A DNA stretch of 61,909 nucleotides from a virus. The notes beneath the pieces are model-generated. The model did no database searches and had not been told where the DNA came from. It saw only the letters and a list, made by a program, of their open reading frames with translations. Of this stretch, positions 1-61,909 are shown piece after piece (within the stretch, counting starts at the first letter, position 1; each line of letters begins with the position of its first letter). The stretch covers positions 1 through 61,909 of the IMG/VR virus record IMGVR_UViG_3300049811_000099; one strand, given 5' to 3'. The position numbers were made by a program, and so were the translations under genes.

Positions 1-61
1 CGGGCGCGCAGTCGTTCGCGTCAGCCTACGGCGCCAACGCCACGGTCGATGTATTTATTAC
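1..61. repeat. Terminal overlap, copy 1: identical to 61849..61909, a circular-assembly signature
   Basis: Bases 1-61 (cgggcgcgcagtcg...gtatttattac) recur exactly as the last 61 bases. An ORF reads in frame across the join. Confidence 0.95.
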
Positions 62-971
62 GGACGGCAGCGCGTGGGAAGTCGCCCGCGACTGCACCTA
101 CACGCACAGCGGCACCACGCTTACGCGTGGCACGCTGGAGGCCAGCAGCACGGGGGCTGTGTTGTCGCTGACCAGTGCGGCGGTGGTGCGGGTGGCGGCA
201 AGTGCGGCCACGGTGCAGTCGCTGGCGCTCGACCAGATTGCTGGCCCCAACGCGGCCACAACGATGGAGGTCGGCAAGAGGTACGCCGTCGATCTGAGCA
301 CCTTCAGCGCAAACCGCACCTACACCTTGCCGGCGACGTGCGCCGTGGGCGACCGCATCCAGGTGGTGGTGACGGTGGGCAGCACGACCCGATCTGTCGG
401 CATCACCGCGGCCAGCGGCGACACGCTCAACGGCGTGCCTGGCGGCACGGTGTGGTCGCGCCTGTTTGTGGCAAATGAGATCGTTACGCTACTGTGCGTG
501 GCGGCTAATGCGACGTGGGTTCTGGAATCGTCGGAGCGCCAGGACGCGGTGGTGACGGTTCAGAACTCAAACGCGAATCAGCAACTGCTGACAGATAACG
601 CAGAGGTCCGGCTAACAACGGTGCTGGACGTTGTTGTAGCCGACCCGAGTGGTCAGTGGGACACGACAAACAAGCGATTCGTGGCAAGGGCGCCAGGAAC
701 CTACAAGTTCGGGATTGCTTGTCAGCTTGCATCGGTGTCGGCTGCCGCAGAGCTATCGCTGGCATTTGCGAAGAACAGCGGCGCAAAGGTTTATTACGGG
801 CAAGAACTGCAGCCGGCTTCCGCTTTTGATCTTCTCGGATATGCGACCGCGGAAATTGATCTGGCCGCTGGTGACACCATTGAGATATGGGCCTATCAAA
901 AGTGCGGTTCAAATCGAAACACAATCAGCAACCCTGGCCGCGTGGTGTTCACCGCGCTGAGGTTGAAGTGA
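1..971 (+). CDS. Tail fibre / receptor-binding protein, distal part of a junction-spanning gene (GTG 61767 through the join to TGA 971; 350 aa on the circle)
   Basis: Same frame as 61767..61909 through the 61-nt overlap (82+971 nt = 351 codons). ORF-track 159..971 is its distal part. The C-terminal ~130 aa (KFGIACQL..LSLAFAKNSG..AAGDTIEIWAY..VVFTALRL) resembles C1q/TNF-like fibre tips. Confidence 0.7.
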   Translation, partial: GAQSFASAYGANATVDVFITDGSAWEVARDCTYTHSGTTLTRGTLEASSTGAVLSLTSAAVVRVAASAATVQSLALDQIAGPNAATTMEVGKRYAVDLSTFSANRTYTLPATCAVGDRIQVVVTVGSTTRSVGITAASGDTLNGVPGGTVWSRLFVANEIVTLLCVAANATWVLESSERQDAVVTVQNSNANQQLLTDNAEVRLTTVLDVVVADPSGQWDTTNKRFVARAPGTYKFGIACQLASVSAAAELSLAFAKNSGAKVYYGQELQPASAFDLLGYATAEIDLAAGDTIEIWAYQKCGSNRNTISNPGRVVFTALRLK

Positions 972-972
972 T

Positions 973-1539
973 ATGAACCTGACTGCCGCGCTTGCGCACT
1001 TGTTCCCCGGCCTGACGTTTGGCCCTAGCGGAGAATGCCGCGTTGAAGTGAACGGCGGTGCTGAGTTCATCGCTGAATGGCGCCGCCCCGAGCCCCAGCC
1101 CACCGCCGCCGAGATCGAAGCCGCGCGCAAGCCGGCCGCGCTGGCGTTGGTGACGGAGCGCATCAAGGCCGAGCGGGATCGTCGCGAGCTTGAGGACGGC
1201 ATCCCGGTAACGTTCCCGGGACTTGACGGTGTGTGGCGATTCCACAGCGACACCCTCGGCGGGCGTCATCTGCTGGGACTGTTCAACGTCGCGCTCAAGA
1301 TGCGCGTGGCGCAACTGCCGGGCAGCACGCCCATGCCAGGCGAGCCGGGTACGCTGGGCTTCAAGACGATGGGCCGCGAAGAGCGCGTGCAACTGACCGT
1401 TGATCGCGTTGAGCTGTTGGAGCAGGCGACGTTTGCCAAGGCCGGTGCACTGCACGCTGCCGCAGTGGCTCACATCGCCGCCGCCGCGCTGCTGGACGAC
1501 CCGCTCGCCTACGACTACAGCACGGGCTGGCCGGAGTAA
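973..1539 (+). CDS. Hypothetical protein, possibly a fibre assembly or chaperone-like protein
   Basis: ATG lies 2 nt after the fibre stop. 188 aa with high GC3. The position is typical of fibre chaperones, but I see no motif I can name with certainty. Confidence 0.55.
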   Translation: MNLTAALAHLFPGLTFGPSGECRVEVNGGAEFIAEWRRPEPQPTAAEIEAARKPAALALVTERIKAERDRRELEDGIPVTFPGLDGVWRFHSDTLGGRHLLGLFNVALKMRVAQLPGSTPMPGEPGTLGFKTMGREERVQLTVDRVELLEQATFAKAGALHAAAVAHIAAAALLDDPLAYDYSTGWPE

Positions 1540-1542
1540 GCA

Positions 1543-2745
1543 GTGCTTCCGCTGCGGCTGCCATACCCGTTTGCGCCGGAGGCTGCGGCGACGCCAGTCA
1601 CGTCCGACCTTGCGCTTGCCTACGAAGTCCAGACCGCCGCGCAGGCCGATTTGTCGCTCGCCTATGCCGTGCTCAACGCGGCAACGCGAGACCTCTCGCT
1701 GACGTGGGATGTCCTGAATGCAGCGACACGAGATCAGTCCCTGAATTGGGATGTGCTGAACAGTGTCACAGCGGACCTCGGGCTATCCTGGCAAGTCCTG
1801 AATTCAGCCCAGCGTGATCTGTCCCTCATCTACGACGTGCAGACAGCCGCGCAGGCTGACCTGTCGCTCGCGTGGGCAGTACCGGGCTCGGTGCAGGCCG
1901 ATCTCGGGCTTGCGTGGGCCGTCCAGGGTGCCGCGCAGGCCGACCTGTCGATCAGTTACAGCGTGCTCAACGCGGCACAGGCCGATCTCGGGCTCTCGTG
2001 GGCCGTCCAGGGTGCCGCGCAGGCCGACCTGTCGCTGACCTATGCCGTCATCGGCACGGTGCAGCGTGATCATTCGCTCGACTACGAAGTGGCCGGTGCT
2101 GTCACGTCAGACCTCGGGCTCGCATGGGGCATCGCCGGCACGGTGCAACGCGATCTGCCGCTGGCGTGGGATGTCTTGGCGGCCGGTACGGTCACGTCGG
2201 ATCTCGGGCTCGCATGGACGGTGGCCAACACCGTGCAGCGCGACCTGTCGCTGTCGTGGGCCGTGCAGAACGCCGCGCAGGCGGATCTCGGGCTGTCGTG
2301 GGCCGTGCAGAACGCCGCGCAGGCGGATCTCGGGCTGTCGTGGCTGGTCATCAGCAGCGCCAGCAGGGACCTCGGGCTGTCGTGGGCTGTCCAGGGGGCC
2401 GCGCAGGCCGACCTGTCGCTGTCGTGGTCCGTGGTCAACGCGGTCGAGCGCGACCTGCCGCTGGGCTACGCGGTCCTGCAGTCGGCCATCCTTGACCTGC
2501 CGCTCACATGGACGACCCTCTCGGCGGCCGAGCGGGATCTCCTGCTGTTGTGGGCAAGCCGTGCGGCCGTGCAGCGCGACCTGAATCTCGCCTACTCGAT
2601 CTTCGCTGGTGGCGGCACCGGGGCAAGCCCCGAAGAGATCGCGCAAGCCGTGTGGGCCTACGTCCTGCAGTCGGGCAAGAGCGCGAACGCCACGCTCACG
2701 AACGCCGAGCGGCAGGCGATCCTGGCTGCGGTCCTTAGCGCCTAG
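1543..2745 (+). CDS. Repeat protein with 24 tandem 14-residue units (D-L-x-L-x-W-x-V-x-x-A-A-Q-A); putative fibre or adhesin-like virion protein
   Basis: GTG start 4 nt after the upstream stop. The translated sequence is almost entirely DLSLAWAV..AAQA-type units. ORFs in the other frames and strand are repeat shadows. Confidence 0.7.
   Translation: MLPLRLPYPFAPEAAATPVTSDLALAYEVQTAAQADLSLAYAVLNAATRDLSLTWDVLNAATRDQSLNWDVLNSVTADLGLSWQVLNSAQRDLSLIYDVQTAAQADLSLAWAVPGSVQADLGLAWAVQGAAQADLSISYSVLNAAQADLGLSWAVQGAAQADLSLTYAVIGTVQRDHSLDYEVAGAVTSDLGLAWGIAGTVQRDLPLAWDVLAAGTVTSDLGLAWTVANTVQRDLSLSWAVQNAAQADLGLSWAVQNAAQADLGLSWLVISSASRDLGLSWAVQGAAQADLSLSWSVVNAVERDLPLGYAVLQSAILDLPLTWTTLSAAERDLLLLWASRAAVQRDLNLAYSIFAGGGTGASPEEIAQAVWAYVLQSGKSANATLTNAERQAILAAVLSA
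1606..2619 (+). repeat. 42-bp (14-codon) tandem repeat array, 24 units, inside CDS 1543..2745
   Basis: Units were counted in the translation (23 of 14 aa, one of 16 aa). Two adjacent units, 2251-2292 and 2293-2334, are identical at DNA level. Confidence 0.9.
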
Positions 2746-3098
2746 AGCCCGGCGTCAAGCACGTAGGTCGGCAGCCCGAGCTTGCGGGCGTGCTCGATCA
2801 TGTGGCGAGTCCCGCGGCTCTCGCCGTCCCAGATAGCGATGAGCGCCTCGCCGTACTCGGCCATCTGCATATTGCGCATGTAGCCTGCAGCGCGCCCGTG
2901 GACACCCCACTGTGCGTAGAACTCGCGCACCGGGATGCAATGCCGCATGGCCCATCCAACGGCAAGCCTGTCGATCCCGTAGGCCATTCCTGAGATCACT
3001 TCGCTGACCCGAAACCCTGAGAGACGAACCGCCGTCTCGATGAGTTCCTTATCAGCCAAGTGTCGGAAGGTCCGACTGCCGGCGATGATCGTCTTCAT
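2742..3098 (-). CDS. SLOG/DUF2493-like (LOG/DprA-fold nucleotide-binding) protein
   Basis: Motifs IIAGSR, GMAYGIDRLAVGWA and IAIWDGESRGTRHMI match my memory of the DUF2493/SLOG family. Start placed at ATG 3098 (MKTIIAGSR) rather than ORF-track 3176. Confidence 0.55.
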   Translation of the reverse strand: MKTIIAGSRTFRHLADKELIETAVRLSGFRVSEVISGMAYGIDRLAVGWAMRHCIPVREFYAQWGVHGRAAGYMRNMQMAEYGEALIAIWDGESRGTRHMIEHARKLGLPTYVLDAGL

Positions 3099-3242
3099 GG
3101 AAAAGATCCGTTCCCTGACATCGACGCTATTGCCCGTTGCCTCTGCGGCAGCGTGATGATCATCCGGCGCGACCATGAGAGACCTCTCACGAGGGGTGGG
3201 AGGATCGCGTTCGGATCATGTCAGGGCTTCTTGGCCCGTGGA

Positions 3243-3578
3243 TCAATCGGACCTTTTGGACGCCGCAGACCCACCTTCATTCCGTTGGCGCCGATACCGT
3301 TCGATCTGGCCGATGCTGCGATTGTCGTAATTCGGATAGTGACGCTTGACGCAGCGACTCACGTAGCTGTCGCTTTTCAAGCCGAACTCCTTTGCTGCAT
3401 CAGCGATCCGCATGCCGCGGAGAACCACGGCATCCGCGATTGCCCGATCACGCGACGGGGTGTGAACGATGTGAACCTCCAGGGTGGAGAACCTGTGCCC
3501 GTTGGCGCACAAGCGGCGGCGCCGATTGCCGCGAGTCTGCTTGACTTGAGACCATGCGGCGCACTGAGGACACTTCAT
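3243..3578 (-). CDS. Zinc-ribbon plus HTH-like DNA-binding protein, candidate transcription regulator
   Basis: N-terminal CPQC..(17)..C-x3-H, followed by a GMRIADAAKEFGLKSDSYVSR helix-turn-helix-like segment. GGGGA SD lies 5 nt upstream of the ATG. Confidence 0.6.
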   Translation of the reverse strand: MKCPQCAAWSQVKQTRGNRRRRLCANGHRFSTLEVHIVHTPSRDRAIADAVVLRGMRIADAAKEFGLKSDSYVSRCVKRHYPNYDNRSIGQIERYRRQRNEGGSAASKRSD

Positions 3579-3598
3579 TCACATCCCCGTTGCGTTCA

Positions 3599-3802
3599 TC
3601 AGTACCCGCGCAACTGCGCCGGCCGCGCCCACTTCAGCAGCGGGGCCTTCTTGTCACCGATGTTGACCTCGATGAACGGGCCGGTCGGCGTGTCCTTCTT
3701 CTCGCCGGTCGTGCGGCCCGAGATCTCGGTGCCGTTGCGGCTGCTGTACTTGACCCGCGTGCCGGCCTTGTAGTCGGTGCGAAAGGGCTTGGTGGTGGCC
3801 AT
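3599..3802 (-). CDS. Small hypothetical protein (67 aa), possibly an SH3/Tudor-like fold
   Basis: ATG overlaps the upstream stop (TGATG) and is preceded by GAGGA. Weak resemblance to DUF2945-type small beta proteins. Confidence 0.55.
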   Translation of the reverse strand: MATTKPFRTDYKAGTRVKYSSRNGTEISGRTTGEKKDTPTGPFIEVNIGDKKAPLLKWARPAQLRGY

Positions 3803-4506
3803 CAGAGTTCCTCGTCGTCGTCAGTGGGGGTGGAGAAGGGGAGTTCCGGCTGGGCCGGATCGCTGGTTGCCGGCTCGGTGGTCTTCGTCTCGGCGGCCGG
3901 TTCGCCTTGCTTGCTGTCGTATGAGATGGAGAGGAAGTAGTTCTCCATGCCGGTCGTCGTACCGTGAACACTGGTCATCTGCATCAGGATGTCGTCGGCC
4001 CGCTTGATCGACGCCGCGAGTTCCCGGTACTTGGCGCGGATCTCGGGACGGTCCTCCATCAGCGTGTACATCCAAGCGGACAAGGTGTCGCCTGGAATCC
4101 TCGCGCCGATGCAGTCGTTCGGGGCGCGGTTGTAGATCGCCTCGACTGCGCCGTACTCGAAGAAGTCCACGAGGACTTCCCGCATGCCCAGGCCGACGCT
4201 CACGTCGAGACCTTCCTCAATAGGCGCGCCGCCGGCCTGCGCGATCAGCAGCATCGGCTTGGGCATCTTGCCCAGCTTGCGGCGGCTGAAGGCATCGCAG
4301 TAGGTCTCGTACTGCTGCACCACGCTTTGCAGCGTGTCGGCCTCGATCTCCTGATTGACCGTCAGCAGCGTGCAGACGTGATCGGGCAGCGCGACATGGA
4401 ACTTGCCAGTTGATGAGTCGAGGATGATCTCGACCTCCTGCGTTTCGGTCATGCCGTCCGCGAGCACGGACATGACTTCGCGGTTGAAGGTGACAACGCG
4501 ATTCAC
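3802..4506 (-). CDS. Hypothetical early protein (234 aa), acidic C-terminus DDDEEL
   Basis: GTG start overlaps the upstream stop (CTGTGA). High GC3. No recognisable motif. Confidence 0.65.
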   Translation of the reverse strand: MNRVVTFNREVMSVLADGMTETQEVEIILDSSTGKFHVALPDHVCTLLTVNQEIEADTLQSVVQQYETYCDAFSRRKLGKMPKPMLLIAQAGGAPIEEGLDVSVGLGMREVLVDFFEYGAVEAIYNRAPNDCIGARIPGDTLSAWMYTLMEDRPEIRAKYRELAASIKRADDILMQMTSVHGTTTGMENYFLSISYDSKQGEPAAETKTTEPATSDPAQPELPFSTPTDDDEEL

Positions 4507-4817
4507 AGGTCGTCCTCGTCTTCCTCGTCAAAGCCCTTGGGCGTTGACGTGGTGGTGCTGGCGGCCGGCGTGCCCTTGGCCGCCTTCGCCGGCTTCTCTT
4601 CCTTCTCGGGACGCGGCTGCATCGGCACGGTGTCCTTCTTGCGGATGTAGTCGGCCACCGCGGCGCACATGGCCGGGTAGTCCTTCTGGTCGTACAGCAC
4701 GGCCCGCTTGTCGCGGCCGACAGCCTCGAAGCCGAGTTTCGTCAGCAGTCGTTCGGTGACGGGGACATCGCCGAGGCGCCGGTTGATGTCACCGACGCTC
4801 ATGGTCTGCGTGGTCAT
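4503..4817 (-). CDS. Hypothetical early protein (104 aa), acidic C-terminus EDEDDL
   Basis: ATGA overlap with the upstream gene. Lys/Pro/Ala-rich linker followed by an acidic tail. Confidence 0.6.
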   Translation of the reverse strand: MTTQTMSVGDINRRLGDVPVTERLLTKLGFEAVGRDKRAVLYDQKDYPAMCAAVADYIRKKDTVPMQPRPEKEEKPAKAAKGTPAASTTTSTPKGFDEEDEDDL

Positions 4818-5023
4818 TGGGTGGGATCTCCTTGGGAGGTTGGGGTCATCGCCTGGATCTCACGCTCAATGCGGGCGATTCGCGCATCGAGCATCTTGAC
4901 GTGGGCCTGATGCTCTTCGGCAATGGCGGCCGACGTGATCTTCGACCTCTGCGCCTCGTCGAGCATGCGGGCCAGCATCTCGCGCGGCGTCGGGGTTCGC
5001 AGCGGGTTCAGGTAGCGGAACAT
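4814..5023 (-). CDS. Hypothetical coiled-coil protein (69 aa)
   Basis: ATGA overlap at both ends and coding-like GC3. Confidence 0.55.
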   Translation of the reverse strand: MFRYLNPLRTPTPREMLARMLDEAQRSKITSAAIAEEHQAHVKMLDARIARIEREIQAMTPTSQGDPTQ

Positions 5024-5247
5024 CAGATATCCCTCTCGGCTTCGACGATCAGCAGAACGATGAACAGCGCGATGCCGAGGGAGTGGAAGCCCAGCAGGAA
5101 TGCAGCGCGCAGCAACTCGCTAGCGGTGCGGCTGTCACCTTGAATGGGTGCCCAAAGCACGTTGCCGGTGAAGCCCCAGACGACCGCTGACGCCACGCAG
5201 AAGATCGCGTAAGTCCATGCCGCAGCGGGCAACAAGTGCTTGATCAT
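5023..5247 (-). CDS. Small membrane protein (74 aa, 2-3 TM segments)
   Basis: Start at ATG 5247 (MIKHLLPAAAWTYAIFCVASAVVW...) overlaps the upstream TGA by 1 nt. The ORF-track 5481 start gives an Arg-rich, implausible extension. Confidence 0.6.
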   Translation of the reverse strand: MIKHLLPAAAWTYAIFCVASAVVWGFTGNVLWAPIQGDSRTASELLRAAFLLGFHSLGIALFIVLLIVEAERDI

Positions 5248-5615
5248 CACGTGTCTCCGGTGGCGACCTTGACGAGTCGCCGCATGCGCTCGGCTTCGGC
5301 TCGCAGAAGACTTCCGGCGTGAGCGTGAGCGTCGATGCAGTTCAGGAGTTGCCGCCGTGCCTCGTCTCGCTCTTCGTCGATTGGCTGGCGCTTCGGCGTG
5401 TTGTTGGCGTCGATCTCGGCCATCGCGCGGCGCAGGTAGATGGACAGGTCGAGGGCTTCCTCGTAGGCGTGCTTCAACCACGCTCTCAGTTCGAGGGGGT
5501 TGTCTGCGACCGTCCGTCCGTACTTGTGGATGCCGAGAGCCTGACGCTTGGCGATGTCTTCGCAGACCACGGCTTCGATGCCCGTGGGCGTGGGGACATG
5601 AGGGTTGCTGTTCAT
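5247..5615 (-). CDS. Small all-alpha NTP-pyrophosphohydrolase-like protein (MazG/dGTP-diphosphohydrolase N-domain-like), tentative
   Basis: Internal start MNSNPHV at 5615. The GIHKYGRT...WLKHAYEEALDLSIYLRR pattern resembles the KYG-motif MazG-like family. A promoter-like element lies just upstream. Confidence 0.45.
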   Translation of the reverse strand: MNSNPHVPTPTGIEAVVCEDIAKRQALGIHKYGRTVADNPLELRAWLKHAYEEALDLSIYLRRAMAEIDANNTPKRQPIDEERDEARRQLLNCIDAHAHAGSLLRAEAERMRRLVKVATGDT

Positions 5616-5623
5616 GTGGGGCG

Positions 5624-5666
5624 TCAACCGGTTGTGGAATGTAGGAACAATCGTCGAATGACGCAA
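5624..5666 (-). promoter_or_regulatory. Sigma70-like promoter TTGCGT-17-TACATT followed by TCCACAACCGGTTGA (class II motif)
   Basis: Minus strand: -35 at 5661-5666, 17-nt spacer, -10 at 5638-5643. The GAATGAC..GTCATTC palindrome overlaps the -35. Confidence 0.55.
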
Positions 5667-5754
5667 GTCATTCGGAATGTCCGACTGAAACGAGAGGTTT
5701 CTCCAGCGCCTTGATGCGGTCGCGGTCCTGCTCGATGCTGCGGAAAAGTTCAGG

Positions 5755-5904
5755 CTAGTCGAAGAAACCCCGGTAGATCTGCAGCCGTTCGTCGATCTGG
5801 CGGACAGAGACGCGGATCGCACGGGATCGCTGCTCGCTGTCGGGCATGGCGGCAATCCGCTTGATCGCCTTGTCCACGTCTTGCTTGATGTGGGTGGTGT
5901 TCAC
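5755..5904 (-). CDS. Small hypothetical protein (49 aa)
   Basis: GTG 5904 overlaps the upstream stop (GTGA). The rest of ORF-track 5755..6114 overlaps the upstream gene out of frame. Confidence 0.45.
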   Translation of the reverse strand: MNTTHIKQDVDKAIKRIAAMPDSEQRSRAIRVSVRQIDERLQIYRGFFD

Positions 5905-6275
5905 TTGATCACCTGGGACAGTGCAAAGACGCTGTTGGGGACTCGATGGATGATGACCTTGGTGACTTCCTTTCGCACGCGCTCGCGCACGCGACGATCT
6001 CGGCTGCGCTGGCATTCGGTCTTCGGGGATGGCTTCGGTGCACACCGCCGATTGCCTAGTGCGTAGACCGCCCGAGGGTAGTGACGACCACCCGCATCGC
6101 TCTCGTACACCCATTCCTTGATGTAGACCTGCTTCCGGGCAAGGCGGCGCATGCGACTGAGGATCGACGACACGTCCGCAAGCCGGGCACCATGCAGCAC
6201 GGCTTGAACTTCCGAACTGGTCATCGGCCCGAACTCCTTGAGGACTTGCCTGATCGCCTCGTAGCTCGGATTCAC
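5901..6275 (-). CDS. Winged-helix-like DNA-binding protein (124 aa), tentative
   Basis: GTG 6275 overlaps the exonuclease stop (CTGTGA). The SSEVQAVLHG..VSSILSRMRRLARKQ segment looks wHTH-like. The long ORF-track extension to 6710 is antisense-like and Arg-rich. Confidence 0.5.
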   Translation of the reverse strand: MNPSYEAIRQVLKEFGPMTSSEVQAVLHGARLADVSSILSRMRRLARKQVYIKEWVYESDAGGRHYPRAVYALGNRRCAPKPSPKTECQRSRDRRVRERVRKEVTKVIIHRVPNSVFALSQVIK

Positions 6276-6889
6276 AGATCGTCCTCGTCGTGTGCTGGGG
6301 CCGGTTGCGGCACGGCCGCTGGTGCCGGCTTGACCTTCAGCAGCCCGAGCGCGCTGCGGATCTTGACCCAGCAGCGGTGGATCACGTGGGCTTGGAAGAT
6401 GGCGTCGTCCAGCGCGTTGTGGGCAACGCCGACTGACGGGATGCTCTTCTTGTCCACAGCCGCGACATCGACGATGGTCCGCATATCGCGCACGTCCCAG
6501 TAAGCCCACGGTTCCTGCTGCCCGACAGCACCGTGATCGTAGGCGTACTCCAGTATCGTGATGTCGAAGCTCGATCCGTTGCCCCAGACGGTCGCACCCT
6601 TGTGCTCTGCGACGTAGAGCCCGAGGTCGTACAGCGCGACCGACAGCGGCACCTTCTTGCCATGGTCCGAGAAGACCCGCTTGGCCTTGTCGTTCTGCCC
6701 GACCCACCAAGCCAGCGTGTCCGGGCTGATGCTGCCTGCTTTCATGGCAGTGGCCAAGTTGATCTCCCGGTAGAAGGTCTTGCCGAGCTTGCCGGTGTCG
6801 AGGTCGATGGCTGCAGCGCCGATGCTCAGGATGGCGGCGTCGTAGCGAGACTTGAGTGTCTCAAGGTCGATAGAGATGGCAGTGGGCAT
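6272..6889 (-). CDS. DEDDh 3'-5' exonuclease (DnaQ-like / Rv2179c-like fold)
   Basis: Exo motifs IDLET, GNGSSFDITIL and HNALDDA occur in the right order and spacing. Confidence 0.8.
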   Translation of the reverse strand: MPTAISIDLETLKSRYDAAILSIGAAAIDLDTGKLGKTFYREINLATAMKAGSISPDTLAWWVGQNDKAKRVFSDHGKKVPLSVALYDLGLYVAEHKGATVWGNGSSFDITILEYAYDHGAVGQQEPWAYWDVRDMRTIVDVAAVDKKSIPSVGVAHNALDDAIFQAHVIHRCWVKIRSALGLLKVKPAPAAVPQPAPAHDEDDL

Positions 6890-6937
6890 GATGAATCTCA
6901 GGATGTTGAGAATGTCGGCTGTTCAAAATGAAAACCG

Positions 6938-7093
6938 CTATCCGCGTTTTTCCCGGGTGTCCTCGCGCAGTGGTTCGGGTGGCCAGGAGTCCCCGCGCCA
7001 CCATGCTCGAACGGCCAGAAATATCCACAGTGGCCACAAAATGACGATCAGAATGGCGGCAATGGGGTTGGGCTCGTCTTTCTTCGGAATCAT
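6938..7093 (-). CDS. Candidate small membrane protein (51 aa), absent from the ORF track
   Basis: My translation is MIPKKDEPNPIAAILIVILWPLWIFLAVRAWWRGDSWPPEPLREDTREKRG, with one clear TM helix. It fills the otherwise empty 6890-7148 gap. Confidence 0.4.
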   Translation of the reverse strand: MIPKKDEPNPIAAILIVILWPLWIFLAVRAWWRGDSWPPEPLREDTREKRG

Positions 7094-7148
7094 CAGCCAA
7101 AAGCAGGTGAGAGCGCCAGCCGCAGCGCGGCGTCTCGTTGTTCACTCA

Positions 7149-7400
7149 TCACAGTTCCTCATCGTCACTGGCTACAGCAGCGTCTTGGTACTCGTACACG
7201 AACACCGTGGACGCACCGCGCTTCTCGGGGTGCATGGTCAGCCGGCCGCGCTCGACAGCCATGATGTGAATGCTGCCGACCAGGGGTACGCCGGCTTTGC
7301 GCAGTGCGTTGATGATGTACGCAGCCTCATGAACCTCGCCGCCCTTGGCGTACTTCTTGGCTGCGTCGTAGTTGATCTCGACTCGAATCTTGTCGCTCAT
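7149..7400 (-). CDS. Hypothetical early protein (83 aa), C-terminus SDDEEL
   Basis: ATG lies directly after the upstream TGA and is preceded by AGAGGAAC. Confidence 0.6.
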   Translation of the reverse strand: MSDKIRVEINYDAAKKYAKGGEVHEAAYIINALRKAGVPLVGSIHIMAVERGRLTMHPEKRGASTVFVYEYQDAAVASDDEEL

Positions 7401-7652
7401 TCAGAGTTCCTCTTCCTGTTCGGTGGTGACGTGCCTGTCGTGCATCAGGCACACGGAGTAGATCGCCTTGGGGTCGATCTCCAGGCTCGGCCGAATGTCG
7501 CGCACTACCTGGAGCAGCGTGTCGGTGTCAGCGGCCATCACGATCACTTCTTTGCCCTTGTGCATCAGAGCGACCGCAGAGCCCATGTAACCGTAGGCGG
7601 GCAGTGACGCCTTGACGATGGTCTCGCGCCGGTAGGCAGTGACTTGGCTCAC
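7401..7652 (-). CDS. Hypothetical early protein (83 aa), C-terminus EQEEEL
   Basis: GTG 7652 overlaps the upstream stop (TTGTGA). Confidence 0.55.
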   Translation of the reverse strand: MSQVTAYRRETIVKASLPAYGYMGSAVALMHKGKEVIVMAADTDTLLQVVRDIRPSLEIDPKAIYSVCLMHDRHVTTEQEEEL

Positions 7653-8023
7653 AAGTCCTGCTCCCCGATCATCCACTGCCGCGCGTGCTCATCGCCCAGG
7701 TGCAGCGCCTTCATGCGCCTCGTGTAGAGCCACACCTCGACATCCGGATCTCCGGGATTGCCGACCCACACGAGATCCGTGGCGTGGATCTTGTAGCCCT
7801 CGATGTAGCGTTTCTGGTCGCACGACAGCACGCCATACTCGCGAGCCGCGTAGATGCGATTCCATGCCAGCAGCGGGCCATACGGGTCAGCCCACCCGCG
7901 GGTGCAGACCACTTGTGCGTGCTGGCGCTCGGCCATCTGCTCGAACGCAAGGGCGACCACGGCGTTCGGCGTGAAGACGACGATGCGCCCGCGGTGCGCC
8001 AGGATGTCGCGGAAGGTGGTCAC
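7649..8023 (-). CDS. Hypothetical early protein (124 aa), C-terminus GEQDL
   Basis: ATGA-type overlap with the upstream gene. High GC3. Confidence 0.6.
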   Translation of the reverse strand: MTTFRDILAHRGRIVVFTPNAVVALAFEQMAERQHAQVVCTRGWADPYGPLLAWNRIYAAREYGVLSCDQKRYIEGYKIHATDLVWVGNPGDPDVEVWLYTRRMKALHLGDEHARQWMIGEQDL

Positions 8024-8229
8024 TGCGCCATCTCCCGGATGAGGGCGATTTGCTGCTCAGCCAGCACGTTTGTTGCCAGCAAGAGGCGCATCTGAAGAAG
8101 TACGCTGTTATTGAATCCGGTGAACGAATCAGGCGCGTCGTACTCAGCAAGAAAGGCCCGAGCCATCGCCCGAAGTTCCTCGCGCGTGTACTTGGGATTC
8201 GCGAACTTGTCGTGAGTGTCAGAGTTCAT
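8020..8229 (-). CDS. Hypothetical early protein (69 aa)
   Basis: The ATG lies inside the last codons of the upstream small gene, with AAGGAAGA as SD. Confidence 0.55.
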   Translation of the reverse strand: MNSDTHDKFANPKYTREELRAMARAFLAEYDAPDSFTGFNNSVLLQMRLLLATNVLAEQQIALIREMAQ

Positions 8230-8386
8230 CGTCTTCCTTAGCCTTGAGATGCGCCGCCATCACCCACCCATTCATCCAGACCACCCAGCGGTAGTCCAGC
8301 GTGGCGTAGGGGCAGGCCGATGCAGGCTTGCCGGCACGAGCAGCATCAGCGCCTTGCTGCCATACCGATGAGCCGTAGGTACTCAC
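8219..8386 (-). CDS. Candidate small protein (55 aa), C-terminus KEDDEL, absent from the ORF track
   Basis: GTG 8386 overlaps the RdgC-like stop (CTGTGA). My translation is VSTYGSSVWQQGADAARAGKPASACPYATLDYRWVVWMNGWVMAAHLKAKEDDEL. Confidence 0.4.
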   Translation of the reverse strand: MSTYGSSVWQQGADAARAGKPASACPYATLDYRWVVWMNGWVMAAHLKAKEDDEL

Positions 8387-9309
8387 AGTTCCTCGTCGTC
8401 GGTGGCTGCCGTAGACGCCACCATCTCAATCACGCCGCCGTCCTCTGGCGAGCGGAAGAACTCGCCCAGCAGCGCCTTGATGTGGGCAAGTCGCAATGTC
8501 GCGTCAGCGTAGAAGTCCCCGGTGTCCTTGATGTGGCCCGGATCGACCCGCTTGAACGTGAGGTTGGTGTTGACGATGAACGTGTGCTGCGACTCGTCGC
8601 CGTGATCGATCTGCAGTTCAGTGACCTCGTAGCCGTCCTTGATGAGCCCGAGGATGCGCTCGCTGGACACGGCTGCATCCTTGACCCGAACGGTGCGCTT
8701 GTCGCTGGCCTTGAGCATGGCGCTGCGGCCTGGAGACCACTGGTCTTCCTGCGTGCCGTAGTGATCGCCGGTCACGATCTGCGTCAGAACCGACTGCACG
8801 GAGCCTTGCGTGCTCACGGGCATCGGTAGCCATCCGTCGTCGAACACCGACTCCAAGAACGCCACGACATCACCAGCCTTCTTGGCGCTGCTGGTGAAGA
8901 CGAGCATCCACTGCGCGCCCATGCGGCTGTGCTTGCAGAAGAACACCGGGATGTTCGAGCGGCGGATGAATGCTCTCGGCAGCAGGTCGAACTCGGTCTG
9001 GTCCCGCAGTTCCGCGTACTCCTTCTTGGAGACCTTGCGGCCCTCCGCGGCTTCGAGCTTGGCCACGCGCTTCTTGAGTTCCTCGTCGCGGACCTTGCCG
9101 GGCAGGATGCGCTCGTTGATCTGCACCATCAGCAGGTTGCCGACCTCCACGTTGACCCGTAGGTCGTCTTCACCAGGAATGACCGACGTGAGGCCGATTG
9201 AGCGCCACGTGGACGGGCTGGGATCGACGACACGATGGTCGGGGAGGTTCGGTGCAACGGCGTAGTTGCACGTGAACGGAATGAATGCCTTGAAGGGGGA
9301 GGTGGCCAT
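8383..9309 (-). CDS. rdgC: RdgC-like recombination-associated protein
   Basis: ILPGKV..LKKRVAKLEAAEGRKVSKKEYAELRDQTEFDLLPRAF...SSAKKAGDVVAFL parallels the E. coli RdgC central region as I remember it. 308 aa from ATG 9309. Confidence 0.65.
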   Translation of the reverse strand: MATSPFKAFIPFTCNYAVAPNLPDHRVVDPSPSTWRSIGLTSVIPGEDDLRVNVEVGNLLMVQINERILPGKVRDEELKKRVAKLEAAEGRKVSKKEYAELRDQTEFDLLPRAFIRRSNIPVFFCKHSRMGAQWMLVFTSSAKKAGDVVAFLESVFDDGWLPMPVSTQGSVQSVLTQIVTGDHYGTQEDQWSPGRSAMLKASDKRTVRVKDAAVSSERILGLIKDGYEVTELQIDHGDESQHTFIVNTNLTFKRVDPGHIKDTGDFYADATLRLAHIKALLGEFFRSPEDGGVIEMVASTAATDDEEL

Positions 9310-9326
9310 GGTGGAGGGCTGTATTG

Positions 9327-9364
9327 GTTGTGGAATCAGTAGTCGCGGTTGTACGGGCACGCGA
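9327..9364 (-). promoter_or_regulatory. Promoter-like element TCGCGT-17-TACTGA followed by TTCCACAACC (class II motif)
   Basis: Minus strand: -35 at 9359-9364, 17-nt spacer, -10 at 9336-9341. It lies about 25 nt upstream of the RdgC-like ATG. Confidence 0.4.
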
Positions 9365-9503
9365 CGTACCTGCATGGCCCGTCATCGTCATCGTCCTGCA
9401 GATCGGCCCTGTCGGCCCGGTTGAGCGACAGCATGGCCATGAACACGACGCCCAAGAATGCGCCGATAAAGAGACCGGCGATACCAGCGGTGAGTGCGGA
9501 CAT
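9336..9503 (-). CDS. Candidate small membrane protein (55 aa), absent from the ORF track
   Basis: GAGGA lies 6 nt upstream of ATG 9503. My translation is MSALTAGIAGLFIGAFLGVVFMAMLSLNRADRADLQDDDDDGPCRYVACPYNRDY. Confidence 0.45.
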   Translation of the reverse strand: MSALTAGIAGLFIGAFLGVVFMAMLSLNRADRADLQDDDDDGPCRYVACPYNRDY

Positions 9504-9512
9504 GGGAGATCC

Positions 9513-9695
9513 TCAGGTGGACAGGATGACGAGGGTGGCGCAGATGCTGACCAGCAGCACGGCAACCAGCAGCAGCGGCGGCTGACGCCTGCGCAACTTG
9601 TAGTCGATGTGCCCCGTGCAGGCATGAATGCGACGTGGCGGATCGCCCGGTTCGGGCTTGTGGTAGATCGGGGTCGTGGGCTCGAACGGGCGCAT
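9513..9695 (-). CDS. Small tail-anchored membrane protein (60 aa)
   Basis: C-terminal hydrophobic segment PPLLLVAVLLVSICATLVIL, in operon context. Confidence 0.45.
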   Translation of the reverse strand: MRPFEPTTPIYHKPEPGDPPRRIHACTGHIDYKLRRRQPPLLLVAVLLVSICATLVILST

Positions 9696-9704
9696 GAAGT
9701 GCTC

Positions 9705-9833
9705 CTAGAAGCGGGCAGGTTCGTCGCTGGGGTAGGCCGGCTTGGGTACTCGCGGCGGCTTGGGCCGCTTGACGGGAATGCCCTTGTACGTCGGGAACGG
9801 CCAGTTGGGAGGGGGTTGTTCACTCGGGTTCAT
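9705..9833 (-). CDS. Candidate proline-rich peptide (42 aa)
   Basis: Internal ATG 9833 (MNPSEQPPPNWPF...) overlaps the upstream gene end by 14 nt. Weak call. Confidence 0.3.
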   Translation of the reverse strand: MNPSEQPPPNWPFPTYKGIPVKRPKPPRVPKPAYPSDEPARF

Positions 9834-10380
9834 AGCGAAACAACATACCAGCGGGTCCAGGGCGGAAAGTGAGTTCCATGCCTTCGGTTGCAGAGTCCAT
9901 CTGCAAAGCCTGCTCGCAGCATTCGATGAAGTCGGCATACCGCTCAGGCGGAATGTCGTTCAACTTTTCGACGCATCCGACCCTGCGGATGATCTGCTTG
10001 ACCAGTTGCGTGCCGTGCTTGCGCTTCAGCAGTAAGGCTGTCTCGATCACTTTGTCATTGCTCACGGCAACGCGAGGGGTGATCGACTGGGGTGCATCGT
10101 CGAGCAGCGGCACGCCCGAAGTGTCGTCGGTCTGGTCGTCCACGTCGAGCAGCAACGTCTTGTCGTCGGCCACCTTGCCTGCGGCATCGGCAACCGAGAG
10201 CAGAGCGAACAACTGATTGACGCGGGGGTCGGACTCAAGTGCTGTGTCACCGACAGCACGCTCGATCTCCTGAGCGAATGCCACGATGGATTCCTGCCCG
10301 CGGATGGACGGGAAGATCGCGTCACGGTGGGCGAAGTGATGCTCCGCGATCTGCATGATGTGGGTGGGGGTGAGTGCCAT
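9820..10380 (-). CDS. Hypothetical early protein (186 aa)
   Basis: Start at ATG 10380 (MALTPTHIMQ), downstream of the promoter at 10455-10497. The ORF-track 10596 start would read through that promoter. Confidence 0.6.
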   Translation of the reverse strand: MALTPTHIMQIAEHHFAHRDAIFPSIRGQESIVAFAQEIERAVGDTALESDPRVNQLFALLSVADAAGKVADDKTLLLDVDDQTDDTSGVPLLDDAPQSITPRVAVSNDKVIETALLLKRKHGTQLVKQIIRRVGCVEKLNDIPPERYADFIECCEQALQMDSATEGMELTFRPGPAGMLFRYEPE

Positions 10381-10454
10381 GGCTGGATGGTGGTAAGGCT
10401 TTTCTGAGATGCCGCGTCCTTCGTGATTTCCTAGGGCGGGCGCTGGGGGAGAGA

Positions 10455-10497
10455 TCAACCGTTTGTGGAATGTAGTCGCAGATTCGATTGCCCGCAA
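10455..10497 (-). promoter_or_regulatory. Sigma70-like promoter TTGCGG-17-TACATT followed by CCACAAACGGTTGA (class II motif)
   Basis: Minus strand: -35 at 10492-10497, 17-nt spacer, -10 at 10469-10474. Same architecture as 5624-5666. Confidence 0.55.
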
Positions 10498-10510
10498 GAG
10501 GGTTGTGCAG

Positions 10511-10798
10511 TCAATCGTTGCGGGTGACGACAGCCACGACGTAGTAGTTGCCGCTCGGGGTAGGCATGTCGGCCACCTCGATGCTGTAGGAGCCACCGAC
10601 TGCAGCCTTGGCTCGCGTGACGGCCGGGGTCACGGCATTGCGTAGCTGCTGCCGCAGTGCGGGAAGTTCATCGGCAATCTGGGAGATGCGGAGCTTCGGG
10701 TCAACGGCTCGCACCTTGGAGACGGACTCGCCGATGGACAGTGCGTTGACCTGCGCCTGGAAGGACGGGGCGATTTCTGCTTGGTGGGGCTTGGGCAT
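10511..10798 (-). CDS. Hypothetical early protein (95 aa)
   Basis: TGATG overlap with the upstream gene. Confidence 0.6.
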   Translation of the reverse strand: MPKPHQAEIAPSFQAQVNALSIGESVSKVRAVDPKLRISQIADELPALRQQLRNAVTPAVTRAKAAVGGSYSIEVADMPTPSGNYYVVAVVTRND

Positions 10799-11025
10799 CA
10801 CACGACCTCCACTTGACCATCGATGTTCAGGCAGATGGTCTTGTCTTCGTTCATCAGGTGCTCACGGTAGGACTCGGCTTCACGCTGCCACTGATCAGCG
10901 ATGGACTCGGTGTAGCGCAGTTGCTGCTCCAGTTCCTCGATGCGCTGTGCCTGCTCGGCGCAGTGTTGGCGCAGATGTTCGAGTTCCCAGGCTTCGAGCT
11001 TGCGGCGTAGGGCTTTGAGCGACAT
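10798..11025 (-). CDS. First gene of the leftward operon, coiled-coil protein (75 aa)
   Basis: The ATG lies about 35 nt downstream of the P_L-like promoter. Heptad-like, Glu/Gln/Leu-rich sequence. Confidence 0.6.
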   Translation of the reverse strand: MSLKALRRKLEAWELEHLRQHCAEQAQRIEELEQQLRYTESIADQWQREAESYREHLMNEDKTICLNIDGQVEVV

Positions 11026-11058
11026 GGCGATGTATGCAATGAATAGGTCGATGGGTGG

Positions 11059-11087
11059 ACTGTAGCGACACCGAAGGGCGGTGTCAA
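11059..11087 (-). promoter_or_regulatory. Leftward promoter TTGACA-17-TACAGT with a 7-5-7 palindromic operator GACACCG-N5-CGGTGTC in the spacer
   Basis: Minus strand: -35 at 11082-11087 and -10 at 11059-11064. The palindrome spans 11067-11085. Confidence 0.65.
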
Positions 11088-11290
11088 GTGGCTTTCTGGC
11101 GGTGCAGGACTAGGGGTTTGCCCTGCCGAAATTTGGATTTGCCTATGTCCTAGAAATTTTGGAACGGGCCAGGGTCACAAAGTAAGGAATGGGTTGGGTG
11201 TTCATGCTGGCGCTGGTGGCGGCTGGGCCTGGACTTGCACGATGTCGAGCTTGTGGCGGCCTCACACACGTGCGTGCGCAGGCGCGTTTG

Positions 11291-11315
11291 TATATATATA
11301 GGGGTGGGGGGGGGG
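11291..11315. repeat. Simple-sequence tract (TA)5 GGGG T G10
   Basis: Read directly as tatatatata ggggt gggggggggg. Unusual in this GC-rich genome. Confidence 0.9.
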
Positions 11316-11351
11316 ATCCGGGCCGGCCGGGTGCAGGGCATCGGCCCGGGG

Positions 11352-11575
11352 GGCGCTGCTGGCCTGGGTGGCGCTGCTGGCTTGGGTGGCGCTGCTGGCC
11401 TGGGTGGCGCTGCTGGCCTGGGTGGCGCTGCTGGCCTGGGTGGCGCTGCTGGCCTGGGTGGCGCTGGCGTCCGGGGTGGCGCTGCTGGCCTGGGTGGCGC
11501 TGCTGGCCTGGGTGGCGCTGCTGGCCTGGGTGGCGCTGGCGTCCGGGGTGGCGCTGCTGGCCTGGGTGGCGCTGC
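11352..11575. repeat. 18-bp tandem repeat, about 12.4 copies (ggcgctgctggcctgggt; two variant units ggcgctggcgtccggggt)
   Basis: Copies counted directly. The period is a multiple of 3, so all six frames stay open. Coding status unresolved. Confidence 0.95.
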
Positions 11576-11641
11576 AGAACTTCCCCGCGGGCTTAGGGTT
11601 CGCACTAGTGGGGGAGACTGAAGCCGGACCGAAAAAAACGC

Positions 11642-11672
11642 TTGACACTGGTGATCAGTGTCGTGCGAGAAT
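11642..11672 (+). promoter_or_regulatory. Candidate rightward promoter TTGACA-19-GAGAAT with operator GACACTG-N5-CAGTGTC and an upstream A7 tract
   Basis: -35 at 11642-11647 and palindrome at 11644-11662. The -10 is imperfect and the spacer is long, hence the moderate confidence. Confidence 0.4.
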
Positions 11673-11827
11673 AGAGCCCATGGCGAGGCAGTGAAGCCGA
11701 ACCCCGCACCAAGCGACGGCCCCAGGGCCCGACAGAGCTAGCGGGGCAGATGGTGGAAGGCAGTGGGAACCACACGGGGGACGATAAGCTAGGCCCCCAC
11801 TAGTCCAGGCAGAAAACCGGAGCGTAA

Positions 11828-12040
11828 ATGATGAACCGTGAGAATTACAGGAAAGCCCGAGCAATGATCCGCGGAAACGGCCGCGTGGCCCTCAAATGGA
11901 TGCCCCACGAGCATGCCGAACAAATGCGGCGGATTGTCTTAGCTCGGCCCGATCCCCTCGCTTTTCGGGTTTGGATTGTCGGCGCCTTTGGCCCGGCTTC
12001 CCCGATGCTGCGTGCAGAAATGCAAGCCCGTAACACCTAA
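11828..12040 (+). CDS. Hypothetical protein (70 aa), first ORF of the low-GC3 island
   Basis: GGAG lies 7 nt upstream of the ATG. Confidence 0.5.
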   Translation: MMNRENYRKARAMIRGNGRVALKWMPHEHAEQMRRIVLARPDPLAFRVWIVGAFGPASPMLRAEMQARNT

Positions 12041-12064
12041 CCCGCAACGAAAGGACAACCCGCA

Positions 12065-12190
12065 ATGATCCGCCTTCGCATGTTTTTCGGTCGCCAGTGT
12101 CTGTCATGTCGTGTTACCCCGGCCGTGGCGGATGAACTGGTGAACCTCTTTTGCCCTGATTCATTCACTATCGAAGGGGGTACGGAATGA
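12065..12190 (+). CDS. Candidate small Cys-containing protein (41 aa), absent from the ORF track
   Basis: AAAGGA SD. My translation is MIRLRMFFGRQCLSCRVTPAVADELVNLFCPDSFTIEGGTE. ATGA overlap with the next ORF. Confidence 0.35.
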   Translation: MIRLRMFFGRQCLSCRVTPAVADELVNLFCPDSFTIEGGTE

Positions 12191-12396
12191 TGCTTTGCGC
12201 AGTGTACGAACGTGCCGAAGGTGGCACGCTGCAAAGGTGGCACGAAGCCCGCGCCGAAGTGACGGCCGAGGAACTTTCGGGCTTCTATCCGCACGTCGAA
12301 GGCTTGAAGGGATGGCCCGAGAGCCGGGTTTATTGGACCCGTGCCACGGGTCCGGCCTTCGGCGTGGCGCCGATCAAGCCCGATGGGGCGGAATGA
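12187..12396 (+). CDS. Hypothetical protein (69 aa)
   Basis: ATGA coupling and GGGGG SD. Confidence 0.5.
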   Translation: MMLCAVYERAEGGTLQRWHEARAEVTAEELSGFYPHVEGLKGWPESRVYWTRATGPAFGVAPIKPDGAE

Positions 12397-12479
12397 TGGC
12401 CACGGATTCGCGAGCTCTGCTTTTCGTCGCAGCCCTTTACGGGCTTTGAGATTCAACATTAGGTTAGGAATTCAGCATC

Positions 12480-13019
12480 ATGGCAACCCGTGCTTTCTAT
12501 ATCGCCGATAAGGCAAATGTTTCGGTACGAGTCATTCTGGATAAACGCGGTCGCCACGTCGCGACGGTGCGATGGCTATATCCGCGCGACGGTGCAGGAT
12601 CTGTGCGTTGCGAGGTTTACACCCCTGGAGAGGGAATCACGTATCGCGGCCGTGCTTGCGGCTACGGTTATGACAAGACCACGGCAGCCCTGGCCGGGGC
12701 CACCATCGCGGGCTTTCGTATGGCGGATCACTGCGGCGCCGCAGAGCCGGAACACGAAGCCCGCAAAGCCCGTTTCATGGGTCGATACATCCGCGCGGCC
12801 GTGCAAGGCATGACGCGGGAAGAGTGTGCCAACTGGCAAGCCCGGGCACGTGCCATGGGGTGCGATTTGGCCAACTGGTGCCGCAGCTCGGACATGCCTT
12901 CCGAGCCCGGGGATAAGCCCGGGGAGGTGCGCCACGGTTACCGCTATACCTCCCTGCACACTCGCCCCGGGCTCGTACGCTTGGCAGCCGCGGGCTTCAC
13001 AGTCATCAACGCAGTCTAA
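12480..13019 (+). CDS. Hypothetical protein (179 aa) with a GYGYDKTTAALAGA motif
   Basis: Clean ORF with lower GC3 than the phage backbone. No family I can name. Confidence 0.6.
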   Translation: MATRAFYIADKANVSVRVILDKRGRHVATVRWLYPRDGAGSVRCEVYTPGEGITYRGRACGYGYDKTTAALAGATIAGFRMADHCGAAEPEHEARKARFMGRYIRAAVQGMTREECANWQARARAMGCDLANWCRSSDMPSEPGDKPGEVRHGYRYTSLHTRPGLVRLAAAGFTVINAV

Positions 13020-13036
13020 GGGGGAGGGCTAGCACC

Positions 13037-13414
13037 ATGAGCATCTATCTTTATCGTCGTGGCGATGGCAACGAGGGGAACTATCCCCGGGGGATGATTG
13101 AACTCAAGCCCGGGGAATGTCCCTTTGCAGCCCTGCGGGCCCTCGTGGTGAATGACTACATTCCGGGCCGCCGGGTGCGCCTTTACATCATGCGCAACAT
13201 TGAAACCGATGGCGAACCTGAATACGGGATTCTGGCCACGGTTTACGAGGGGCCCGAGGGTGAACAGGCTTTCGGCGCTGCGTGGTTGACCGCAGAGCTC
13301 GAACCCCTGGCACCCGAGGATGTTTTGCACTACGAAGGGCAGCGCTTCACGGTCCGGAGTCTGCGTGATTCCGTTGACCGGGCCGCGTGGAGTTGGTTTC
13401 GCAAGGGGGACTAA
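13037..13414 (+). CDS. Hypothetical protein (125 aa)
   Basis: GGGGAGGG SD upstream of the ATG. Confidence 0.6.
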   Translation: MSIYLYRRGDGNEGNYPRGMIELKPGECPFAALRALVVNDYIPGRRVRLYIMRNIETDGEPEYGILATVYEGPEGEQAFGAAWLTAELEPLAPEDVLHYEGQRFTVRSLRDSVDRAAWSWFRKGD

Positions 13415-13416
13415 GC

Positions 13417-13818
13417 ATGGCATTTTCACCTATCGCATTCTTTGCACGCTGGGCCTCGGTTTCATGGAATCCCGCGACGCAAACCCGGGAAGAGGGCCGC
13501 GTCGAAGGCGCGCGCAAGCTCGCCCGGGCTGAAGCCCTGGCCCGGGATCTAGGTTTCTCGTTCGAGTGTTCTATTGACCCGGATGTCACTTCAGCCGACT
13601 GGCGCGGCCCGCGTCAAGATGGGGGCAAGTATCGGAACCCGTGGGCTACGTGGTTTTGTGTCATGCGTGACCCGGCCGGGGAAGTCGCGGGCTCTCTCGG
13701 GGGAATTGATTTTGGCCGAGATGGGGAGCCATGGGGCAAAGCCTATCGGCGCGTTATCGAGGCTGAACTGGCTTGCGAGATTGACGCCGACTCATGGGCA
13801 GACTTTGAGGGGGCGTGA
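13417..13818 (+). CDS. Hypothetical protein (133 aa)
   Basis: Start moved to ATG 13417, 2 nt after the upstream stop, with AAGGGGGA SD. Confidence 0.55.
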   Translation: MAFSPIAFFARWASVSWNPATQTREEGRVEGARKLARAEALARDLGFSFECSIDPDVTSADWRGPRQDGGKYRNPWATWFCVMRDPAGEVAGSLGGIDFGRDGEPWGKAYRRVIEAELACEIDADSWADFEGA

Positions 13819-13821
13819 ACT

Positions 13822-14100
13822 ATGGATCAAGAGTCCAACAATGTCCCGAATCTAGACGCTATGCCCGCTAGTGAAGTCTGGAATTTCTGGCGAAAGCACC
13901 AAGCGGGCCGCAACTATCGCAAGCTTTTTCCGAAGGGTGGCAGGGGCACAAAGCGGGCTGCCGCAAATCTCGCGCACTACGCGGCAAACAAGGGAACTGC
14001 GATGAATTGTCGATTGAGGGGGGAGATTCAATCGGCGCTTATGTATGAGGGGATCGCAGAACGCATTTACGCGGCCCTCCCTTCGTTCGCTCAATGGTGA
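13822..14100 (+). CDS. Hypothetical protein (92 aa)
   Basis: Tightly packed in the operon. Confidence 0.5.
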   Translation: MDQESNNVPNLDAMPASEVWNFWRKHQAGRNYRKLFPKGGRGTKRAAANLAHYAANKGTAMNCRLRGEIQSALMYEGIAERIYAALPSFAQW

Positions 14101-14111
14101 AAGGCTAACCC

Positions 14112-14582
14112 GTGAATCTCTTCTCTTTCAAACCCTTTAGCCCCGAGGTGCAAACCATGGTTCGGGCTTACATGACATGCCTGTTATGGACTATGCCAGG
14201 GACCGATGGTGATGAAAACCCCGGGGACCGCTACACCCTGAGCCGATTCACTGCTGAAGCTCGGGCAGTCTGTCTGTCGGACTGTCTCGAATTTATCAAT
14301 CGCATGCGGGCCGCCGGGTTTGTGACGCTGCTGTATGGCACGGCCGACGTGCAATTGCAGGGTTACGGGCCCGAGAATCTCGGCCATGATTTGGCCCTTT
14401 CCCGGAATGGCCACGGGGCGGGATTCTTTGACCGGAAACCCCTGGCCATTGATGCGCGACACTTCCGATTCTCGGGTGCCAGCATCTCAGGGGATACGTT
14501 AGGCGATGAATTGCAGCGCATTGCCGAAAATATGGGGGAGCGTGACGTTTACGCGGCCCGCGGGTGGATTCACGTTAGTTGA
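14112..14582 (+). CDS. Hypothetical protein (156 aa) with a GHDLALSRNGHGAGFFDR motif
   Basis: GTG start. The motif recalls an uncharacterised plasmid/phage family (GHDxxLTRNGHGAGFWD), from memory only. Confidence 0.55.
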   Translation: MNLFSFKPFSPEVQTMVRAYMTCLLWTMPGTDGDENPGDRYTLSRFTAEARAVCLSDCLEFINRMRAAGFVTLLYGTADVQLQGYGPENLGHDLALSRNGHGAGFFDRKPLAIDARHFRFSGASISGDTLGDELQRIAENMGERDVYAARGWIHVS

Positions 14583-14594
14583 GGGGGTTGCATC

Positions 14595-14918
14595 ATGCCC
14601 ATTCTCTGCAATATCACGTTTGAGATTGTCACCCCCGAATCCGCGGCTGATGGTGACGCGGTCGAACGGGGTTTTATCTCTGAGAATGAACCTTTCACGT
14701 TTCGCGAGCTTGTCGAATGGATGAGGGGAGGGGAGCCCTCATCCTGGCCCGCATCGGGTGACGTTTCCGAATGGGTCTCACAGTCTCAGGGTGAAACCCG
14801 GGCTTACTTTGAAAAGGGAGAAGAGGAAACGCGGGCCATTCATTACAGTCGCGACAATCCGCCGCACAAGGCGCGGTATTGGAAGCTCGCAATTCGTGCT
14901 GCGGGGCCTGCCCGATGA
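14595..14918 (+). CDS. Hypothetical acidic protein (107 aa)
   Basis: GAGGGGG SD. Operon context. Confidence 0.55.
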   Translation: MPILCNITFEIVTPESAADGDAVERGFISENEPFTFRELVEWMRGGEPSSWPASGDVSEWVSQSQGETRAYFEKGEEETRAIHYSRDNPPHKARYWKLAIRAAGPAR

Positions 14919-15163
14919 AAGCGCGCTATATTTTTGTTGCATTCATGGGTGATGCTTCACGCCATGTCGTGAAAACAGATTACGCAATGCACGCCTATGC
15001 GTTGCCCCTGACAATCGTAGGGAAGGGTGAAGCCCGTGCTCTGATAGGCCCGTTTCGCACCATGCGGGGGGCACGTTTCATGGCGCAGCGTGGGTGCCAG
15101 TGTGAAAACGTCGCACAATCTGAAGCCGCTGCAAAAGATGAAGCCGCGGGGCTTGCCCGATGA
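14915..15163 (+). CDS. Hypothetical protein (82 aa)
   Basis: ATG 14915 overlaps the upstream stop (ATGA). Confidence 0.5.
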   Translation: MKARYIFVAFMGDASRHVVKTDYAMHAYALPLTIVGKGEARALIGPFRTMRGARFMAQRGCQCENVAQSEAAAKDEAAGLAR

Positions 15164-15348
15164 TGCTCCATGCCCGTATTGCACTGGCCATGCTCTGCGC
15201 ATGGGGTGCACTGCTAGGCGGGGCTTATCTGCTGATCACGTCATCCGGGCTGGTGGCCCTTGTCGCGTTCATCGGGTTGTCAGGTCTTGGGGTCTTGATC
15301 CTGCCCGCGTCGATTCGAGCTCCACCGGATGACGTGACGCGGGACTAA
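15160..15348 (+). CDS. Small membrane protein (62 aa, 2 TM)
   Basis: ATGA overlap. The sequence IALAMLCAWGALLGGAYLLI..LVALVAFIGLSGLGVLIL is hydrophobic. Confidence 0.55.
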   Translation: MMLHARIALAMLCAWGALLGGAYLLITSSGLVALVAFIGLSGLGVLILPASIRAPPDDVTRD

Positions 15349-15374
15349 TCGACCCGGCCGGATGTCGCGCCATG

Positions 15375-15403
15375 CCCCTAGGGTTTGTCCCTAGGGGCTT
15401 TTC
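15375..15403 (+). terminator. Rho-independent terminator-like hairpin CCCCTAGGG-tttgt-CCCTAGGGG followed by CTTTTCG
   Basis: Perfect 9-bp stem followed by a T-rich run. A second hairpin, GGGCAGTGC..GCACTGCCC, follows. Confidence 0.55.
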
Positions 15404-15453
15404 GTGCATGGGCAGTGCATAGGGCACTGCCCGATTCACCCGGAGCCCTAGCT

Positions 15454-15684
15454 ATGTCATCCCTTGCCACCAAGATCACGATCACCAAGAGTCGCGCGGG
15501 CCATTACTGGTTGCGCGTGCGCAGTCTCGCATGTCCCGATATCTACGTGGGCGATGCTTTCAGCACGATGCAACAAGCCCGCGCGGCCGTCCCGCGTTAC
15601 GTGGAGCAATGCCGCGCGGCCGTCCGGCTTAAAGTGTTGTGGTTGAATGCGAACGCCAGCGAAGCCCCCACGTTCACAGACTAA
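15454..15684 (+). CDS. Hypothetical protein (76 aa), last ORF of the island
   Basis: ATG 15454 with GGAG 9 nt upstream. Confidence 0.45.
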   Translation: MSSLATKITITKSRAGHYWLRVRSLACPDIYVGDAFSTMQQARAAVPRYVEQCRAAVRLKVLWLNANASEAPTFTD

Positions 15685-15713
15685 GCCCCCGGCCCCCTCA
15701 CCGCCTCACACAG

Positions 15714-15743
15714 AGCCCGCACCATGCGGGCTTTGTCGTTTCT
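15714..15743 (+). terminator. Rho-independent terminator AGCCCGC-accat-GCGGGCT followed by TTGTCGTTTCT
   Basis: 7-bp GC stem and T-rich tail 30 nt after the last island ORF. Confidence 0.6.
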
Positions 15744-15752
15744 GGGTACTGA

Positions 15753-16022
15753 CCATCACCTCGTGCGGGGTGACCTGCAAGCCTTGGCCATCCCCTCGTG
15801 CGGGGTGATCTGCAAGCCCTGACCATCCCCTCGTGCGGGGTGATCTGCAGGCCCTGTCCATCCCCTCGTGCGGGGTGATCTGCAGGCCCTGTCCATCCCC
15901 TCGTGCGGGGTGATCTGCAGGCCCTGGCCATCCCCTCGTGCGGGGTGATCTGCAGGCCCTGGCCATCCCCTCGTGCGGGGTGATCTGCAGGCCCTGGCCA
16001 TCCCCTCGTGCGGGGTGACCTG
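15753..16022. repeat. 35-bp tandem repeat, about 7.7 head-to-tail copies (ccatcccctcgtgcggggtgatctgcaggccctgg), each with the internal palindrome CCCC-tcgtgc-GGGG
   Basis: Copies mapped at 15753, 15788, 15823, 15858, 15893, 15928, 15963 and 15998. The period is not a multiple of 3, and all three minus-strand frames are open only as a repeat artefact. Confidence 0.95.
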
Positions 16023-16025
16023 TTT

Positions 16026-16705
16026 CCTGAATCAAGCTCTGCGGCATGTTGACCCGACCGCGGCATGCCCGCTAATCGGGTCTGCAGCATAGCCCGCGAT
16101 GCTTCAGGCTAGGGGGCATGCACCCATGCCGATATCGTGGCGCCTAGACCCGTTTCCGTGATTCCTAGACCCTATGCCGCAGGGCAAGCATGGGGGCCGA
16201 CGGGTCCTTCCGGGTGGCGGCCGAGCCGGGCGGGGGCGCAGAGCCCCGATTTGCAGAAATTTGTGAAAAACGGCTTAAAAGCAGTTCATTGCATATGTCC
16301 CTGAACCCTGAATCAAGCAGATCGGGCTTGTTTGATTGCTGAATCAGTTCGAGAGCGCAGTCTGATCCAGGAATCAGGCACAGCCGTTCAACTGATTCAT
16401 GGATCAAGCAACGGTCGGCCAAGTGATTCATGGATCAAACAGTGCCCCAACGTACTCAACGTAACCTGAAAAGGGCGTTTCCAAGTCGCTGCCGGCTCGG
16501 AAATTTTTTATTTTCTTCCCGCGTGCGCCGACTTAGAAATAGGGGTTTTGAGGTACAACAGGTACAGATAGTGATTCAGGAATTGACCCGTGGTCGGGTC
16601 GTGCGTGATGTTCTCGATGTACCTGAAAAAGCAAAGCCGCCCGAAGGCGGCCGTCGCAAAAGTGGGGCTCTGATTCCTGATTTAGAGTGATTCAGCAATC
16701 AACTT
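16026..16705. other. Candidate replication origin region: seven imperfect 14-bp palindromes TGATTS-NN-SAATCA, two CCTGAATCAAG half-sites and an AT-rich patch (16501-16519)
   Basis: 14-mers at 16333, 16363, 16393, 16424, 16572, 16671 and 16688. The region is adjacent to the 3' end of the primase-helicase gene. Confidence 0.45.
16625..16651 (-). terminator. Rho-independent terminator GCCGCC-ttcg-GGCGGC followed by TTTGCTTTTT, downstream of the primase-helicase gene
   Basis: Read on the minus strand, about 30 nt after the stop at 16682. Confidence 0.6.
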
Positions 16706-19213
16706 GCGCCGCTGGGCGATGAACTCGCGCACTTGCCAAGCGTCGGTCGTCACCACACCCTTCGCCCCCGTGGACGTGAAGACATGCGGCACTCGGGTAT
16801 AGAACGTGTGGATCACGCCTTCCCCAAGTCGGACCTTCCCGATTCCTGAATAGCCGTCTCGCTCCAGCATCGCCGACATCAACTTCGGTCCAGGAACATC
16901 CATCCCGCGCATGTGCAGCATGTCCGACAGCACCGTCACGTCGAGCAGGTCGTGGCTGATCTCGGGCGTCTCGTTCTCTTCGATGATCTCGTCAAGCGCC
17001 AGGATGAACTCGGGCTTGCTCTTGCGAATCATGGTCTTCTTGGCCGCGGTGAAGGGGGCATCACCGAGCGGGTTGAAGCTTTCATCCTGCTGGTGGTCGA
17101 GCAGCCACTGCCGCAGAGCACCAGCCGACTCATTCAGCGTGGCGTAGAGCTTCGTGTAGTAGGTGGGGTTGGCTTCCTTGAACCTCAGCAGTTCAGTCCT
17201 GCGCTGCCACTGCGAGAAGAGCACGAGGTAGCGCCGGCCGTCGTCATCCAGCGGCAGCGCATCCTGGTAGTTCGAGAACAACAAGTACGAGGTCGTGTTG
17301 ATGGCGTTGAACGAAGCCGCCCCCAATGGCCGCACCTCGATCACGTTGTTCGTGATGTAGGGCTTCATCTTGTTGATGGCTTCCCACTTGTCCTGCCCCT
17401 TGGTCGAGACGATCCGAATCTCTTCCACGCAGCACAGGCATTGCCCGTAGGCCCAGTTGGTGAAGTGGAACTTGATCAAGGTGTTTGCGTTGACCATGGT
17501 GACATTCGACACCCCCATGACCGTCCGCATCAACTCGGCGAAGAAGGACTTGCCGTCGCCCTCGACACCCTGCAGCAGGATGGCGTAGTTGGCGTGCTTG
17601 CCCGGGTTCTGGACGATCCATGACAGCCAGTCGAGGAACATCCGCTGCTCCCGCTGGTCAGGTAACAGATGAGCGATGTGCGCTCGCACACGCTCGACGT
17701 TCTTCTTGTCTCGCGGCAACTGCACTTCTGGCTTGGCGGGGATCTCGTGCTCGGGGTAGGTGTTCGCGAACGTGCCATCGGCTTCGTGGAACACGCTGTC
17801 TCGGCCGGGCATGTAGCGCCGCCCGTCTACGGTCGGAATGCGGTACATCGTCAGACACAGATCGCTTGCCGAGCGAGTCGGCGTCTGTAGCCCATTGAGG
17901 ATGTCCTGCTTGGTCAAGGCGTACCTGTCGTACATCGCGTCGAACCCTTGCTTCGATGTCGCGATCTTCCGCTCCAGGTGGTAGAACTTGTCGTCGCTCA
18001 CGTCGTAAACCCAGTTCTCGGCCCACGACGGCATCTTGTCGTTCTTCTTTGGGACATACGAGATTGCCTTGCGGATCTCGACGAGTGAGGTCTTCGTGCC
18101 GGTGATCGAGTCTCTGCGGTCCTTCGCAATGACTGCCAGCGTCGAGCGGGACAGACCGTCGATCTCGGCTTCACGTGCCATCTGGCGAGCCTTCTCCCAC
18201 TCACTCAAGTCCTTCGCGTTGGTGAAGGCGTCGCGGAGCTTGATCGACAACTCCTGGACGGTCTTCTCGACGGCTTCCTTGGACAGCCGCAGGATGAATC
18301 GCGCCGTCAGTGGGGCACGCTTCTTTCCTTGAATGCCGAATGTCGGCCAGTGGCGCTCCAGCGCGTCAGGGTCGTAGTTGTCTGCGGTCTCGGACCATTC
18401 ATTCCACAGGTCGAAGCCGGTGCGGTCGCCGTCGTACTGATGGTAGAGAGCCATCCCGACCTGAAACCACAAGTCGTAGTCGTCCGAGCCCGGCACCATG
18501 AGCAGACGGGAGCGAAGTTCTTCGTCACTGATCTCGACAGCGTGGCTATCCTCGATGAAAGGGTTGTCGTGGTCGATCTTGCCGCTGGCGCTGGGCGCCT
18601 TGCGGTCGGCCTTCACCAATTCCCACCCGCTGCTTTCCGCGTGGGTCTCGAACTCCGCGATCAACGTCTCGATGGCGTCCATTGAGACTTCCTGCAGATC
18701 GCTCGCCCGCACGGTCAGCGGGGACACGTCGCCCACCCACGTGTAGGGCTTGCCGGTGTCAGGATGAATGTGGAACGCGACGAACTGCTGGCCGTCCCCG
18801 AGCACTTCTATGAGTTGCTTGTCACCCCACTCGTCCCGATAGACCTTCGAGCGCCGCTTGCGGAAGGGCTCGGTGGTTCGGTACAGCAACAGGCGCTTCG
18901 GCGCCCGGCCGATCCGCACAGGTGCCTTGCCCATCAACTCAATGCAGCGGCGCTCGAACTGCAGGGCAGTAGCCTCATCCATGCAGTCGATGTCGATGGC
19001 GCACGTGTACTTCGTCAGAATGCCGACCCCGGCATTCTTGAAGCCCGAGTCGAGCCACGAGTCAACGGTCGTCTTGGAGGGCTTGGAGTGTTGCCAGCCG
19101 TCGAACCCTGGAGCCTTCTTGCCCTGCTGGATCGGGACGACGGTGTAGCCTTGGTCGATCAGCGCATGTCCGTGCAGCGCCAAGAAGTTGCGTGTGATGG
19201 TGCTGTCAGACAC
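16682..19213 (-). CDS. Primase-helicase (N-terminal prim-pol, PriCT-like middle, P4/D5-type SF3 helicase C-terminal domain)
   Basis: VVPIQQGKKAPGFDGWQ and GILTKYTCAIDIDC (prim-pol). DDYDLWFQVGMALYH (PriCT-like). Walker A GVEGDGKS and Walker B LCCVEE. 843 aa. Confidence 0.85.
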   Translation of the reverse strand: MSDSTITRNFLALHGHALIDQGYTVVPIQQGKKAPGFDGWQHSKPSKTTVDSWLDSGFKNAGVGILTKYTCAIDIDCMDEATALQFERRCIELMGKAPVRIGRAPKRLLLYRTTEPFRKRRSKVYRDEWGDKQLIEVLGDGQQFVAFHIHPDTGKPYTWVGDVSPLTVRASDLQEVSMDAIETLIAEFETHAESSGWELVKADRKAPSASGKIDHDNPFIEDSHAVEISDEELRSRLLMVPGSDDYDLWFQVGMALYHQYDGDRTGFDLWNEWSETADNYDPDALERHWPTFGIQGKKRAPLTARFILRLSKEAVEKTVQELSIKLRDAFTNAKDLSEWEKARQMAREAEIDGLSRSTLAVIAKDRRDSITGTKTSLVEIRKAISYVPKKNDKMPSWAENWVYDVSDDKFYHLERKIATSKQGFDAMYDRYALTKQDILNGLQTPTRSASDLCLTMYRIPTVDGRRYMPGRDSVFHEADGTFANTYPEHEIPAKPEVQLPRDKKNVERVRAHIAHLLPDQREQRMFLDWLSWIVQNPGKHANYAILLQGVEGDGKSFFAELMRTVMGVSNVTMVNANTLIKFHFTNWAYGQCLCCVEEIRIVSTKGQDKWEAINKMKPYITNNVIEVRPLGAASFNAINTTSYLLFSNYQDALPLDDDGRRYLVLFSQWQRRTELLRFKEANPTYYTKLYATLNESAGALRQWLLDHQQDESFNPLGDAPFTAAKKTMIRKSKPEFILALDEIIEENETPEISHDLLDVTVLSDMLHMRGMDVPGPKLMSAMLERDGYSGIGKVRLGEGVIHTFYTRVPHVFTSTGAKGVVTTDAWQVREFIAQRRKLIAESL

Positions 19214-19499
19214 TCGCAGTCTCCTTGTTCTGCACGTCCAGCGGCTTCATCAACCACTCCCTCGGAAGCTCGCTCTTGCCAAGAGCCGCCTCGATCCGCT
19301 CGGCCATCGGGGCAGTGAACCACCCGCGGTTGATCGCGTTGAAGATGGACGAGTGATTGACCCCTGCGTCACGCGCGAGGTCGTGCATCGAGGTGCGCCC
19401 GTAGACGCGCAGGGTCGCGTGGCAGAGCATGAACTTCAGTCGTAGTTGTGCTCGCTTCTGTGGGCTGCGGTCTCGGTCGATCCACGGTGGGAAGTGCAT
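19206..19499 (-). CDS. HTH DNA-binding regulator (97 aa) upstream of the primase-helicase
   Basis: Start at ATG 19499 (MHFPPW). HTH-like TSMHDLARDAGVNHSSIFNAINRG. Overlaps the primase start by 8 nt. The ORF-track 19973 start is antisense to the MazG-like gene. Confidence 0.6.
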   Translation of the reverse strand: MHFPPWIDRDRSPQKRAQLRLKFMLCHATLRVYGRTSMHDLARDAGVNHSSIFNAINRGWFTAPMAERIEAALGKSELPREWLMKPLDVQNKETASV

Positions 19500-19545
19500 G
19501 GGGTGGCTCCAGACAGTGGGGCGCGAGTCTACACTCAACAAACAG

Positions 19546-19573
19546 TTGACGACATTCCAGAACGTGCTACAGT
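19546..19573 (+). promoter_or_regulatory. Rightward promoter TTGACG-16-TACAGT for the replication operon
   Basis: -35 at 19546-19551 and -10 at 19568-19573, in the divergent intergenic region. Confidence 0.55.
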
Positions 19574-19688
19574 CCATCCCGTCGTCGCGGCCCGAGCCGT
19601 GGCCAGTCGGCAGCGCAAGAGAACCGTTTAGCCGGTGATACCAAGCAACCGCGACGACACCCACACCCCCGAAACCCGGAGATCCCAC

Positions 19689-20198
19689 ATGCCGATTGAA
19701 GCCGTTCGCGAGAGCGAGATCGAACTTGTTGACGCCGTACGTGGCTTCATGCAGATCGGTGGGCAAACCACCGGCAAGATGAACGCCAAGCAGGCAGCCC
19801 TCTACACCGGGCTGCAACTTGAGGAAATGGCTGAGAAGATCGAAGCGATCATCGGCGGTGCCATCTTCCCCGAAGACAAGAGGCACCTCGACAACCTCGT
19901 GGTTGTACTGAAGAAGTACGCCGACGAGTTCAAGCAAGGTCATCACATGGGCGCCATTCTTCGCGCCGATCACGCCGAACTGATCGATGCGGACTTCGAT
20001 CTCGCGTGGGTTTCAATCGGCGGCGTGATGAGCACCGCGGCGGAGCCCGAGCGCGCCATTGCGCACGGCACCTACACCAACCTCGCGAAGTTCCCGGACG
20101 GCAAGTGCGTCCGTGACGCCAACGGCAAGATCCAGAAGCCGGCCGGGTGGACTTCGCCGAACTTCAGCGACTACACCGACCAGACGGTCTTTCTGTAG
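19689..20198 (+). CDS. MazG-like nucleoside triphosphate pyrophosphohydrolase
   Basis: ATG 19689 with GGAG 8 nt upstream. LQLEEMAEKIEA and ELIDADFDLAWVSIGG EExxE/D-type helices. C-terminal NLAKFPDGK..DANGKIQKPAGW is typical of phage MazG-like proteins. Confidence 0.65.
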   Translation: MPIEAVRESEIELVDAVRGFMQIGGQTTGKMNAKQAALYTGLQLEEMAEKIEAIIGGAIFPEDKRHLDNLVVVLKKYADEFKQGHHMGAILRADHAELIDADFDLAWVSIGGVMSTAAEPERAIAHGTYTNLAKFPDGKCVRDANGKIQKPAGWTSPNFSDYTDQTVFL

Positions 20199-20282
20199 TC
20201 GTCGATTCCACAGCCCGTTGAACTGGCCACGCAACGGACTGATTGCAACCCTGGCCACCCCCTGTAGCTACAAGGAAACCCC

Positions 20283-20615
20283 ATGTCCCTCGAACAAGCC
20301 ATCCAGGCCCTGACCGCCGCCGTCGAAGCCAACACCGCCGCGCTGAAGGGCGCGGGCGCCAGCAAGCCGGCTGCTGCGCCGGCTCCCGCCCCGGCCGCGA
20401 AGCCGGCTGCTGCCGAGTACGCCCCGAAGCACAGCAAGGAAGAGATGACTGCTGCCCTGAACGAGGTGAAGGAGCGGTTCGGCACGCCGGTCGCCAAGTC
20501 CATCGTCACCGACGTGGGCAAGGCCGCCAAGATGGCCGAAATCACCGACCCGAAGCTCATCGACGCTTGCTACGACGCCGCCAAGGCGAAGCTCGCGGAA
20601 GCTGAAGAGGTCTGA
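20283..20615 (+). CDS. Hypothetical protein (110 aa) with an Ala/Pro-rich linker
   Basis: AAGGAAA SD. Followed by two hairpins. Confidence 0.6.
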   Translation: MSLEQAIQALTAAVEANTAALKGAGASKPAAAPAPAPAAKPAAAEYAPKHSKEEMTAALNEVKERFGTPVAKSIVTDVGKAAKMAEITDPKLIDACYDAAKAKLAEAEEV

Positions 20616-20672
20616 AGCCTGTTTGCCGCAGCACTGCGGCAAGTCGGACCGGCGCCGTTCTAGGGCGGCGCC

Positions 20673-20757
20673 CATTCAAGCCATCACGCCGGCATCGCAC
20701 GGGCACATACCCGTTGTCGTAGCGGCCTGAGGATGTTTAGGCGTGATGACTTGAATG
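20673..20757 (+). other. Long-range inverted repeat (17 of 18 bp) enclosing about 50 nt; candidate structured RNA or processing site
   Basis: cattcaagccatcacgcc (20673-20690) pairs with ggcgtgatgacttgaatg (20740-20757). Inner stem ACGGG..CCCGT. Intergenic. Confidence 0.4.
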
Positions 20758-20832
20758 ATTGCCTAACGTGGGCTACTGGAGTGGCGATCAACAGCACCAA
20801 CAACACGAGCGCCGGGTTAGGCGTCACTCCCG

Positions 20833-22146
20833 ATGACTGAGCACCGCATTATCTTGGATCTCGTTGCACGCGCCAAGGACGGCAGTGGGCACTCCGTCTT
20901 CGGCGCCAGTGGCTCTCCGATGTTCCTTGCGTGCTCGGGCTCGCTGATCCCGAACGTCATGGCATCCGACGAGGCAGGCTTTGACGCCGCATGGGGCACG
21001 GTGGCTCACGGCATCACCGAGTTGTGGCTCAAGTCCGGTCGGCCGCCTGACCATCTTCTCGGAAAGAAGGAGTTCGTCGAGGCTGGTGATTGGGGGCACC
21101 TGATCAACATTGACGACGAGATGTTCTATCACGCACAGCGTTGCGTGGACGTATGCGAGTGGATGCCCGGCGATCACCTTATCGAAGAGCACGTCGATTA
21201 CTCGCACATCACGCCGATCCCGAATCAAGGCGGCACACTGGACTTCGCTGCACTCAATCCTGGTATCGCCTACCTGCGTGACCACAAGTTCGGCAACAGC
21301 CCCGAGAACATCGTCTACGCCGAAGAGAACCCGCAGTTGATGCTGTACGCCATCGGCGTCGTTCGTCGCTACCACGCCAAGTACGACTTCAAGGAGTTCG
21401 TGCTCGGCATCAACCAGCCGCGCTTGGATCACTTCGACGAGTGGACATGCTCGATGAAGCGACTGCGCGAGTTCGAGGAATACGCCCGCGAGCGCATGGC
21501 CGCAGCGTGGCAACTCGACGCACCTCGCACTCCGGGTCCAAAGCAATGCCGCTGGTGCAAGGTCAAGGCGACGTGCGGCGCCTACGCCAAGGTGATCGAC
21601 GACATGCTGTCGTCGGCATTCGTGGACGAGACGGTATCCGCAGAGTCCGTCGCCACGCTCAAGAATCGCCTGGAGGGCGGCTACAACGTCATTCCGGCGC
21701 CTGCCGCGGAACTCTCGACGCTGCACCTGTCGAAGTTGCTGCCCTGGCGCTCGACCATCGAGTCATGGCTCAAGTCGGTCGAGCAGGAACTACAAACTCG
21801 CGCGCTTCGCGGCGAGAAAGTGCCAGGGCACAAGATTGTCGAGAGCCGCACTCATCGCAAGTTCCGCGACCCCGAAAAGGTCAAGCGTGTCCTGCTGGAC
21901 GCCGGGCTCTCCCGCGATCAGATCATCACCGAATCAATGGTCTCACCGAACCAAGCTCAGGAGTTGCTGCGTCGCAAACTGAAGTTGAAGCCAAGTGAGA
22001 TTGAAGAACTCCTTGCCGGGCACATCATCAAGCCGCCCGGTGGAGCGACCCTCGTGCCGTTGAGTGATCGTCGGCAAGAGATGGTCGATGCAGCCGCTGT
22101 CGCGTTCACCGACAGCACCGTAACCCCTGAAGACGAGGAAATCTGA
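20833..22146 (+). CDS. PD-(D/E)XK nuclease, DUF2800/Cas4-like (recombination exonuclease)
   Basis: N-terminal CSGS, LDFAAL...LRDHKFG core and C-terminal CRWCKVKATCGAY cysteine cluster. Neighbours (DUF2815 SSB, polymerase, VRR-NUC, SNF2) fit the known module. Confidence 0.7.
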   Translation: MTEHRIILDLVARAKDGSGHSVFGASGSPMFLACSGSLIPNVMASDEAGFDAAWGTVAHGITELWLKSGRPPDHLLGKKEFVEAGDWGHLINIDDEMFYHAQRCVDVCEWMPGDHLIEEHVDYSHITPIPNQGGTLDFAALNPGIAYLRDHKFGNSPENIVYAEENPQLMLYAIGVVRRYHAKYDFKEFVLGINQPRLDHFDEWTCSMKRLREFEEYARERMAAAWQLDAPRTPGPKQCRWCKVKATCGAYAKVIDDMLSSAFVDETVSAESVATLKNRLEGGYNVIPAPAAELSTLHLSKLLPWRSTIESWLKSVEQELQTRALRGEKVPGHKIVESRTHRKFRDPEKVKRVLLDAGLSRDQIITESMVSPNQAQELLRRKLKLKPSEIEELLAGHIIKPPGGATLVPLSDRRQEMVDAAAVAFTDSTVTPEDEEI

Positions 22147-22147
22147 A

Positions 22148-22804
22148 GTGGCCACACTCGAAATCAAGAAGCGCGCGGCGAATGTCGTTTGGTACACCAA
22201 CGGCATGATCAAGATCGAGAACGTCCGGTTCTCGTACCCGCACCTGGACAAGCCCTACTCGGGCAAGAACCCGGACGGCTCGCAGGCCGGCAAGCCGAAG
22301 TTCGGCATCGTCGGCATGTTGCCGAAGAAGACGCACGCGGCTGCCAAGGAACTCATCGTCGAGGCGATGAACGAACTCCTGGCCGCCAACAAGGACGGCA
22401 AGGGTGTCACCCCCACGGTGAGCAGCGACAAGAAGTTCATCCGCAACGGTGACGACCATGAGAAGGCCGACACCTACGCCGGCCACTGGATCGTGTCGGC
22501 CCGCGAAGAGCGCCAGCCCAGCGTGCGTGACAAGCAGGCCAACCTCGTGACCGAGCCGGCCGCGATCAACAAGTTGATCTACGGCGGCGCTTGGGGCCAC
22601 ATCATGATCCGCCCGTGGTATCAGGACGGACAGAAGGTCGGCGCCGGCTACGGCAGGCGGGTCAACGCTGGCCTCGTCGGCGTGCAGTTCATCCGCGACG
22701 ACAAGCCGTTCGGGGAAGGCCGCGTGGACGACACCGACGCTTGGGCTGCCGAGGACGGTGGCAACGGTGGCGGCGACGGCATGGATGACGACGACGGTCT
22801 CTGA
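22148..22804 (+). CDS. DUF2815-type (T7 gp2.5-like) single-stranded DNA-binding protein with an acidic tail
   Basis: VRFSYPHLDKPY, KPKFGIVGMLPK and GHWIVSAR motifs. The Gly-rich then DDDDGL C-terminus is typical of SSB tails. Confidence 0.7.
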   Translation: MATLEIKKRAANVVWYTNGMIKIENVRFSYPHLDKPYSGKNPDGSQAGKPKFGIVGMLPKKTHAAAKELIVEAMNELLAANKDGKGVTPTVSSDKKFIRNGDDHEKADTYAGHWIVSAREERQPSVRDKQANLVTEPAAINKLIYGGAWGHIMIRPWYQDGQKVGAGYGRRVNAGLVGVQFIRDDKPFGEGRVDDTDAWAAEDGGNGGGDGMDDDDGL

Positions 22805-22836
22805 CGCGCCGCGCCTCCACAACCAGTAGAGAAGGG

Positions 22837-22866
22837 AACGCCCGGGTGATGCCGGGCGTTTTTCGT
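22837..22866 (+). terminator. Terminator or attenuator hairpin AACGCCCGG-gtgatg-CCGGGCGTT followed by TTTCGTT
   Basis: 9-bp stem and T-run immediately before the polymerase ATG. Confidence 0.55.
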
Positions 22867-22868
22867 TC

Positions 22869-24920
22869 ATGCCCAATTACCTCGAAAAGCGACCTTGCGC
22901 CGTCTTCGACTCCGAGGTCTTGCCCAACTACTACAGCATCGGCTTTCTGTCGGTCGAGGACGGCCGGCAGAAGGTCTTCGAGATGTTCCCGGGCCAGCCG
23001 CTCGACAAGGCCGGCATCGCCACGATCTGCCGCAAGTGGCGCATCTTCTCGTTCAACGGCATTGGGTACGACATTCCTTTGCTGTTGTTCGCCATGAGTG
23101 GCGCAAGCAACGAGGAACTTGTTCAGGCCAGTCAGGAGATCATTGAGTTCGGCACTCCCCATTGGGTCTTCATGGAGCGCCGCGGGCTGTCGATCCCGGA
23201 CTGGCTAGATCACGTTGACTTGATGCAGGTTAGCCCTGGCTACCCGACGCAGCCTAGCCTCAAGTTGCTCGGTGGCCGACTGCACTCCCGCAAGATGCAG
23301 GAGATGCCGGTTCACCACACGGACTGGATCAACGCAGGACTTAGGGCGGTTGTCCGCGGCTACCACGGCAACGATCTGGCGACGACGCGGGATCTGCTGA
23401 ATGACCTGAAGCCTCAGATTGACCTTCGCTCGGTGATGAGTCAGGAGTACGGCATCGACCTTCGCAGCAAGAGCGATGCGCAGATTGCCGAAGCGGTGAT
23501 CAAGGTCGAGATGGAGCGCCTGACCGGCCGCAAGTTCTACAAGCCCGACCCGGGCAACCTGGAGACCTCGTTTCGCTACAAGCCGCCTGCCTTCATTGAG
23601 TTTCAGACGGGCTACATGCGAAACGTGTTCGAGACCGTCAAGAACGCCGTGTTCTACGTAGACTCGAAGGGAATCATCCATCTACCCGACGAGTTGAAGA
23701 AGTTGCTGATCACGATTGGCGACTCGCAGTACCAACTAGGCAACGGTGGTATCCACTCGACAGAGAGTCAGATTACCCATCGGTCAGATGACGAGCATGT
23801 CCTGCTGGATCGAGATGTCACCAGTTACTACCCGTTCATCATCAAGAACCTTGCCCTGTATCCAAAGCACATCGGCTCGAAGTTTTTGGGGGTCTACTCC
23901 AGCATTATTCAGAGGCGCATTGAAGCCAAGATCAAGGGCGACAAGAACACTGCCGAAACGCTCAAGATTGTGTTGAACGGGAGCTTCGGCAAGTTTGGCT
24001 CTCCCTACTCAGTTCTCTACAGCCCTGACCTCCTGATCCAGACGACGATCACCGGGCAGTTGTCGTTGCTCATGCTGATCGAGCAACTCGAACTCATGGG
24101 CATGCCCGTTGTCAGCGCCAACACGGACGGTTTCGTCACCAAGGTGCCACGAGCACGCCGGGGCGACTTCTTGGCTGCAGTGACCGACTGGGAGTGGCAG
24201 ACCGGCTTCACGACCGAGGAAACCGAATACCTCGCGCTGCATTCGCGCGACGTGAACTCCTACATTGCCGTGAAGCGAGACGGGAAGACCGGCAAGGTGT
24301 CAGCAAAGCGCAAGGGTGCTTACACCGAAGCCGGCCCAGGGCTACCGGGCGCAGCGGGCCAGAAGAAGAACCCGGACATGGACATCTCGACTGATGCTGC
24401 CGTGGCTTACCTGACTCACGGCACGCTGATCGAGAAGACCATCCGGGAGTGCCAGGACATTCGGAAGTTTGTCACTGTGCGTCGAGTCACGGGTGGAGCC
24501 GAGCAGGACGGTCTGTACGTCGGCAAGACGATCCGCTGGTACTACGCCACTGGCAACCGGAGCCCCTTGGTCTACGTCAAAGACAAGAAGACCGTGCCGG
24601 CGAGCATCGGCGCGAAGCCGTGCATGGAACTGCCCGATAGATTGCCCGACGACATTGACTACGACCGCTACATTCGCGAGGCATACGCGATCCTTCAGGA
24701 CGTAGGGCTCGACGGCATTGACCCCGCGCTCCGTGGTCGCACTGGCACGTTCTTCGGCCTGCTGCCAAAGCAGTTGACCCTGCACATTGTCGATGCTGTC
24801 ACCGGCAAGGCTTTGTGCGGCAAGGAGCGTGATTCTGTGCGAGACGCCTGGAGGGAGTACCGGCACGTTCCTGAGGGTCGTCGGCTGTGCTCGAAGTGCA
24901 AGAAGGGGGATGCGCTGTGA
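22869..24920 (+). CDS. DNA polymerase with an N-terminal DEDDy 3'-5' exonuclease; polymerase motifs read as family-B type
   Basis: Exo motifs VFDSEV, FNGIGYDIPLL and YHGNDLATTRDLL. Polymerase motifs DVTSYYPFI (DxxSLYP-like), KIVLNGSFGKFG (KxxxNSxYG-like) and SANTDGF (DTD-like). Confidence 0.8.
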   Translation: MPNYLEKRPCAVFDSEVLPNYYSIGFLSVEDGRQKVFEMFPGQPLDKAGIATICRKWRIFSFNGIGYDIPLLLFAMSGASNEELVQASQEIIEFGTPHWVFMERRGLSIPDWLDHVDLMQVSPGYPTQPSLKLLGGRLHSRKMQEMPVHHTDWINAGLRAVVRGYHGNDLATTRDLLNDLKPQIDLRSVMSQEYGIDLRSKSDAQIAEAVIKVEMERLTGRKFYKPDPGNLETSFRYKPPAFIEFQTGYMRNVFETVKNAVFYVDSKGIIHLPDELKKLLITIGDSQYQLGNGGIHSTESQITHRSDDEHVLLDRDVTSYYPFIIKNLALYPKHIGSKFLGVYSSIIQRRIEAKIKGDKNTAETLKIVLNGSFGKFGSPYSVLYSPDLLIQTTITGQLSLLMLIEQLELMGMPVVSANTDGFVTKVPRARRGDFLAAVTDWEWQTGFTTEETEYLALHSRDVNSYIAVKRDGKTGKVSAKRKGAYTEAGPGLPGAAGQKKNPDMDISTDAAVAYLTHGTLIEKTIRECQDIRKFVTVRRVTGGAEQDGLYVGKTIRWYYATGNRSPLVYVKDKKTVPASIGAKPCMELPDRLPDDIDYDRYIREAYAILQDVGLDGIDPALRGRTGTFFGLLPKQLTLHIVDAVTGKALCGKERDSVRDAWREYRHVPEGRRLCSKCKKGDAL

Positions 24921-25210
24921 AGAAGCCGTTCTACGAGAAGACTGAGAAAGAAAGCAATCTTCAGTCCGAGATCATCGAGCACGCGCATCGGCGCGGCTGG
25001 TTCGCGCAAAAGGTCGTGTTTGACGGTCGCCGCGGTTGCCCCGACGTGGTGGCCATTCGCAGAGGTCGGACTGTCTGGATTGAGGTCAAGCGGGAAGGTG
25101 ACGATCTGCGACGTCAACAGGCCCTCGTCGCGCGTGAGATGCGCGAGCACGGTGCAGAGGTCTTCGGCCCAGTGGACAACATTCGTGATGCGATGGAGAT
25201 TCTGAAGTGA
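24917..25210 (+). CDS. VRR-NUC domain nuclease
   Basis: GTG overlaps the polymerase stop (CTGTGA). PDVVAI...VWIEVKREGDDLRRQQ matches the D..ExK VRR-NUC core. Confidence 0.75.
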   Translation: MKKPFYEKTEKESNLQSEIIEHAHRRGWFAQKVVFDGRRGCPDVVAIRRGRTVWIEVKREGDDLRRQQALVAREMREHGAEVFGPVDNIRDAMEILK

Positions 25211-26286
25211 GCAATCTAAGAATCCTGCAAGGCGACTGCCTTGACGAGATGGAATGGATGGCCGATGAGACCGTCCAGTGCTGTGTCACCTCCCCGCCCT
25301 ACTTCGGTCTGCGCGACTACGGGCACGAGGGCCAGATCGGCTTGGAGAAAACGCTGGAAGAGTACGTGCGGAAGATGGTTGAGGTCTTCCGCGAAGTGCG
25401 TCGGATTCTCAAGCCGGATGGAACGCTTTGGTTGAACCTGGGTGACAGCTACGCGGCGAACAAGCGATCAGGCAGCACTAGCGCCGGATTCAATGCTCGC
25501 TATCACGGACAGTCTGAGAAGACCGATAGCAAGCAAGTCTTAGTTCACAAGGACATGAGCAGAGTGTCGATGCAGACCGGACTGCATCAGAAGCAACTTC
25601 TAGGAATGCCCTGGCGAGTCGCTTTTGCCTTGCAGGCCGATGGTTGGTACTTGCGCCAAGACATCATCTGGTGCAAGTCCAATCCAATGCCTGAAAGTGT
25701 CACGGATCGCTGCACCAAATCTCATGAGTACATCTTTCTCATGAGCAAGAGCCCGAAGTATTACTTCGACCATGAGGCGATCAAAGAGCCCGCCGCACCG
25801 AGTTCCTTAGCTCGTTGGGCACAAGACATTGAAGGACAGGCAGGAAGCAATCGAGTTCCGGGCAAAACCAACGGCAACATGAAAGCTGTCGGCGGACCTC
25901 GAAGCAAAAGAGACAGTTTCAAGCGCACGAACAGCAAGCGCGCTCAAGCCATTCCCGGGCAACGTGTTGGCACGCACAGAGAAGACCGCGAAGAAAGTAC
26001 CTACGACACGGCCATGCGCAATCGGCGCAGCGTATGGGATGTGGCAACGCGCCCGTACAAAGAAGCGCACTTCGCAACCTATCCCCCAAAGTTGATTGAA
26101 CCCTGCATCCTCGCGGGTAGCCGCCCGGGTGATGTTGTATTCGATCCGTTCGGCGGCAGCGGCACGACTGCGGCTGTCGCCTTGCTGCACGGCAGGCGTG
26201 CCATCACCTGCGAGTTGAATCCTGAATACATCAAACTCATCAAGCAGCGCACGAGCGCCGCAATGATTGAGTACGAAGAACTATGA
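25207..26286 (+). CDS. DNA methyltransferase (beta-class N6-adenine or N4-cytosine)
   Basis: Motif IV SPPYFGLRDY lies near the N-terminus and AdoMet motif I FDPFGGSGTTAAVA near the C-terminus. Confidence 0.85.
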   Translation: MSNLRILQGDCLDEMEWMADETVQCCVTSPPYFGLRDYGHEGQIGLEKTLEEYVRKMVEVFREVRRILKPDGTLWLNLGDSYAANKRSGSTSAGFNARYHGQSEKTDSKQVLVHKDMSRVSMQTGLHQKQLLGMPWRVAFALQADGWYLRQDIIWCKSNPMPESVTDRCTKSHEYIFLMSKSPKYYFDHEAIKEPAAPSSLARWAQDIEGQAGSNRVPGKTNGNMKAVGGPRSKRDSFKRTNSKRAQAIPGQRVGTHREDREESTYDTAMRNRRSVWDVATRPYKEAHFATYPPKLIEPCILAGSRPGDVVFDPFGGSGTTAAVALLHGRRAITCELNPEYIKLIKQRTSAAMIEYEEL

Positions 26287-27875
26287 CCGACATCTTCGAC
26301 TCCCGCATCGCCGCCAAGTTCGAGCTTGTGCAGCACGAGCGCGAGCAGATGCACGCCTACCAGCACGAGGTCGTTCAGTTCGCTCTGACGCACCCGTTCT
26401 GCATGCTGATGATCGACATGGGACTGGGCAAGACGGTCTCGTCGCTCACCGTCATTGGTGATCTGATCTCGTCGTTCCAGGTCGAGAAGGTGCTCGTGAT
26501 CGGGCCGCTGAAGGTCGTGACCGACACGTGGCCGAACGAGATCGCTGCATGGCGCCACACAGCCTGGATGAACTACACGCTGCTGCGTGAGAGCGACGAC
26601 GATCCGCGCCTTGCTGATGCTCGACGCCGTGCTCGTGAGTTCGGCCGTTCCGAAGGGCTCGGCCCAAGGGACGTGCAGGCTATGGTCACTCGTGCAGAGA
26701 CCGCAGAGCGCGAGAAGATCAGGCGCCAACTGGCGAAGAGCCCGGCATCGGTCCACATCATCAACCGTGAGAATCTCGAATGGTTAGTGAATCTGCATGG
26801 TCCGAAGTGGCCTTACCGATTCGTCATTATTGATGAATCGTCGGCTTTTAAGGACTACACATCCCATCGCTTCAAGGCACTTGCGAAGGTCCGCAACACC
26901 CCTGGACTGATCCAGCGGCTGATCTGCATGACCGCTACACCGGCAGCAGAGACATACGAACACTTGTTCGCTCAGTTCTATTTGCTTGACCGCGGCGAAC
27001 GGCTCGGCAAGGACATTGGGTGGTATCGGGACCGCTACTTCACGCACAACAAGTACAAGCGTAAGTACGTGCTGCGCCCGCAGGCCGAAGAAGAGATTCT
27101 CGAAAAGATCGCAGACATCTCTCTGGTCATGAAGGCCAAAGACTACTTGCCTCGTAACGAACCGACAGTCATTCGGCGCAACGTCAAGCTCAGTGCAGAG
27201 CAGCGCCAGATGATTAAGTCTTTTGAGAAGGAGTTCGTGCTTACGCTGACGGACGGCACTGAGATCGAGGCCAAGACAGCGGCAATGCTGTCTTCGATGT
27301 TGCTTCAACTTGCGTCAGGTGCGGTCTACGAAACGAAGTATGTTGGGGACTATGAGACCGAAGACCTAAAGAAGGTCAAGAAAGTTCATCACGTTCACGA
27401 CCACAAGATCGACACGCTGCGCGAGATATTCGAGGAAGCACAAACGCAGGGCGAGAACATCCTTGTTGCCTACTACTGGCAGTCGAGCCTTGCCCGACTT
27501 ACCAAGGCATTCCCCAAGGCTGTCGTGATGGACCGCGAAGCCAAGTGCTCGAAGGCTTGGAACGCCGGCAAGATCCCGATGCTCTTGATCCATCCGCAGA
27601 GCGCCGGTCACGGGCTGAACTTACAGAAGGGCGGGCACATTCTCGTCTTCTTCGACCTGATCTACTCGCTGGAGTATTACCTGCAGACCATCGGCCGCAT
27701 TGACCGCCAGGGGCAGACTGAGCCGGTCATCGTGGAACTCCTGGTGGCCGAAGGCACGCGCGATGTTCTGGTGGCTGACGCCAACCTCGCAAAGCAGGAT
27801 GCACAGGAGAAGTTGTTCACCATACTCAAGCGATTGATTAGAAAACTGCGTGGGCAGGAGGGCTATCGAGACTAA
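26283..27875 (+). CDS. SNF2/SF2 family helicase
   Basis: Motif I DMGLGKT, motif II IIDESSAFK and motif VI QTIGRIDRQGQ. ATGA overlap with the methyltransferase. Confidence 0.85.
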   Translation: MTDIFDSRIAAKFELVQHEREQMHAYQHEVVQFALTHPFCMLMIDMGLGKTVSSLTVIGDLISSFQVEKVLVIGPLKVVTDTWPNEIAAWRHTAWMNYTLLRESDDDPRLADARRRAREFGRSEGLGPRDVQAMVTRAETAEREKIRRQLAKSPASVHIINRENLEWLVNLHGPKWPYRFVIIDESSAFKDYTSHRFKALAKVRNTPGLIQRLICMTATPAAETYEHLFAQFYLLDRGERLGKDIGWYRDRYFTHNKYKRKYVLRPQAEEEILEKIADISLVMKAKDYLPRNEPTVIRRNVKLSAEQRQMIKSFEKEFVLTLTDGTEIEAKTAAMLSSMLLQLASGAVYETKYVGDYETEDLKKVKKVHHVHDHKIDTLREIFEEAQTQGENILVAYYWQSSLARLTKAFPKAVVMDREAKCSKAWNAGKIPMLLIHPQSAGHGLNLQKGGHILVFFDLIYSLEYYLQTIGRIDRQGQTEPVIVELLVAEGTRDVLVADANLAKQDAQEKLFTILKRLIRKLRGQEGYRD

Positions 27876-27932
27876 ATCTCTATCTTCCGACCGCTTTGTG
27901 ACATTCCACCCGATGTTGAAACATGCTACCTT

Positions 27933-28646
27933 GTGGTCGTCGCCAACGCTCAGTGGAGCAGAAAGGTGGGTTCAACTGCAGAGTTCCGCAAGGCGTTCGT
28001 TGCAAGGCTAAAAGAAGCCTGTGACGCATCGAAACTAGTGCCCCCTCCGCACAAGGGGCGCCAGCAGTACATCTCCCAGCAACTCGGCGTCGCGCCCGAG
28101 GCTGTGAGTAAGTGGTTCAAGGGCGTGGCCATGCCGCGACCCGACAAGATCGAGCGACTCGCGGAGTTGCTGCAGATCGAACAAACGTGGCTGTCGTTCG
28201 GCATCTCTCCCGAGATGGACCGACAGGAGCGCAAAGCCCATGCCCGCGACGTGGACGGCGCGGTTCATCTCGTTATGGGCAAGTGCATGCTCAGTGGCGG
28301 CATCTGCGGCTACCCCGGACCTCGTGATCCTAGGGCTGCCTACGTGGACTTCTACGCCACGATCAGGGGCTCGGTCTACGCCGTACACGTCTGCCTCGGC
28401 CGAGAGGTCTCACGGGACCGCTACGAACTTCAGGTTCCACGTGAATACGAGGATGTGAACTGTGTCGGCGTCATCCCGAAGACCCCGGGCAAGTACGACC
28501 AGCTTGATCTCCCCGTTCATCTGATTGCAGAGCATCGCACCAAGAAGGGCGTGGGTTACGTCATCACGATAGACCGCAGCGACGCTTCCAAGTACACGAC
28601 CGGCAGCGCCGCGTGGCCGCGCATCCGCTTTTTCGGAGACAGGTGA
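27933..28646 (+). CDS. XRE-type HTH repressor-like protein with an uncharacterised C-terminal domain
   Basis: QQYISQQLGVAPEAVSKWFKG is an HTH. It sits beside the Xis-like gene and integrase. No S24 peptidase motif seen. The start (GTG 27933) is uncertain. Confidence 0.55.
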   Translation: MVVANAQWSRKVGSTAEFRKAFVARLKEACDASKLVPPPHKGRQQYISQQLGVAPEAVSKWFKGVAMPRPDKIERLAELLQIEQTWLSFGISPEMDRQERKAHARDVDGAVHLVMGKCMLSGGICGYPGPRDPRAAYVDFYATIRGSVYAVHVCLGREVSRDRYELQVPREYEDVNCVGVIPKTPGKYDQLDLPVHLIAEHRTKKGVGYVITIDRSDASKYTTGSAAWPRIRFFGDR

Positions 28647-28870
28647 TGGACAACAAGCCCTGGATCAACGTGCAGGACGTGTGCTCAATGTATGGAGTCA
28701 GTTACGGCACCGCAAAGAACCAGATTGCGGCCGGAACTTTCCCTGTGATGACGTACAAGGTCGGCAAGAAGCACGTCATTGATCGAGTGGTTCACGAGGA
28801 ATACTTCAGGCTCAAGAGGGCGCAAGGTCTTGCGGCCCTACAGTCCACATCGAGTGGACGAGGGTGCTAA
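28646..28870 (+). CDS. Excisionase / PrtN-like HTH DNA-binding protein
   Basis: TGATG overlap. INVQDVCSMYGVSYGTAKNQIAAGTFPV matches the PrtN/Xis-type HTH pattern. Convergent with the integrase. Confidence 0.55.
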   Translation: MDNKPWINVQDVCSMYGVSYGTAKNQIAAGTFPVMTYKVGKKHVIDRVVHEEYFRLKRAQGLAALQSTSSGRGC

Positions 28871-28942
28871 AGTGCTTCCTCGGGGGTCTTTGGCGCCACC
28901 CCGGCGCAGGCCCCGCGAGTGCGTCGGTCGATCTCCCCGATG

Positions 28943-29983
28943 TCACGCATCTTGCGGGGCCTTCTTTTTCGCCAGCGTGCGGAGATGCTGCTCCCGCTGG
29001 ACGAGGCTTTCGGGCCGTAGGTGCGTGTAGCGAGCCAGCGTGCGCCAGTTGGTGTGCCCGGACACCATCGCAACCTCCTGGATCGCGAAGCCCAACTCGA
29101 ACAAGCGGCTGATGCCCTCGTGTCGAAGGTCGTGCAGCACCACGTCTTGCACGCCTGCCCGGTCTGCGGCTTGCCTGAAGTTGCGGCTCATGTTGATCGG
29201 GTGGTGCGGGAAGATCCGATCCGCCCTGCGAGGTTGCTGCACCAGCACATCGAATGATCCGTTGAGCAGGGGCACGACACAGTGGTTGCCGAACTTCTTC
29301 CGCGGGTGCTTGCGGTCGCGGATCACCACTGTCCGCTTGGCCTCGTCGAAGTCAGCCCAGGTGATGCGCGTCACCTCACCGATCCGCATGCACGAACGAA
29401 GGCAGAAGTCGATCAGGTCGCTCATCCTTACGGTCAACTGCTTGTGCAGCGCAGCCTTGATCTGAGCGATCTCTTCGTCGCTCACCCTGCGGTTGCGCTG
29501 CCCGGCTGCCTCGATGTAGCCGAGTTCCTTCATTCGCCTGCGGCAGCGATCCATGTCATCCCAAGGGATGCGGATGTCGAAGTGCTGCTCGGCTTGCCTG
29601 AGCACGCCGTAGAGACGGCACAGGTGCCAGTTCCTCGTGGACGCCGACACGTCAGCGTTGTCGAGCACCCACTTGGTCAGACCGTTGCCGGTGAGGTCCG
29701 CGATGGTCAGGTTCTTCAGCCTGCGCCTGAAGGTCGGAACGTCGTGCTTGACGTGACTGTCGGCCATTCGCCGCTTCGGGGCGATCTCGTTGAGATAGCG
29801 GCCGACCACCTCATCAAGCAGAAGAGCAGGGTGGTTGAGCCTGCGCTGCTTGAGTTCCCGCTCCCGCTCTGCGGACCAGTCCCGAGCTTCCCGCTTGGTG
29901 TCGAACGACTTGCTCTCGGGCTCGAACCCCTTGAGCCGCACAAGGCCCCTGTACCTATCCCCACGCTTGACGACGCTTGGCAC
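28943..29983 (-). CDS. int: Tyrosine recombinase (phage integrase)
   Basis: HDLRHEGISRLF and GHTNWRTLARYTH (R..HxxR..Y catalytic set). Start preferred at GTG 29983 (VPSVVKRGDRYRGLVRLKG, a typical integrase N-terminus). ORF-track start 30079 would read through repeat motifs. Confidence 0.85.
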   Translation of the reverse strand: MPSVVKRGDRYRGLVRLKGFEPESKSFDTKREARDWSAERERELKQRRLNHPALLLDEVVGRYLNEIAPKRRMADSHVKHDVPTFRRRLKNLTIADLTGNGLTKWVLDNADVSASTRNWHLCRLYGVLRQAEQHFDIRIPWDDMDRCRRRMKELGYIEAAGQRNRRVSDEEIAQIKAALHKQLTVRMSDLIDFCLRSCMRIGEVTRITWADFDEAKRTVVIRDRKHPRKKFGNHCVVPLLNGSFDVLVQQPRRADRIFPHHPINMSRNFRQAADRAGVQDVVLHDLRHEGISRLFELGFAIQEVAMVSGHTNWRTLARYTHLRPESLVQREQHLRTLAKKKAPQDA

Positions 29984-30364
29984 GTCAATCTCCGAATGAC
30001 GACTGAATGCCAAATTAGCACGTGGCGTAGAAGTGGTGTAGTGCGATTCGTGAGGCTCAGAAATACATCGACATTTCAATCACTTGCGAATGTCGGTGCG
30101 TGACGTAAAGTGGTGTAGCAGCGGAAGTCGATGGTGAATGAAATCAGACACTTACAGCGTCAGAAGTCACTTTGCAGTGGCATGACCGAATCGTTGTGAC
30201 GCGAATATGAGACACCGTTTGCTGAATGAAATCAGTCACTTACTGAAGTCATTCGCCTAAGTGGTGTAGTTTTGGTGTAGTGCGAAGAGCACTTCAGACC
30301 ACGAAAGTTCAAGCATCCACCACTTGTGTAATCTTGCCCAATCGCTAGGCAAGAGGACTAAGGG

Positions 30365-30997
30365 ATGGTTCGCAAGAAGAAGCCCGACCCGCTGTCGGAG
30401 ACCTTCGTCGAGAAGATGCAACTCGTTTACGACGAGTCAGATCGCGGAGCAGTGGTCGTAGGGGCCTGCCTCGTTGAAGAACACCTCGACTCGATCCTCT
30501 GGACGACCTTCGGCCACCAAGGCATTCCCAAGAAGGTGATCGAGTCAATGTTCGATCTTGCCGGGCCGCTTGGCACGTTTGCGGCCAAGGCAAAGACGGC
30601 CTACGCCTTCGGGTTGATCTCGAAGGAAACCTACGAGGACATCGAGCGGATTCGAGCCTTGCGCAACGATGCGGCGCACACAGGGACAGGCTTCACGCTG
30701 TCAGGCGCCAAGCGGAAGGCGAAGATCATGGCCTTGCGCCATGCAGTCCAGTACGACGACGAAAGTGAGAGCGACGCAGCGATGGTCGCTCACGAGAAGT
30801 ACGTGTGGGGTCTCTGCGTCGGCGCTACCTGCATCGACATCTTCAGAGACTTCGACAAGTACAACAGCAAGCAGTTGAAGATCGCAAAGGTCGAGTACCA
30901 AGAACTCTTGATGCGATCCCCGGCCTTCAAGCACGGACTGCTGTCGGGGATGCTGAAGACGCCGGCCGGGAGGTTGAAGGGGCTGTTGGACCCCTAG
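30365..30997 (+). CDS. MtlR-like (mannitol-repressor fold) protein, accessory cargo
   Basis: GPLGTFAAKAKTAYAFGLISKETYEDIERIRALRNDAAH parallels E. coli MtlR GPLGDLSVRLKLIYGLGVINRQEYEDAELLMALREELNH as I remember it. Confidence 0.55.
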   Translation: MVRKKKPDPLSETFVEKMQLVYDESDRGAVVVGACLVEEHLDSILWTTFGHQGIPKKVIESMFDLAGPLGTFAAKAKTAYAFGLISKETYEDIERIRALRNDAAHTGTGFTLSGAKRKAKIMALRHAVQYDDESESDAAMVAHEKYVWGLCVGATCIDIFRDFDKYNSKQLKIAKVEYQELLMRSPAFKHGLLSGMLKTPAGRLKGLLDP

Positions 30998-31587
30998 AGT
31001 TCGCAGTAGTGTTCGTGAAGCCTTCGGTCAAGGTACTTCACGAACTTGAGTTTCCCGAAGTGGCCTTCAAGGGTGTAGCCGAGAGCCAGCATTTGCGCCT
31101 TCGTCCGCGTCTTTGTTGCCAGCGTAGCTACCTGCCTGCCCGTGGTTGGGTCGATCCATCTCGGGGTGACGCTCGACTTACCCATGTATGTCCATCCGGC
31201 CGCGCGATAGACATGCCCGGTGTGCCCTTGCGATTGATCTGCGTAGGTCACTAGTGAGTTGAAACGTCCGTCCTTGCGGATCAAGTCTGTACTGCGCGCC
31301 AACAGGAATGAGCAAGCGTTCTTCGGTACGCCTGGAACTACGACCATGCGGGACAGCGAAAGAACTCGCTTCCATTCGAGTCTGTTGACCGACATGCACG
31401 CGGGCTTCGTTGGTGGCAACCACCACGCAACACCGTAGAGACCACCGAGGTCGTCATACAGCCCGTGCGTGAACACACGGGTATGGCTCGCTCCGCGAGC
31501 GTAGTGGTACTTCTCGACGAGTTCCTTTGCCTGTGCGATTGGAACATCCTCGACGAACCACTCCGACTTCCTAAACTTTGGCGACAT
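30994..31587 (-). CDS. GNAT-fold, Mom-like DNA modification acyltransferase (tentative)
   Basis: The pattern KYHY..G...LYGVAWW.PP...LSLSRMVV.P..PKNACSFLL...LVTYADQSQGHTGHVYRAAGWTY resembles the family NCBI names Mom adenine methylcarbamoylation protein. The start is ambiguous (31587, 31626 or 31665). Confidence 0.45.
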   Translation of the reverse strand: MSPKFRKSEWFVEDVPIAQAKELVEKYHYARGASHTRVFTHGLYDDLGGLYGVAWWLPPTKPACMSVNRLEWKRVLSLSRMVVVPGVPKNACSFLLARSTDLIRKDGRFNSLVTYADQSQGHTGHVYRAAGWTYMGKSSVTPRWIDPTTGRQVATLATKTRTKAQMLALGYTLEGHFGKLKFVKYLDRRLHEHYCEL

Positions 31588-31780
31588 TGACTCCGTCGCT
31601 TTCTGCGCCTGCTGCCGCCCCATCATCAAGCTGTGGAAGTTCGCTGAAGGGTTCATCGGGCGCATCGCTTAGGACTGCCAGTGGCACCCTAAGCGTCCAA
31701 GGATCGACGCCGTTTGACTGGGCAGCGGCCACCGCGATCCGAAGTGCCTTCAGCAGCCGCCTCTTGTCGTAGTTGGTCAC
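31571..31780 (-). CDS. Hypothetical protein (69 aa) between the RHH regulator and the Mom-like gene
   Basis: The GTG lies immediately after the RHH stop (AAGGAGTGAGTG). Its 3' end overlaps the Mom-like start region, reminiscent of com-mom. Confidence 0.45.
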   Translation of the reverse strand: MTNYDKRRLLKALRIAVAAAQSNGVDPWTLRVPLAVLSDAPDEPFSELPQLDDGAAAGAESDGVNVAKV

Positions 31781-31987
31781 TCACTCCTTCTCTTTCTGCG
31801 GCCACCTTGGGCGCCGCTTACCTGTGAACCTCGGCTTGTTCGCAAGCTCGCGTCGAAGCCACTCGTCGCCACCCCGTTCCTCGTAGGCCGTCTTCTCGGC
31901 CTTCGTCGCCCGCATGCGGATCACCTCGCTACGCACCTCTTTAGGTGGCAGCGGTGGTCGTCCGCCCTTGGGCTTAGGAGTGGTCAT
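31781..31987 (-). CDS. Small RHH/MobC-like DNA-binding regulator, copy 1 (68 aa)
   Basis: GGRPPL...VIRMRATKAEKTAYEERGG..WLRREL matches the ribbon-helix-helix pattern. It differs from copy 2 at 2 residues. Confidence 0.6.
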   Translation of the reverse strand: MTTPKPKGGRPPLPPKEVRSEVIRMRATKAEKTAYEERGGDEWLRRELANKPRFTGKRRPRWPQKEKE

Positions 31988-31993
31988 GGCCCG

Positions 31994-32021
31994 ACTGTAG
32001 CAGGTTTTTGTGCTACGTAAA
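31994..32021 (-). promoter_or_regulatory. Promoter TTTACG-16-TACAGT ending 6 nt before the RHH ATG (leaderless-type)
   Basis: Minus strand: -35 at 32016-32021 and -10 at 31994-31999. ATG at 31987. No SD is possible. Confidence 0.55.
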
Positions 32022-32424
32022 GTGCCCCTCGGTGGTGGAAGGGCGTCCAAGATGTGATGAACCAGTTCACCGTGGTGTAGTTCTGGTGTAGACCGCTCTT
32101 CGAGCGTCTAAAGGGTCGTTTGGAATCAACGACTTAGCTGTGGCGGAACGTGTGGCAACGTGACGAAGAATGTTGCGATTTTCTGAGGGAAATCGCCTAT
32201 AGATCAATGCACTAGGGCGCTTATCCACAGGAGTACGAGGTTTTGACCGAGTTGTTGTGTCGTGCAAATGAGACGCTTTATTCGCTTTGAAATCATCTAC
32301 TTAGCGTTTCGGCGGGCTTCGCTGGTGTAGTTTTGGTGTAGCTCGACAATCACTTTCGGCCACGGAAGTTCACGAATCAACAGGATGGGGAATCCTGCTC
32401 AATCGGTAGGCGGGACTACGAGGA

Positions 32425-33243
32425 TCAGAGTTCGTCGGCGTCGGCCACGCGCGAGCAAGCAACCTCGAAGTAGTTCGGTTCACGCTCAATGCCAATGAAG
32501 CGCCGGCCGGTGTTGATGCAGGCCACGCCTGTCGTACCGCTTCCCATCGTGTTGTCAAGCACGACCTGACCGCGCTCGGTGTACGTGCGAATCAGGTACT
32601 CCATGAGAGCGACGGGCTTCGCAGTCTGGTGCCAGTTCTTGTTCTCGGTCGAGAACTCAAGAATCGAATGTGGGTAGCCGGTCTTGTCTTGAACGTAGTC
32701 GCCATGCGACTTGCGCTCTGAGAAGAACGTGTCGAGTGGATTTACTCGCCGGCTCTTCTTCATCAGTTTCGGCGCCATCTCTTGCACGCCCTGCGGGAAG
32801 TAGGGCATCCGCTTGTCCGACTGCGTGGCGTGAACTGTCGTACCTTCGCTGAAGACCAGCACGTTTTCGTGCTTCTTCATGGGCTTGTTCTTGGCGTGCG
32901 CGAAGTTGGTCGGACGGTTCTTCATCCAGATCCATTCGTACTTTAGCCATTCGAGATTACTGGCCGCAAGCGTCGTGGTGAATGGCTGACTCGCGGTTAG
33001 CACGATGGCTCGATAGGGCTTGAGCACGCGCTTGTACTCGCTCCACAAAGCCTTCAGATCAATCAGGCTGTCCCAAGCACACGCCGTCGTCCCGTAGGGG
33101 AGGTCACACAGCACCATGTCCACGGACCCCGTGGGCAAGTGCTTCATCGCCTCAAGGCATTCAGCCTGGATGAGCGTCGCCCATCCGATTTGTTGAGCCC
33201 GGAACTTGTTGTCGAGGCCAGAGAACCGTTCGTAGAGCTTCAC
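32425..33243 (-). CDS. DNA methyltransferase (beta-class, DPPY-type), second copy in the genome
   Basis: Motif IV CDLPYG near the N-terminus and motif I LDNTMGSGTTGVAC near the C-terminus. GTG start directly after the RHH copy 2 stop. Confidence 0.85.
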   Translation of the reverse strand: MKLYERFSGLDNKFRAQQIGWATLIQAECLEAMKHLPTGSVDMVLCDLPYGTTACAWDSLIDLKALWSEYKRVLKPYRAIVLTASQPFTTTLAASNLEWLKYEWIWMKNRPTNFAHAKNKPMKKHENVLVFSEGTTVHATQSDKRMPYFPQGVQEMAPKLMKKSRRVNPLDTFFSERKSHGDYVQDKTGYPHSILEFSTENKNWHQTAKPVALMEYLIRTYTERGQVVLDNTMGSGTTGVACINTGRRFIGIEREPNYFEVACSRVADADEL

Positions 33244-33450
33244 TCACTCCTTCTCTTTCTGCGGCCACCTTGGGCGCCGCTTACCTGTGAACCTCGGCTT
33301 GTTCGCAAGCTCGCGTCGAAGCCACTCGTCGCCACCCCTCTCGTCGTAGGCCGTCTTCTCGGCCTTCGTTGCCCGCATGCGGATCACCTCGCTGCGCACC
33401 TCTTCAGGTGGCAGCGGTGGTCGTCCGCCTTTGGGCTTAGGAGTGGTCAT
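33244..33450 (-). CDS. Small RHH/MobC-like DNA-binding regulator, copy 2 (68 aa)
   Basis: Near-identical to 31781..31987 at DNA and protein level (K16E and E36D only). Confidence 0.6.
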   Translation of the reverse strand: MTTPKPKGGRPPLPPEEVRSEVIRMRATKAEKTAYDERGGDEWLRRELANKPRFTGKRRPRWPQKEKE

Positions 33451-33456
33451 GCGCCG

Positions 33457-33484
33457 ACTGTAGCAGGTTTGTGTGCTACGTAAA
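33457..33484 (-). promoter_or_regulatory. Promoter TTTACG-16-TACAGT (leaderless-type), duplicate of 31994..32021
   Basis: Minus strand: -35 at 33479-33484 and -10 at 33457-33462. ATG at 33450. Confidence 0.55.
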
Positions 33485-33490
33485 GTGCCG

Positions 33491-33503
33491 CCCCCCCCCC
33501 CCC
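33491..33503. repeat. Homopolymer C13 (G13 on the coding strand of the RHH gene) 6 nt upstream of the -35
   Basis: Counted directly. The paralogous position in copy 1 reads cccctc instead. Confidence 0.9.
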
Positions 33504-33849
33504 GGTGGTGGATAGCGGCACAAGATGTGATGAACCAGTTCACCGTGGTGTAGTTGGTGTGTAGTCCGCTTTTCGAGCATCTAAGGGGTCGTTTGGAATC
33601 AAGGACTTAGCGATGCCGGAAGGTGTTGCATCGTGACGAAGAATGTTCGCGTTAGAACGAGAAAAGACGTTCTGAATCAAAGGTCTACGGTGGTTATCCA
33701 CAGAACTACTATGTTCTGACCGATGAATCTACGCCCCAGGATTCCACAAGAGATTCAGATACTTACCCAAGGGTGGCGTAGAAGTGGTGTAGTTCAATTC
33801 ACACGATCAGCACTAATGGGTCGCGTGGTATATTCATTGCATACATGCG

Positions 33850-34065
33850 ATGAACAAGGCACTTCTGCACTTCGAGCAAGCCATCGGGCTTGGTCCGACG
33901 AAGGCTGCGCTCCTACTGGGCATAGCCTACGTGACCTATGCACAGGTGCGCTCGGGCTCGCGACCATTGCAGAAGTACCACGCGAGGCACATGGAAGCTC
34001 TTCTGCTTCTTCCTCCTTCGACTCTTCGCAGATTGATCAAGGGGCACGTGAATGGCGACCAATGA
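33850..34065 (+). CDS. Small HTH protein (71 aa) at the head of the late operon
   Basis: LGPTKAALLLGIAYVTYAQVRSG is a Cro-like HTH. Overlaps the TerS start by 14 nt. Confidence 0.5.
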   Translation: MNKALLHFEQAIGLGPTKAALLLGIAYVTYAQVRSGSRPLQKYHARHMEALLLLPPSTLRRLIKGHVNGDQ

Positions 34066-34645
34066 GCGGGTCAAAAAGGGCGGCAGCGCCTACGCCGACG
34101 AAGAGACCAAGGCCGGTATCTATGAAGGTCTGAACACGACTCAGTTTCAGCAACTCTTCAAGCGCGATTTCAGGGCTGTCCAGAAAGCCTTCTACGAAGC
34201 TGGCGTCGATGGCATCAAGCCGGTTGGCAAACGGTACGGCGCGGACATTTACGCTGTACACGACATTGCGCCGTACTTGGTCAAGCCAAAGATCGACGTG
34301 GAGGCGTACATCCGGAAGATGGATCACAAGGATCTTCCGAAGATGCTCACGAAGGAGTTCTGGGCGGGTCAGCGGTCGAAGCAGGACTACGAAGAGAAGG
34401 CCGGGCTGCTATGGCGCACCGAGCGCGTCGTGCAGGAGATGGGCGAGGTCTTCAAGCTCGTCAAGATGTCCGTGCTGCTGATGTCCGACGCCGTGGAGCG
34501 GCAGACTGAACTCACCGACAAGCAGCGGGACATCATCAAGTCGCTGACCCACGGAATGCTCGACGATCTGGTCAAGCGGATCGAGGACAAGTTCAAGGTG
34601 CCAACGAATGAACGTCAAGAAGCCATCCAAGACGAAGACCTATGA
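34052..34645 (+). CDS. terS: Terminase small subunit (DUF1441-like)
   Basis: Position directly upstream of and overlapping TerL. YAVHDIAPYLVKP and the helical C-terminus recall the DUF1441 small terminases. Confidence 0.6.
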   Translation: MATNERVKKGGSAYADEETKAGIYEGLNTTQFQQLFKRDFRAVQKAFYEAGVDGIKPVGKRYGADIYAVHDIAPYLVKPKIDVEAYIRKMDHKDLPKMLTKEFWAGQRSKQDYEEKAGLLWRTERVVQEMGEVFKLVKMSVLLMSDAVERQTELTDKQRDIIKSLTHGMLDDLVKRIEDKFKVPTNERQEAIQDEDL

Positions 34646-37094
34646 CTCCATCGGGGAGATCATTCTTGACCTGACGGCAATGCTCCGTCCACCGGAGCGC
34701 CTGTCCGTCGCCACTGCAGCCGAGAAGTACCGCTACATCAACCAGCCTGGGGCCTACGTCGGCCAGTGGAAGAACGCAACGGCTCCCTACATGGTCGAGC
34801 CAATGAACACGTTCACTTCTCGACAGTACAACGGGATGATCTTCGTTGGGCCTGCTCAGAGCGGGAAGGCGCTGTGCTTGAAGACTCCGATTGCCACGCT
34901 TAATGGTTGGAAGACCATGGGTACGATTGAGATCGGTGATGCCCTTTACGATGAAGCGGGCAAGCCGTGCGAGGTCTTCTGCGTCTCGCCGGTTATGCAC
35001 GACCATGAGTGCTTCCAGGTCTGCTTCGCAGGCTGTGCTCCCATCGTGGCTGACGCCGACCACCTTTGGCTTGTCCTTCGCAGCGGGGCTAGTGAGACTG
35101 TCACCACTCGACATTTGAACCCTAACACTGACGTTGTTCTTCGACACGACCGAGCATTCAAACTGAACAAGGTGATTCCGCACGAATCGGTTCCTGTGCG
35201 CTGCATCGGCGTCACTTCACCAAGCAGGCTATTTCAGGCCGGTCTTGATCGGATTCCAACCCACAACACCGACGCTCTCGTCATCAACACCCTGGCGTAC
35301 TCGATCAAGGTGGACCCGATGGACATGATGGTGGTCTGCCCCACCATGCTCGACGCCCGGGACTTCGGCATTCGCCGCGTGGACCGTCTGCACCGTCACA
35401 GTGAGCAGATTGGCGAGATGCTGCTGCCATCGGCCGACGCGGACAACCGCTACGACAAACAGTACACGACCGGGATGCTCTTTACGCTGTCGTGGCCCAC
35501 TCCGAGCCAACTGGCCGGCAAGCCCATCGGTCGGATCGTGCTCACCGACCGTGATCGGATGGTGGATGACGTTGAAGGTGACGGCGAGCCCTTCGACCTT
35601 GCCTCGAAGCGCACGACCACGTTCGGCTCCTACGCAATGACCGTGGCCGAGTCGTCACCATCGCGTGAAGTCTCGAACCCGAAGTGGATTCCGCAAAGTC
35701 CACATGAAGCCCCGCCCTGCGAGGGCATCCTGAAACTCTACAACCGCGGAGATCGCCGCCGCTGGTACTGGCCTTGCCCGCACTGCGGCGAATACTTCGA
35801 GGGCATGTTCAAGCATTTGATCTGGGATGCAGAACTGCCCGGCACAAACTTAGAGAAGGCAGCAACCGTCAAGATGGCATGCCCGCACAACGGCTGCATC
35901 ATCATGTCCGACGACCGAGACGAGATGAACTTTTGGGGTCAGTGGGTCAAGGACGGGCAGGGTGTTGACAACACCGGCCGAGTCTTCGGGCCTGAACCTC
36001 GAACAAGCATTGCCTCTTTCTGGCTGCGCGGCGTGGCAGCCGCGTTCACGTCTTGGCGCAAGCTGGTTGAGATGTATCTCAACGCCAATGACGAGTACGC
36101 TCGCACTGGCTCAGAGGAAGCCCTCAAGAAGTTCTACAACAACGACCTTGGCGAGCCCTACACACCACGCTCGCAAGGCGACACCCGTTTGCCCGAAGTG
36201 CTCAAGGCGCGTGCTGAGAAGTTGGCACCGCGACACGTCCCCAAGGGCGTGCGCTTTCTCGTGGCCGCAGTGGACGTGCAGAAGAATATGTTCGTCGTCC
36301 AGGTCTACGGGATCTTGCCCGGCCTCAAGTTCGACATGGTTCTCGTGGATCGCTTCGACATTCGCAAGAGCAAGCGAACTGATCACGACGATGAACGCCT
36401 TTGGGTGAAGCCCTCGGCCTATGTCGAAGACTGGGATGAGATCACCGAGCACGTCATCGACAAGGAGTACCCGCTTGACGACGGCAGCGGTCGCATGATG
36501 GGAATCAAGATTGTCGGCTGTGATTCCGGTGGTCGAGCAGGCGTTACGTCCATGGCGTACAGCTACTACCGACGCCTAGTTGAGCAAAACAAGCATCGAC
36601 GCTTCATTCTGCTCAAGGGTGATCCTTCACCCAATCAGCCGCGCACGCGAATCAGCTACCCGGACTCGCAAAAGAAGGACATGAAGGCCGGTGCGCGTGG
36701 TGACATTCCGATTCTTCTGCTGCAGTCAAACCTGCTCAAAGACGACCTGGACGGCCGCCTAGACTGTATGGAGCCGGGCAAGGGGATGATGCGCTTCCCG
36801 GATTGGTTGAGCGACTCGTTCTTCTCCGAGATGTGCGTCGAGGTGCGTACCGAGAAGGGATGGGAGAACCTGTCAGGTCAGCGCAACGAGGCATGGGACT
36901 TGAGCTACTACTCAATCGGGTTGTGCGTGTCGGAACTGATTCGAGCGGAGAAGATCAGGTGGGATGATCCGCCTGGATGGGCTGCCGAGTGGGATAAGAA
37001 CGATCTGGTGCGCAAGCCGGAAGAGAAACCACGTTTCGCCAACCCGCTACAATCCGCATACGATTTCAGCAGTTTCGCCAAGGCTCTTGCTTGA
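34608..37094 (+). CDS. terL: Terminase large subunit, lambda GpA type, interrupted by a mini-intein in the Walker A loop
   Basis: GPAQSGK[intein]TDALVINTLAYSIKVDPMDMMVVCPT matches the GpA-family N-terminal ATPase motif. 828 aa including the 133-aa insertion. Confidence 0.9.
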   Translation: MNVKKPSKTKTYDSIGEIILDLTAMLRPPERLSVATAAEKYRYINQPGAYVGQWKNATAPYMVEPMNTFTSRQYNGMIFVGPAQSGKALCLKTPIATLNGWKTMGTIEIGDALYDEAGKPCEVFCVSPVMHDHECFQVCFAGCAPIVADADHLWLVLRSGASETVTTRHLNPNTDVVLRHDRAFKLNKVIPHESVPVRCIGVTSPSRLFQAGLDRIPTHNTDALVINTLAYSIKVDPMDMMVVCPTMLDARDFGIRRVDRLHRHSEQIGEMLLPSADADNRYDKQYTTGMLFTLSWPTPSQLAGKPIGRIVLTDRDRMVDDVEGDGEPFDLASKRTTTFGSYAMTVAESSPSREVSNPKWIPQSPHEAPPCEGILKLYNRGDRRRWYWPCPHCGEYFEGMFKHLIWDAELPGTNLEKAATVKMACPHNGCIIMSDDRDEMNFWGQWVKDGQGVDNTGRVFGPEPRTSIASFWLRGVAAAFTSWRKLVEMYLNANDEYARTGSEEALKKFYNNDLGEPYTPRSQGDTRLPEVLKARAEKLAPRHVPKGVRFLVAAVDVQKNMFVVQVYGILPGLKFDMVLVDRFDIRKSKRTDHDDERLWVKPSAYVEDWDEITEHVIDKEYPLDDGSGRMMGIKIVGCDSGGRAGVTSMAYSYYRRLVEQNKHRRFILLKGDPSPNQPRTRISYPDSQKKDMKAGARGDIPILLLQSNLLKDDLDGRLDCMEPGKGMMRFPDWLSDSFFSEMCVEVRTEKGWENLSGQRNEAWDLSYYSIGLCVSELIRAEKIRWDDPPGWAAEWDKNDLVRKPEEKPRFANPLQSAYDFSSFAKALA
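34869..35267 (+). mobile_element. Mini-intein (133 aa, no homing endonuclease) with class-3 WCT signature, inside terL
   Basis: Block A (A)LCLKTPIATLNGWKTMGTIEIGD, block B DADHLW, block F VPVRCIGV, block G IPTHN followed by +1 Thr. Excision restores GPAQSGKT. GC3 is visibly lower than in the exteins. Confidence 0.8.
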
Positions 37095-37140
37095 TCCCCA
37101 AGAGTCCACAGTCAGTGCAGGCGACAACGAAAGGCACGCG

Positions 37141-37383
37141 ATGGCAGGCATCATTGCAACTCAGGCTCTTCTGGATGAAGCCCGCAAGGCGTACCACGCC
37201 TTGATGACCGGCACTTCCCCGCGCGTGGTCGTTGACCAGAATGGTGAGCGCCTCGAATTCGTTGCTGCCAGCGCGCCCAAGCTCTACAACTACATCTCCG
37301 AATTGGAGTTGAAACTCGGCACGCCCTGCGGCGCCAAGTCGAGTCCTGCCACGCAGTACGGCCCTGCATCGTTCCTGTTCTGA
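37141..37383 (+). CDS. Head-tail joining protein, lambda gpW-like
   Basis: 80 aa between terL and the portal gene. LLDEARKAYHALMTG...VVDQNGERLEFVAASAPKLYNYISELE fits the gpW pattern. Confidence 0.65.
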   Translation: MAGIIATQALLDEARKAYHALMTGTSPRVVVDQNGERLEFVAASAPKLYNYISELELKLGTPCGAKSSPATQYGPASFLF

Positions 37384-37387
37384 CGCC

Positions 37388-38989
37388 ATGCAGTTGACCC
37401 TCGACATCGCGCCGCCTGTGCAAAAGGCTGTCGGCGGCGGACTTGAAGGGGCGCAGCGAACTAGCCGCGAGACCGCCCTGTGGTCGGCCCCGATCATCTC
37501 GCCGGATCGGCAGATCAACCCGGTCAAGGATGACGCCGACGCCCGTTCGCGGGACATGGTGCAGAACGACGGCTACGCCATCGGCGTCGTCCACACCCAC
37601 CAAGACAGCATCGTCGGCTCACAGTACCGGGTCAACGCGCAACCGGACTACGAACTTCTCGGCACTGACGAAGGCTGGGCTGAAGAGTTCCAGAAGGTCG
37701 TCGAGGGTCGCTTCAACTTGATCTCGGACAGCCCGGAGTGCTGGCTCGATGCGAGCCGGATGAACACCCTCACGGGTCTTGTGCGGCTTGCCGTGGGTGG
37801 GTTCGTTTTCACGGGCGAAGTGCTCGGTACGGCCGAATGGGTGCGTCAGTCAGGAAGGCCGTTCAACACGGCGATCCAACTGATCAGCCCGACGCGCCTG
37901 ACGAACCCTGACGGAAAGATGGACGACCGCTTCCTCCGTCGCGGGGTCAAGCGCAACATCTACGGTCAGCCCATCGGCTACTACTTCCGAGTGGCCCACC
38001 CATACGACTACTGGTTCGACAACAGCCAGTGGTCGTGGCGCTACGTCGAAGCGACGAAGCCCTGGGGCCGCCGACAGGTCATCCACATCATCGAGCAACT
38101 TCAGCCTGACCAGACTCGCGGCATCAGCGACATGGTGTCCGTGCTGAAGGAAATGCGGATGACCAAGAAGTTCAAGGACATCACGCTGCAGAACGCCGTG
38201 GTGAACGCGACCTACGCTGCAGCCGTGGAGTCAGAACTTCCGCGCGAAGTCGTGTTCGGCGCGATGGGCGCTGGTCAGACCGGCTTTGGGGACATGCTCG
38301 GGCAGTACCTCAATGCCCTGCAGTCTTACGTGGGCGCAGCGGGCGGCATCGCCATCGACGGCGTGAAGATGCCTCACCTGTTCCCTGGAACGAAGTTGAA
38401 CCTTCGCCCTATGGGCACCCCTGGTGGCGTCGGCACGGGATTCGAGGAATCGCTGCAGCGGCACATCGCTGCTGCGCTCGGCCTGAGCTACGAAGAGTAC
38501 AGCCGCGACTACACGAAGACCAACTACTCGTCCGCTCGGGCGAGCATGGGTCAGACGTGGAAGTACATGCAGGGTCGCAAGAAGAACGTGGCGGATCGCT
38601 TCGCCACGATGATCTACTTGCTGTGGCTCGAAGAAGAAATCAACGCTGGCAACGTCCCGCTGCCGCCCGGTTTCACGCTCGACACGTTCTACGGCGACCC
38701 GGTGCTGCGCGAGGCTCTGTGCGCCTGCGACTGGATCGGTGCCTCGCGCGGACAGATCGACGAACTCAAGGAAACGCAGTCGGCTCTCATGCGGATCAAG
38801 GGCGGCCTGTCTACCCATGAGCAGGAGTGCGCTCGCCTGGGCACGGATTACCGGAAGGTCTTCAAGCAGTTGTCCCGCGAGCAGCGGCTTGCGCAGAGCT
38901 TGGATCTCGCGTTCTCGATGGACGCAACGCAGCAGGGAACGAACGACGCGCAGGACACCATGCGCGACGGAAACAATTCGCAGCAATAG
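37388..38989 (+). CDS. Portal protein, lambda gpB type
   Basis: 533 aa in the canonical position after gpW. Conserved blocks (YSRDYTKTNYSSARASM, WIGASRGQIDELKE) resemble the lambda-family portal. Confidence 0.85.
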   Translation: MQLTLDIAPPVQKAVGGGLEGAQRTSRETALWSAPIISPDRQINPVKDDADARSRDMVQNDGYAIGVVHTHQDSIVGSQYRVNAQPDYELLGTDEGWAEEFQKVVEGRFNLISDSPECWLDASRMNTLTGLVRLAVGGFVFTGEVLGTAEWVRQSGRPFNTAIQLISPTRLTNPDGKMDDRFLRRGVKRNIYGQPIGYYFRVAHPYDYWFDNSQWSWRYVEATKPWGRRQVIHIIEQLQPDQTRGISDMVSVLKEMRMTKKFKDITLQNAVVNATYAAAVESELPREVVFGAMGAGQTGFGDMLGQYLNALQSYVGAAGGIAIDGVKMPHLFPGTKLNLRPMGTPGGVGTGFEESLQRHIAAALGLSYEEYSRDYTKTNYSSARASMGQTWKYMQGRKKNVADRFATMIYLLWLEEEINAGNVPLPPGFTLDTFYGDPVLREALCACDWIGASRGQIDELKETQSALMRIKGGLSTHEQECARLGTDYRKVFKQLSREQRLAQSLDLAFSMDATQQGTNDAQDTMRDGNNSQQ

Positions 38990-39000
38990 AGGAACTGACC

Positions 39001-39282
39001 GTGGGTTCTCAAGACGACCTGATGTCCGTGGAGTTTGGGCTGTGGCGCAGGCACGCCCAGACCATCATGCTTGCCGTGGTCACGACCGCGCTCGCTTTCA
39101 CCGGCAACTTCATGTGGCGGGTGAATAGCCAGTTGTCCGAGATCGTAATCGAGAACAAGCACATGGCGATGCAGATTGCCGAGTTGAAGGGGCAGATTGC
39201 AGGCATGCAGGCCGCCTACATCACCCGCCCGGAGTTCAACAGCTACGTCGAGCGAGTGCGCGCATTGGAGTCGCGCAAGTAG
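39001..39282 (+). CDS. Small membrane / coiled-coil protein (93 aa)
   Basis: GTG 39001 (alternative ATG 39022). TM segment IMLAVVTTALAFTGNFMW followed by a coiled coil. Confidence 0.45.
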   Translation: MGSQDDLMSVEFGLWRRHAQTIMLAVVTTALAFTGNFMWRVNSQLSEIVIENKHMAMQIAELKGQIAGMQAAYITRPEFNSYVERVRALESRK

Positions 39283-39334
39283 TCGCATTTCGATAGTCGG
39301 TACAATTCACACCGCACTCCACAAGAGGTACGCA

Positions 39335-40636
39335 ATGAGTGATTTCGTCGCACGCTCCGTCCTCTCGCGAATCCACCATCGCGAGATGGCCGTTGCTGCG
39401 CATTACGAAGGTCTCGCGTCGGACCTCCGTGCCCTGTCGAACGCAGTGCGTGACCAAGCGGAAGCCGCGTTCCTGCAACGCCGCACCGAACTGGTCACGT
39501 CTTACGGACTCGAAGCCGTCGATCAGCGCAAGCCGTTTGCCTTCAGCAGCGGCATTGCCGTGATCCCGGTTCACGGGACGCTGATCAACCGCTTCTCGTA
39601 CTCGTGGGGCTTCGTCACCGGCTACAACTTCATTCGCCAGCAAGTTGCAGCAGCCGGACAAGACCCGGACGTGATGGGGATCGTGTTCGACGTGAACTCC
39701 TACGGCGGGGAAGCCGCAGGTTGTTTCGAGTGCTCGGCCGACATCAAGCGACTGGCCAACGGCAAGCCCACGATGTCGGTGATCGACTCGAATGCATATT
39801 CGGCTGCCTACGCCATGGCTGTCGGCACCGACCGGATCGTCTCGACGCCCAGCGGCGGTGCCGGCTCCATCGGTGTTGTCGCCATGCACGTCTCCTTCGA
39901 GAAGATGCTCAAGGAGGAAGGCGTTCAGGTCACGTTCATCCACGCCGGCAAGCACAAGGTCGATGGCAACCCCTACGAGGATCTGCCTGACGAAGTGCGT
40001 GCCGACATCCAGAGGAACATCGACAAGTCGTATGCCGCTTTCGTGGGCGTGGTCGCCAAGGGGCGCGGCATGGACGAAAAGGCAGTGCGCGCCACCGAGG
40101 CTCGCACCTACCGGGCTGACGACGCACTGTCGCTCGGCCTGATCGACGCAGTGGCATCGCCAAGCGAGGCGATCCGCGCGTTCCTGGGCGAGCTTTCCGG
40201 CTCGACTTCTCAACTGCGAAAGAAGGAGGACGCAATGTCCGATGGTACGAAGCCGGGCGCCGACAACAAGGCCGCCCCGGAGGAACTGGCGGCGGCTCGC
40301 AACGATGCCGCCAAGGCGGAGCGTGCCCGTGTTTCGGGAATCCAGACGTGTGAGGAAGCCAAGGGGCGCGAGTCGCTCGCGAACCACCTCGCTCTGAACA
40401 CCGACATGAGCGTGGACGCCGCCAAGGCGATTCTCGCTGCGTCCCCCAAGGCCACTGCGCCGGCTGGCAACGCCTTCCGCGCCGCGATGGACTCGACGGG
40501 CAACCCGAACATCGGTGCCGATGCCAGCGGCGAAGCCGACGGCGAAAAGCCCAGCCGTGTCGCCCGTCTGTTGCAGACGGCCAGCAAGGTCGGTGTGCGC
40601 GGCTTTGACGCCAAGTCCGACGCCGGCAAGCACTGA
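39335..40636 (+). CDS. Head maturation protease (S49/ClpP-like) with a C-terminal scaffold-like region
   Basis: ATG 39335 with AAGAGG SD. VNSYGGEAAG, SNAYSAAYAMAVG and AGKHKVDG are S49-type motifs. The Ala-rich helical C-terminal half resembles lambda C/Nu3. Confidence 0.8.
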   Translation: MSDFVARSVLSRIHHREMAVAAHYEGLASDLRALSNAVRDQAEAAFLQRRTELVTSYGLEAVDQRKPFAFSSGIAVIPVHGTLINRFSYSWGFVTGYNFIRQQVAAAGQDPDVMGIVFDVNSYGGEAAGCFECSADIKRLANGKPTMSVIDSNAYSAAYAMAVGTDRIVSTPSGGAGSIGVVAMHVSFEKMLKEEGVQVTFIHAGKHKVDGNPYEDLPDEVRADIQRNIDKSYAAFVGVVAKGRGMDEKAVRATEARTYRADDALSLGLIDAVASPSEAIRAFLGELSGSTSQLRKKEDAMSDGTKPGADNKAAPEELAAARNDAAKAERARVSGIQTCEEAKGRESLANHLALNTDMSVDAAKAILAASPKATAPAGNAFRAAMDSTGNPNIGADASGEADGEKPSRVARLLQTASKVGVRGFDAKSDAGKH

Positions 40637-40670
40637 TCTCGCCCACATCACCTGACTCAAGGAGCACAAG

Positions 40671-41057
40671 ATGCCCGTCAACGATCTCGCTGGTGGCTTC
40701 ACCTACGCCGGCAACACGCCCGAACAACTGCTCGCTGGTGACGAACCCATCAAGACCTCTTCGGCCGTCGCGACCGGCGCCAAGACGAAGTACCAGATCG
40801 CCGCCCGCACCGCGGCTGGCGTCGTGGACTTCGTGGTCGGCACGCACACCGCGCTGCAGGCCGTCCTGGTGATGCAGCCGTGCGCCAACGGCGCTTCGTG
40901 CCAGTACGCCTACGCCGGCAAGTTCAACGACGACCTGCTGGCCACGTACAACACGTCGCTGTACGCCAACGCCGCGTTCGACACGTGGCTGGAGCGCGAG
41001 GCGTTCTTCAACGGGCTGTTCCGCCTGGGCAGGCTCGGCCAGGGCTTCGCCAACTGA
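40671..41057 (+). CDS. Head decoration protein (gpD-like)
   Basis: 128 aa between the protease and the major capsid gene. Confidence 0.55.
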   Translation: MPVNDLAGGFTYAGNTPEQLLAGDEPIKTSSAVATGAKTKYQIAARTAAGVVDFVVGTHTALQAVLVMQPCANGASCQYAYAGKFNDDLLATYNTSLYANAAFDTWLEREAFFNGLFRLGRLGQGFAN

Positions 41058-41089
41058 TCCACAGCAACACCTGACGAAAGGAGCCCACC

Positions 41090-42139
41090 GTGGCCGTCGA
41101 TATCTACACCACCGCGGAGTTGCTGGAGATCACCAGCAACATCCGTCAGTCCACGCCTGCCTTCTGGAGCACGTTCTTCACGCGGCAGATCAACTTCACC
41201 ACCGAGGAAATCTTCTTCGACGTGGTGAACGCCGACTACCGCAAGCTCGCGCCGCTGGTCGTGCCGAACGTCCAGGGCAAGGGCATGCGCGGTGTCCAGC
41301 CGTACACCAGCCTGTCGTTCAAGCCGGCCTACATCAAGATCAAGGACTCCATCGACCCGTCGCGCGTGATCGAGCGCCGTGCCGGTGAGCAACTGATCGC
41401 GGGCAGCCTGACGCCGCAGCAGCGCAAGGACGCGGCGATTGCCGACGTGCTGCGCTACCACGACACGCTGCTGGCGAACCGGATGGAGTGGATGGCCGCG
41501 CGTGCGCTGATCGAGGCGAGCGTCACCCTGACCGGCGAGGACTACCCGACGACCACGGTGAACTTCCAGCGCCACGCCTCGCTGACGTACACCCTGTCGG
41601 GTGGTGCGCTGTGGAGCGCGGGCACGGCAACGCCGCTGGCCGACATCCGCAACGCCCGGATCAACGCGCAGAACCGCTCGGGCGCCACCATCCGCCGCAT
41701 CGTCTTCGGCGGCACGGCCTGGGATCTGTTCACGGCCCGCGTTGACCTGAAGGCCGAGCAGGACCGCAACTTCGGCGGCAAGACCGTCGAGATCCAGCGC
41801 GACTTCGACGGCTTCGACGGTCAGGAGTACATGGGTCGCTACGGCGGCATCTTTGGCGGCAACGCCATGGAACTGTGGGTGGACCGCTCGAAGTTCGTCG
41901 ATGAGGCGGGCAACGAGCAGTTCTACATGCCGCAGAACAACGTCGTCGGCTTCGCTGACATCGAGGGCGTGCGCTGCTTCGGTGCCATCAAGGACTTCGA
42001 CGCCAACCTGCTGCCGCTGGAGCGTCACCAGAAGATGTGGCGCCAGGAAGACCCGAGCGGTGAGTTCATCCTCACCCAGTCGGCTCCGCTGATGGTGCCG
42101 AAGAAGCCGAACGCGAGCTTCCGCCTGATCGTCAGCTAA
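41090..42139 (+). CDS. Major capsid protein, lambda gpE type
   Basis: 349 aa. The N-terminus DIYTTAELLEI...FF..E.IFFDVV..DYRKLAPLVVP is typical of the gpE family. Confidence 0.85.
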   Translation: MAVDIYTTAELLEITSNIRQSTPAFWSTFFTRQINFTTEEIFFDVVNADYRKLAPLVVPNVQGKGMRGVQPYTSLSFKPAYIKIKDSIDPSRVIERRAGEQLIAGSLTPQQRKDAAIADVLRYHDTLLANRMEWMAARALIEASVTLTGEDYPTTTVNFQRHASLTYTLSGGALWSAGTATPLADIRNARINAQNRSGATIRRIVFGGTAWDLFTARVDLKAEQDRNFGGKTVEIQRDFDGFDGQEYMGRYGGIFGGNAMELWVDRSKFVDEAGNEQFYMPQNNVVGFADIEGVRCFGAIKDFDANLLPLERHQKMWRQEDPSGEFILTQSAPLMVPKKPNASFRLIVS

Positions 42140-42203
42140 TCCCTGACGGCAACCCGCGAAGGGGTGGCTTCGGCCACCCCTGAGTTCACCCAAGGAGATC
42201 CAC

Positions 42204-42395
42204 ATGCCCATTCGTGTCCCCCTGCAGTCGGTCGTCGTTCTTCGCAACAAGCAGAGCGTCACGCCGCCGCTGGACAAGCCCTTCGAGTTCACCGACGACG
42301 AGATCGCGCAGATCGAGGCTGTCAACCCGGCCGCGCTGTCCGATGTCATCACCGTCCCGGTGGCCGAATTCGACAAGAAGCCCGAGGACATCTGA
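42204..42395 (+). CDS. Small hypothetical head-associated protein (63 aa)
   Basis: AAGGAG SD. Operon position. Confidence 0.5.
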   Translation: MPIRVPLQSVVVLRNKQSVTPPLDKPFEFTDDEIAQIEAVNPAALSDVITVPVAEFDKKPEDI

Positions 42396-42396
42396 C

Positions 42397-42759
42397 ATGC
42401 CGTTCGACTTCGCTTCGGTGAAGTCTCTTGCGCGCCGAACGGTCAATGCGACCTTCGGCGTGCGAGCGTTCTACACGGACGATTCGGTGAGTGCCGTTGA
42501 ACTCCGCGCTCGCCTGCACAACCGTCTCGCCAAGCCGTATGGCGATCTCACGGACGGCGCAGGTTACGCAGAAGTGATCGAGGGCATTGACCGAATCGTG
42601 CTAATCCCGGAAGACTTGAGCGGATTCCCCATCACGCTCAAGCGGGGTGGTGTGATGACGTTCCCTGACACCCACCCGGGCCAAGAGTTCGTTCTGGATG
42701 TCCAAGAGCCCGACGCTCAGTCGTGGCCCGAAGTCGCTTGGCAGGTGTCCAAGAAATGA
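42397..42759 (+). CDS. Head-tail connector / head completion protein (tentative)
   Basis: ATG 42397 lies 1 nt after the upstream stop. 120 aa. Call is from position only. Confidence 0.5.
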   Translation: MPFDFASVKSLARRTVNATFGVRAFYTDDSVSAVELRARLHNRLAKPYGDLTDGAGYAEVIEGIDRIVLIPEDLSGFPITLKRGGVMTFPDTHPGQEFVLDVQEPDAQSWPEVAWQVSKK

Positions 42760-43367
42760 CCGTCTCGATCATCGCGGATGCCCTGAAGGACATCACCGAA
42801 TACTTCGTCGCGCTCCCGGAGATCGCGACGAAAGCGATGGTCATTGCCGTGAACGAGACGGCTCGCGACTCCGAAGTGGACTTCCGCAGCGCGATGGGCA
42901 AGCAGATCAGCTTCCCGAAGAACTACTTGCGAGGCAACCGCTTCGGTGTCACTCGCAAGGCCACGCGCGGTGCGATTGAAGCGACGATCACCGCTCGGGA
43001 CCGCCCGACCTCGCTGGCTCGCTTTGCCGGGAATGCCACGCCTGAGAACTCGCGTAGCAAGCCCCTGACGCTGCGTGTCAAGGCTGCAGGCCGGGCTGTG
43101 AAGTTGGTTCGCCAGGACGGCAAGCCAAGTGCGTTCTTGGTGCGCCTGAAGAACAACAACATCGGTCTCGCGGTTCGGCTCAGGCAAGGGGAGCAACTGG
43201 CCAACAGCACGGCCGCAGTGCAACTCGCGAACAACCTCTACCTGCTCTACGGACCATCGGTCGATCAGGTGTTCCAGGATGTCGCCGAGAAGGGCACGCC
43301 CGATGTGCAGCGCATGACCACGCAGAAGTTCCTGCGTCAGTTCGCGAGGTTGAGCGGCCGTGGCTGA
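42756..43367 (+). CDS. Neck / tail-completion protein (tentative)
   Basis: ATG 42756 overlaps the upstream stop (ATGA). 203 aa. Confidence 0.5.
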   Translation: MTVSIIADALKDITEYFVALPEIATKAMVIAVNETARDSEVDFRSAMGKQISFPKNYLRGNRFGVTRKATRGAIEATITARDRPTSLARFAGNATPENSRSKPLTLRVKAAGRAVKLVRQDGKPSAFLVRLKNNNIGLAVRLRQGEQLANSTAAVQLANNLYLLYGPSVDQVFQDVAEKGTPDVQRMTTQKFLRQFARLSGRG

Positions 43368-43872
43368 CCCGATCAAGTTGCAAGTCCTCAAGGCGCTCAC
43401 AACGCTGTTGGAGGGCATCGTTCCCTCGTCATACGAAGGGCGCACCGTTCCGGCCACGCTCGCGGGTCGCGTCTTCCGTGGTCGTTCACGCTTCGGTGAC
43501 AACGACCCGGACCTGATGCTGTCGATCCTCGAAGCGCCGCGTGGCGGGGTGTCATTCTTCGCGGGCGAGAACGAAGCACGGCGCGACCGATGGCCGCTGC
43601 TGATTCAGGGCTGGTGCCCGGACGACAAGGACAACCCGTCCGATCCGGTGTACCTGCTGCTCGACGACGTGGAGAAGCGGCTTGACCGCATTGTCGCGTC
43701 GTCCCCGAACACGGGTTATCCGAAGTTCCCCGAGCACTACATGCTGGGGCAGTTGATTGTCGATTTCGAGATGCAGATGGGCGTTGTCCGTCCGCCGACC
43801 GAGAATGTTTCGAGCAAGAGTTTCTTCTACCTTCCGGTGCAGGTTGGGCTTGCTCGAATTTCGCGTGAGTAA
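43360..43872 (+). CDS. Tail terminator / completion protein (tentative)
   Basis: GTG start overlaps the upstream end. 170 aa, immediately before the tail tube gene. Confidence 0.5.
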   Translation: MADPIKLQVLKALTTLLEGIVPSSYEGRTVPATLAGRVFRGRSRFGDNDPDLMLSILEAPRGGVSFFAGENEARRDRWPLLIQGWCPDDKDNPSDPVYLLLDDVEKRLDRIVASSPNTGYPKFPEHYMLGQLIVDFEMQMGVVRPPTENVSSKSFFYLPVQVGLARISRE

Positions 43873-43915
43873 AATTCAACCTGCGGTTTTCGCGTCCACC
43901 CTCTAGGAGCCCAAC

Positions 43916-44737
43916 ATGCCCATCACGTCCGATCTCGGCGGCAAGAACTACACGCTCGGCCGTGGCCGGCTGTTCTTCAGTCGCTACACCGCTGCCCAAC
44001 TCGCGGCTGGCATCACCAGTGCCACCCGTGGCGAAGGTGAGCTCTTCTTCGGCAACGTGCCCGAATTCACCCTGGCCACGACTGAAGAGGTGCTGGATCA
44101 CTTCGCGTCCACTGGCGGCATCCGCATCAAGGACGATTCGGTCACGCTGCAACTCGACCGCACCGGTTCGTTCACCACCGACAACATCTCGATGGAGAAT
44201 CTGGGCCTGCTGTTCACGTCGGCGGGCACGACCACCGTGACGCAGACGGCGCAGACGAACCAGAACTTCACCATCACGGCTGCGCGGCCCGGCCGCTTCT
44301 ACCAGATCGGTGAGACGGCGCTCAACCCGAGCGGCGTGCGTCGGCTGTCGAACATCACGGTCAACAAGGGCGCCGGCTTCGCCACGTCTGTCGCTGCCAC
44401 CGGCAACTGGGAAGTGGACGAGGAACTCGGCCGCATCTACGTCCTGCCCGGCTCCGTGGACATCCCTGCCGACACCGACATCCGTGTGACGTACAACCAA
44501 GCGGCCGTCACGCGCGAGCAGGTCGTCTCGTCGTCGCAGTCGATCTACGGTGCGCTGAAGTGGGTGAGCGACAACCCGAAGGGCGCCAACCGCGACATGC
44601 TGATGCCCTACGTCAAGCTCTCCCCGGAGGGTGACTACTCGCTCGTGGGCGACGAGTGGCAGTCGATGACGTTCGCCTACGAGATCCTCCAGAAGGGCTC
44701 GCTGGCTGGCGTCTACATCGACGGTCGCCCGGCCTGA
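43916..44737 (+). CDS. Major tail (tube) protein
   Basis: 273 aa directly upstream of the G/GT chaperone pair. Strong GGAG SD. Confidence 0.65.
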   Translation: MPITSDLGGKNYTLGRGRLFFSRYTAAQLAAGITSATRGEGELFFGNVPEFTLATTEEVLDHFASTGGIRIKDDSVTLQLDRTGSFTTDNISMENLGLLFTSAGTTTVTQTAQTNQNFTITAARPGRFYQIGETALNPSGVRRLSNITVNKGAGFATSVAATGNWEVDEELGRIYVLPGSVDIPADTDIRVTYNQAAVTREQVVSSSQSIYGALKWVSDNPKGANRDMLMPYVKLSPEGDYSLVGDEWQSMTFAYEILQKGSLAGVYIDGRPA

Positions 44738-44756
44738 CGCCTGACCGGAGAACCGC

Positions 44757-45191
44757 ATGTCCCTCGCCGGCTACCAACCGGAGCGCCGCACGATCACGGC
44801 AGGCGGGGGCCAGTCATTTACCGTGACTGGTCTCTCGCTGAATCACGTGTCCGTGCTCATGCGCGAGCACTTTCCCGACCTGGGAGCGATCTTCGATCTC
44901 TTCCAGAACGTCGATCAGATGACCAAGGCGGACTTCGAGCCGCTCGCCTTGTCGGTCATCTCGCAGGCGCCGGGGTTTGCCGCGAATGTCATCGCCTTGG
45001 CTGCCGGTGAGGGGTCTGCGGAAGATGCCGAGCGGCTTCCCGCCCCGGTCCAACTCAAGGCTCTCGTCGAGATCGGTGAGATGACCTTCGCGGAGGTCGG
45101 CGGCGTGGGAAAAGCGTTGGAGATGGTCACGGGTCTCCTGCGCAAGCCAAGCGTCCACGAGGCGCTCGCCAAGATCGGCAAGCCCGAGTAA
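44757..45191 (+). CDS. Tail assembly chaperone (gpG-like)
   Basis: Positioned before the tape measure gene. Contains the slippery site near its 3' end. Confidence 0.75.
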   Translation: MSLAGYQPERRTITAGGGQSFTVTGLSLNHVSVLMREHFPDLGAIFDLFQNVDQMTKADFEPLALSVISQAPGFAANVIALAAGEGSAEDAERLPAPVQLKALVEIGEMTFAEVGGVGKALEMVTGLLRKPSVHEALAKIGKPE

Positions 45192-45430
45192 TCGAGCTTT
45201 ACCACGGTCTTCGCCGTGACGTGAGTCTGCTGCTTTCGGAGGGTCATCTACACGCAAGAGACTACCCGATAGCAGTCGTGTGGAGTGAATCGAGGATCGT
45301 GCGTCAGCGCAACGCCATGCGCGTCAAGCTGGACACCTCGTTGATGCAGATGGTCATTGGTTCGGTGTTCGACAAGAAGGCAGGCAAGCAACTGTCGGAC
45401 ATCCTGAAGAGGCTCGACGAAAGTGACTGA
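44757..45430 (+). CDS. Tail assembly chaperone fusion (gpGT-like) made by -1 programmed frameshift at 45107..45113
   Basis: The -1 frame is open from 45080 to the TGA at 45428-45430. The zero-frame heptamer G GGA AAA lies inside the overlap. Confidence 0.7.
45107..45113 (+). other. Slippery heptanucleotide G GGA AAA (X XXY YYZ) for the G/GT frameshift
   Basis: Zero-frame codons GGA AAA preceded by G. Same class as the lambda G GGA AAG site. Confidence 0.7.
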
Positions 45431-48400
45431 CCAGAAGACGCTCGACCTGATCATCCGCGCCCAGTTGAAGGGCGGCAAGGATATCGCCTCGATCACCAAG
45501 CAGATTGAGGAACTGGGTCGAGCGATTGAAAGTCAGTCGGCCGCCGCGCAACGCGGCGAGTCGTCAATCGACGAACTCAAGGCGTCCCTCGCGGCGCTGA
45601 AGATCACGCAAGACGGTCTGCTCGCGCAAGGCCGCCTTCTTGCCAGTTTCCAGAAGCTCGGAGAGACGATCTCCGACATCAAGGGTCGTGTCGATCAGGC
45701 CCGTGCTGCGTATGACGGCTACGTCACCAGCATCGCGGATGTCGAAGAAAAGACCGCCAAGCAGATCCGCGAGCAGGATCGCTTGGAGAAGGCTTACAAC
45801 CGCGCGCAGACTGCGTTGGAGAAGCAGAGTGCTCGGTACGAGCAACTCGGCAATGCGCTTCGAGAACTCGGTCTTGATACCAATGACTTGCTTGGGTCGC
45901 AGACGCGCCTGGAGCGCACGGCCGCGAACCTGGGCGTCACCATCGGCAAAGGCCAGGAGGCGATTGCCGGGTATGCCGACACGGTGCGCAAGGCGCGCGA
46001 GCAAACCGCCACCCTGGGCAAGCAGCAGCGTGATGCTGCCCGTGACGCGGAATTGTTCGCTGCTGCCCAAGAGCGCGCAGAACGCGCTGCCCAGCAGCGG
46101 GCTCAAGACGCACAGACATTCCTCGTGGAGCGGCCCGCCGAGCGACAGGCTGCGGCTGCGGCTGCAGCCCGAGCCGACGCTGAAGCACAGGCCCAACTTC
46201 AGCGCCAGCGCGCACTGGCGGAACTGCGGCGCGACATCGAAGAGCGGAGTGCTCAGTCTGCTCGTGAGCAGGCCCGTGATACAGGCTTGCGCAAGACCGC
46301 TGATGATGCCGAAGCCGCAGCCCGTGGCTACACCACGCTGGCACGTGCGTCGAACAACCTGCGACCGCGGGTCGTGTCGCTGCGAGAGGCAATCACCGGC
46401 ATCACCGATCCGGCAACCGCAGCCCGCACATCCCTGTCCGGGGTTGAGAAGCAGATCGAGGAACTCGGCGGTGCGCTCGACCCCGCCAAGAACTCGATTC
46501 GTGAATACCAGGAACGACTCAGGGAACTTCAGGCTGCTCAGAAGGCTATCTCGGGTCAGGCGAACCTGATCGACGATTTCAGGAAACAGACCGTCGCCCT
46601 TCGCGAGCAACGGGCAGAACTGCAGGCTGCCCGTGCGCAGGTCGCACAGTACGCCGCAGCGGTGCGCGAGGGTGGCGCGGCTGCCGAGCAGTTCACGCAG
46701 CCACTGGCCGAAGCGGAAGCCCGCCTTCGTCGTGCTGCCGTGGCCATGCGCCAGCAGGTCGAAGCCACCCGGCAAAGCCGCGAGGCGCTTCGTGCCGCAG
46801 GCATTGACACCCGCAACCTTGCCGATGCTCAGGATCGACTGACCACGGCTGCACAGCGCAGCACGGCGGCAGTACGACAACTGGCCGAAGGTGCGCGCAA
46901 TGTTGGCACTGCCAGCAAGCAAGGTGCTGAAGGCTTCTCGGTCTTCAACGACGAGGGTCGGACTACCCTGTCGCTTGCACAGCGCATTCGCGGCGAGATT
47001 CTTGCGCTCACAGCCACCTACATCGGTCTTCAGGGCGTACTTACCCTAGCTGGTGATTCCCTGCGTGCTTCTACGGCGCAGGAAGGTCTGCGCAACACGC
47101 TCGCGTTCGCGCTCGGCAGCGATGGCGCGCAAGTCACACAGCAGATCGAGTATCTGCGCCAGCAGGCGGATCGCCTGGGCATTGCGTTCGACGAGGCGTC
47201 CAAGTCTTACTCGCGCTTCGCGGCTGCGGCCATTCGGTCTGGTGCGCCGCTTCAAGAAGCCAACTTCATCTTCGAGTCGTTTGCCGAGGTTGGCCGGGTC
47301 ATCAACCTGACCCCTGATCAGATCAACGGCATCTTCAACGCCATCGGCCAGTCGTTCTCGAAGGGCAAGATTCAGGCCGAAGAACTGCGCCAGCAGATCG
47401 GTGAGAGGTTGCCCGGTGCGTTCGCATTCGCGCAAGAGGCGCTGCGCAAGCAGTTCCCGGATCTCAACAAGGCGCTGGAGCAGGGCCTCGTGGGCGCCGA
47501 GAACATGGCGATCATCGCTGAGTCGGTGCGCCGTGCTGCCGCTGGTCAGCTTCCCGCGGCCATCCGCTCGCTTGACGCCGAGCAGCAGCGGTTCAACAAC
47601 TCGGTGCTCTTCTTCAAGCAGGAGATTGCTGACTCGGGCTTCGGTCAGGCGTACATCAATCTTCTCAAGGAACTCACCGAACTCCTGAAGAGCGAAGACG
47701 GCAAGCAGTTTGCGCAAGACCTGTCCGGCTTGTTCAGCGCCGTCACCAGCGTCATTCGTTTTCTGGTCGAGAACTTCCGCGAGCTTCAGGCTGTCGCGGG
47801 CATCGTCGCCGGGCTCCTTGGGGTCAAGGTCTTCGGTGCGTTGATTGCTGGTGCGACAGCGGCAAAGGCAGCCGTAGCTGGACTCGCACTCTCACTCACG
47901 GCGCTGCAGAAGGCGCTGCTTGTTCTGAGTGCGTTCGTCGTCGGCTGGAACATTGGTTCGCTGCTCCGCGACAAGTTCGTGGAAGTCGAGCTATTCGGCA
48001 TTGCGCTTGTGCGCGGCTTGCTAGAAGCCTTCGCTAACCTGAAGGCTGGAATCCTTGTCGTCTTCTTCGATCTGCCTCGCATTGCGTCGAATGCATTCAA
48101 GAGCCTGATCAACCTGTTCAACAACGTCTTCGCGCGTCCGCTGATCCTGGTGATGCGGAACATTGCAGACGCGCTCCAACTGGACGGTGCTGTCCGCGGC
48201 TTGGACCGTGCGCTTGATGCGCTGACGCTGCGCCTGAACTTCGAGCTTGGAGACAACGCTGCCGGCGCTCGCCGTCAGGCTGAAGCTGAACTGCGGCAGA
48301 TCCGCGAGATCACCGACCTGATGGCTGACGATGCGATTCGTCGTCGTCAGCCGCAAGTCAGCCGCCCGGGACAGCCGACAGCCGCGCCACCCGCTCGCAG

Positions 48401-49829
48401 CACTTCCAACAACACCGGCCCGACTGAAGGCGAGATCAATGCCCGCCAGCGGAAGATCGAGGCGCTCGACAACGCACTGAACGCGCTCGACGCGCGAGTC
48501 AACCGTACCGACACGCAGACGCTGGCTTCACAACTAGCCGCTGTCGATCTGGAAGCCAAGCGCATTCAGAAGCAGATCGACGAGATCAAGAAGTTCAACC
48601 CCGAGGCTGCTGGGCAGGCGCAGGTTCGCTTCGACGCGCTCGTGGCCGAGCAGCGTGCGGCCGTCACCAAGAAGTTCAACGATCAGATTGCGGCAGACCG
48701 CGAGGCGCTGCTCAAGAAGGTCGAGGCTGCAGAGGCTGCCGCTGGACGCAAGGAACGGCTCAACCTGCAAGCCCGCCTGGACGCCATTCGCAAGGACTAC
48801 GCCCAGCTATACCGGCAGATCGAAGAGGATCGTGTCAAGGCGCAGGCGAACAACCTGTCCACGGGCGATCTCGACGGACTGCTCGACCGCACGCGACAAG
48901 CCGAGCAAGACCGGCTTGCCGCTGAAGAGCGCAAGTTCAACCTCGAAGAACTGCAGCGCCGCGAGACGCAGATCAACGATCTCGTCAAGGCCCGCGAACA
49001 GACCTTGCGGACTATCGAGCAAGTCGCGCAGGCCGGGCTCATCACGCGACAAGAGGCAGACCAGCAGTCGCTGAATGTCCTCGCGCAGACGCAGCCGAAG
49101 ATCGTCGAGCTTGCCGAAGCAGGGCGGCAGTTCGCGATTTCGATGCAAGGCGCCATCGACCCGGCAGCCTTGGACGAGTTCATCACGAAGTTGGATCTCG
49201 CGGTGGCCAGCGCAGGCGGGCTCTCCACGGAGTTCGACCGTACCGGAGCCATCATTCGCAACGGCATTGGTCGTGGCGTGGACTCGGTGCTCAACAACAC
49301 GGCCGACAAGATTCAGCAGGTTGTCGAGGGCACGGCCAAGTGGGGCGACGTGTTCCAGTCTGTCAGCACGACAATCCTGCAGTCGCTGGCGCAGATCCTC
49401 CGTGAGATCGGCATTGCGATCTTGCGTCAGCAAGTCCTGCTGGCCTTGCGAGTTACCGGGCTTCCTGTCCCGGTGGCGCACAGTGGGGCAGTCGTCGGTC
49501 AGGGCTCCAACCGGACTCGCAACGTCTCGCCGCTGCTCTTCGCTGGAGCCCCGCGTTACCACACGGGCGGCATCGTCGGCCTCGCACCTGACGAGTACCC
49601 GGCGATCCTGCAGAAGAACGAGGAAGTGCTGTCCACGAGCGACCCGCGCAACGTGATGAACGGCGGGCTCTCCCGCGGCGCCGCACAGCCCAAGGCACAA
49701 CGCTTCGTTCTCGTAGACGACCGCAGCAGGGTGGCCGAGGCGATGTCCGGTGCCGAAGGCGAAGAAGTGACCATGGTGCATCTGCGGAAGAACATCCCGA
49801 CGCTGCGCCAGTTGATCAAGGGTGGGTGA
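45423..49829 (+). CDS. Tape measure protein (1468 aa)
   Basis: Largest ORF. Highly helical and Ala/Gln/Arg-rich, with a central hydrophobic block. Follows G/GT. Confidence 0.9.
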   Translation: MTDQKTLDLIIRAQLKGGKDIASITKQIEELGRAIESQSAAAQRGESSIDELKASLAALKITQDGLLAQGRLLASFQKLGETISDIKGRVDQARAAYDGYVTSIADVEEKTAKQIREQDRLEKAYNRAQTALEKQSARYEQLGNALRELGLDTNDLLGSQTRLERTAANLGVTIGKGQEAIAGYADTVRKAREQTATLGKQQRDAARDAELFAAAQERAERAAQQRAQDAQTFLVERPAERQAAAAAAARADAEAQAQLQRQRALAELRRDIEERSAQSAREQARDTGLRKTADDAEAAARGYTTLARASNNLRPRVVSLREAITGITDPATAARTSLSGVEKQIEELGGALDPAKNSIREYQERLRELQAAQKAISGQANLIDDFRKQTVALREQRAELQAARAQVAQYAAAVREGGAAAEQFTQPLAEAEARLRRAAVAMRQQVEATRQSREALRAAGIDTRNLADAQDRLTTAAQRSTAAVRQLAEGARNVGTASKQGAEGFSVFNDEGRTTLSLAQRIRGEILALTATYIGLQGVLTLAGDSLRASTAQEGLRNTLAFALGSDGAQVTQQIEYLRQQADRLGIAFDEASKSYSRFAAAAIRSGAPLQEANFIFESFAEVGRVINLTPDQINGIFNAIGQSFSKGKIQAEELRQQIGERLPGAFAFAQEALRKQFPDLNKALEQGLVGAENMAIIAESVRRAAAGQLPAAIRSLDAEQQRFNNSVLFFKQEIADSGFGQAYINLLKELTELLKSEDGKQFAQDLSGLFSAVTSVIRFLVENFRELQAVAGIVAGLLGVKVFGALIAGATAAKAAVAGLALSLTALQKALLVLSAFVVGWNIGSLLRDKFVEVELFGIALVRGLLEAFANLKAGILVVFFDLPRIASNAFKSLINLFNNVFARPLILVMRNIADALQLDGAVRGLDRALDALTLRLNFELGDNAAGARRQAEAELRQIREITDLMADDAIRRRQPQVSRPGQPTAAPPARSTSNNTGPTEGEINARQRKIEALDNALNALDARVNRTDTQTLASQLAAVDLEAKRIQKQIDEIKKFNPEAAGQAQVRFDALVAEQRAAVTKKFNDQIAADREALLKKVEAAEAAAGRKERLNLQARLDAIRKDYAQLYRQIEEDRVKAQANNLSTGDLDGLLDRTRQAEQDRLAAEERKFNLEELQRRETQINDLVKAREQTLRTIEQVAQAGLITRQEADQQSLNVLAQTQPKIVELAEAGRQFAISMQGAIDPAALDEFITKLDLAVASAGGLSTEFDRTGAIIRNGIGRGVDSVLNNTADKIQQVVEGTAKWGDVFQSVSTTILQSLAQILREIGIAILRQQVLLALRVTGLPVPVAHSGAVVGQGSNRTRNVSPLLFAGAPRYHTGGIVGLAPDEYPAILQKNEEVLSTSDPRNVMNGGLSRGAAQPKAQRFVLVDDRSRVAEAMSGAEGEEVTMVHLRKNIPTLRQLIKGG

Positions 49830-51862
49830 TGCCTGCCAGTCCAGTTTTCGGTTTCGCGGTTCCAGCGCCACATGCTGCGTCATTCACGGATGGCGAGCAG
49901 GCGCTGTCCGTGGCATCGCCGTTCAACAGCGCGCCCGCGAACACGGCGTTCCGCCTTGCTCGATGGTTTGACTTCGACGGCGGGGTCTATGAGTTCAAGC
50001 ACATCGCTGACGACACGGCGGTGTGGCTCCTGTCGATCACTGCGAACAACGGCCGCATCCTGTTCGGCGGCAGCGCGGCCAACGCAGGCGTGGGTACGAA
50101 CAGCGTCTACATCCCCCGTGGCCGTTTCCGCCTGGACGTGCTGCTCACGAACATGGGCTCGACGCCCAGCAATTGCTATATCGCGCTGTCGATCCGGCAA
50201 GCCGGCCGGCTGGTCTACACGTCAAGCCCGAGCGGCTGGGTCTTCGACACGACGGTGATCCCGGACAGTCAGGTGCCCCTGCTGACGGACGTGCGCCTGA
50301 CCTACCCGCTGTTCTCCCTCACGCCGAACTGGTCGGGTGGCGTCACCGAGCGCGTCACCTTCGGCACCGAGATCCTCCCGAGCGAGACTGACAGCGAGCA
50401 ACGCCGGTCGTTCCGCCGATTCGCTCGCCGGTCGTTCGAGGCTTCGTTCTTGCGGCAAGGCGCAAATCGCAGCCGCATGGACAACTTCTTCATGGGCGTC
50501 GGGAAGAGCGAGATGCTGGTGCCCCTGTGGCACGAGCAGCAGCGCCTTTCTGCAACTCTGGGATCAACCTACGAGTTCCCAGAAGGCTCGCTGATCTATC
50601 GGGAGTTCCGGGCCGGGCAGATGGCCGTGGTCATGCGCGGGCCGTCCGACTTCGAGTTGCTGACGATCCAGGCGCACAACCTCGACACCGACACCATCAC
50701 GTTCACTGCGGCGCCATCCGGGTCTTGGGGCCTGGATTCGATCTTGATGCCGGTCAGGGCTGCGCGCCTTGTCGATGCCGTCCGGTTCGAGAACCTGACC
50801 GACAACGTGGCCACGGTGCAGGCTCGCTTCGAGTTGCTTGACCCGCTGACGTGGCCCGATCCTTCCTGGGGCTACTGCTCGCCGCTGTTCCGCTTCCGCG
50901 CCAACCGGGCAACCGCGCTGTCGATTGACTTCGACCGTCTGGTCTACCCGATTGACAACGAGACCGGGATGATGGAGGTGGTCGATCCAGCGCAGAAGAC
51001 GCGGCTCGGCACTCGCTTTGCGGTCGTGCTGCGTGGTCGCGATGCGCTCTACCGCTTCAGGCAGTTCATCGCCAAGGCTCGCGGTCGTGCGGTTCGCTTC
51101 TGGATGCCCGACTGGATGCAAGACATCATCCCGGCCGGCGACATTCAGGGCGCCTACATCGACGCCATCCCGGCAGGCTTCAGCGACTACGTGCGCTCGT
51201 ACCAGGACGCGCGCCAGATGATCGGCGTGGAGTTCCTCGACGGGCGGCCCACGCTGTTCCGCGAGGTCACTCAGGTCAGCCGCGTCGGTCAGGTCGAGCG
51301 GTTCGTCGTGAACCCGGCATTGCCGCCAATCCTGAAATCCGACGTGGCGCGCGTGATGTTCGTGCTGCCAACGCGCTTCGATCAGGACGGCTTCGAGTTG
51401 CAGCACATGGCCGACCAAGGGTCTGTCGTGCAGACCACGCTGGTCACGCGATCCGCGGAGCGCGCTGGCTTGCCGCCTATCGAGTGCTTCACCACGTCGA
51501 TGCCGTACCCGGTGGCCGAGGTGGACGCGCTCGACATGGCGCCCTCGCTGGTGTCGCTGTCACTGACCGTTTTCTCGGTCGAGCCCGAAGCAGTCAGCAC
51601 GTCGATGACGTTCGTTTCGGGCGAGATTCGCGAACTGCTCAAGCAGTACGGCTACGTCGAAGGGCTGACAATCGGGGCTACGTTGCAGGCCGGCGCGCTG
51701 CGCACGGTGCTTCTGGCGTACAACAACTGGCCGCCAGAGGCGATGGAAGTCAGCGTCTCGCTGCAAGCCGGCACGCTGCGCACTCTGCTCATTCAGTACA
51801 ACAACTACCCGCCCGAAGCACTCAACATCAACGCAGAGTTGATCGGAGGAACACTATTGTGA
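49826..51862 (+). CDS. Distal tail / minor tail protein (678 aa) with C-terminal 26-aa repeats
   Basis: ATGA overlap with the tape measure gene. The C-terminus repeats LQAGxLRTxLxxYNNxPPEAxxxxxx two to three times. Confidence 0.6.
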   Translation: MMPASPVFGFAVPAPHAASFTDGEQALSVASPFNSAPANTAFRLARWFDFDGGVYEFKHIADDTAVWLLSITANNGRILFGGSAANAGVGTNSVYIPRGRFRLDVLLTNMGSTPSNCYIALSIRQAGRLVYTSSPSGWVFDTTVIPDSQVPLLTDVRLTYPLFSLTPNWSGGVTERVTFGTEILPSETDSEQRRSFRRFARRSFEASFLRQGANRSRMDNFFMGVGKSEMLVPLWHEQQRLSATLGSTYEFPEGSLIYREFRAGQMAVVMRGPSDFELLTIQAHNLDTDTITFTAAPSGSWGLDSILMPVRAARLVDAVRFENLTDNVATVQARFELLDPLTWPDPSWGYCSPLFRFRANRATALSIDFDRLVYPIDNETGMMEVVDPAQKTRLGTRFAVVLRGRDALYRFRQFIAKARGRAVRFWMPDWMQDIIPAGDIQGAYIDAIPAGFSDYVRSYQDARQMIGVEFLDGRPTLFREVTQVSRVGQVERFVVNPALPPILKSDVARVMFVLPTRFDQDGFELQHMADQGSVVQTTLVTRSAERAGLPPIECFTTSMPYPVAEVDALDMAPSLVSLSLTVFSVEPEAVSTSMTFVSGEIRELLKQYGYVEGLTIGATLQAGALRTVLLAYNNWPPEAMEVSVSLQAGTLRTLLIQYNNYPPEALNINAELIGGTLL

Positions 51863-52767
51863 CGACCCCAAGCATTCACCTCGGTCTTGCGGGGTACTAC
51901 AAACTCGAAGCGATCCGCCCGGACGGGACTCGTCGGCTGCTGGCTGACTGGTTCCCGAACATCATCACGAACGCTGGGCTCAATCGGATCGGCACCACCT
52001 TCGCGTTTGACCGCGCGTTGGTTGGAACTGGATCGTCAGTCCCCAGCGTCTCGCAGACGCAACTGGACAGTCGGATTGCAACCACGACGACGACTGCCCC
52101 TGGTGGGTTTACTTCGGGCAGTTTCACGACAGGCCCGATTGCCGACCACTACGGCTGGACCCGTTGGATCTACCGCTTCAACACAGGTGTCGCCACTGGC
52201 AACCTCACAGAAGTTGGCGTTGGTCACAGTGACACGGCAGTGTTCTCACGAGCACTGATCCTGGATGGCAACGGCAACCCGACCACGGTCACTGTGCTGT
52301 CTGACGAATCCCTGGATGTCACTTACGAACTGCGGCTCTACGCGAACGTCGCTGACGTGACCGGCAACATCACGATCAGCGGGACCACCTACGCATTTGT
52401 CCTTCGACCGAGCAACTACCCTACGTCCTTTGCCGATCCGGGCTATCGAGCAGGCGGGGTTCTCGGCTTCGCCAATCCTACGGGTCAAGCGTTCGGATCA
52501 GGTTCTCTTGGGGCAGCAGACACGGCCCCATCGGGGCCGTTCATCTCTGGCGGTTCAGGCGAAGCCAACGGGTCATACGTCGCAAACTCCTTTCAGCGTG
52601 ATCTGCGGTACACCTGGGCCTTGAATCAAGGCACGACTGACTTTCACAACATTGCGTTCATTCATGGTCTGGGGCAACACAAGGTCTCTTTCAATCCTCC
52701 TTTGCCGAAGCGCAACACGAACGTCCTGACGCTCGATCTGCGCGTCACTTGGGCTCGCCGCACTTGA
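51859..52767 (+). CDS. Tail protein, paralog A (302 aa)
   Basis: GTG overlaps the upstream stop (GTGA). Shares ADWFPNxITNAGxNR, FSRALxxD and LxDESLDVxYE blocks with 52778..53668. Confidence 0.6.
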   Translation: MTTPSIHLGLAGYYKLEAIRPDGTRRLLADWFPNIITNAGLNRIGTTFAFDRALVGTGSSVPSVSQTQLDSRIATTTTTAPGGFTSGSFTTGPIADHYGWTRWIYRFNTGVATGNLTEVGVGHSDTAVFSRALILDGNGNPTTVTVLSDESLDVTYELRLYANVADVTGNITISGTTYAFVLRPSNYPTSFADPGYRAGGVLGFANPTGQAFGSGSLGAADTAPSGPFISGGSGEANGSYVANSFQRDLRYTWALNQGTTDFHNIAFIHGLGQHKVSFNPPLPKRNTNVLTLDLRVTWARRT

Positions 52768-52777
52768 GGTTCTGCGA

Positions 52778-53668
52778 ATGATTACGAATCACGTTCAGGG
52801 CTTCATGCGCCTCGTGGCGCGCAAGGCTGATGGCTCCGAGCGCGTGGCTGCCGACTGGTTCCCGAACCTCATCACCAACGCCGGAATGAACCGACTCGGT
52901 GCGGCGGTGTCGGCAACTCACGCATGGGTCGGATCAGGCAGCAACGCGCCGCAGTTCACCGACGCGGACCTGCAGTCGCCCATCTCGAAGGCCGGGGCAG
53001 TCGTTGGCGCCCTCGACGCGAATGGCGCGGTCGTGGCTTCCGGCTATGGCTGGTTCCGCCGCACGTTCCGCTTCGCCGCTGGTGAGGCTACTGGCAACGT
53101 CAGCGAAGTCGCTATCGGCTGGAGCAACACCAGCGGCATGTTCTCGCGCGCCCTGGTCAAAGACGCGCTCGGCGTACCGACTGTTGTGACCATCCTGCCT
53201 GACGAGTCGCTGGATGTGGTCTACGAGTTCCGCGCCTACTGGCCGGTGGCTGACGTGCAGAGCAATGCCGTCATCACCGGCACAACCTACGCTGTCACGA
53301 TCCGGCCGATGCAGATCGGCAACTGGGGCATCGCGGCACGCGACATGCTCACGCAACCCAACGTGGCTGGCGCCTTCGCGGCATACGGCGATGCGGCTCT
53401 CGGGGCGAACGATGTCGGCCCGGGTGGTGCGCTGTTGGGGAACCTTCAGGCTTACACCATCGACGCCTACGTCAACGACACCTTTCAGAACATCTATCGC
53501 TGCACCTGGAGCCTGAGCAACATCACGGCTGCGAGCAACGTGCGCAACTTTGGACTGCCGACTCCCCGGGGTCTCTACAAGATGCGGGTCGATCCGATGA
53601 TGCTCAAGGACGGCAACCGGATTCTGAGTTTGGCGCTGGCTGTCGGCTGGTCGCGCAGGGTGATCTGA
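52778..53668 (+). CDS. Tail protein, paralog B (296 aa)
   Basis: See paralog A. Roughly 35-40 percent identity by eye. Confidence 0.6.
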   Translation: MITNHVQGFMRLVARKADGSERVAADWFPNLITNAGMNRLGAAVSATHAWVGSGSNAPQFTDADLQSPISKAGAVVGALDANGAVVASGYGWFRRTFRFAAGEATGNVSEVAIGWSNTSGMFSRALVKDALGVPTVVTILPDESLDVVYEFRAYWPVADVQSNAVITGTTYAVTIRPMQIGNWGIAARDMLTQPNVAGAFAAYGDAALGANDVGPGGALLGNLQAYTIDAYVNDTFQNIYRCTWSLSNITAASNVRNFGLPTPRGLYKMRVDPMMLKDGNRILSLALAVGWSRRVI

Positions 53669-54252
53669 TGGCACTGCCGCAGAACACTCGATCCACCGTC
53701 GCCGTGAGCGGGCTGTACCTGCCGCCCGACGATGCGCTCACGTCGCCACTGCTGGACTACGAGATCGGCGGCGTGGCGATCAACGACGCATCGCAGGGCA
53801 TGCTGGTTCGCACGTGGCGCGGGCTGTTCGACAAGCAGGACGGGTGGCTGTACCTGCAAGCCGACAACGAGACGCCTGTGCAGTGGATTCAGGACTTCGC
53901 AATCACGGAGTTTTCGTTCACCTTCGACCAGAACATGCGCCCGGCCGTGGCCTACGTCAGCGGCGGCGAGATGCGATTGCGGTGGTTCGACACGACCATC
54001 AACAACTACCGCACCGACACGTTCGGCACGGCTCGCAATCCGCGGCTGGCGTTGGACGACAAGCGACCCCTGCTGCTGGCCGGCAACTCGGACATCATCT
54101 TCGCTTACATTCGTGGCGACTCTCTGTACTACCGTCAGCAGCGAGACCGCTTCAACACCGAGCGTTTCTTGCGCTCGGGCATCGAGGCTGACATTCGCTT
54201 GAAGAACATCGGCATGACTCGCAACCTGCGCATGCAATTCGAGTTGGTCTGA
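53668..54252 (+). CDS. Hypothetical tail protein (194 aa)
   Basis: ATGA-type overlap. Call is from position in the tail tip module. Confidence 0.55.
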   Translation: MALPQNTRSTVAVSGLYLPPDDALTSPLLDYEIGGVAINDASQGMLVRTWRGLFDKQDGWLYLQADNETPVQWIQDFAITEFSFTFDQNMRPAVAYVSGGEMRLRWFDTTINNYRTDTFGTARNPRLALDDKRPLLLAGNSDIIFAYIRGDSLYYRQQRDRFNTERFLRSGIEADIRLKNIGMTRNLRMQFELV

Positions 54253-54254
54253 CC

Positions 54255-55103
54255 ATGGCATTCGCTGACCTCGAATCATCCACAGAAGGTGGCCGCCCGG
54301 TCGCTTTGTACGAGTTCACCATGGGCTCGACGGTGTGGCGCTACACGTCTGCCGACGAAGACCTCGTGGTCGGTGGGCAGACCTACGTGCGCGCAGCGAT
54401 CCAGGACGACGGCGTGAAGCAGTCAGGCGAAGCGATTGCCGACGCGCTGCAGATTCAAGGTCCGGTGACGCTTGGTCCGGCCCAGGTCTTCATGTCTGGT
54501 GCCCCGTCACAGCCCATCCTGGTCAGCATCCGATGGATGCACGAGGGCGACTCGGAAGTTCGGGTCGTCTACACCGGAGAGATCAGCCAGATCAACTATC
54601 CGATGCCAGGGCAAGCTCGCATCACGTGCGAGACCTTGGCGTCGTCGATGCGCCGCGAAGGCTTGCGTCTTGCGTGGCAGCGCACATGCCCGTACTCCCT
54701 TTATGACCCGCTGACCTGTCGCGTGAACAAGAGCGCATGGGGCGTGACCTTCACGGTTCGCGGCATCTCTGGCCGTACCGTGTACGTGACGTTCGCCAGC
54801 AGCAAGCCGGCCGGCTACTACAACGGTGGCTTCGTCGAGTGGCAGCACCCGACGCGCGGAATCGAGTATCTCGGCATCGACCGTGAGGGTGACACGTCTG
54901 GATTCGTAGGGCCGCTGCCGGGCGATCCGCTGGAGATGGACGGACTGCCGAACAACCTCTACGTGGGCAGCACCGGCATTGCATATCCGGGCTGCAACTT
55001 CACGCCCGAGCGTTGCCAGTTCTTCGGCAACTACGACAACTACGGCGGCTTCCCGCTGATGCCGGGCAAGAGCCCGTTCGATGGTGATCCAGTCTTCTAC
55101 TGA
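54255..55103 (+). CDS. Tail tip protein of the DUF2163 / BR0599 type (GTA g13-like)
   Basis: CPYSLYDPLTC, GGFVEW and the C-terminal CNFTPERCQFFGNYDNYGGFPLMPG match the BR0599 C-terminal signature as I remember it. Confidence 0.65.
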   Translation: MAFADLESSTEGGRPVALYEFTMGSTVWRYTSADEDLVVGGQTYVRAAIQDDGVKQSGEAIADALQIQGPVTLGPAQVFMSGAPSQPILVSIRWMHEGDSEVRVVYTGEISQINYPMPGQARITCETLASSMRREGLRLAWQRTCPYSLYDPLTCRVNKSAWGVTFTVRGISGRTVYVTFASSKPAGYYNGGFVEWQHPTRGIEYLGIDREGDTSGFVGPLPGDPLEMDGLPNNLYVGSTGIAYPGCNFTPERCQFFGNYDNYGGFPLMPGKSPFDGDPVFY

Positions 55104-55105
55104 TC

Positions 55106-55345
55106 ATGGAACCTCTGACCGCGCTTCTGCTGATTGCCGCGTCTATCGTCATCTCGGCTGCGCTCGCGCCGAAGGTGCAGAGCCCGCCGCCTGAGGCGTT
55201 CGAGGACATCGAGTTCCCACAGGCTGACGAGGGTACGCCGCAAGCCGTGACGTTCGGGGATTGCTGGTCTGAGGACTGGACGGTGCTCGCAGTCGGCAAG
55301 TACCGGACGGAGCCTATCGAGGTCAGCGGCGGAGGCAAGAAGTGA
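55106..55345 (+). CDS. Small tail protein (79 aa) resembling the N-terminal leader of J/GTA-g15-type host-specificity proteins
   Basis: Hydrophobic N-terminus and an ending of ...EVSGGGKK, as found just before the YxYxxS..CxGPI block in fused homologues. Confidence 0.5.
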   Translation: MEPLTALLLIAASIVISAALAPKVQSPPPEAFEDIEFPQADEGTPQAVTFGDCWSEDWTVLAVGKYRTEPIEVSGGGKK

Positions 55346-55548
55346 CTCCTGATCCGCTGATCCGCATCGAGCACGTCCGATCCTGCGGGCTGTGCGTGCG
55401 CGGCGCGCGGCACTGGTTCGAGCAGCACGGCTTGGACTTCGGCAAGTTCCTGCGTGACGGCTATCCGGCCAGTGTGATTCTGGAAACGCGCGACCACCTA
55501 GGGGTCCGCGTGGTCGAGCACGCCCGCAATCTCAATTCTGGGATCTGA
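55342..55548 (+). CDS. Hypothetical 68-aa protein inserted between the two host-specificity gene parts
   Basis: GTG overlaps the upstream stop (GTGA). Contains CGLC. Stops 1 nt before the next ATG. Confidence 0.45.
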   Translation: MTPDPLIRIEHVRSCGLCVRGARHWFEQHGLDFGKFLRDGYPASVILETRDHLGVRVVEHARNLNSGI

Positions 55549-55549
55549 C

Positions 55550-57346
55550 ATGGCTGTCAAGGGCTACCGCTACTTCTTCGCTCTTCACATGGGTATCGGC
55601 CGCGGGCCGGTGGACGAACTCGTCGAGATCAAGGTTGGCGGCAAGACCGCATGGCGAGGCTCAGTGCTCTCGTCGCAGACCGTTCAGGTCAGCGCACGCA
55701 CCTTGTTCGGAGGTGAGGATGGTGAGGGTGGCGTGGAAGGCCCGCTGACCGTGCTCATGGGCAACTCCGATCAGCAGGCGCCCGCAGAGATGGTCGCCAC
55801 GTTCGGCCCGCAGCCGGGGTTCCGTCGCACGTTCACGGCGTTCTTTGACGGGCTGGTCTCGATGATGAACCCGTACCCGAAGCCCTGGTCGTTCCGTCAT
55901 CGGCGTGCCTTAGCCGGGTGGGATGGAGCTCCGTGGTATCCCGAGCGCGCAGTGATCACGCTCGTGCGTCCGGTGTCAATTGGTGAGACGCCTGACAGCA
56001 CTGAAGGCGCTACAGCGCAGCAGGTTGAGACGTTCCGATTCAATCTGCCAACGCCATTCACGTTCACGATCTCGCCCCCTGGCCCCCTAGTCAGTGTCGA
56101 AGTTCTTTGGTACTCGGTGATCGAGCAGGAGGGGACGACGCCAGTCCAGTTGTCGGCGGGCATCCACTACACCGTAGCCGGCAATGTCATCACGTTGACG
56201 CCCGCAGGCGCGATGACGGTGGCTGGGGGCGACGACGAAGCTGTCGCGCGAACCACATTCTCGGTCTCCTACACGTACATCCTGTCCACGAACGGGCCGG
56301 GGGCGACTCTCGGTGACGCCGTAATCAAGGCGATGAACCCGGCGCACATCATCTACGAGTGCCTGACCAATCGGGAGTGGGGCCGTGGACTGCCGCGCAA
56401 CAAGATCGACGACGCAGTCTTCCGCAAGACGGCCGACACGCTCTTCATCGAGCAGTTCGGCATGTGCATTCGCTGGAACCGCCGCGATGAGATCCAATCG
56501 TTCATTCGTCTGATCCAAGACCACATTGGTGCCACGCTTTACGAAGATCGTACGACCGGGTTGATCAAGCTGGATCTGATCCGTGCGAACTACGACCTTG
56601 CGCTGCTGCCGCTGTTCGACTCCAGCAGCGGGTTGATCGAGATCAGCGAAGCGACCGTCTCGTCCTCCACCAAGATGGTCAACGAGGTGCGCGTGAAGTA
56701 CCGAGACCCGGTGACGAACGAGGATCGCATCTCACGCGCGTCGAGCCTCGCCACGCTGCAGGCGTCAGGCGGCGTGATCAACGTGATGACTAAGGATATG
56801 CCCGGTCTGCCGACTGCGGAACTGGCTTCCCGAGTTGCCAAGCGAGAACTGCGAGCCTTGTCTCCGGGCCTGCGCCGATTCACGCTGAAGTTCGACCGTC
56901 GAGGCAACGATCTTGTCCCGGGCGGCGTAGTGCGAATTCGCGATCTGGTGCGCAACATCCCGGATATGGTTTTGCGGATTGCCACCATCGACTACGGCAC
57001 GCTGACGAACGGCGAGATCAACGTCACTGCAGTGCAGGATGTGTTCGACACGCCGCGCGAGAGCTACCCAGTGATCAGCCCGCCCACGTGGATACCCCCG
57101 AGCAATAGAGCTTGCGTCGGCAACTTCCGCCTCTACGAACTGCCGTACCGCACGATCTATCGCCAACTATCGCGTGCCGAGTTTGCGCTCGTGGACAACA
57201 CGTCGGCCTACCTCGGTCTTGCGCTTGACCGTGGGGTCGGCAATGTGGCGAACGCGACGACCGACATTGCCGTGAAGTCCGGTGCCATCGGGGCGGGGGA
57301 GGTGCCGACAAACTCTGACGGGTATTGCGGCTACGTGGCGCCTTGA
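55550..57346 (+). CDS. Host-specificity / central tail tip protein (J-like), main part (598 aa)
   Basis: Starts MAVKGYRYFFALHMGIGRGPVDELVEIKVGGK, which resembles the conserved YSYS..LCEGPI..IWADG block of J/g15-type proteins. Confidence 0.65.
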   Translation: MAVKGYRYFFALHMGIGRGPVDELVEIKVGGKTAWRGSVLSSQTVQVSARTLFGGEDGEGGVEGPLTVLMGNSDQQAPAEMVATFGPQPGFRRTFTAFFDGLVSMMNPYPKPWSFRHRRALAGWDGAPWYPERAVITLVRPVSIGETPDSTEGATAQQVETFRFNLPTPFTFTISPPGPLVSVEVLWYSVIEQEGTTPVQLSAGIHYTVAGNVITLTPAGAMTVAGGDDEAVARTTFSVSYTYILSTNGPGATLGDAVIKAMNPAHIIYECLTNREWGRGLPRNKIDDAVFRKTADTLFIEQFGMCIRWNRRDEIQSFIRLIQDHIGATLYEDRTTGLIKLDLIRANYDLALLPLFDSSSGLIEISEATVSSSTKMVNEVRVKYRDPVTNEDRISRASSLATLQASGGVINVMTKDMPGLPTAELASRVAKRELRALSPGLRRFTLKFDRRGNDLVPGGVVRIRDLVRNIPDMVLRIATIDYGTLTNGEINVTAVQDVFDTPRESYPVISPPTWIPPSNRACVGNFRLYELPYRTIYRQLSRAEFALVDNTSAYLGLALDRGVGNVANATTDIAVKSGAIGAGEVPTNSDGYCGYVAP

Positions 57347-57358
57347 GTGGAGACCGAG

Positions 57359-58573
57359 ATGCCGAACATCGACTACAACATTCGCACTACCACCTCGCCC
57401 CTGTGCCCGACTGCGACCTTGAGTCGTGCCGTCCTGCCGCTGGACGAGGTGTTCTTGATCAGCGTGGTCTCCAGCCCGAGCGGAGCGCCAGTCCGCATCG
57501 GCTCGGCCGCGTTGATCGACGACGAAATCGTGGCTGTGACGGCGATCTCGGGCAGCACGTACACCATGGCTCGCGGCTGTTGCGATACGGTGCCAGCCCC
57601 GCACGCAGTAGGCGCGACGATCTGGTTCTTCGATGACGCCATTGCCAGCGATGGTGTGGAGTACGGATCAACCGAGACGATCTCGGTCAAGCCACTCCCG
57701 AAGACGGCCACGAACCTCCGTGTCCCCATTGAGCAGAGCCCGCCCGCGACGATCACGTTCGCGTCTCGTTTCGCACGCCCGTACCCGCCCGGCAACGTCC
57801 AGGTGCAGTCGCAACCATGGTTCGTCGGCGCCACCCTGAGCAACCTGCAGACCTCGATCACGCTGTCGTGGAATCACCGAGATCGAGTCACGCAGCAGGA
57901 CTTGCTTGTGCCGCACCAAGCCTCGGACATCGGACCTGAGCCCGGCACGACCTACGAGGTGAGCATCCACCTGGACAACGGCACTCAGGTGGCCGAGTTC
58001 GTCGGCATCACCGGCAAGACGTTCAGCTACACGCATACCGCTGCGATCACCGACTTCAACGCAGCCACGCAACCGCGGACCGGCACGATGCGCCTGCGCT
58101 CGCGTCGAGGCGGCTTCGCGAGTTGGCAGCAGTACGTGGTGCCGTTGACTATTCGAGCAGGCAACGAGACGCTTGCCGGCTCCGTGGTCAGCGATCTCGC
58201 CTTGTCCTACACGGTAGACCCGCAGCCGCCCACTCCGGTGACGCGCGACTTGCCGATCAGTTGGATCGTCTTCAACACGACGCCACCAGCGCCTGTGCTG
58301 ACAGCAGAGACCGGTAACTTCATCGCTGATCAGAATGGGAACTACACCTACACGCTGCGCGCGTCCGGGCAGGTCACGAGACTGACGGAAGTCGCGTTCC
58401 TAATTGCTGACCAGGAAGGCGTCACCACTGTGCTGCTGACTGAAGGTATTCACATCTCTCGCGCTGGCAATACGGTGACGTTGCTCCCGGCTGGCCTTGC
58501 TGTTGCAGGCTCAGGGTTCGGCACGGTCGTGACGGTGCCTGCCCGGTTTGAATACTTCTTCATCCCGACCTGA
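57359..58573 (+). CDS. Host-specificity protein, distal part (404 aa)
   Basis: ATG 57359 with GGAG 6 nt upstream (alternative GTG 57347). IDDEIVAV..ARGCCDTVP.PH..GA.IWF and RPYPPGN blocks are typical of J/g15 central regions. Confidence 0.6.
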   Translation: MPNIDYNIRTTTSPLCPTATLSRAVLPLDEVFLISVVSSPSGAPVRIGSAALIDDEIVAVTAISGSTYTMARGCCDTVPAPHAVGATIWFFDDAIASDGVEYGSTETISVKPLPKTATNLRVPIEQSPPATITFASRFARPYPPGNVQVQSQPWFVGATLSNLQTSITLSWNHRDRVTQQDLLVPHQASDIGPEPGTTYEVSIHLDNGTQVAEFVGITGKTFSYTHTAAITDFNAATQPRTGTMRLRSRRGGFASWQQYVVPLTIRAGNETLAGSVVSDLALSYTVDPQPPTPVTRDLPISWIVFNTTPPAPVLTAETGNFIADQNGNYTYTLRASGQVTRLTEVAFLIADQEGVTTVLLTEGIHISRAGNTVTLLPAGLAVAGSGFGTVVTVPARFEYFFIPT

Positions 58574-58636
58574 TTTCGTAGAATCAGGGTCCACAACCAG
58601 TACCGCCGCCAACGTAACGGCACTCAGGAGATCGCA

Positions 58637-59563
58637 ATGCGATTCAGGCACACATTCCTCATCGGCGGCAGTCTTGCGGTGTTGGCGGCGCTGCTACTGA
58701 CCGATCCCGACCAGGGGGTCACGACCGCGATGCTCGTGCTAAGTCTGGTGACGCCGCTCCTGGCCGTAGCATTCGCACACCTCGCTCGCAAGGCCCTGCA
58801 CGACTACCCGGAAGCCGACATGCGGAACCTGTTTCGCATCGCTGCTGGGCACCCCATCGGCGCTGGCATGGCGCTCATCGCGCTGGCTCTCGTGCTGTCG
58901 GCGCTGCTCGGGCTCTTCGGACGTTCGGCGCACGCGCAGCCTGTTCATCCGCGTGCCGTCGCGCTGGCGCCCGTGCTGATCGTCGAGATCGAGCGCCACT
59001 GGTCGGAGGTGCCGCGTCGTGAGTACGTGCCTGCGCTGATCTCGCACGAGTCTTGCATCACCTACACGCACAGTCGCTGCTGGGCTCCGACAAGCCGGCT
59101 GCGCTCGCAGCGTGAAGAGGGCGCCGGGCTCGGCCAGTTGACGCGAGCTTGGCACCCGGACGGTCGGCTGCGCTTCGACGCGCTCGCTGATCTGCGTGAC
59201 CGGCACCCGGCTCTGCGGGAACTCGACTGGGCGACGATCTACAGTCGGCCGGATCTCCAGGTGCGCTCGCTCGTGTTGATGAGCCGGGACAACTGGAACG
59301 CGCTGCGCACAGTGGCCGATCCGATGGAACGACTGGCCATGGCTGACGCGGCCTACAACGGTGGCCTGGGTGGCGTGAAGCGCGAGCGCCGAGCCTGCCA
59401 GATCGCCAGCGCCTGCGATCCGCAGCGGTGGTGGGGTCACGTCGAGCGGCACTGTCTGAAGAGTCGCATGCCCCTGTACGGGACACGCTCGGCATGCGAC
59501 ATCAACCGGCATCACGTGGTCGATGTCTGGGCGCGCATGCCGCGCTATGCGGGGCTGGTGTGA
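58637..59563 (+). CDS. Lytic transglycosylase (SLT-type) endolysin with a three-TM N-terminal extension
   Basis: Catalytic LISHESC and AYNGGLGG motifs in the C-terminal domain. N-terminal ~100 aa holds three hydrophobic helices followed by AHAQP. Confidence 0.65.
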   Translation: MRFRHTFLIGGSLAVLAALLLTDPDQGVTTAMLVLSLVTPLLAVAFAHLARKALHDYPEADMRNLFRIAAGHPIGAGMALIALALVLSALLGLFGRSAHAQPVHPRAVALAPVLIVEIERHWSEVPRREYVPALISHESCITYTHSRCWAPTSRLRSQREEGAGLGQLTRAWHPDGRLRFDALADLRDRHPALRELDWATIYSRPDLQVRSLVLMSRDNWNALRTVADPMERLAMADAAYNGGLGGVKRERRACQIASACDPQRWWGHVERHCLKSRMPLYGTRSACDINRHHVVDVWARMPRYAGLV

Positions 59564-60093
59564 TTCCGGGGTTGCGACAGTGGCTGCCTGCCGCGTTGAT
59601 CGTCAGTGCAGTGCTGGCGGCGGCAGGGGCTTCGTGGACCGTCCGCGGCTGGCAGGCCGACGCCGAGATGCAGCAACTGAGGGCAGAACATGCACAGCAG
59701 ATGGAGTCAATCGCACAAGCAACCCAGCAGGCCGAGCGCGTGCAGCGCGATGAAGAGCAACGACGCGCAGCCGCAGTGCTCGCAGCCGCGGATGCCGAGC
59801 GCCAGCGCGCCAAGGTGCTTGCGGCTCGCAGTGCTGACCTGGAGCGCGCTGCTGGCCAGTTGCGCGACCACATCGCCCGCATCGTTGCCGGTGAAGCCAG
59901 CAGCGATTCCACCATTGCCGATGGAAGCGCGCCAACTACCGGCGCCGGCTTGGTGCTTGCCGACCTGTACCGAGGCGTTGACCGCGAGGCGATTGAACTC
60001 GCTCAAGCGTTTGACCACGCTCGAAGTCGGGGCCTCGCCTGCGAGCAAGCCTACGACTCCCTGACTGAATTACAAGCGGAGGTGCCGCAATGA
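59560..60093 (+). CDS. i-spanin (Rz-like, DUF2514-type)
   Basis: GTG overlaps the endolysin stop. N-terminal TM LPAALIVSAVLAAAG followed by a long coiled coil. Confidence 0.65.
   Translation: MIPGLRQWLPAALIVSAVLAAAGASWTVRGWQADAEMQQLRAEHAQQMESIAQATQQAERVQRDEEQRRAAAVLAAADAERQRAKVLAARSADLERAAGQLRDHIARIVAGEASSDSTIADGSAPTTGAGLVLADLYRGVDREAIELAQAFDHARSRGLACEQAYDSLTELQAEVPQ
59792..60064 (+). CDS. o-spanin (Rz1-like lipoprotein) embedded in the +1 frame of the i-spanin gene
   Basis: MPSASAPRCLRLAVLTWSALLASC has the lipobox LASC. The mature part is proline-rich. Fully nested in 59560..60093. Confidence 0.55.
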   Translation: MPSASAPRCLRLAVLTWSALLASCATTSPASLPVKPAAIPPLPMEARQLPAPAWCLPTCTEALTARRLNSLKRLTTLEVGASPASKPTTP

Positions 60094-60392
60094 GTGGCTT
60101 CCTGACCCTTCGGCGTGGCGACACCTTCGTCGCGAATGCCGAGTTCGCCGTGAATGGCGTTGCCCAAGACATGACCGGCTGGACTCTCGAAGCCACGCTG
60201 CAGTTCGCGAATTGCACGCCTGTCGATCTGGCCGTCTCGTGGGTCAACCGGGCTGGCGGCGTGGCGCAAGTTCGACTGGCCCATGAAGCCACGGAAGAAC
60301 TGAAGGTCGGGGAACACGAACTGCGGATTCGCGCGATCAACCCGAGCGGAGATCGTAGTTCCTGCAATCCGGTGCTGGTGCGGGTCTCCTGA
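60090..60392 (+). CDS. Hypothetical protein (100 aa), start of the distal fibre module
   Basis: ATGA overlap with the spanin gene. Confidence 0.55.
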   Translation: MSGFLTLRRGDTFVANAEFAVNGVAQDMTGWTLEATLQFANCTPVDLAVSWVNRAGGVAQVRLAHEATEELKVGEHELRIRAINPSGDRSSCNPVLVRVS

Positions 60393-60931
60393 TGAGCCGG
60401 CTGACCGTCAAGCTGACCCAGGCGCATGTCGTCAACCCGCAAGTCGGGTTGGCGCTCGCGCCGACGCGCGTCGAGATCGAGCGTCAGCAGCACATCGCGA
60501 CGGTCGTCGAGCCCGCTCCGGGCCGCACGGTGAGCGTGCAGGGGGAGGGCGCATTCGCTTCTTCCGTCTCTGCACCACCAGATCGGAACGTCGTCATCAA
60601 GTTCAACAGCGTCTACACGACGACGCTGGTGAGCGGCGATGCGGTCGTGTCGATCTTCGGGGGTCTCGTCTTCACTGACATTCGTCAGACATTCGAGACG
60701 ATCAATCGCAATCTGAAGTCCTACCCGGCCACGTTCAACTACTCAGCACCGGGTGAACTCGATTCGATCACCTACGACTTAGGTGACGGAAAGAGTATCA
60801 ACAAGCAGTTCGGCTTTGACCAAGGCGTACTCGCTACAATTACGCTGTCCGGGGACGTTCCGGCTGGCGTGAGCCTCACAAAGCACCTGACTTATCAGTC
60901 GGGTCGATTGGTCGCCATCACCTACTCCTGA
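60392..60931 (+). CDS. Hypothetical protein (179 aa)
   Basis: TGATG overlap. Operon context. Confidence 0.55.
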   Translation: MSRLTVKLTQAHVVNPQVGLALAPTRVEIERQQHIATVVEPAPGRTVSVQGEGAFASSVSAPPDRNVVIKFNSVYTTTLVSGDAVVSIFGGLVFTDIRQTFETINRNLKSYPATFNYSAPGELDSITYDLGDGKSINKQFGFDQGVLATITLSGDVPAGVSLTKHLTYQSGRLVAITYS

Positions 60932-60941
60932 AGGATCAGAA

Positions 60942-61436
60942 ATGCCCATCATCTCGACTGACATCCACTACCGTCTGAGCGGTGGCGCGGCCAACACCGA
61001 CCCACTTGCATCGCTGGGTGGAGCGAAGAGCAGCACGCAAGCTGCATCGAATCTCTACGACAACGTGAGCAGTGCCGAAGCCGCTGCCGGTGATGTCGAG
61101 TACCGGGCCTTCTACGTCCACAACAACCACGGGTCGCTGACGATGCTGTCGGCCGTAATCTGGATCAACGCCAACACGCCGAGCGCCGAGACGGATCTTG
61201 CGATTGGCCTGGGAACCAGCGCACTCAACGCCACAGAGCAGACCGTGGCCAGCGAGAACACCGCGCCCAGCGGCGTGACGTTCTCGGCCGCTGCAAACGA
61301 GGGCGCGGCAATCGCCTTGGGCAACATCCCGCCCGGTCAGCACCGTGCCGTATGGCTGCGTCGGACGATCAACGCGGCGGCTGCCGCGACGAACGACACG
61401 GCGACCCTGCGGGTCAAGTGCGACACGCTGGCGTGA
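60942..61436 (+). CDS. Hypothetical virion-associated protein (164 aa)
   Basis: IHYRLSGGAANTDPLASLGG N-terminal motif, seen (from memory) in uncharacterised phage structural proteins. Confidence 0.55.
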   Translation: MPIISTDIHYRLSGGAANTDPLASLGGAKSSTQAASNLYDNVSSAEAAAGDVEYRAFYVHNNHGSLTMLSAVIWINANTPSAETDLAIGLGTSALNATEQTVASENTAPSGVTFSAAANEGAAIALGNIPPGQHRAVWLRRTINAAAAATNDTATLRVKCDTLA

Positions 61437-61440
61437 TGCC

Positions 61441-61770
61441 ATGGGCAAGCTGGCAAGCATCTTTGCCGACTGGTGGCAGCGCGTCGATGTGCGCCACTGG
61501 TTGATCCAAGTGTTCATTTCCCTTGATCAGCTTGCAAACGTCCTCGTCACGCCGCTGAGCGGCGGCGCCTGGGCCGACGAGACGTTGAGTAGCCGCGCGT
61601 GGCGCATGTACGCCGAAGGCAAGCCGTGGGGCCGCGTGTGGCGGCCGATCATCGACGCGCTGTTCTTCTGGCAGCGCATCCCGCCCGGCGTGCGCGGCCA
61701 CTGCCACTACGCCTACCTGCGCGAGCGTGAGATGTACGGGCATCCGCCTGAGATGAGGACCAAGCAGTGA
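61441..61770 (+). CDS. Hypothetical protein (109 aa)
   Basis: Start moved to ATG 61441, 4 nt after the upstream stop. Confidence 0.5.
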   Translation: MGKLASIFADWWQRVDVRHWLIQVFISLDQLANVLVTPLSGGAWADETLSSRAWRMYAEGKPWGRVWRPIIDALFFWQRIPPGVRGHCHYAYLREREMYGHPPEMRTKQ

Positions 61771-61909
61771 GCGTCTACCGCAACAACGTCAGCATGACGG
61801 TATCGGGCACGCCCGGCACCGGCACGATCACGCTCAATGCGGCGTCCACGGGCGCGCAGTCGTTCGCGTCAGCCTACGGCGCCAACGCCACGGTCGATGT
61901 ATTTATTAC
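61767..61909 (+). CDS. Tail fibre protein, 5' part of the junction-spanning gene (continues at position 62 of the window through the overlap)
   Basis: GTG overlaps the upstream stop (GTGA). The frame is continuous with 1..971. Confidence 0.7.
   Translation, partial: MSVYRNNVSMTVSGTPGTGTITLNAASTGAQSFASAYGANATVDVFI
61849..61909. repeat. Terminal overlap, copy 2: identical to 1..61
   Basis: Exact 61-nt match by direct comparison. Confidence 0.95.

Follow-up and report, generated by a model that had tools for sequence, protein, structure and literature searches.

A phage island of repeated modules that place different DNA-modification genes behind a candidate ribbon-helix-helix gene

Why would a phage carry the same regulatory segment twice, each time in front of a different gene? 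The question is raised by the window studied here, a stretch of 61,909 nucleotides from IMG/VR virus record IMGVR_UViG_3300049811_000099. Since its termini overlap by 61 bp, the genome is closed: the window holds a temperate phage of ~61.85 kb, complete and assembled as a circle, that is a distant relative of chi-like Casjensviridae. Phages of the window's clade carry an inserted block of ~5 kb (xis, int and an accessory island) that separates the replication operon from the packaging operon, and the start of the latter (33850..34645, + strand) is the island boundary. The homologues of the small terminase (TerS) region in AH2, AXY1 and 14 IMG/VR contigs directly follow helicase or repressor genes: no int, ribbon-helix-helix (RHH) gene or R element, as defined below, was found there, and these island-less relatives have the gene order helicase-(repressor)-g71-TerS only. 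The features of the block are listed in Table 1.

Within the island, a module of ~480 bp is present twice as a direct repeat, at 31767-32250 and 33230-33723. Three blocks align: 31767-32026 with 33230-33489 at 95% identity, 32025-32174 with 33498-33647 at 86%, and 32203-32250 with 33676-33723 at 77%. These alignments bear out the original prediction of a direct duplication of about 470-480 bp, whose copies each hold a 68-aa gene with two amino-acid differences and share the junction that precedes different cargo. Both copies end in CAGAAAGAGAAGGAGTGA, followed at once by the GTG start of differing cargo genes, and RHH1 and RHH2 differ by 7 codons, 5 synonymous and 2 non-synonymous (K16E, E36D; 97% amino-acid identity). 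The 68-aa gene is 95% identical between copies and the upstream leader about 79-86%, with indels of 5, 10 and 5 nt; this pattern indicates that both RHH genes are under purifying selection and that the leader is non-coding, and copies so diverged are not an assembly duplicate. The predicted repeat thus exists, but its unit is larger than was proposed: the two module leaders have a third paralogue in the sequence upstream of int (29984-30364).

The 68-aa protein is a putative NikA-like RHH protein, a candidate assignment drawn from its wider family. The window protein itself had no match in Pfam, PHROG or PDB, its hhalign comparison with Arc was not significant, and AF2 gave a poor, all-helical model of the monomer (pLDDT 66). 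Among 52 homologues, 5 match the Pfam NikA-like RHH family (best E 1e-6), and searching more deeply recovered 87 representatives that carry the motif GRPxLPP..R...IRxRxT.AE...Y...GG..WLR. Close homologues are rare (7 clusters at 90% identity). The final codons of RHH1 hold the Shine-Dalgarno sequence (GAAGGAG) of the next gene, and the RHH1 stop abuts the GTG of that gene. At the other end, a TACAGT or TACAAT -10 box lies 6-7 nt before the RHH ATG, without a Shine-Dalgarno sequence; conserved in 12 elements, this arrangement fits the leaderless promoter proposed earlier, and transcription would start at the ATG itself. A consensus scanner for sigma-70 sites reported none at the RHH promoter, and the match was found by hand. 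An inverted repeat overlapping the -35 box and spacer (ACTTTnyGTrCyACrnAAA) is universal; a related box, TTTCTGTGCTAC, also lies beside distant RHH homologues that have no R elements (L016).

The cargo of the two modules is identified in Table 1, where the Pfam matches confirm the suggested Mom-like and MtlR-like identities. Translation of the Mom homologue probably begins at an ATG at 31587 preceded by a GGAG Shine-Dalgarno sequence; the open reading frame could reach 31665. In comparison with Mu Mom, H58, Y59, R111, S124, D149 and Y159 are kept, whereas R151, which is essential in Mu Mom, is replaced by Ser (PMC13219725), a substitution that counts against the explanation favoured below. The 69-aa ORF belongs to a small family also found after RHH in L001 (75 aa) and L012, and had no match in Pfam, PHROG or PADLOC; a Com-like identity was rejected because it has no Cys. 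The 272-aa protein had been called a DPPY-type methyltransferase: the enzyme class stands, but its motif IV is DLPY (motif I is MGSGTTG). It is 98% identical to the methyltransferase of L012, which follows a truncated RHH stub. The moron-like MtlR-like gene has a putative promoter of its own in the distal flank of R1, and had no match in PADLOC. Finally, int starts with a GTG preceded by a GGAG Shine-Dalgarno sequence, and its N-terminal segment, VVKRGDRYRGLVRLKGF..SKSFDT..EA..W, is common to the orthologues in L001, L009 and L013.

Table 1. Features of the inserted block and of the adjoining packaging operon (positions in the window).
Feature	Position	Strand	Evidence
xis, excisionase-like 85-aa gene, adjoins int	28613..28870	+	PHROGs excisionase families, E 1e-4 to 3e-3, weak
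int, tyrosine integrase, 346 aa	28943..29983	-	Pfam PF00589, 9e-20
R1, attP-like, upstream of int	29984..30364	-	aligned with R2, R3 and 11 elements
R1 proximal pair	30024-30041		
R1 single heptamer	30112-30118		
R1 IHF-consensus sites	30141-30154, 30229-30242		
R1 core TGACCGA (= TCGGTCA)	30183-30189		
R1 distal pair	30263-30280		
R1 palindrome	30291-30308		
R1 outward -10-like TAATCT, toward MtlR-like gene	30329-30334		
MtlR-like gene, 210 aa, convergent with Mom operon	30365..30997	+	Pfam PF05068, 6e-10; phrog_22031, unknown function
Mom homologue, module 1 cargo	30994..31587	-	Pfam Mom PF25680, 2e-27, 96 bits vs cut-off 27; phrog_1384
69-aa ORF between RHH1 and Mom	31571..31780	-	BLASTP vs L001 75-aa protein: 57% over 35 aa, 6e-11
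RHH1, 68-aa NikA-like ribbon-helix-helix candidate	31781..31987	-	
R2, internal R element	31988..32424	-	
R2 -10 TACAGT	31994-31999		
R2 -35 TTTACG	32016-32021		
R2 palindrome GTGAACTGGTTCA	32058-32070		
R2 proximal pair	32074-32091		
R2 IHF site	32123-32136		
R2 DnaA box TTATCCACA	32221-32229		
R2 core	32244-32250		
R2 IHF-like site	32290-32303		
R2 distal pair	32324-32341		
R2 palindrome	32352-32369		
N6/N4 DNA methyltransferase, 272 aa, module 2 cargo	32425..33243	-	Pfam PF01555 (N6_N4_Mtase), 3e-29; phrog_67, 2e-71
RHH2, second 68-aa copy	33244..33450	-	
R3, between RHH2 and divergent packaging operon	33451..33849	-	
R3 -10	33457-33462		
R3 -35	33479-33484		
R3 C13 homopolymer	33491-33503		
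R3 palindrome	33531-33543		
R3 degenerate proximal pair	33547-33564		
R3 IHF sites	33596-33609, 33674-33687		
R3 DnaA box	33694-33702		
R3 core	33717-33723		
R3 IHF-like site	33752-33765		
R3 distal pair	33775-33792		
R3 TATATT and conserved palindromic element	33826-33846		
71-aa HTH-like gene, first of packaging operon	33850-34065	+	
Small terminase	34052-34645	+	phrog_141 terminase small subunit, 1e-40

In 13 related metagenomic contigs, operons at the same position in the genome begin with the RHH gene, and homologues of the small gene stand there, divergent from the packaging operon, in every one of these contigs. At least 8 different genes directly abut the RHH stop codon, with the junction and Shine-Dalgarno sequence conserved. 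All the cargo that could be assigned an identity consists of DNA-modification enzymes: 8 N6/N4 methyltransferases representing at least 4 lineages (272, 264, 235, 395, 259 and 286 aa; 23-55% identical between lineages), 2 PAPS-reductase/DndC-like proteins, which match SspD/BrxP/DndC, and 1 Mom; the remaining cargo consists of small ORFs without identification. Since related phages reuse the module with other DNA-modifying enzymes, it marks a gene-swapping hotspot, as anticipated, and RHH homologues are indeed linked to modification genes. The sister phage L001, from another sample, has a two-module array of its own. In both L001 and L012, an RHH 3' stub is fused directly before a methyltransferase, at a joint with microhomology; in L010 and L012, deletions extend into int, and the flank of R1 in L001 is late-promoter-like.

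The spacers noted earlier are parts of three paralogous elements, each ~400 bp long: R1, which precedes int, R2 and R3. All three align with 11 elements from other contigs. Their layout comprises two CTACRCC-N4-CTACRCC pairs, sites matching the IHF consensus, and a 7-bp core, TCGGTCA, invariant in 12 of the 14 elements and placed between two arm/IHF clusters. The reported similarity of the spacers holds, with 30262-30350 and 32323-32411 at 76% identity and AATCGSTAGGC at 30340 and 32401, and so do the GGTGTAG pairs: GGYGTAG-N4-GGTGTAG has 6 occurrences in the window (one with 1 mismatch), all on the + strand and within 30024-33792, and 0 in 100 shuffles. The IHF consensus WATCARNNNNTTR fits the GAAATCA..ACTTA motifs, and 4 of the 6 strict IHF matches in the whole window fall in the spacer regions (p ~2e-6). 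The identical 20-mer said to bracket the array exists, but it starts at 30022, not 30021, and is part of these attP-like elements. R2 is a mosaic: its distal flank is R1-like (31/43) and its proximal arm R3-like (24/32, 43/50, 46/53).

What reads the heptamer pairs? Within the clade, covariation does not discriminate between readers, because orthologous int, xis, repressor and RHH genes are common to all close relatives. Outside it, L020 and L017 offer single, distant data points. L020 has a 36%-identical integrase, no RHH, and TGATAC pairs (3815/3826 and 3980/3993) within 290 bp of non-coding sequence ahead of int: the pair-spacer-pair-int layout recurs with another heptamer, which favours arm-type sites over RHH operators, the two options originally offered. 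The pairs are thus probably integrase arm-type sites, to which Int would bind, and R1, with R2 and R3 as its paralogues, is likely attP, or the best candidate for it; a search for an integrated prophage found none. A doubtful alternative is that the pairs are RHH operators, two dimers per dual heptamer, through which RHH co-regulates its own operons, int, the MtlR-like gene and the packaging operon, the R elements being complex bidirectional regulatory regions and not att-type sites. There is a precedent: the RHH repressor Reg576 binds dual heptamers, arranged as direct repeats, at four promoters within 7.9 kb (PMC6294495). Every island promoter, outward-facing ones included, has pairs upstream, and heptamer-like boxes (CTACGGA, CTACAGT) lie inside RHH promoters. 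In L017, which has a more distant RHH and another heptamer (CTGTGGC) with the same 11-bp period, the dual heptamer abuts the -35 box of the RHH promoter and a third in-phase box lies over the spacer. However, the pairs of the window's clade lie off the promoter, at about -87 to -104 relative to the start of RHH, and the beta-strands of L017 and L016 are near-identical (RTEVIRMRAT and RSEVIRMRAT), yet the heptamer of L017 differs and L016 has none. Plasmid origins, too, carry direct-repeat iterons at helical phasing with IHF sites near. The R elements share this phasing and these sites, and most R2/R3-type elements keep a perfect DnaA box (at 32221 and 33694 in the window), so R elements might be iteron-type replication origins or partition sites; we consider this very improbable, as the box is missing in R1 of the window and degenerate in other R1-type elements, each cluster has just two heptamers, relatives with the same replication genes entirely lack R, and no Rep-type initiator is adjacent, the primase-helicase being ~12 kb away.

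The origin of the array admits several readings. That two co-existing strain variants were mis-joined, or merged as a chimera, to give the tandem repeat is scarcely credible: the source is a metagenomic assembly and copy 2 contains the C13 homopolymer, but copies differing by 5-21% plus indels are no collapsed or duplicated reads, the R2 junction forms a coherent R element that has homologues in both L001 and L009, and independent samples give the same architecture (L001, whose own array argues against a chimera) and deletion derivatives (L012). Ordinary mosaicism, in which RHH is a conserved first gene of the moron region or a general phage regulator, duplicated in a one-off unequal crossover, is also unlikely, if less so; the link to modification genes would then reflect the shared ancestry of a few close phages, not functional coupling. 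Close homologues do all come from one narrow lineage, with RHH proteins 76-97% identical, the 272-aa methyltransferase lineage follows RHH in the window, L004, L012, L013 and partly L010, which could be inheritance, and part of the cargo lacks identification. Against this stand the preserved junction before non-homologous genes, the independent composition of two-module arrays in two phages, the retention of stubs exactly where they supply the ribosome-binding site of the cargo, and L016, where, in an unrelated phage context, a 61%-identical homologue also heads an operon with an N6/N4 methyltransferase. 

A further possibility, which we hold to be improbable, is that R1, R2 and R3 are all functional integrase substrates, and that units of R, RHH and cargo move at the TCGGTCA core by site-specific insertion and excision, as integron cassettes or in ICE/CIME accretion, and not by homologous or illegitimate recombination. 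Such mobility would suit the position of int at the array end, the invariant core between its clusters, the R elements in direct orientation that flank every module, even in the single-module phages L013 and L009, and the change of the window's R2 from R1-like to R3-like within a few bases of the core. This switch point, however, is resolved only in the window, partly through the atypical left arm of its R3, and not in R2 of L001; other scars lie elsewhere (the stubs, the L001 R1 flank, the deletions into int); neither an excised circle nor an empty R site was seen; and since close RHH modules occur in one phage lineage only, nothing points to movement into other contexts.

The explanation that we favour, with a little better than even confidence, takes the observed anatomy, conservation, cargo and recombination scars as those of an island of self-contained expression modules in recombining arrays, each with an attP-like R element, a promoter, RHH and cargo. 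A sigma-70-type promoter would start the transcript at the AUG of the RHH gene, and the RHH protein would act as an autorepressor on the inverted repeat over its own -35 box and spacer. The cargo start codon abutting the RHH stop, with its Shine-Dalgarno sequence within the last RHH codons, would couple cargo translation to that of RHH, and autorepression would limit potentially toxic modification enzymes, with a presumed anti-restriction role, to a pulse. Arrays may lengthen when the repeated R and RHH sequences of co-infecting relatives recombine, and shorten through deletions; RHH 3' stubs would remain after these because the cargo's ribosome-binding site lies in the stub. The logic of an early pulse is borrowed from plasmid and restriction-modification (R-M) systems. 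Against it, enzymes that modify DNA as a rule work late and on progeny DNA. With R-M controller proteins the likeness is one of functional analogy only: RHH is no HTH C-protein, and there is no restriction enzyme here. The RHH repressor Reg576 provides for transient expression of anti-restriction genes (PMC6294495). Accessory-gene hotspots and autoregulated anti-restriction operons are both known kinds, and the array is a variant of them.

The two copies of the direct repeat announced in the original prediction agree at 95% over 260 nt, 86% over 150 nt and 77% over 48 nt, and each holds the expected 68-aa open reading frame on the minus strand, RHH1 and RHH2 in the table below. The two genes differ at seven codons, five of them synonymously, which argues that both are under purifying selection. 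The upstream leaders share only about 79% identity, with indels of 5, 10 and 5 nt between them, and are thus non-coding; a leader-encoded peptide is ruled out by these indels and by the lack of conservation of the open reading frames found there. The predicted cargo, that is, the genes behind each RHH stop codon, was recovered with Pfam: in module 1, a 69-aa open reading frame followed by a Mom-family protein, with a convergent MtlR-like gene past it; in module 2, an N6_N4 methyltransferase. Attached to int, RHH1 and RHH2 are upstream attP-like elements of about 400 bp, called R1, R2 and R3; the two occurrences of the identical 20-mer that was thought to bracket the array correspond to heptamer pairs of these elements, the proximal one in R1 and the distal one in R3. 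An assembly chimera, one of the refuting conditions named in the original prediction, is refuted by the comparative loci taken jointly: a sister phage (L001, a 60-kb contig from another sample) has its own two-module array between packaging operon and int, and other contigs show diverse cargo loci and truncated RHH stubs.

Positions of the features of the window that are discussed in the text
Feature	Position	Strand	Remark
Terminal direct overlap	1-61 and 61849-61909		exact, 61 bp
Third DNA methyltransferase gene	25207-26286	plus	359 aa
Tyrosine integrase gene (int)	28943-29983	minus	one edge of the region
R1	29984-30364		directly upstream of int
Heptamer pairs of R1	30024; 30263
IHF consensus sites of R1	30141; 30229
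18-bp inverted repeat	30291-30308; 32352-32369		ACTTCAGACCACGAAAGT; ACTTTCGGCCACGGAAGT
MtlR-like gene	30365-30997		convergent, far cassette end
RHH1	31781-31987	minus	68 aa
R2	31988-32424
Promoter inverted repeat	32016-32036; 33479-33499
Perfect DnaA box	32221-32229; 33694-33702		TTATCCACA
RHH2	33244-33450	minus	68 aa
R3	33451-33849
C13 tract	33491-33503		G13 in the RHH sense
Palindromic element	33826-33846		TATATTCATTGCATACAT
71-aa HTH-like gene	33850		first of packaging operon
Small terminase gene	34052 (start)		packaging operon
GpA-type large terminase gene	34608-37094		packaging operon
Large terminase insert	34875-35267		about 131 aa

The terminal overlap implies that the genome is complete and circularly closed, with a length of about 61.85 kb. 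Its structural genes bear a distant likeness to those of the Casjensviridae, with about 71-75% nucleotide identity over a few kb to the Achromobacter phages AXY1 and phiAxp-2 and the Burkholderia phage AH2. In AH2, AXY1 and 14 IMG/VR relatives, the genes g71-TerS-TerL lie directly behind helicase/repressor genes, without R elements, int or RHH; the whole block from xis and int through R1 to R3 is a clade-specific insertion. The clade is rare, with about 15 contigs and no isolates. A tRNA scan and an Rfam scan of the region gave no matches, so they provide no clue to a tRNA-type attB and no known RNA element. In two contigs, deletions run from the end of the cargo methyltransferase into the integrase gene (L012, 12026-12540; L010, 1976-2621) and take out R1 with the 5' half of int, of which only the C-terminal 85 codons or so are left in L012; both contigs are probably obligately lytic derivatives of a temperate lineage.

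Two further observations concern the packaging operon. The large terminase has 828 aa in the window and 697 aa in the sister phage; the surplus lies inside the Walker-A region (GPAQSGKAL/C...THN/TDALV), has the Cys first, His-Asn last and following Thr that are hallmarks of a mini-intein, and the GpA_ATPase match of Pfam is broken into two stretches. Directly upstream of the first gene of the operon, a palindromic element is present in all relatives, including those that have no promoter region there: it reads ATATATTCAATGAATATAT in L025 (around 6745-6765) and, in L021-L023, where it immediately precedes the g71 homologue, CGACCTATTCAATGGATAGGTCG. The element may be a cos site or a late operator; if it were cos, the cassette array would occupy the end of the virion DNA that is packaged last and would be injected first.

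The 68-aa protein has no direct family match, and none in Pfam at E<=1. A profile search against 1.8 billion representatives yielded 87 small proteins with the pattern GRPxLPP..R...IRxRxT.AE...Y...GG..WLR; among 52 remote homologues, five match the NikA-like family of ribbon-helix-helix (RHH) relaxosome proteins (Pfam PF21983, best E 1e-6) and one matches DUF6290. An invariant VRSEVIRMRAT, with the alternation of a strand, is followed by TKAEKTAYEERGG and then by DEWLRRELA, and the resulting order of strand, helix, GG turn and helix is consistent with an RHH protein. Sequence and profile searches of the PDB were empty or non-significant, as was the hhalign comparison with Arc. The AF2 monomer has helices at residues 29-37 and 40-50 and renders the strand region as a helix, with a pLDDT of 66; a poor monomer model is expected of an obligate dimer. 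We infer an RHH fold from the sequence pattern. The close family comprises seven clusters and five metagenome loci; IMG/VR, searched with the single protein and with the alignment, returned none, and the representative genomes gave only a spurious match in Methanosarcina.

In all 12 aligned regions upstream of RHH genes, 6-7 nt separate a TACAGT or TACAAT box from the ATG, a TTnnnG box stands 16 nt above this -10-like box, and there is no Shine-Dalgarno sequence; this geometry predicts a leaderless mRNA, at a promoter that a generic scanner did not call. An inverted repeat, ACTTTnyGTrCyACrnAAA, covers the -35 and spacer and is conserved in all elements, while a related TTTCTGTGCTAC box stands beside distant RHH homologues that have no other shared features (L016, L017). 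The repeat is the best candidate for the RHH operator. A palindrome of the R-element region, GTGAACTGGTTCA, is also a candidate protein-binding target. At the other end of the gene, the last RHH codons encode the Shine-Dalgarno sequence (GAAGGAG) of the next gene, whose start codon abuts or overlaps the RHH stop codon in every locus.

In R1 and R2, and in the R2 element of the sister phage too, an 18-bp inverted repeat directly adjoins the distal heptamer pair on its outer side. Its outer arms (ACTTTC...GAAAGT) resemble those of the repeat at the RHH promoter, and it could serve the RHH protein as another operator, over the outward promoter of the MtlR-like gene. G/C homopolymer tracts are found inside the R elements of three independent assemblies: the C13 of the window, with the upstream palindrome on one side and the -35 of the RHH2-methyltransferase promoter on the other, where copy 1 reads CCCCTC; a C20 in R2 of L001 (8180-8199); and, at a different position, a C12 in R3 of L006 (768-779). 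They may be contingency tracts whose slippage makes cargo expression phase-variable, or else noise from sequencing or assembly.

Wherever the context is visible, the RHH gene is divergent from the same packaging operon, and at least eight different genes are found directly behind it. They are methyltransferases of a 272-aa lineage (window, L004, L012, L013 and partly L010), of 395 aa (L009), of 259 aa (L001, after an RHH 3' stub) and of 286 aa (L001, after a 70-aa open reading frame); a PAPS-reductase-like gene (L003, L005); members of a 69/75-aa family (window, L001, L012), with Mom next in the window; open reading frames of 101 aa (L002) and 70 aa (L001); and a protein of more than 212 aa (L007). 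The methyltransferase lineages are only 23-55% identical to each other, and the PAPS-reductase-like cargo matches the PADLOC profiles SspD, BrxP and DndC. Even in an unrelated phage context (L016), a 61%-identical RHH homologue heads an operon with an N6/N4 methyltransferase. The original prediction would have been refuted had RHH homologues never been linked to modification genes; the loci listed here show such links.

The loci also record losses. In L001 and L012, a truncated RHH 3' stub is fused directly before a methyltransferase, which in L012 is 98% identical to that of the window, and the stubs keep exactly the part that gives the cargo its ribosome-binding site. In L001, the deletion behind the stub joined the first 16 codons of a gene of the 122-aa family to the RHH codons for GGDEW. 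Together, the comparative loci and the stubs show that arrays both grow and decay.

The Mom homologue scores 96.4 bits against PF25680 (cut-off 27.1, E 2e-27) and matches the Mom-like phrog_1384 at 3e-27. In a pairwise alignment with Mu Mom, at 22% identity, six of the seven proposed active-site residues (H58, Y59, R111, S124, D149, R151 and Y159) are kept, and R151 aligns with Ser; the R151A mutant of Mu Mom is inactive (PMC13219725), and the chemistry of the homologue should not be assumed. The methyltransferase of module 2 was compared with the beta class, as defined by PF01555, motif IV (D/S)PP(Y/F) and the AdoMet-binding motif I: with 103 bits, the variant DLPY and NTMGSGTTG, it qualifies by profile and motifs as a putative N6-adenine/N4-cytosine DNA methyltransferase. 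Its nearest annotated relative, Bcep781 gp10, lies among structural genes without RHH. A third DNA methyltransferase of the window (SPPY motif, PF01555 at 3e-53) is encoded in the replication operon, just before an SNF2 helicase, where the sister phage has a 92-aa gene. At both ends, N- and C-terminal, it shares about 80% identity with the methyltransferase in the second RHH cassette of the sister phage, and the central region differs; methyltransferase genes have thus passed between these two places.

The alignment of 14 upstream regions reveals that R1, R2 and R3 are paralogues with one architecture. Read in the sense of RHH and int, they start with a distal CTACRCC-N4-CTACRCC pair, an IHF-consensus site and an invariant TCGGTCA, continue with a perfect DnaA box in the R2 and R3 types only and with one or two IHF-like sites, and end with a proximal pair and a gene-specific promoter. 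The pair motif has six matches in the window and none in 100 shuffles; strict IHF-consensus matches are also six in the window, of which four, all in one orientation, fall in the R elements, or 2% of the window (p ~2e-6). The DnaA box is kept in the R2- and R3-type elements of most relatives, and is lacking or degenerate in the R1 type next to int. Each distal flank has an outward promoter-like segment, directed to the packaging operon in R3 and to the MtlR-like gene in R1, and present as a decayed copy in R2. Convergent genes occupy the far cassette ends, the MtlR-like gene in the window and a DUF6680 gene in L002 (1829-2446), each with its own outward promoter in the R flank; PADLOC gives no match for either of them or for the small open reading frames, and their moron-like position at a prophage end makes superinfection-exclusion or defence roles possible.

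As readers of the heptamers, packaging proteins are excluded, since AH2, AXY1 and the 14 IMG/VR relatives have the packaging genes and no R; an R element acting as cos or cosB is rejected on the same ground, and because three cos sites would truncate packaging. Within the clade, int, xis, repressor and RHH are all orthologous, the integrase of L013 included, and covariation consequently gives no answer. Distant relatives offer a comparison. L020 lacks RHH, and its integrase belongs to the same family at 36% identity; ahead of its int lie 290 bp of non-coding DNA that contain five of the eight TGATAC copies present in 9 kb, with pairs at 3815/3826 and 3980/3993 and an inverted copy at 3954, and its layout of pair, spacer, pair and int is that of R1 with another heptamer. 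L017 and L016 have nearly identical RHH beta-strands; a different heptamer, CTGTGGC, is found at the same 11-bp period in L017, and none in L016. From this pattern, the heptamer seems to travel with the integrase family, not with RHH. Between the two roles offered by the original prediction, we thus lean towards integrase arm-type sites. That the pairs are RHH operators is rather improbable: a dual heptamer does abut the -35 in L017, but only there, and in the window the pairs are placed at -87 to -104 relative to the RHH promoters.

With arm-type sites as the preferred reading, R1 would be the attP candidate, as the only sizeable non-coding DNA next to int, and R2 and R3 its paralogues. At the sequence level, R1 has the features of a lambda/P2-type attP: it lies beside int, with arm-type direct repeats in both arms and IHF sites between them. 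No integrated prophage relative or prophage junction was found in the representative genomes. A bolder conjecture is that R1, R2 and R3 are all live integrase substrates, and that units consisting of R, RHH and cargo are mobile cassettes taken up and released by site-specific recombination at the TCGGTCA core. In the window, R2 does look composite: it resembles R1 in its distal flank (31/43, with 16/33 for R3) and R3 in its proximal arm (24/32, 43/50 and 46/53, with 9/31, 27/50 and 9/14 for R1), and changes over from one to the other within a few bases of TCGGTCA. This switch is clear in the window only; the proximal arm of R2 in L001 matches R3 of L006, including the poly-C tract, with a blurred left boundary, and a crossover at the core is not called there, given how closely the left arms of most R elements resemble each other. 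Other scars lie elsewhere than the core: the RHH stubs, the late-promoter-like flank of R1 in L001, and the deletions into int of L010 and L012. By those scars, homologous and illegitimate recombination certainly also operate, and we regard exchange of whole cassettes at the core as doubtful. If true, it would make this locus a phage-borne cassette array on attP sites, specialised in counter-defence genes such as those for DNA modification, with leaderless promoters of the cassettes' own under RHH control; its functional analogues would be the integron and the accretion of ICE/CIME elements.

Starting from the observed anatomy and conservation of the modules, the identity of their cargo, the coupling of stop and start codons and the recombination scars, we propose that RHH represses its own leaderless promoter, and that this repression would limit modification enzymes that are toxic when over-expressed; the heavily silenced mom gene of Mu is a precedent (PMC3378877). 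Translation of the cargo would be coupled to that of RHH. New modules may arise when related phages co-infect a cell and recombine through their repeated R and RHH sequences, and modules may be lost by deletion. Such a device would show how a toxic enzyme can be expressed safely, from an autoregulated leaderless regulator gene whose 3' end carries the ribosome-binding site of the cargo. If the module is a dedicated expression cassette for modification genes, it can serve as a marker for gene discovery by guilt by association, with the 69/75-aa, 101/122-aa and 78-aa families and the protein of more than 212 aa as candidate new anti-restriction or DNA-modification families. The attP-like repeats on both sides of every module raise the possibility that a temperate phage gathers accessory cassettes by means of its own integrase and att site. 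The rarity of the clade, with its few contigs and no isolate, limits the immediate impact.

We found no description of this architecture in the literature searched. An attP of the lambda/P2/HP1 type spans about 250-300 bp beside int, with arm-type direct repeats on both sides, IHF sites and a short core; here there are three paralogues in direct orientation, and the two that are remote from int also act as promoter regions. Integrons and ICE/CIME elements consist of tandem cassettes bounded by recombination-site-like repeats, beside a tyrosine recombinase gene, and the likeness lies in the tandem, repeat-bounded modules next to such a gene. An integron is defined by an integrase of the IntI type, attI and imperfect-palindrome attC sites, and promoterless cassettes that Pc expresses. 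However, the repeats here are 380-440 bp long without attC-type hairpin structure, the integrase matches the generic PF00589 only, each module has its own promoter and regulator, and several scars indicate homologous or illegitimate recombination instead of site-specific recombination; the array is not an integron. Nor are the modules type II toxin-antitoxin pairs, in which the C-terminus of the antitoxin is specific for a single cognate toxin family encoded downstream, since the same RHH, 76-97% identical including its C-terminal tail, precedes at least eight unrelated genes.

Among regulators, the C proteins of restriction-modification systems (C.PvuII, C.AhdI) are of the Xre-type HTH and control an endonuclease, and leaderless C transcripts are known. 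The analogy would be a gene for a small autoregulatory DNA-binding protein directly upstream of, and co-transcribed with, a DNA-acting enzyme, as a timing device. Here, the small protein is RHH-like without a match to an HTH family, no endonuclease gene lies in or next to the modules, and orphan modification enzymes are predicted to be controlled, so that membership in this class is rejected. Aca proteins lie downstream of their cargo and are mostly HTH proteins. By analogy, acr-aca operons would share the conserved small autorepressor, the highly variable counter-defence cargo and the use as a marker, but the cargo here modifies phage DNA and is not an inhibitor of CRISPR-Cas.

In the com-mom operon of Mu, a small open reading frame likewise precedes and overlaps a Mom-family gene, and a toxic modification is under multilayer control at the genome end; Com is a Cys-rich zinc-finger translational activator, and Pmom requires the C protein and Dam (PMC3378877, PMC7261163, PMC13219725). 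The 69-aa open reading frame has no Cys and its family also precedes non-Mom cargo, so it is not Com-like; with RHH at the head of the operon and R151 not conserved, the locus does not belong to the com-mom family.

Reg576, of the p576/pLS20 plasmid family, is also a small RHH protein at the head of an operon with an anti-restriction link; it is autoregulated and ensures transient expression of anti-restriction genes through dual heptamer operators, each bound by two RHH dimers and placed at several promoters within a few kb, so that the genes are expressed in a burst once the DNA has entered the cell (Val-Calvo et al. 2018, PMC6294495). The heptamers are recurrent here too, and autoregulation and a comparable logic of expression are proposed; no sequence similarity was detected between Reg576 and the RHH protein of the window. 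Reg576 belongs to a Firmicutes plasmid, its heptamers are 2 bp apart and directly upstream of the -35, its cargo is of the ArdC type, and it has neither repeated modules nor an integrase link (PMC6294495), whereas here we have a phage, heptamers 4 bp apart and mostly 50-100 bp from the -35, and DNA-modifying enzymes as cargo. The locus works like an autoregulated anti-restriction operon and like an accessory-gene hotspot beside attP, both of which are already known; what appears to be new is the use of a rare NikA-like RHH family as the portable leaderless head gene for DNA-modification cargo, and the arrangement of modules in tandem, each flanked by attP-like elements.

Follow-up and report, generated by a model that had tools for sequence, protein, structure and literature searches.

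The splicing mechanism of class 3 mini-inteins has been established experimentally (PMC5222942, PMC2807308, PMC7664689, PMC6195587), and class 3 inteins in the P-loop of terminases were first described in 2010. Two members with solved structures, M. smegmatis DnaB-1 (Msm DnaB-1; 6BS8/6OWN) and M. chimaera DnaB-1 (Mch DnaB-1; 6RIX/6RIY), are endonuclease-free, comprise 139-145 aa and interrupt the K-S/T step of the P-loop in an actinobacterial replicative helicase. The mycobacteriophage TerL1-a/b P-loop inteins and MP-Be DnaB are likewise class 3 elements inserted at K-T, with Thr as the +1 residue (Kelley 2016; Tori 2010). The intein-bearing mycobacteriophage terminases belong to Terminase_1 or Terminase_6, mostly with endonucleases, and none was found in other mycobacteriophage terminase families (Kelley 2016); the actinophage class 3 inteins in a 2025 survey span 225 to 359 aa. 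A TerL intein from a proteobacterial phage, Caulobacter phage phiCbK, was published in 2012 (Gill et al. 2012).

This study analysed a 61,909-nt stretch of viral DNA (the window) in which a large terminase gene carries a 133-aa insertion that is very probably a class 3 mini-intein, breaking the Walker A loop of a GpA-family TerL between Lys87 and Thr221. The window intein is 38% identical end to end to Msm and Mch DnaB-1 and shares with them the P-loop K-S/T insertion, the lack of an endonuclease, Ala1, His65, Trp67, the block F Cys, Thr-His-Asn, a hydroxyl +1 nucleophile and Cys48; it differs in its host protein, in having Thr rather than Ser at +1, in five extra Cys and in the replacements G56C and L123Q. 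It departs from the mycobacteriophage examples in residing in a GpA-type enzyme, and from phiCbK, with which it has in common the K-S/T junction type, the missing N-terminal nucleophile (Pro1 in phiCbK) and the His-Asn end, in that the latter is 341 aa long, sits in a non-GpA terminase and is followed by S at +1. Overall, the window intein is a further member of a large, well-studied family.

Insertion site in the GpA-type terminase

The interrupted gene encodes 828 aa (Table 1). Pfam identified GpA_ATPase (PF05876, 4.6e-59), broken into two stretches that flank the insert, and GpA_nuclease (PF20454, 4.2e-62); together with the Walker A motif restored upon removal of the insert (GPAQSGKT), these domains place the protein in the GpA family. 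Genes for a lambda-type gpW, a portal and an S49 protease adjoin terL, and the gene order of small terminase followed by terL is the same in L006, L008 and L089. The carrier is a high-GC phage with a probably proteobacterial host. Neither tRNAs nor a further intein copy were found within the window.

TerL reads ...FVGPAQSGK, followed by ALCLKTPIATLNGWKTMGTIEIGD ... DADHLW ... VPVRCIGV ... IPTHN and then TDALVINTLAYSIKVDPMD, such that the in-frame insert separates the Lys and the Thr of the Walker A loop (GxxxxGKT). Across the empty site, the TerLs of Pectobacterium MA11, Aeromonas phiWae15 and Burkholderia AH2 align without any gain or loss of residues (FVGPAQSGK-TDSIVINGLAYSVKVDPMD). Of the intein-less alleles the closest is P0001, a metagenomic TerL of 695 aa that is 97.6% identical (17 differences) and reads GPAQSAK-TDSLVIN at the insertion point; the spliced gene, at 2088 nt, has exactly the length of P0001 and aligns to it without an indel. 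Of 102 alleles typed at the GpA TerL site, 86 had no insertion. As is expected of an intein, the insertion is therefore missing from orthologues, and its excision rejoins a conserved host motif. The junction can be set directly after GK, with Ala as residue 1, because both the intein-less alleles and the end-to-end alignment with Msm DnaB-1 (which starts ALAL...) place it there. The initial annotation had proposed that a 133-aa insertion splits the TerL P-loop and that removing it yields a contiguous GxxxxGKT; both proposals were borne out, the coordinates being exact, and no insertion of the same length is kept at this site in P0001.

Table 1. Features of the terminase region (window coordinates unless stated otherwise)
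Feature	Position	Strand	Evidence
Small terminase subunit (DUF1441 type), overlaps terL start	34052..34645	+	Pfam DUF1441 3.3e-5
terL ORF, GpA-type large terminase (TerL)	34608..37094	+	Pfam
N-extein of TerL, residues 1-87, ends GPAQSGK (Walker A first part)	34608..34868	+	Pfam, intein-less TerL alignment
Mosaic extein tract, 5' part, ~110 nt upstream of insertion point (interval includes ~60 nt of intein; extein part stops at 34868)	34758..34927	+	Identity profile vs P0001/P0002
Class 3 mini-intein (very probable), 133 aa, TerL A88-N220	34869..35267	+	phmmer, AlphaFold, Foldseek, column statistics, GC3
C-extein of TerL, residues 221-828 and stop	35268..37094	+	Pfam; P0001 alignment without indel
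GpA_ATPase and GpA_nuclease within C-extein	TerL residues 224-446 and 468-772		Pfam

Class 3 signature and competing readings

The key intein residues are Ala1, Cys48, His65 (B:10), Trp67 (B:12), Cys112 (F:4), Thr131 (G:5), His132, Asn133 and Thr+1. Position 1 (Ala88) thus provides no Cys, Ser or Thr nucleophile, whereas the WCT triplet is complete (W154/C199/T218 in TerL numbering, W67/C112/T131 in the intein) and aligns with the Trp67/Cys118/Thr137-type positions of 6bs8 and 6rix; block B H65, penultimate H132, C-terminal N133 and +1 T221 are also present. In the family column statistics, drawn from the 150 best intein relatives, residue 1 is Ala in 148/171 and Pro in 11 (either one in 159/171), and GK precedes the intein in 107/171. 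HxW was found in 188/192 relatives, Trp B:12 in 189/193, the F:4 Cys in 182/185, the G:5 Thr in 180/181 and terminal HN in 176/181, with T (92) or S (85) at +1; Cys48 is kept in 160/191. Position 3, where the window has Cys90, differs widely among relatives (A 116, D 21, S 20, C 5). Arg120, where the closest relatives have the block F His, was considered as a defect and rejected, Arg ranking second in frequency in that column (H 84, R 31, S 27). Every residue that the initial annotation had listed (the WCT signatures, the block order, Ala1 and Thr+1) was verified by alignment and column counts, pointing to membership of the class 3 inteins, with splicing by that route as a prediction.

Homology and predicted fold agree with the earlier identification of the insert as an intein. 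A phmmer search of PDB chains matched window intein residues 1-133 end to end with residues 1-139 of the Msm DnaB-1 class 3 mini-intein (6bs8/6own, E 4e-18) and also matched 6rix (E 5e-19). In a library of 1.84 billion proteins, 5146 cluster representatives matched the insert with E<=1e-3, of which 2635 reached E<=1e-10; judged by sequence, its similarity to inteins is far in excess of chance. AlphaFold gave a pLDDT of 34 from the single sequence and, rerun with an 11-sequence alignment as input, a model with a pLDDT of 94.5 consisting of a HINT fold alone. The best Foldseek matches of this predicted model are the class 3 inteins 6riy, 6rix and 6bs8 (E ~1e-11), though with TM-scores of only ~0.6 and an rmsd of ~5.9 Å against the crystal structures, and 50/50 of the PDB matches listed have a HINT fold (inteins, Hedgehog or BIL domains).

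Among the alternatives, a decayed, splicing-dead intein, or else a sequencing or assembly chimera, in a non-viable genome with the terminase gene as a pseudogene, appears very unlikely. Such a reading could draw on the missing endonuclease, on an unusually high Cys content (7/133) and on changes in two conserved columns, Cys56 where 159/188 relatives have Gly and Gln123 where 172/182 have Leu, either of which could slow or impair splicing; additionally, the exact TerL protein was unmatched in the searched collections, as was the junction 42-mer in viral and genome contigs. However, terL keeps an intact, in-frame ORF with every catalytic residue present, the exteins are undamaged at 97.6% identity to an intein-less allele, and the surrounding genome resembles that of an intact phage. 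When the intein is compared with that of P0009, its nearest relative (58% aa identity), non-synonymous divergence (pN 0.30) lies well below synonymous divergence (pS 0.74), a comparison that is qualitative only because pS is saturated. Mini-inteins of like length and the same family also splice in experiment (PMC5222942).

Still less probable is a class 1 intein starting at Cys90 (ALCLKTP), in which Cys90 would be the first nucleophile and Ala-Leu would be left in the mature protein. A Cys followed by L-x-x-T-P does look like the block A start of standard inteins, and the ACF1 allele at the same site (see below) does start with Cys; that Cys, however, aligns to position 1 and not to the variable position 3 occupied by Cys90, and nearly all relatives have Ala or Pro at position 1. 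Moreover, the junction defined by the empty alleles lies immediately behind GK, the Walker A GKT would be lost if splicing began at Cys90 and left GKALT behind, and the insert combines a full WCT triad with homology to inteins of demonstrated class 3 mechanism. Both the class 1 start and a class 2 (KlbA-type) mechanism were rejected on account of where the junction lies, the WCT triad and Thr+1.

Hint/intein profiles (Pfam PF14890, PF13403 and others; NCBIfam) gave no match to the 133-aa insert at E<=1, so that the lack of a Hint HMM hit, which the initial annotation had named as counting against an intein, literally holds. The Pfam and NCBIfam models likewise miss the homologous mini-intein of P0171; the missing match is therefore attributed to a blind spot of these libraries for class 3 mini-inteins and is outweighed by the E of 4e-18 to solved inteins. 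The same gap would lend itself to the view of the insert as an accessory ATPase subdomain that does not splice and is retained in the mature terminase, the least credible reading and one already contradicted by an insert that splits the P-loop at GK-T, is absent from most typed alleles including one so nearly identical, and is homologous to class 3 inteins and like them in predicted fold.

Endonuclease loss and probable acquisition of the mini-intein

No homing-endonuclease domain was found in the window intein, as the initial annotation had stated: the element is 133 aa long, with ~40 residues between W67 and Cys112, and its predicted model shows the HINT fold alone. Between these two residues, relatives have a ~215-aa LAGLIDADG_3 insertion, and the corresponding gap falls within window intein residues 84-101. 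A LAGLIDADG homing endonuclease has been lost from the window element and kept by related alleles at the same site. Because the intein is without an endonuclease, autonomous homing is not expected today, and it could spread only by recombination or with the help of an endonuclease acting in trans.

The GK-T site of GpA terminases is intein-occupied, with or without LAGLIDADG_3, in 16/120 of the nearest database clusters, and two Rhodobacteraceae MAGs also bear an intein there. The GpA TerL of Acidovorax phage ACF1 (QXV72285.1) and those of P0003, P0004, P0005, P0038-41, P0048, P0054, P0063 and P0064 carry inteins at the identical site that share H-x-W, the block F Cys and THN-T with the window intein; in contrast to it, they are 346-357 aa long with LAGLIDADG (PF14528), and the ACF1 intein starts with Cys1 rather than Ala1. 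The ACF1 intein is unannotated in GenBank, and the word 'intein' is absent from that phage's paper; elements of this kind, ACF1's included, stay unannotated because Pfam and NCBIfam miss class 3 mini-inteins. The closest intein relatives, P0009 (138 aa, 56% identity) and P0012 (139 aa, 51% identity), occupy the same site, lack an endonuclease and have the linker motif D-V/L-V-x-RHD-x-x-F in common with the window intein, whereas their exteins are just ~72% identical to those of the window and P0012 starts with Pro1. In view of these occurrences, the suggestion that no intein was known in a GpA terminase of a proteobacterial phage was overstated; its novelty is further weakened by phiCbK, whose class 3-type TerL P-loop intein dates from 2012. 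As a side observation, Gly stands at position -2 in 14/16 vs 46/86 GpA-TerL alleles, counts that are uncorrected for phylogeny.

Third-codon GC (GC3) is 0.624 in the intein vs 0.750 in the exteins, where the lowest 133-codon window does not fall below 0.669; the P0009 intein is also low (0.58 vs 0.81 in its exteins). Around the insertion point the exteins are mosaic. The N-extein is 98-100% identical to P0001 at the nucleotide level over the first ~120 nt and 97% identical at nt 91-150; at spliced-gene nt ~150-300, identity to P0001 falls from 97-100% to 70-73% and identity to the intein-less P0002 climbs to 88-92%. Mismatches against P0001 number 26/120 within 60 nt of the junction vs 184/1968 elsewhere (Fisher p 1e-4). 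The lower third-codon GC and the horizontal acquisition put forward in the initial annotation are thus supported, the latter by GC3 and the mosaic tract together. It appears that the intein entered the phage lineage by recombination or a trans-endonuclease event, bringing ~150 nt of flanking extein; the tract could equally mean that the P0001 lineage lost an intein precisely or exchanged alleles. The patchy presence relative to P0001, the GC3 deficit and the mosaic tract are those of a mobile allele. With its visible recombination tract, the near-isogenic pair of the window (intein-plus) and contig ERZ27315043:k141_724052 (intein-minus) is a handy natural system for the movement of endonuclease-free inteins among phages.

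Predicted splicing and consequences for DNA packaging

The window intein is predicted to splice by the class 3 route, as judged from its homologues MP-Be DnaB, Msm DnaB-1 and Mch DnaB-1. Cys112 (C199, block F), activated by His65 in a site shaped by Trp67 and Thr131, would attack the Lys87-Ala88 bond to form a block F thioester branched intermediate, the first covalent step known from MP-Be DnaB and Msm DnaB-1 (PMC2807308, PMC5222942). Asn133 (N220) would then cyclise with the help of His132, freeing a ~15-kDa intein, and an O-to-N acyl shift would give a 695-aa TerL with the GPAQSGKT loop restored and the ligated junction ...FVGPAQSGK-TDALVINTLAYSIK. Thr221 would serve twice, as splice nucleophile at +1 and as the Thr of Walker A. 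Since the 828-aa precursor cannot form GxxxxGKT, it is expected to be inactive in ATP-driven DNA packaging until spliced.

A role beyond that of a passenger, in which the intein gates DNA packaging in response to the redox state, is conceivable but rather doubtful. In M. smegmatis DnaBi1, Cys48 is essential for splicing, and a reversible disulfide between Cys48 and the catalytic Cys blocks splicing under oxidative stress (PMC6195587). The window intein retains Cys48 and the catalytic block F Cys112, along with four more cysteines that are atypical of the family (C3, C38, C52 and C56); the literature terms Cys48 'non-conserved'. If this reading were true, TerL would mature later in an oxidatively stressed host, packaging would be delayed with it, and the strong conservation of Cys48 among the relatives would make such gating general for class 3 inteins in the P-loop of phage terminases.

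For annotation, terL should be recorded as intein-containing with a mature product of 695 aa; left unrecorded, the 828-aa protein would distort terminase phylogenies and packaging-type predictions. A compact 133-aa class 3 intein that accepts K(-1) and T(+1) as junction residues may be of interest for protein engineering as well. Overall, the 'classic' K-T P-loop intein, hosted by Terminase_1 and Terminase_6, also occurs in the GpA family, and a single GpA-terminase site hosts full-length, intermediate and several independently miniaturised intein forms.

Probable class 3 character of the insertion in the large terminase

The terL gene of the window encodes an 828-residue large terminase (TerL) of the lambda GpA family (Pfam GpA_ATPase, 4.6e-59; GpA_nuclease, 4.2e-62), in which the GpA_ATPase match is split in two and its larger stretch resumes at residue 224. 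The protein reads ...MIFVGPAQSGK / ALCLKTPIATLNGWKTMGTIEIGD...DADHLW...VPVRCIGVTSPSRLFQAGLDRIPTHN / TDALVINTLAYSIKVDPMD..., the slashes marking the junctions of a 133-residue insertion whose boundaries had been placed to the exact nucleotide by the initial annotation. terL belongs to a lambda-like head module: a small terminase of DUF1441 type overlaps its start, and genes for gpW, a portal of the lambda family, an S49 prohead protease and the major capsid protein follow in that order. The window also encodes two methyltransferases, has no tRNAs within its 61.9 kb, and appears to be a complete siphophage, temperate and related to Casjensviridae. Its nearest isolated phages, Achromobacter AXY1/phiAxp-2 and Burkholderia AH2, match it at only ~71-75% of nucleotides in stretches of the portal and TerL genes, and neither the exact TerL protein nor the junction 42-mer had a match in the collections searched. 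Separately, residues 23-346 of the N6_N4 DNA methylase match a 221-position Pfam profile, so that the domain holds ~100 surplus residues; phage methylases with insertion elements are known from earlier reports.

Features of the window and their coordinates
Feature	Position	Strand	Basis
Prim-Pol	16682-19213	-	window gene
DNA polymerase	22869-24920		window gene
N6_N4 DNA methylase	25207-26286		Pfam
SNF2 helicase	26283-27875		window gene
Integrase	28943-30079	-	window gene
terL ORF, 828 codons	34608-37094	+	ORF and Pfam
Gly86 of TerL (-2)	34863-34865		
Insertion (class 3 mini-intein, predicted)	34869 (A88) to 35267 (end of N220)	+	translated ORF
Cys48 of the intein	35010-35012		
Tape-measure protein	45423-49829		window gene

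The insertion is very probably a class 3 mini-intein that is predicted to splice, and this earlier interpretation is supported by homology, by the modelled fold and by the catalytic residues. The initial annotation had named the lack of a Hint HMM hit as one of three separate outcomes that would each speak against an intein, and Pfam and NCBIfam HMMs indeed returned no match to the 133-aa insertion; yet phmmer searches of PDB sequences matched it to the inteins MsmDnaB-1 of Mycobacterium smegmatis (6BS8/6OWN; E 4e-18, residues 1-133 aligned to 1-139) and MchDnaB-1 of M. chimaera (6RIX/6RIY; E 5e-19), both class 3 mini-inteins characterised by crystallography and biochemistry (PMC7664689, PMC6195587, PMC5222942). 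Because of these matches, and because Pfam models also fail on the homologous mini-intein that another terminase of the GpA family, P0171, carries, the HMM negative is attributed to a blind spot of both libraries, which miss class 3 mini-inteins altogether. The same blindness leaves the 351-aa intein in the TerL of Acidovorax phage ACF1 (QXV72285.1; record L001, 208-3432) unannotated. AlphaFold reached a pLDDT of 34 from the single sequence and 94.5 when eleven aligned inteins of GpA terminases were supplied, giving an all-beta model for which a Foldseek search of the PDB placed the three class 3 intein structures on top (E ~1e-11), followed by gp41-1, Prp8 inteins, Hedgehog and BIL domains; each of the 50 matches listed has the HINT fold, with moderate TM-scores of ~0.6.

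Numbered from A88, the intein carries Ala1, His65 (B:10) and Trp67 (B:12) in DADHLW, Cys112 (F:4) in VPVRC, and Thr131-His132-Asn133 (G:5-7), with Thr at +1. The catalytic triad of MchDnaB-1 is Cys124, His65 and Thr143, with Trp67 (PMC7664689), and His65 and Trp67 are numbered identically in the two inteins. Searched exhaustively with HMMER, 1.84 billion cluster representatives yielded 5146 relatives at E<=1e-3. Among the best 150 of these, position 1 is Ala in 148/171 (Pro 11, Cys 3), preceded by GK in 107/171; B:10 and B:12 form HxW in 188/192, F:4 is Cys in 182/185, G:5 is Thr in 180/181, the terminal dipeptide is HN in 176/181, and +1 is Thr (92), Ser (85) or Cys (4). The window departs from only two strongly conserved columns, with Cys56 in place of Gly (159/188 relatives) and Gln123 in place of Leu (172/182); its Arg120 stands at a position that is His in the closest relatives and often Arg across the column (H 84, R 31, S 27). 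A class 1 start at the Cys of ALCLKTP was rejected because this residue, position 3, lies in a variable column (A 116, D 21, S 20, C 5) and because splicing from there would leave a loop reading GKALT instead of GKT. The top-scoring relatives (P0121-P0124 and similar) are long proteins of 1400-1800 aa with four matched stretches, and appear to hold two related class 3 inteins apiece.

Empty alleles, probable acquisition and endonuclease loss

TerLs of the isolated phages Pectobacterium MA11/MA12, Aeromonas phiWae15, Salmonella SAP012 and Proteus pPM_01 are 57-63% identical to that of the window by tblastn; each match falls into two pieces that skip the insertion, and a multiple alignment shows FVGPAQSGK|TDSIVINGLAYSVKVDPMD running through the gap in these proteins. 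A much nearer empty allele, the 695-aa P0001, comes from an ENA metagenome contig of 57 kb whose genes are arranged in the same order. Subtracting 399 nt from the window terL leaves 2088 nt, the exact length of the P0001 gene, and TerL without the insertion differs from P0001 at 17 of 695 residues (97.6% identity; 89.9% at the nucleotide level). Automatic typing of the P-loop covered 102 entries (the window, phage ACF1 and those listed relatives in which it succeeded): 16, the window and ACF1 among them, have an insertion at this position and 86 have none; P0054 and P0063, two more relatives with inteins, were included manually after this screen. Gly at -2 (xGK) occurs in 14/16 intein-bearing vs. 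46/86 empty GpA alleles (Fisher p 0.012, phylogeny uncontrolled), many of the latter reading SAK or CAK, a bias that may stem from a preference for certain homing or splice sites. Additionally, P0055, a phage terminase of GpA type with 71% identity to the window TerL, is filed in a eukaryotic proteome set (eukprot Opistho-2), most likely as phage or bacterial contamination of the dataset.

The window intein appears to be a mobile acquisition that is now immobilised, a reading on which composition, mosaicism, the range of forms at the site and sequence constraint all bear. As noted initially, GC3 is lower in the intein (0.624) than in the exteins (0.750), where no 133-codon window falls below 0.669; the nearest intein, that of P0009, has a like contrast (0.58 vs. 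0.81). The window gene and that of P0001 are 97-100% identical in nucleotides along their initial ~150 nt, 70-73% in 60-nt windows across the insertion point, and ~90-95% again by ~50 nt downstream; over this low-identity tract, a second empty allele, P0002 (83% overall), rises to 88-92% identity to the window. Mismatches to P0001 number 26/120 within 60 nt of the junction on both sides vs. 184/1968 elsewhere (Fisher p 1e-4), and residues 57-90 hold 7 of the 17 amino-acid differences. Co-conversion of flanking exteins at intein gain would leave such a mosaic tract, and precise loss of the intein in a sister lineage would also be expected, equally, to do so. The horizontal acquisition suggested initially is favoured by the GC3 deficit together with the mosaic tract around the site.

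At the same GpA site, full-length inteins of 346-357 aa with LAGLIDADG_3 (P0003, P0004, P0005, P0038-41, P0048, P0054, P0063, P0064 and phage ACF1), an intermediate of 231 aa (P0118) and mini-inteins of 133-150 aa are found. The inteins of the window, P0009 and P0012 have a linker motif in common, and that of P0049 is in essence the P0064 intein from which the endonuclease has been cleanly deleted; therefore, the endonuclease was lost more than once. The window and P0009 inteins retain 58% amino-acid identity with saturated synonymous sites (pN 0.30, pS 0.74), which indicates that the splicing domain is still under selection.

Terminase inteins in other phages

The K|T position is the "classic" P-loop insertion, and those of mycobacteriophages were found in Terminase_1 and Terminase_6-like proteins only (Kelley et al. 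2016). A 2025 survey lists 293 actinophage TerL inteins, those of class 3 being 225-359 aa in size, and the TerL intein of the proteobacterial phage phiCbK, published in 2012, begins with Pro1 and is flanked by K130 and S472. By tblastn, related inteins are present in terminases of isolated E. coli T4-like phages, Stenotrophomonas SOVA965, Rhodobacter RcMenchie and Vibrio 489E54-1. No published mention of an intein in a GpA-family terminase was found, and the word "intein" is absent from the ACF1 genome paper. Public sequences nevertheless hold such inteins in ACF1, in 16/120 nearest protein clusters and in two Rhodobacteraceae MAGs, so that, with phiCbK, the initial annotation's claim to know of no lambda-GpA case in a proteobacterial phage was overstated. 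The unreported aspects are only the host terminase family and a size that is very small among class 3 inteins of phages.

Predicted splicing and its consequence for TerL

By analogy with the class 3 pathway established for MP-Be DnaB (PMC2807308) and for the Msm DnaB-1, Mle DnaB and Bvi IcmO mini-inteins (PMC5222942), we infer that Cys112 would attack the Lys87-Ala88 bond to form a block F thioester branch, after which the N-extein would be transferred to the Thr221 hydroxyl, Asn133 cyclisation would free the intein, and an O-N shift would yield the 695-aa TerL with GPAQSGKT restored. Thr221 would therefore act as the nucleophile in splicing and also supply the Thr of Walker A, a dual use likewise described for the P-loop Ser of DnaB (PMC6195587).

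In MsmDnaB-1 (DnaBi1), Cys48, termed non-conserved by the authors, is essential to splicing and, in oxidatively stressed conditions, is linked by a reversible disulfide to the catalytic Cys of block F (PMC6195587). This column is Cys in 160/191 closest relatives and in the window, whose intein has 7 Cys in 133 residues (5.3%; positions 3, 34, 38, 48, 52, 56 and 112) vs. 0.9-3.6% in related GpA-terminase inteins. Since Cys48 is kept and the intein is Cys-rich, redox-gated maturation of the packaging motor is conceivable, if unlikely. The unspliced precursor itself should neither bind nor hydrolyse ATP nor assemble into the motor, as has been argued for mycobacteriophage TerL inteins (Kelley et al. 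2016) and for the P-loop inteins of RadA and DnaB (PMC6195587).
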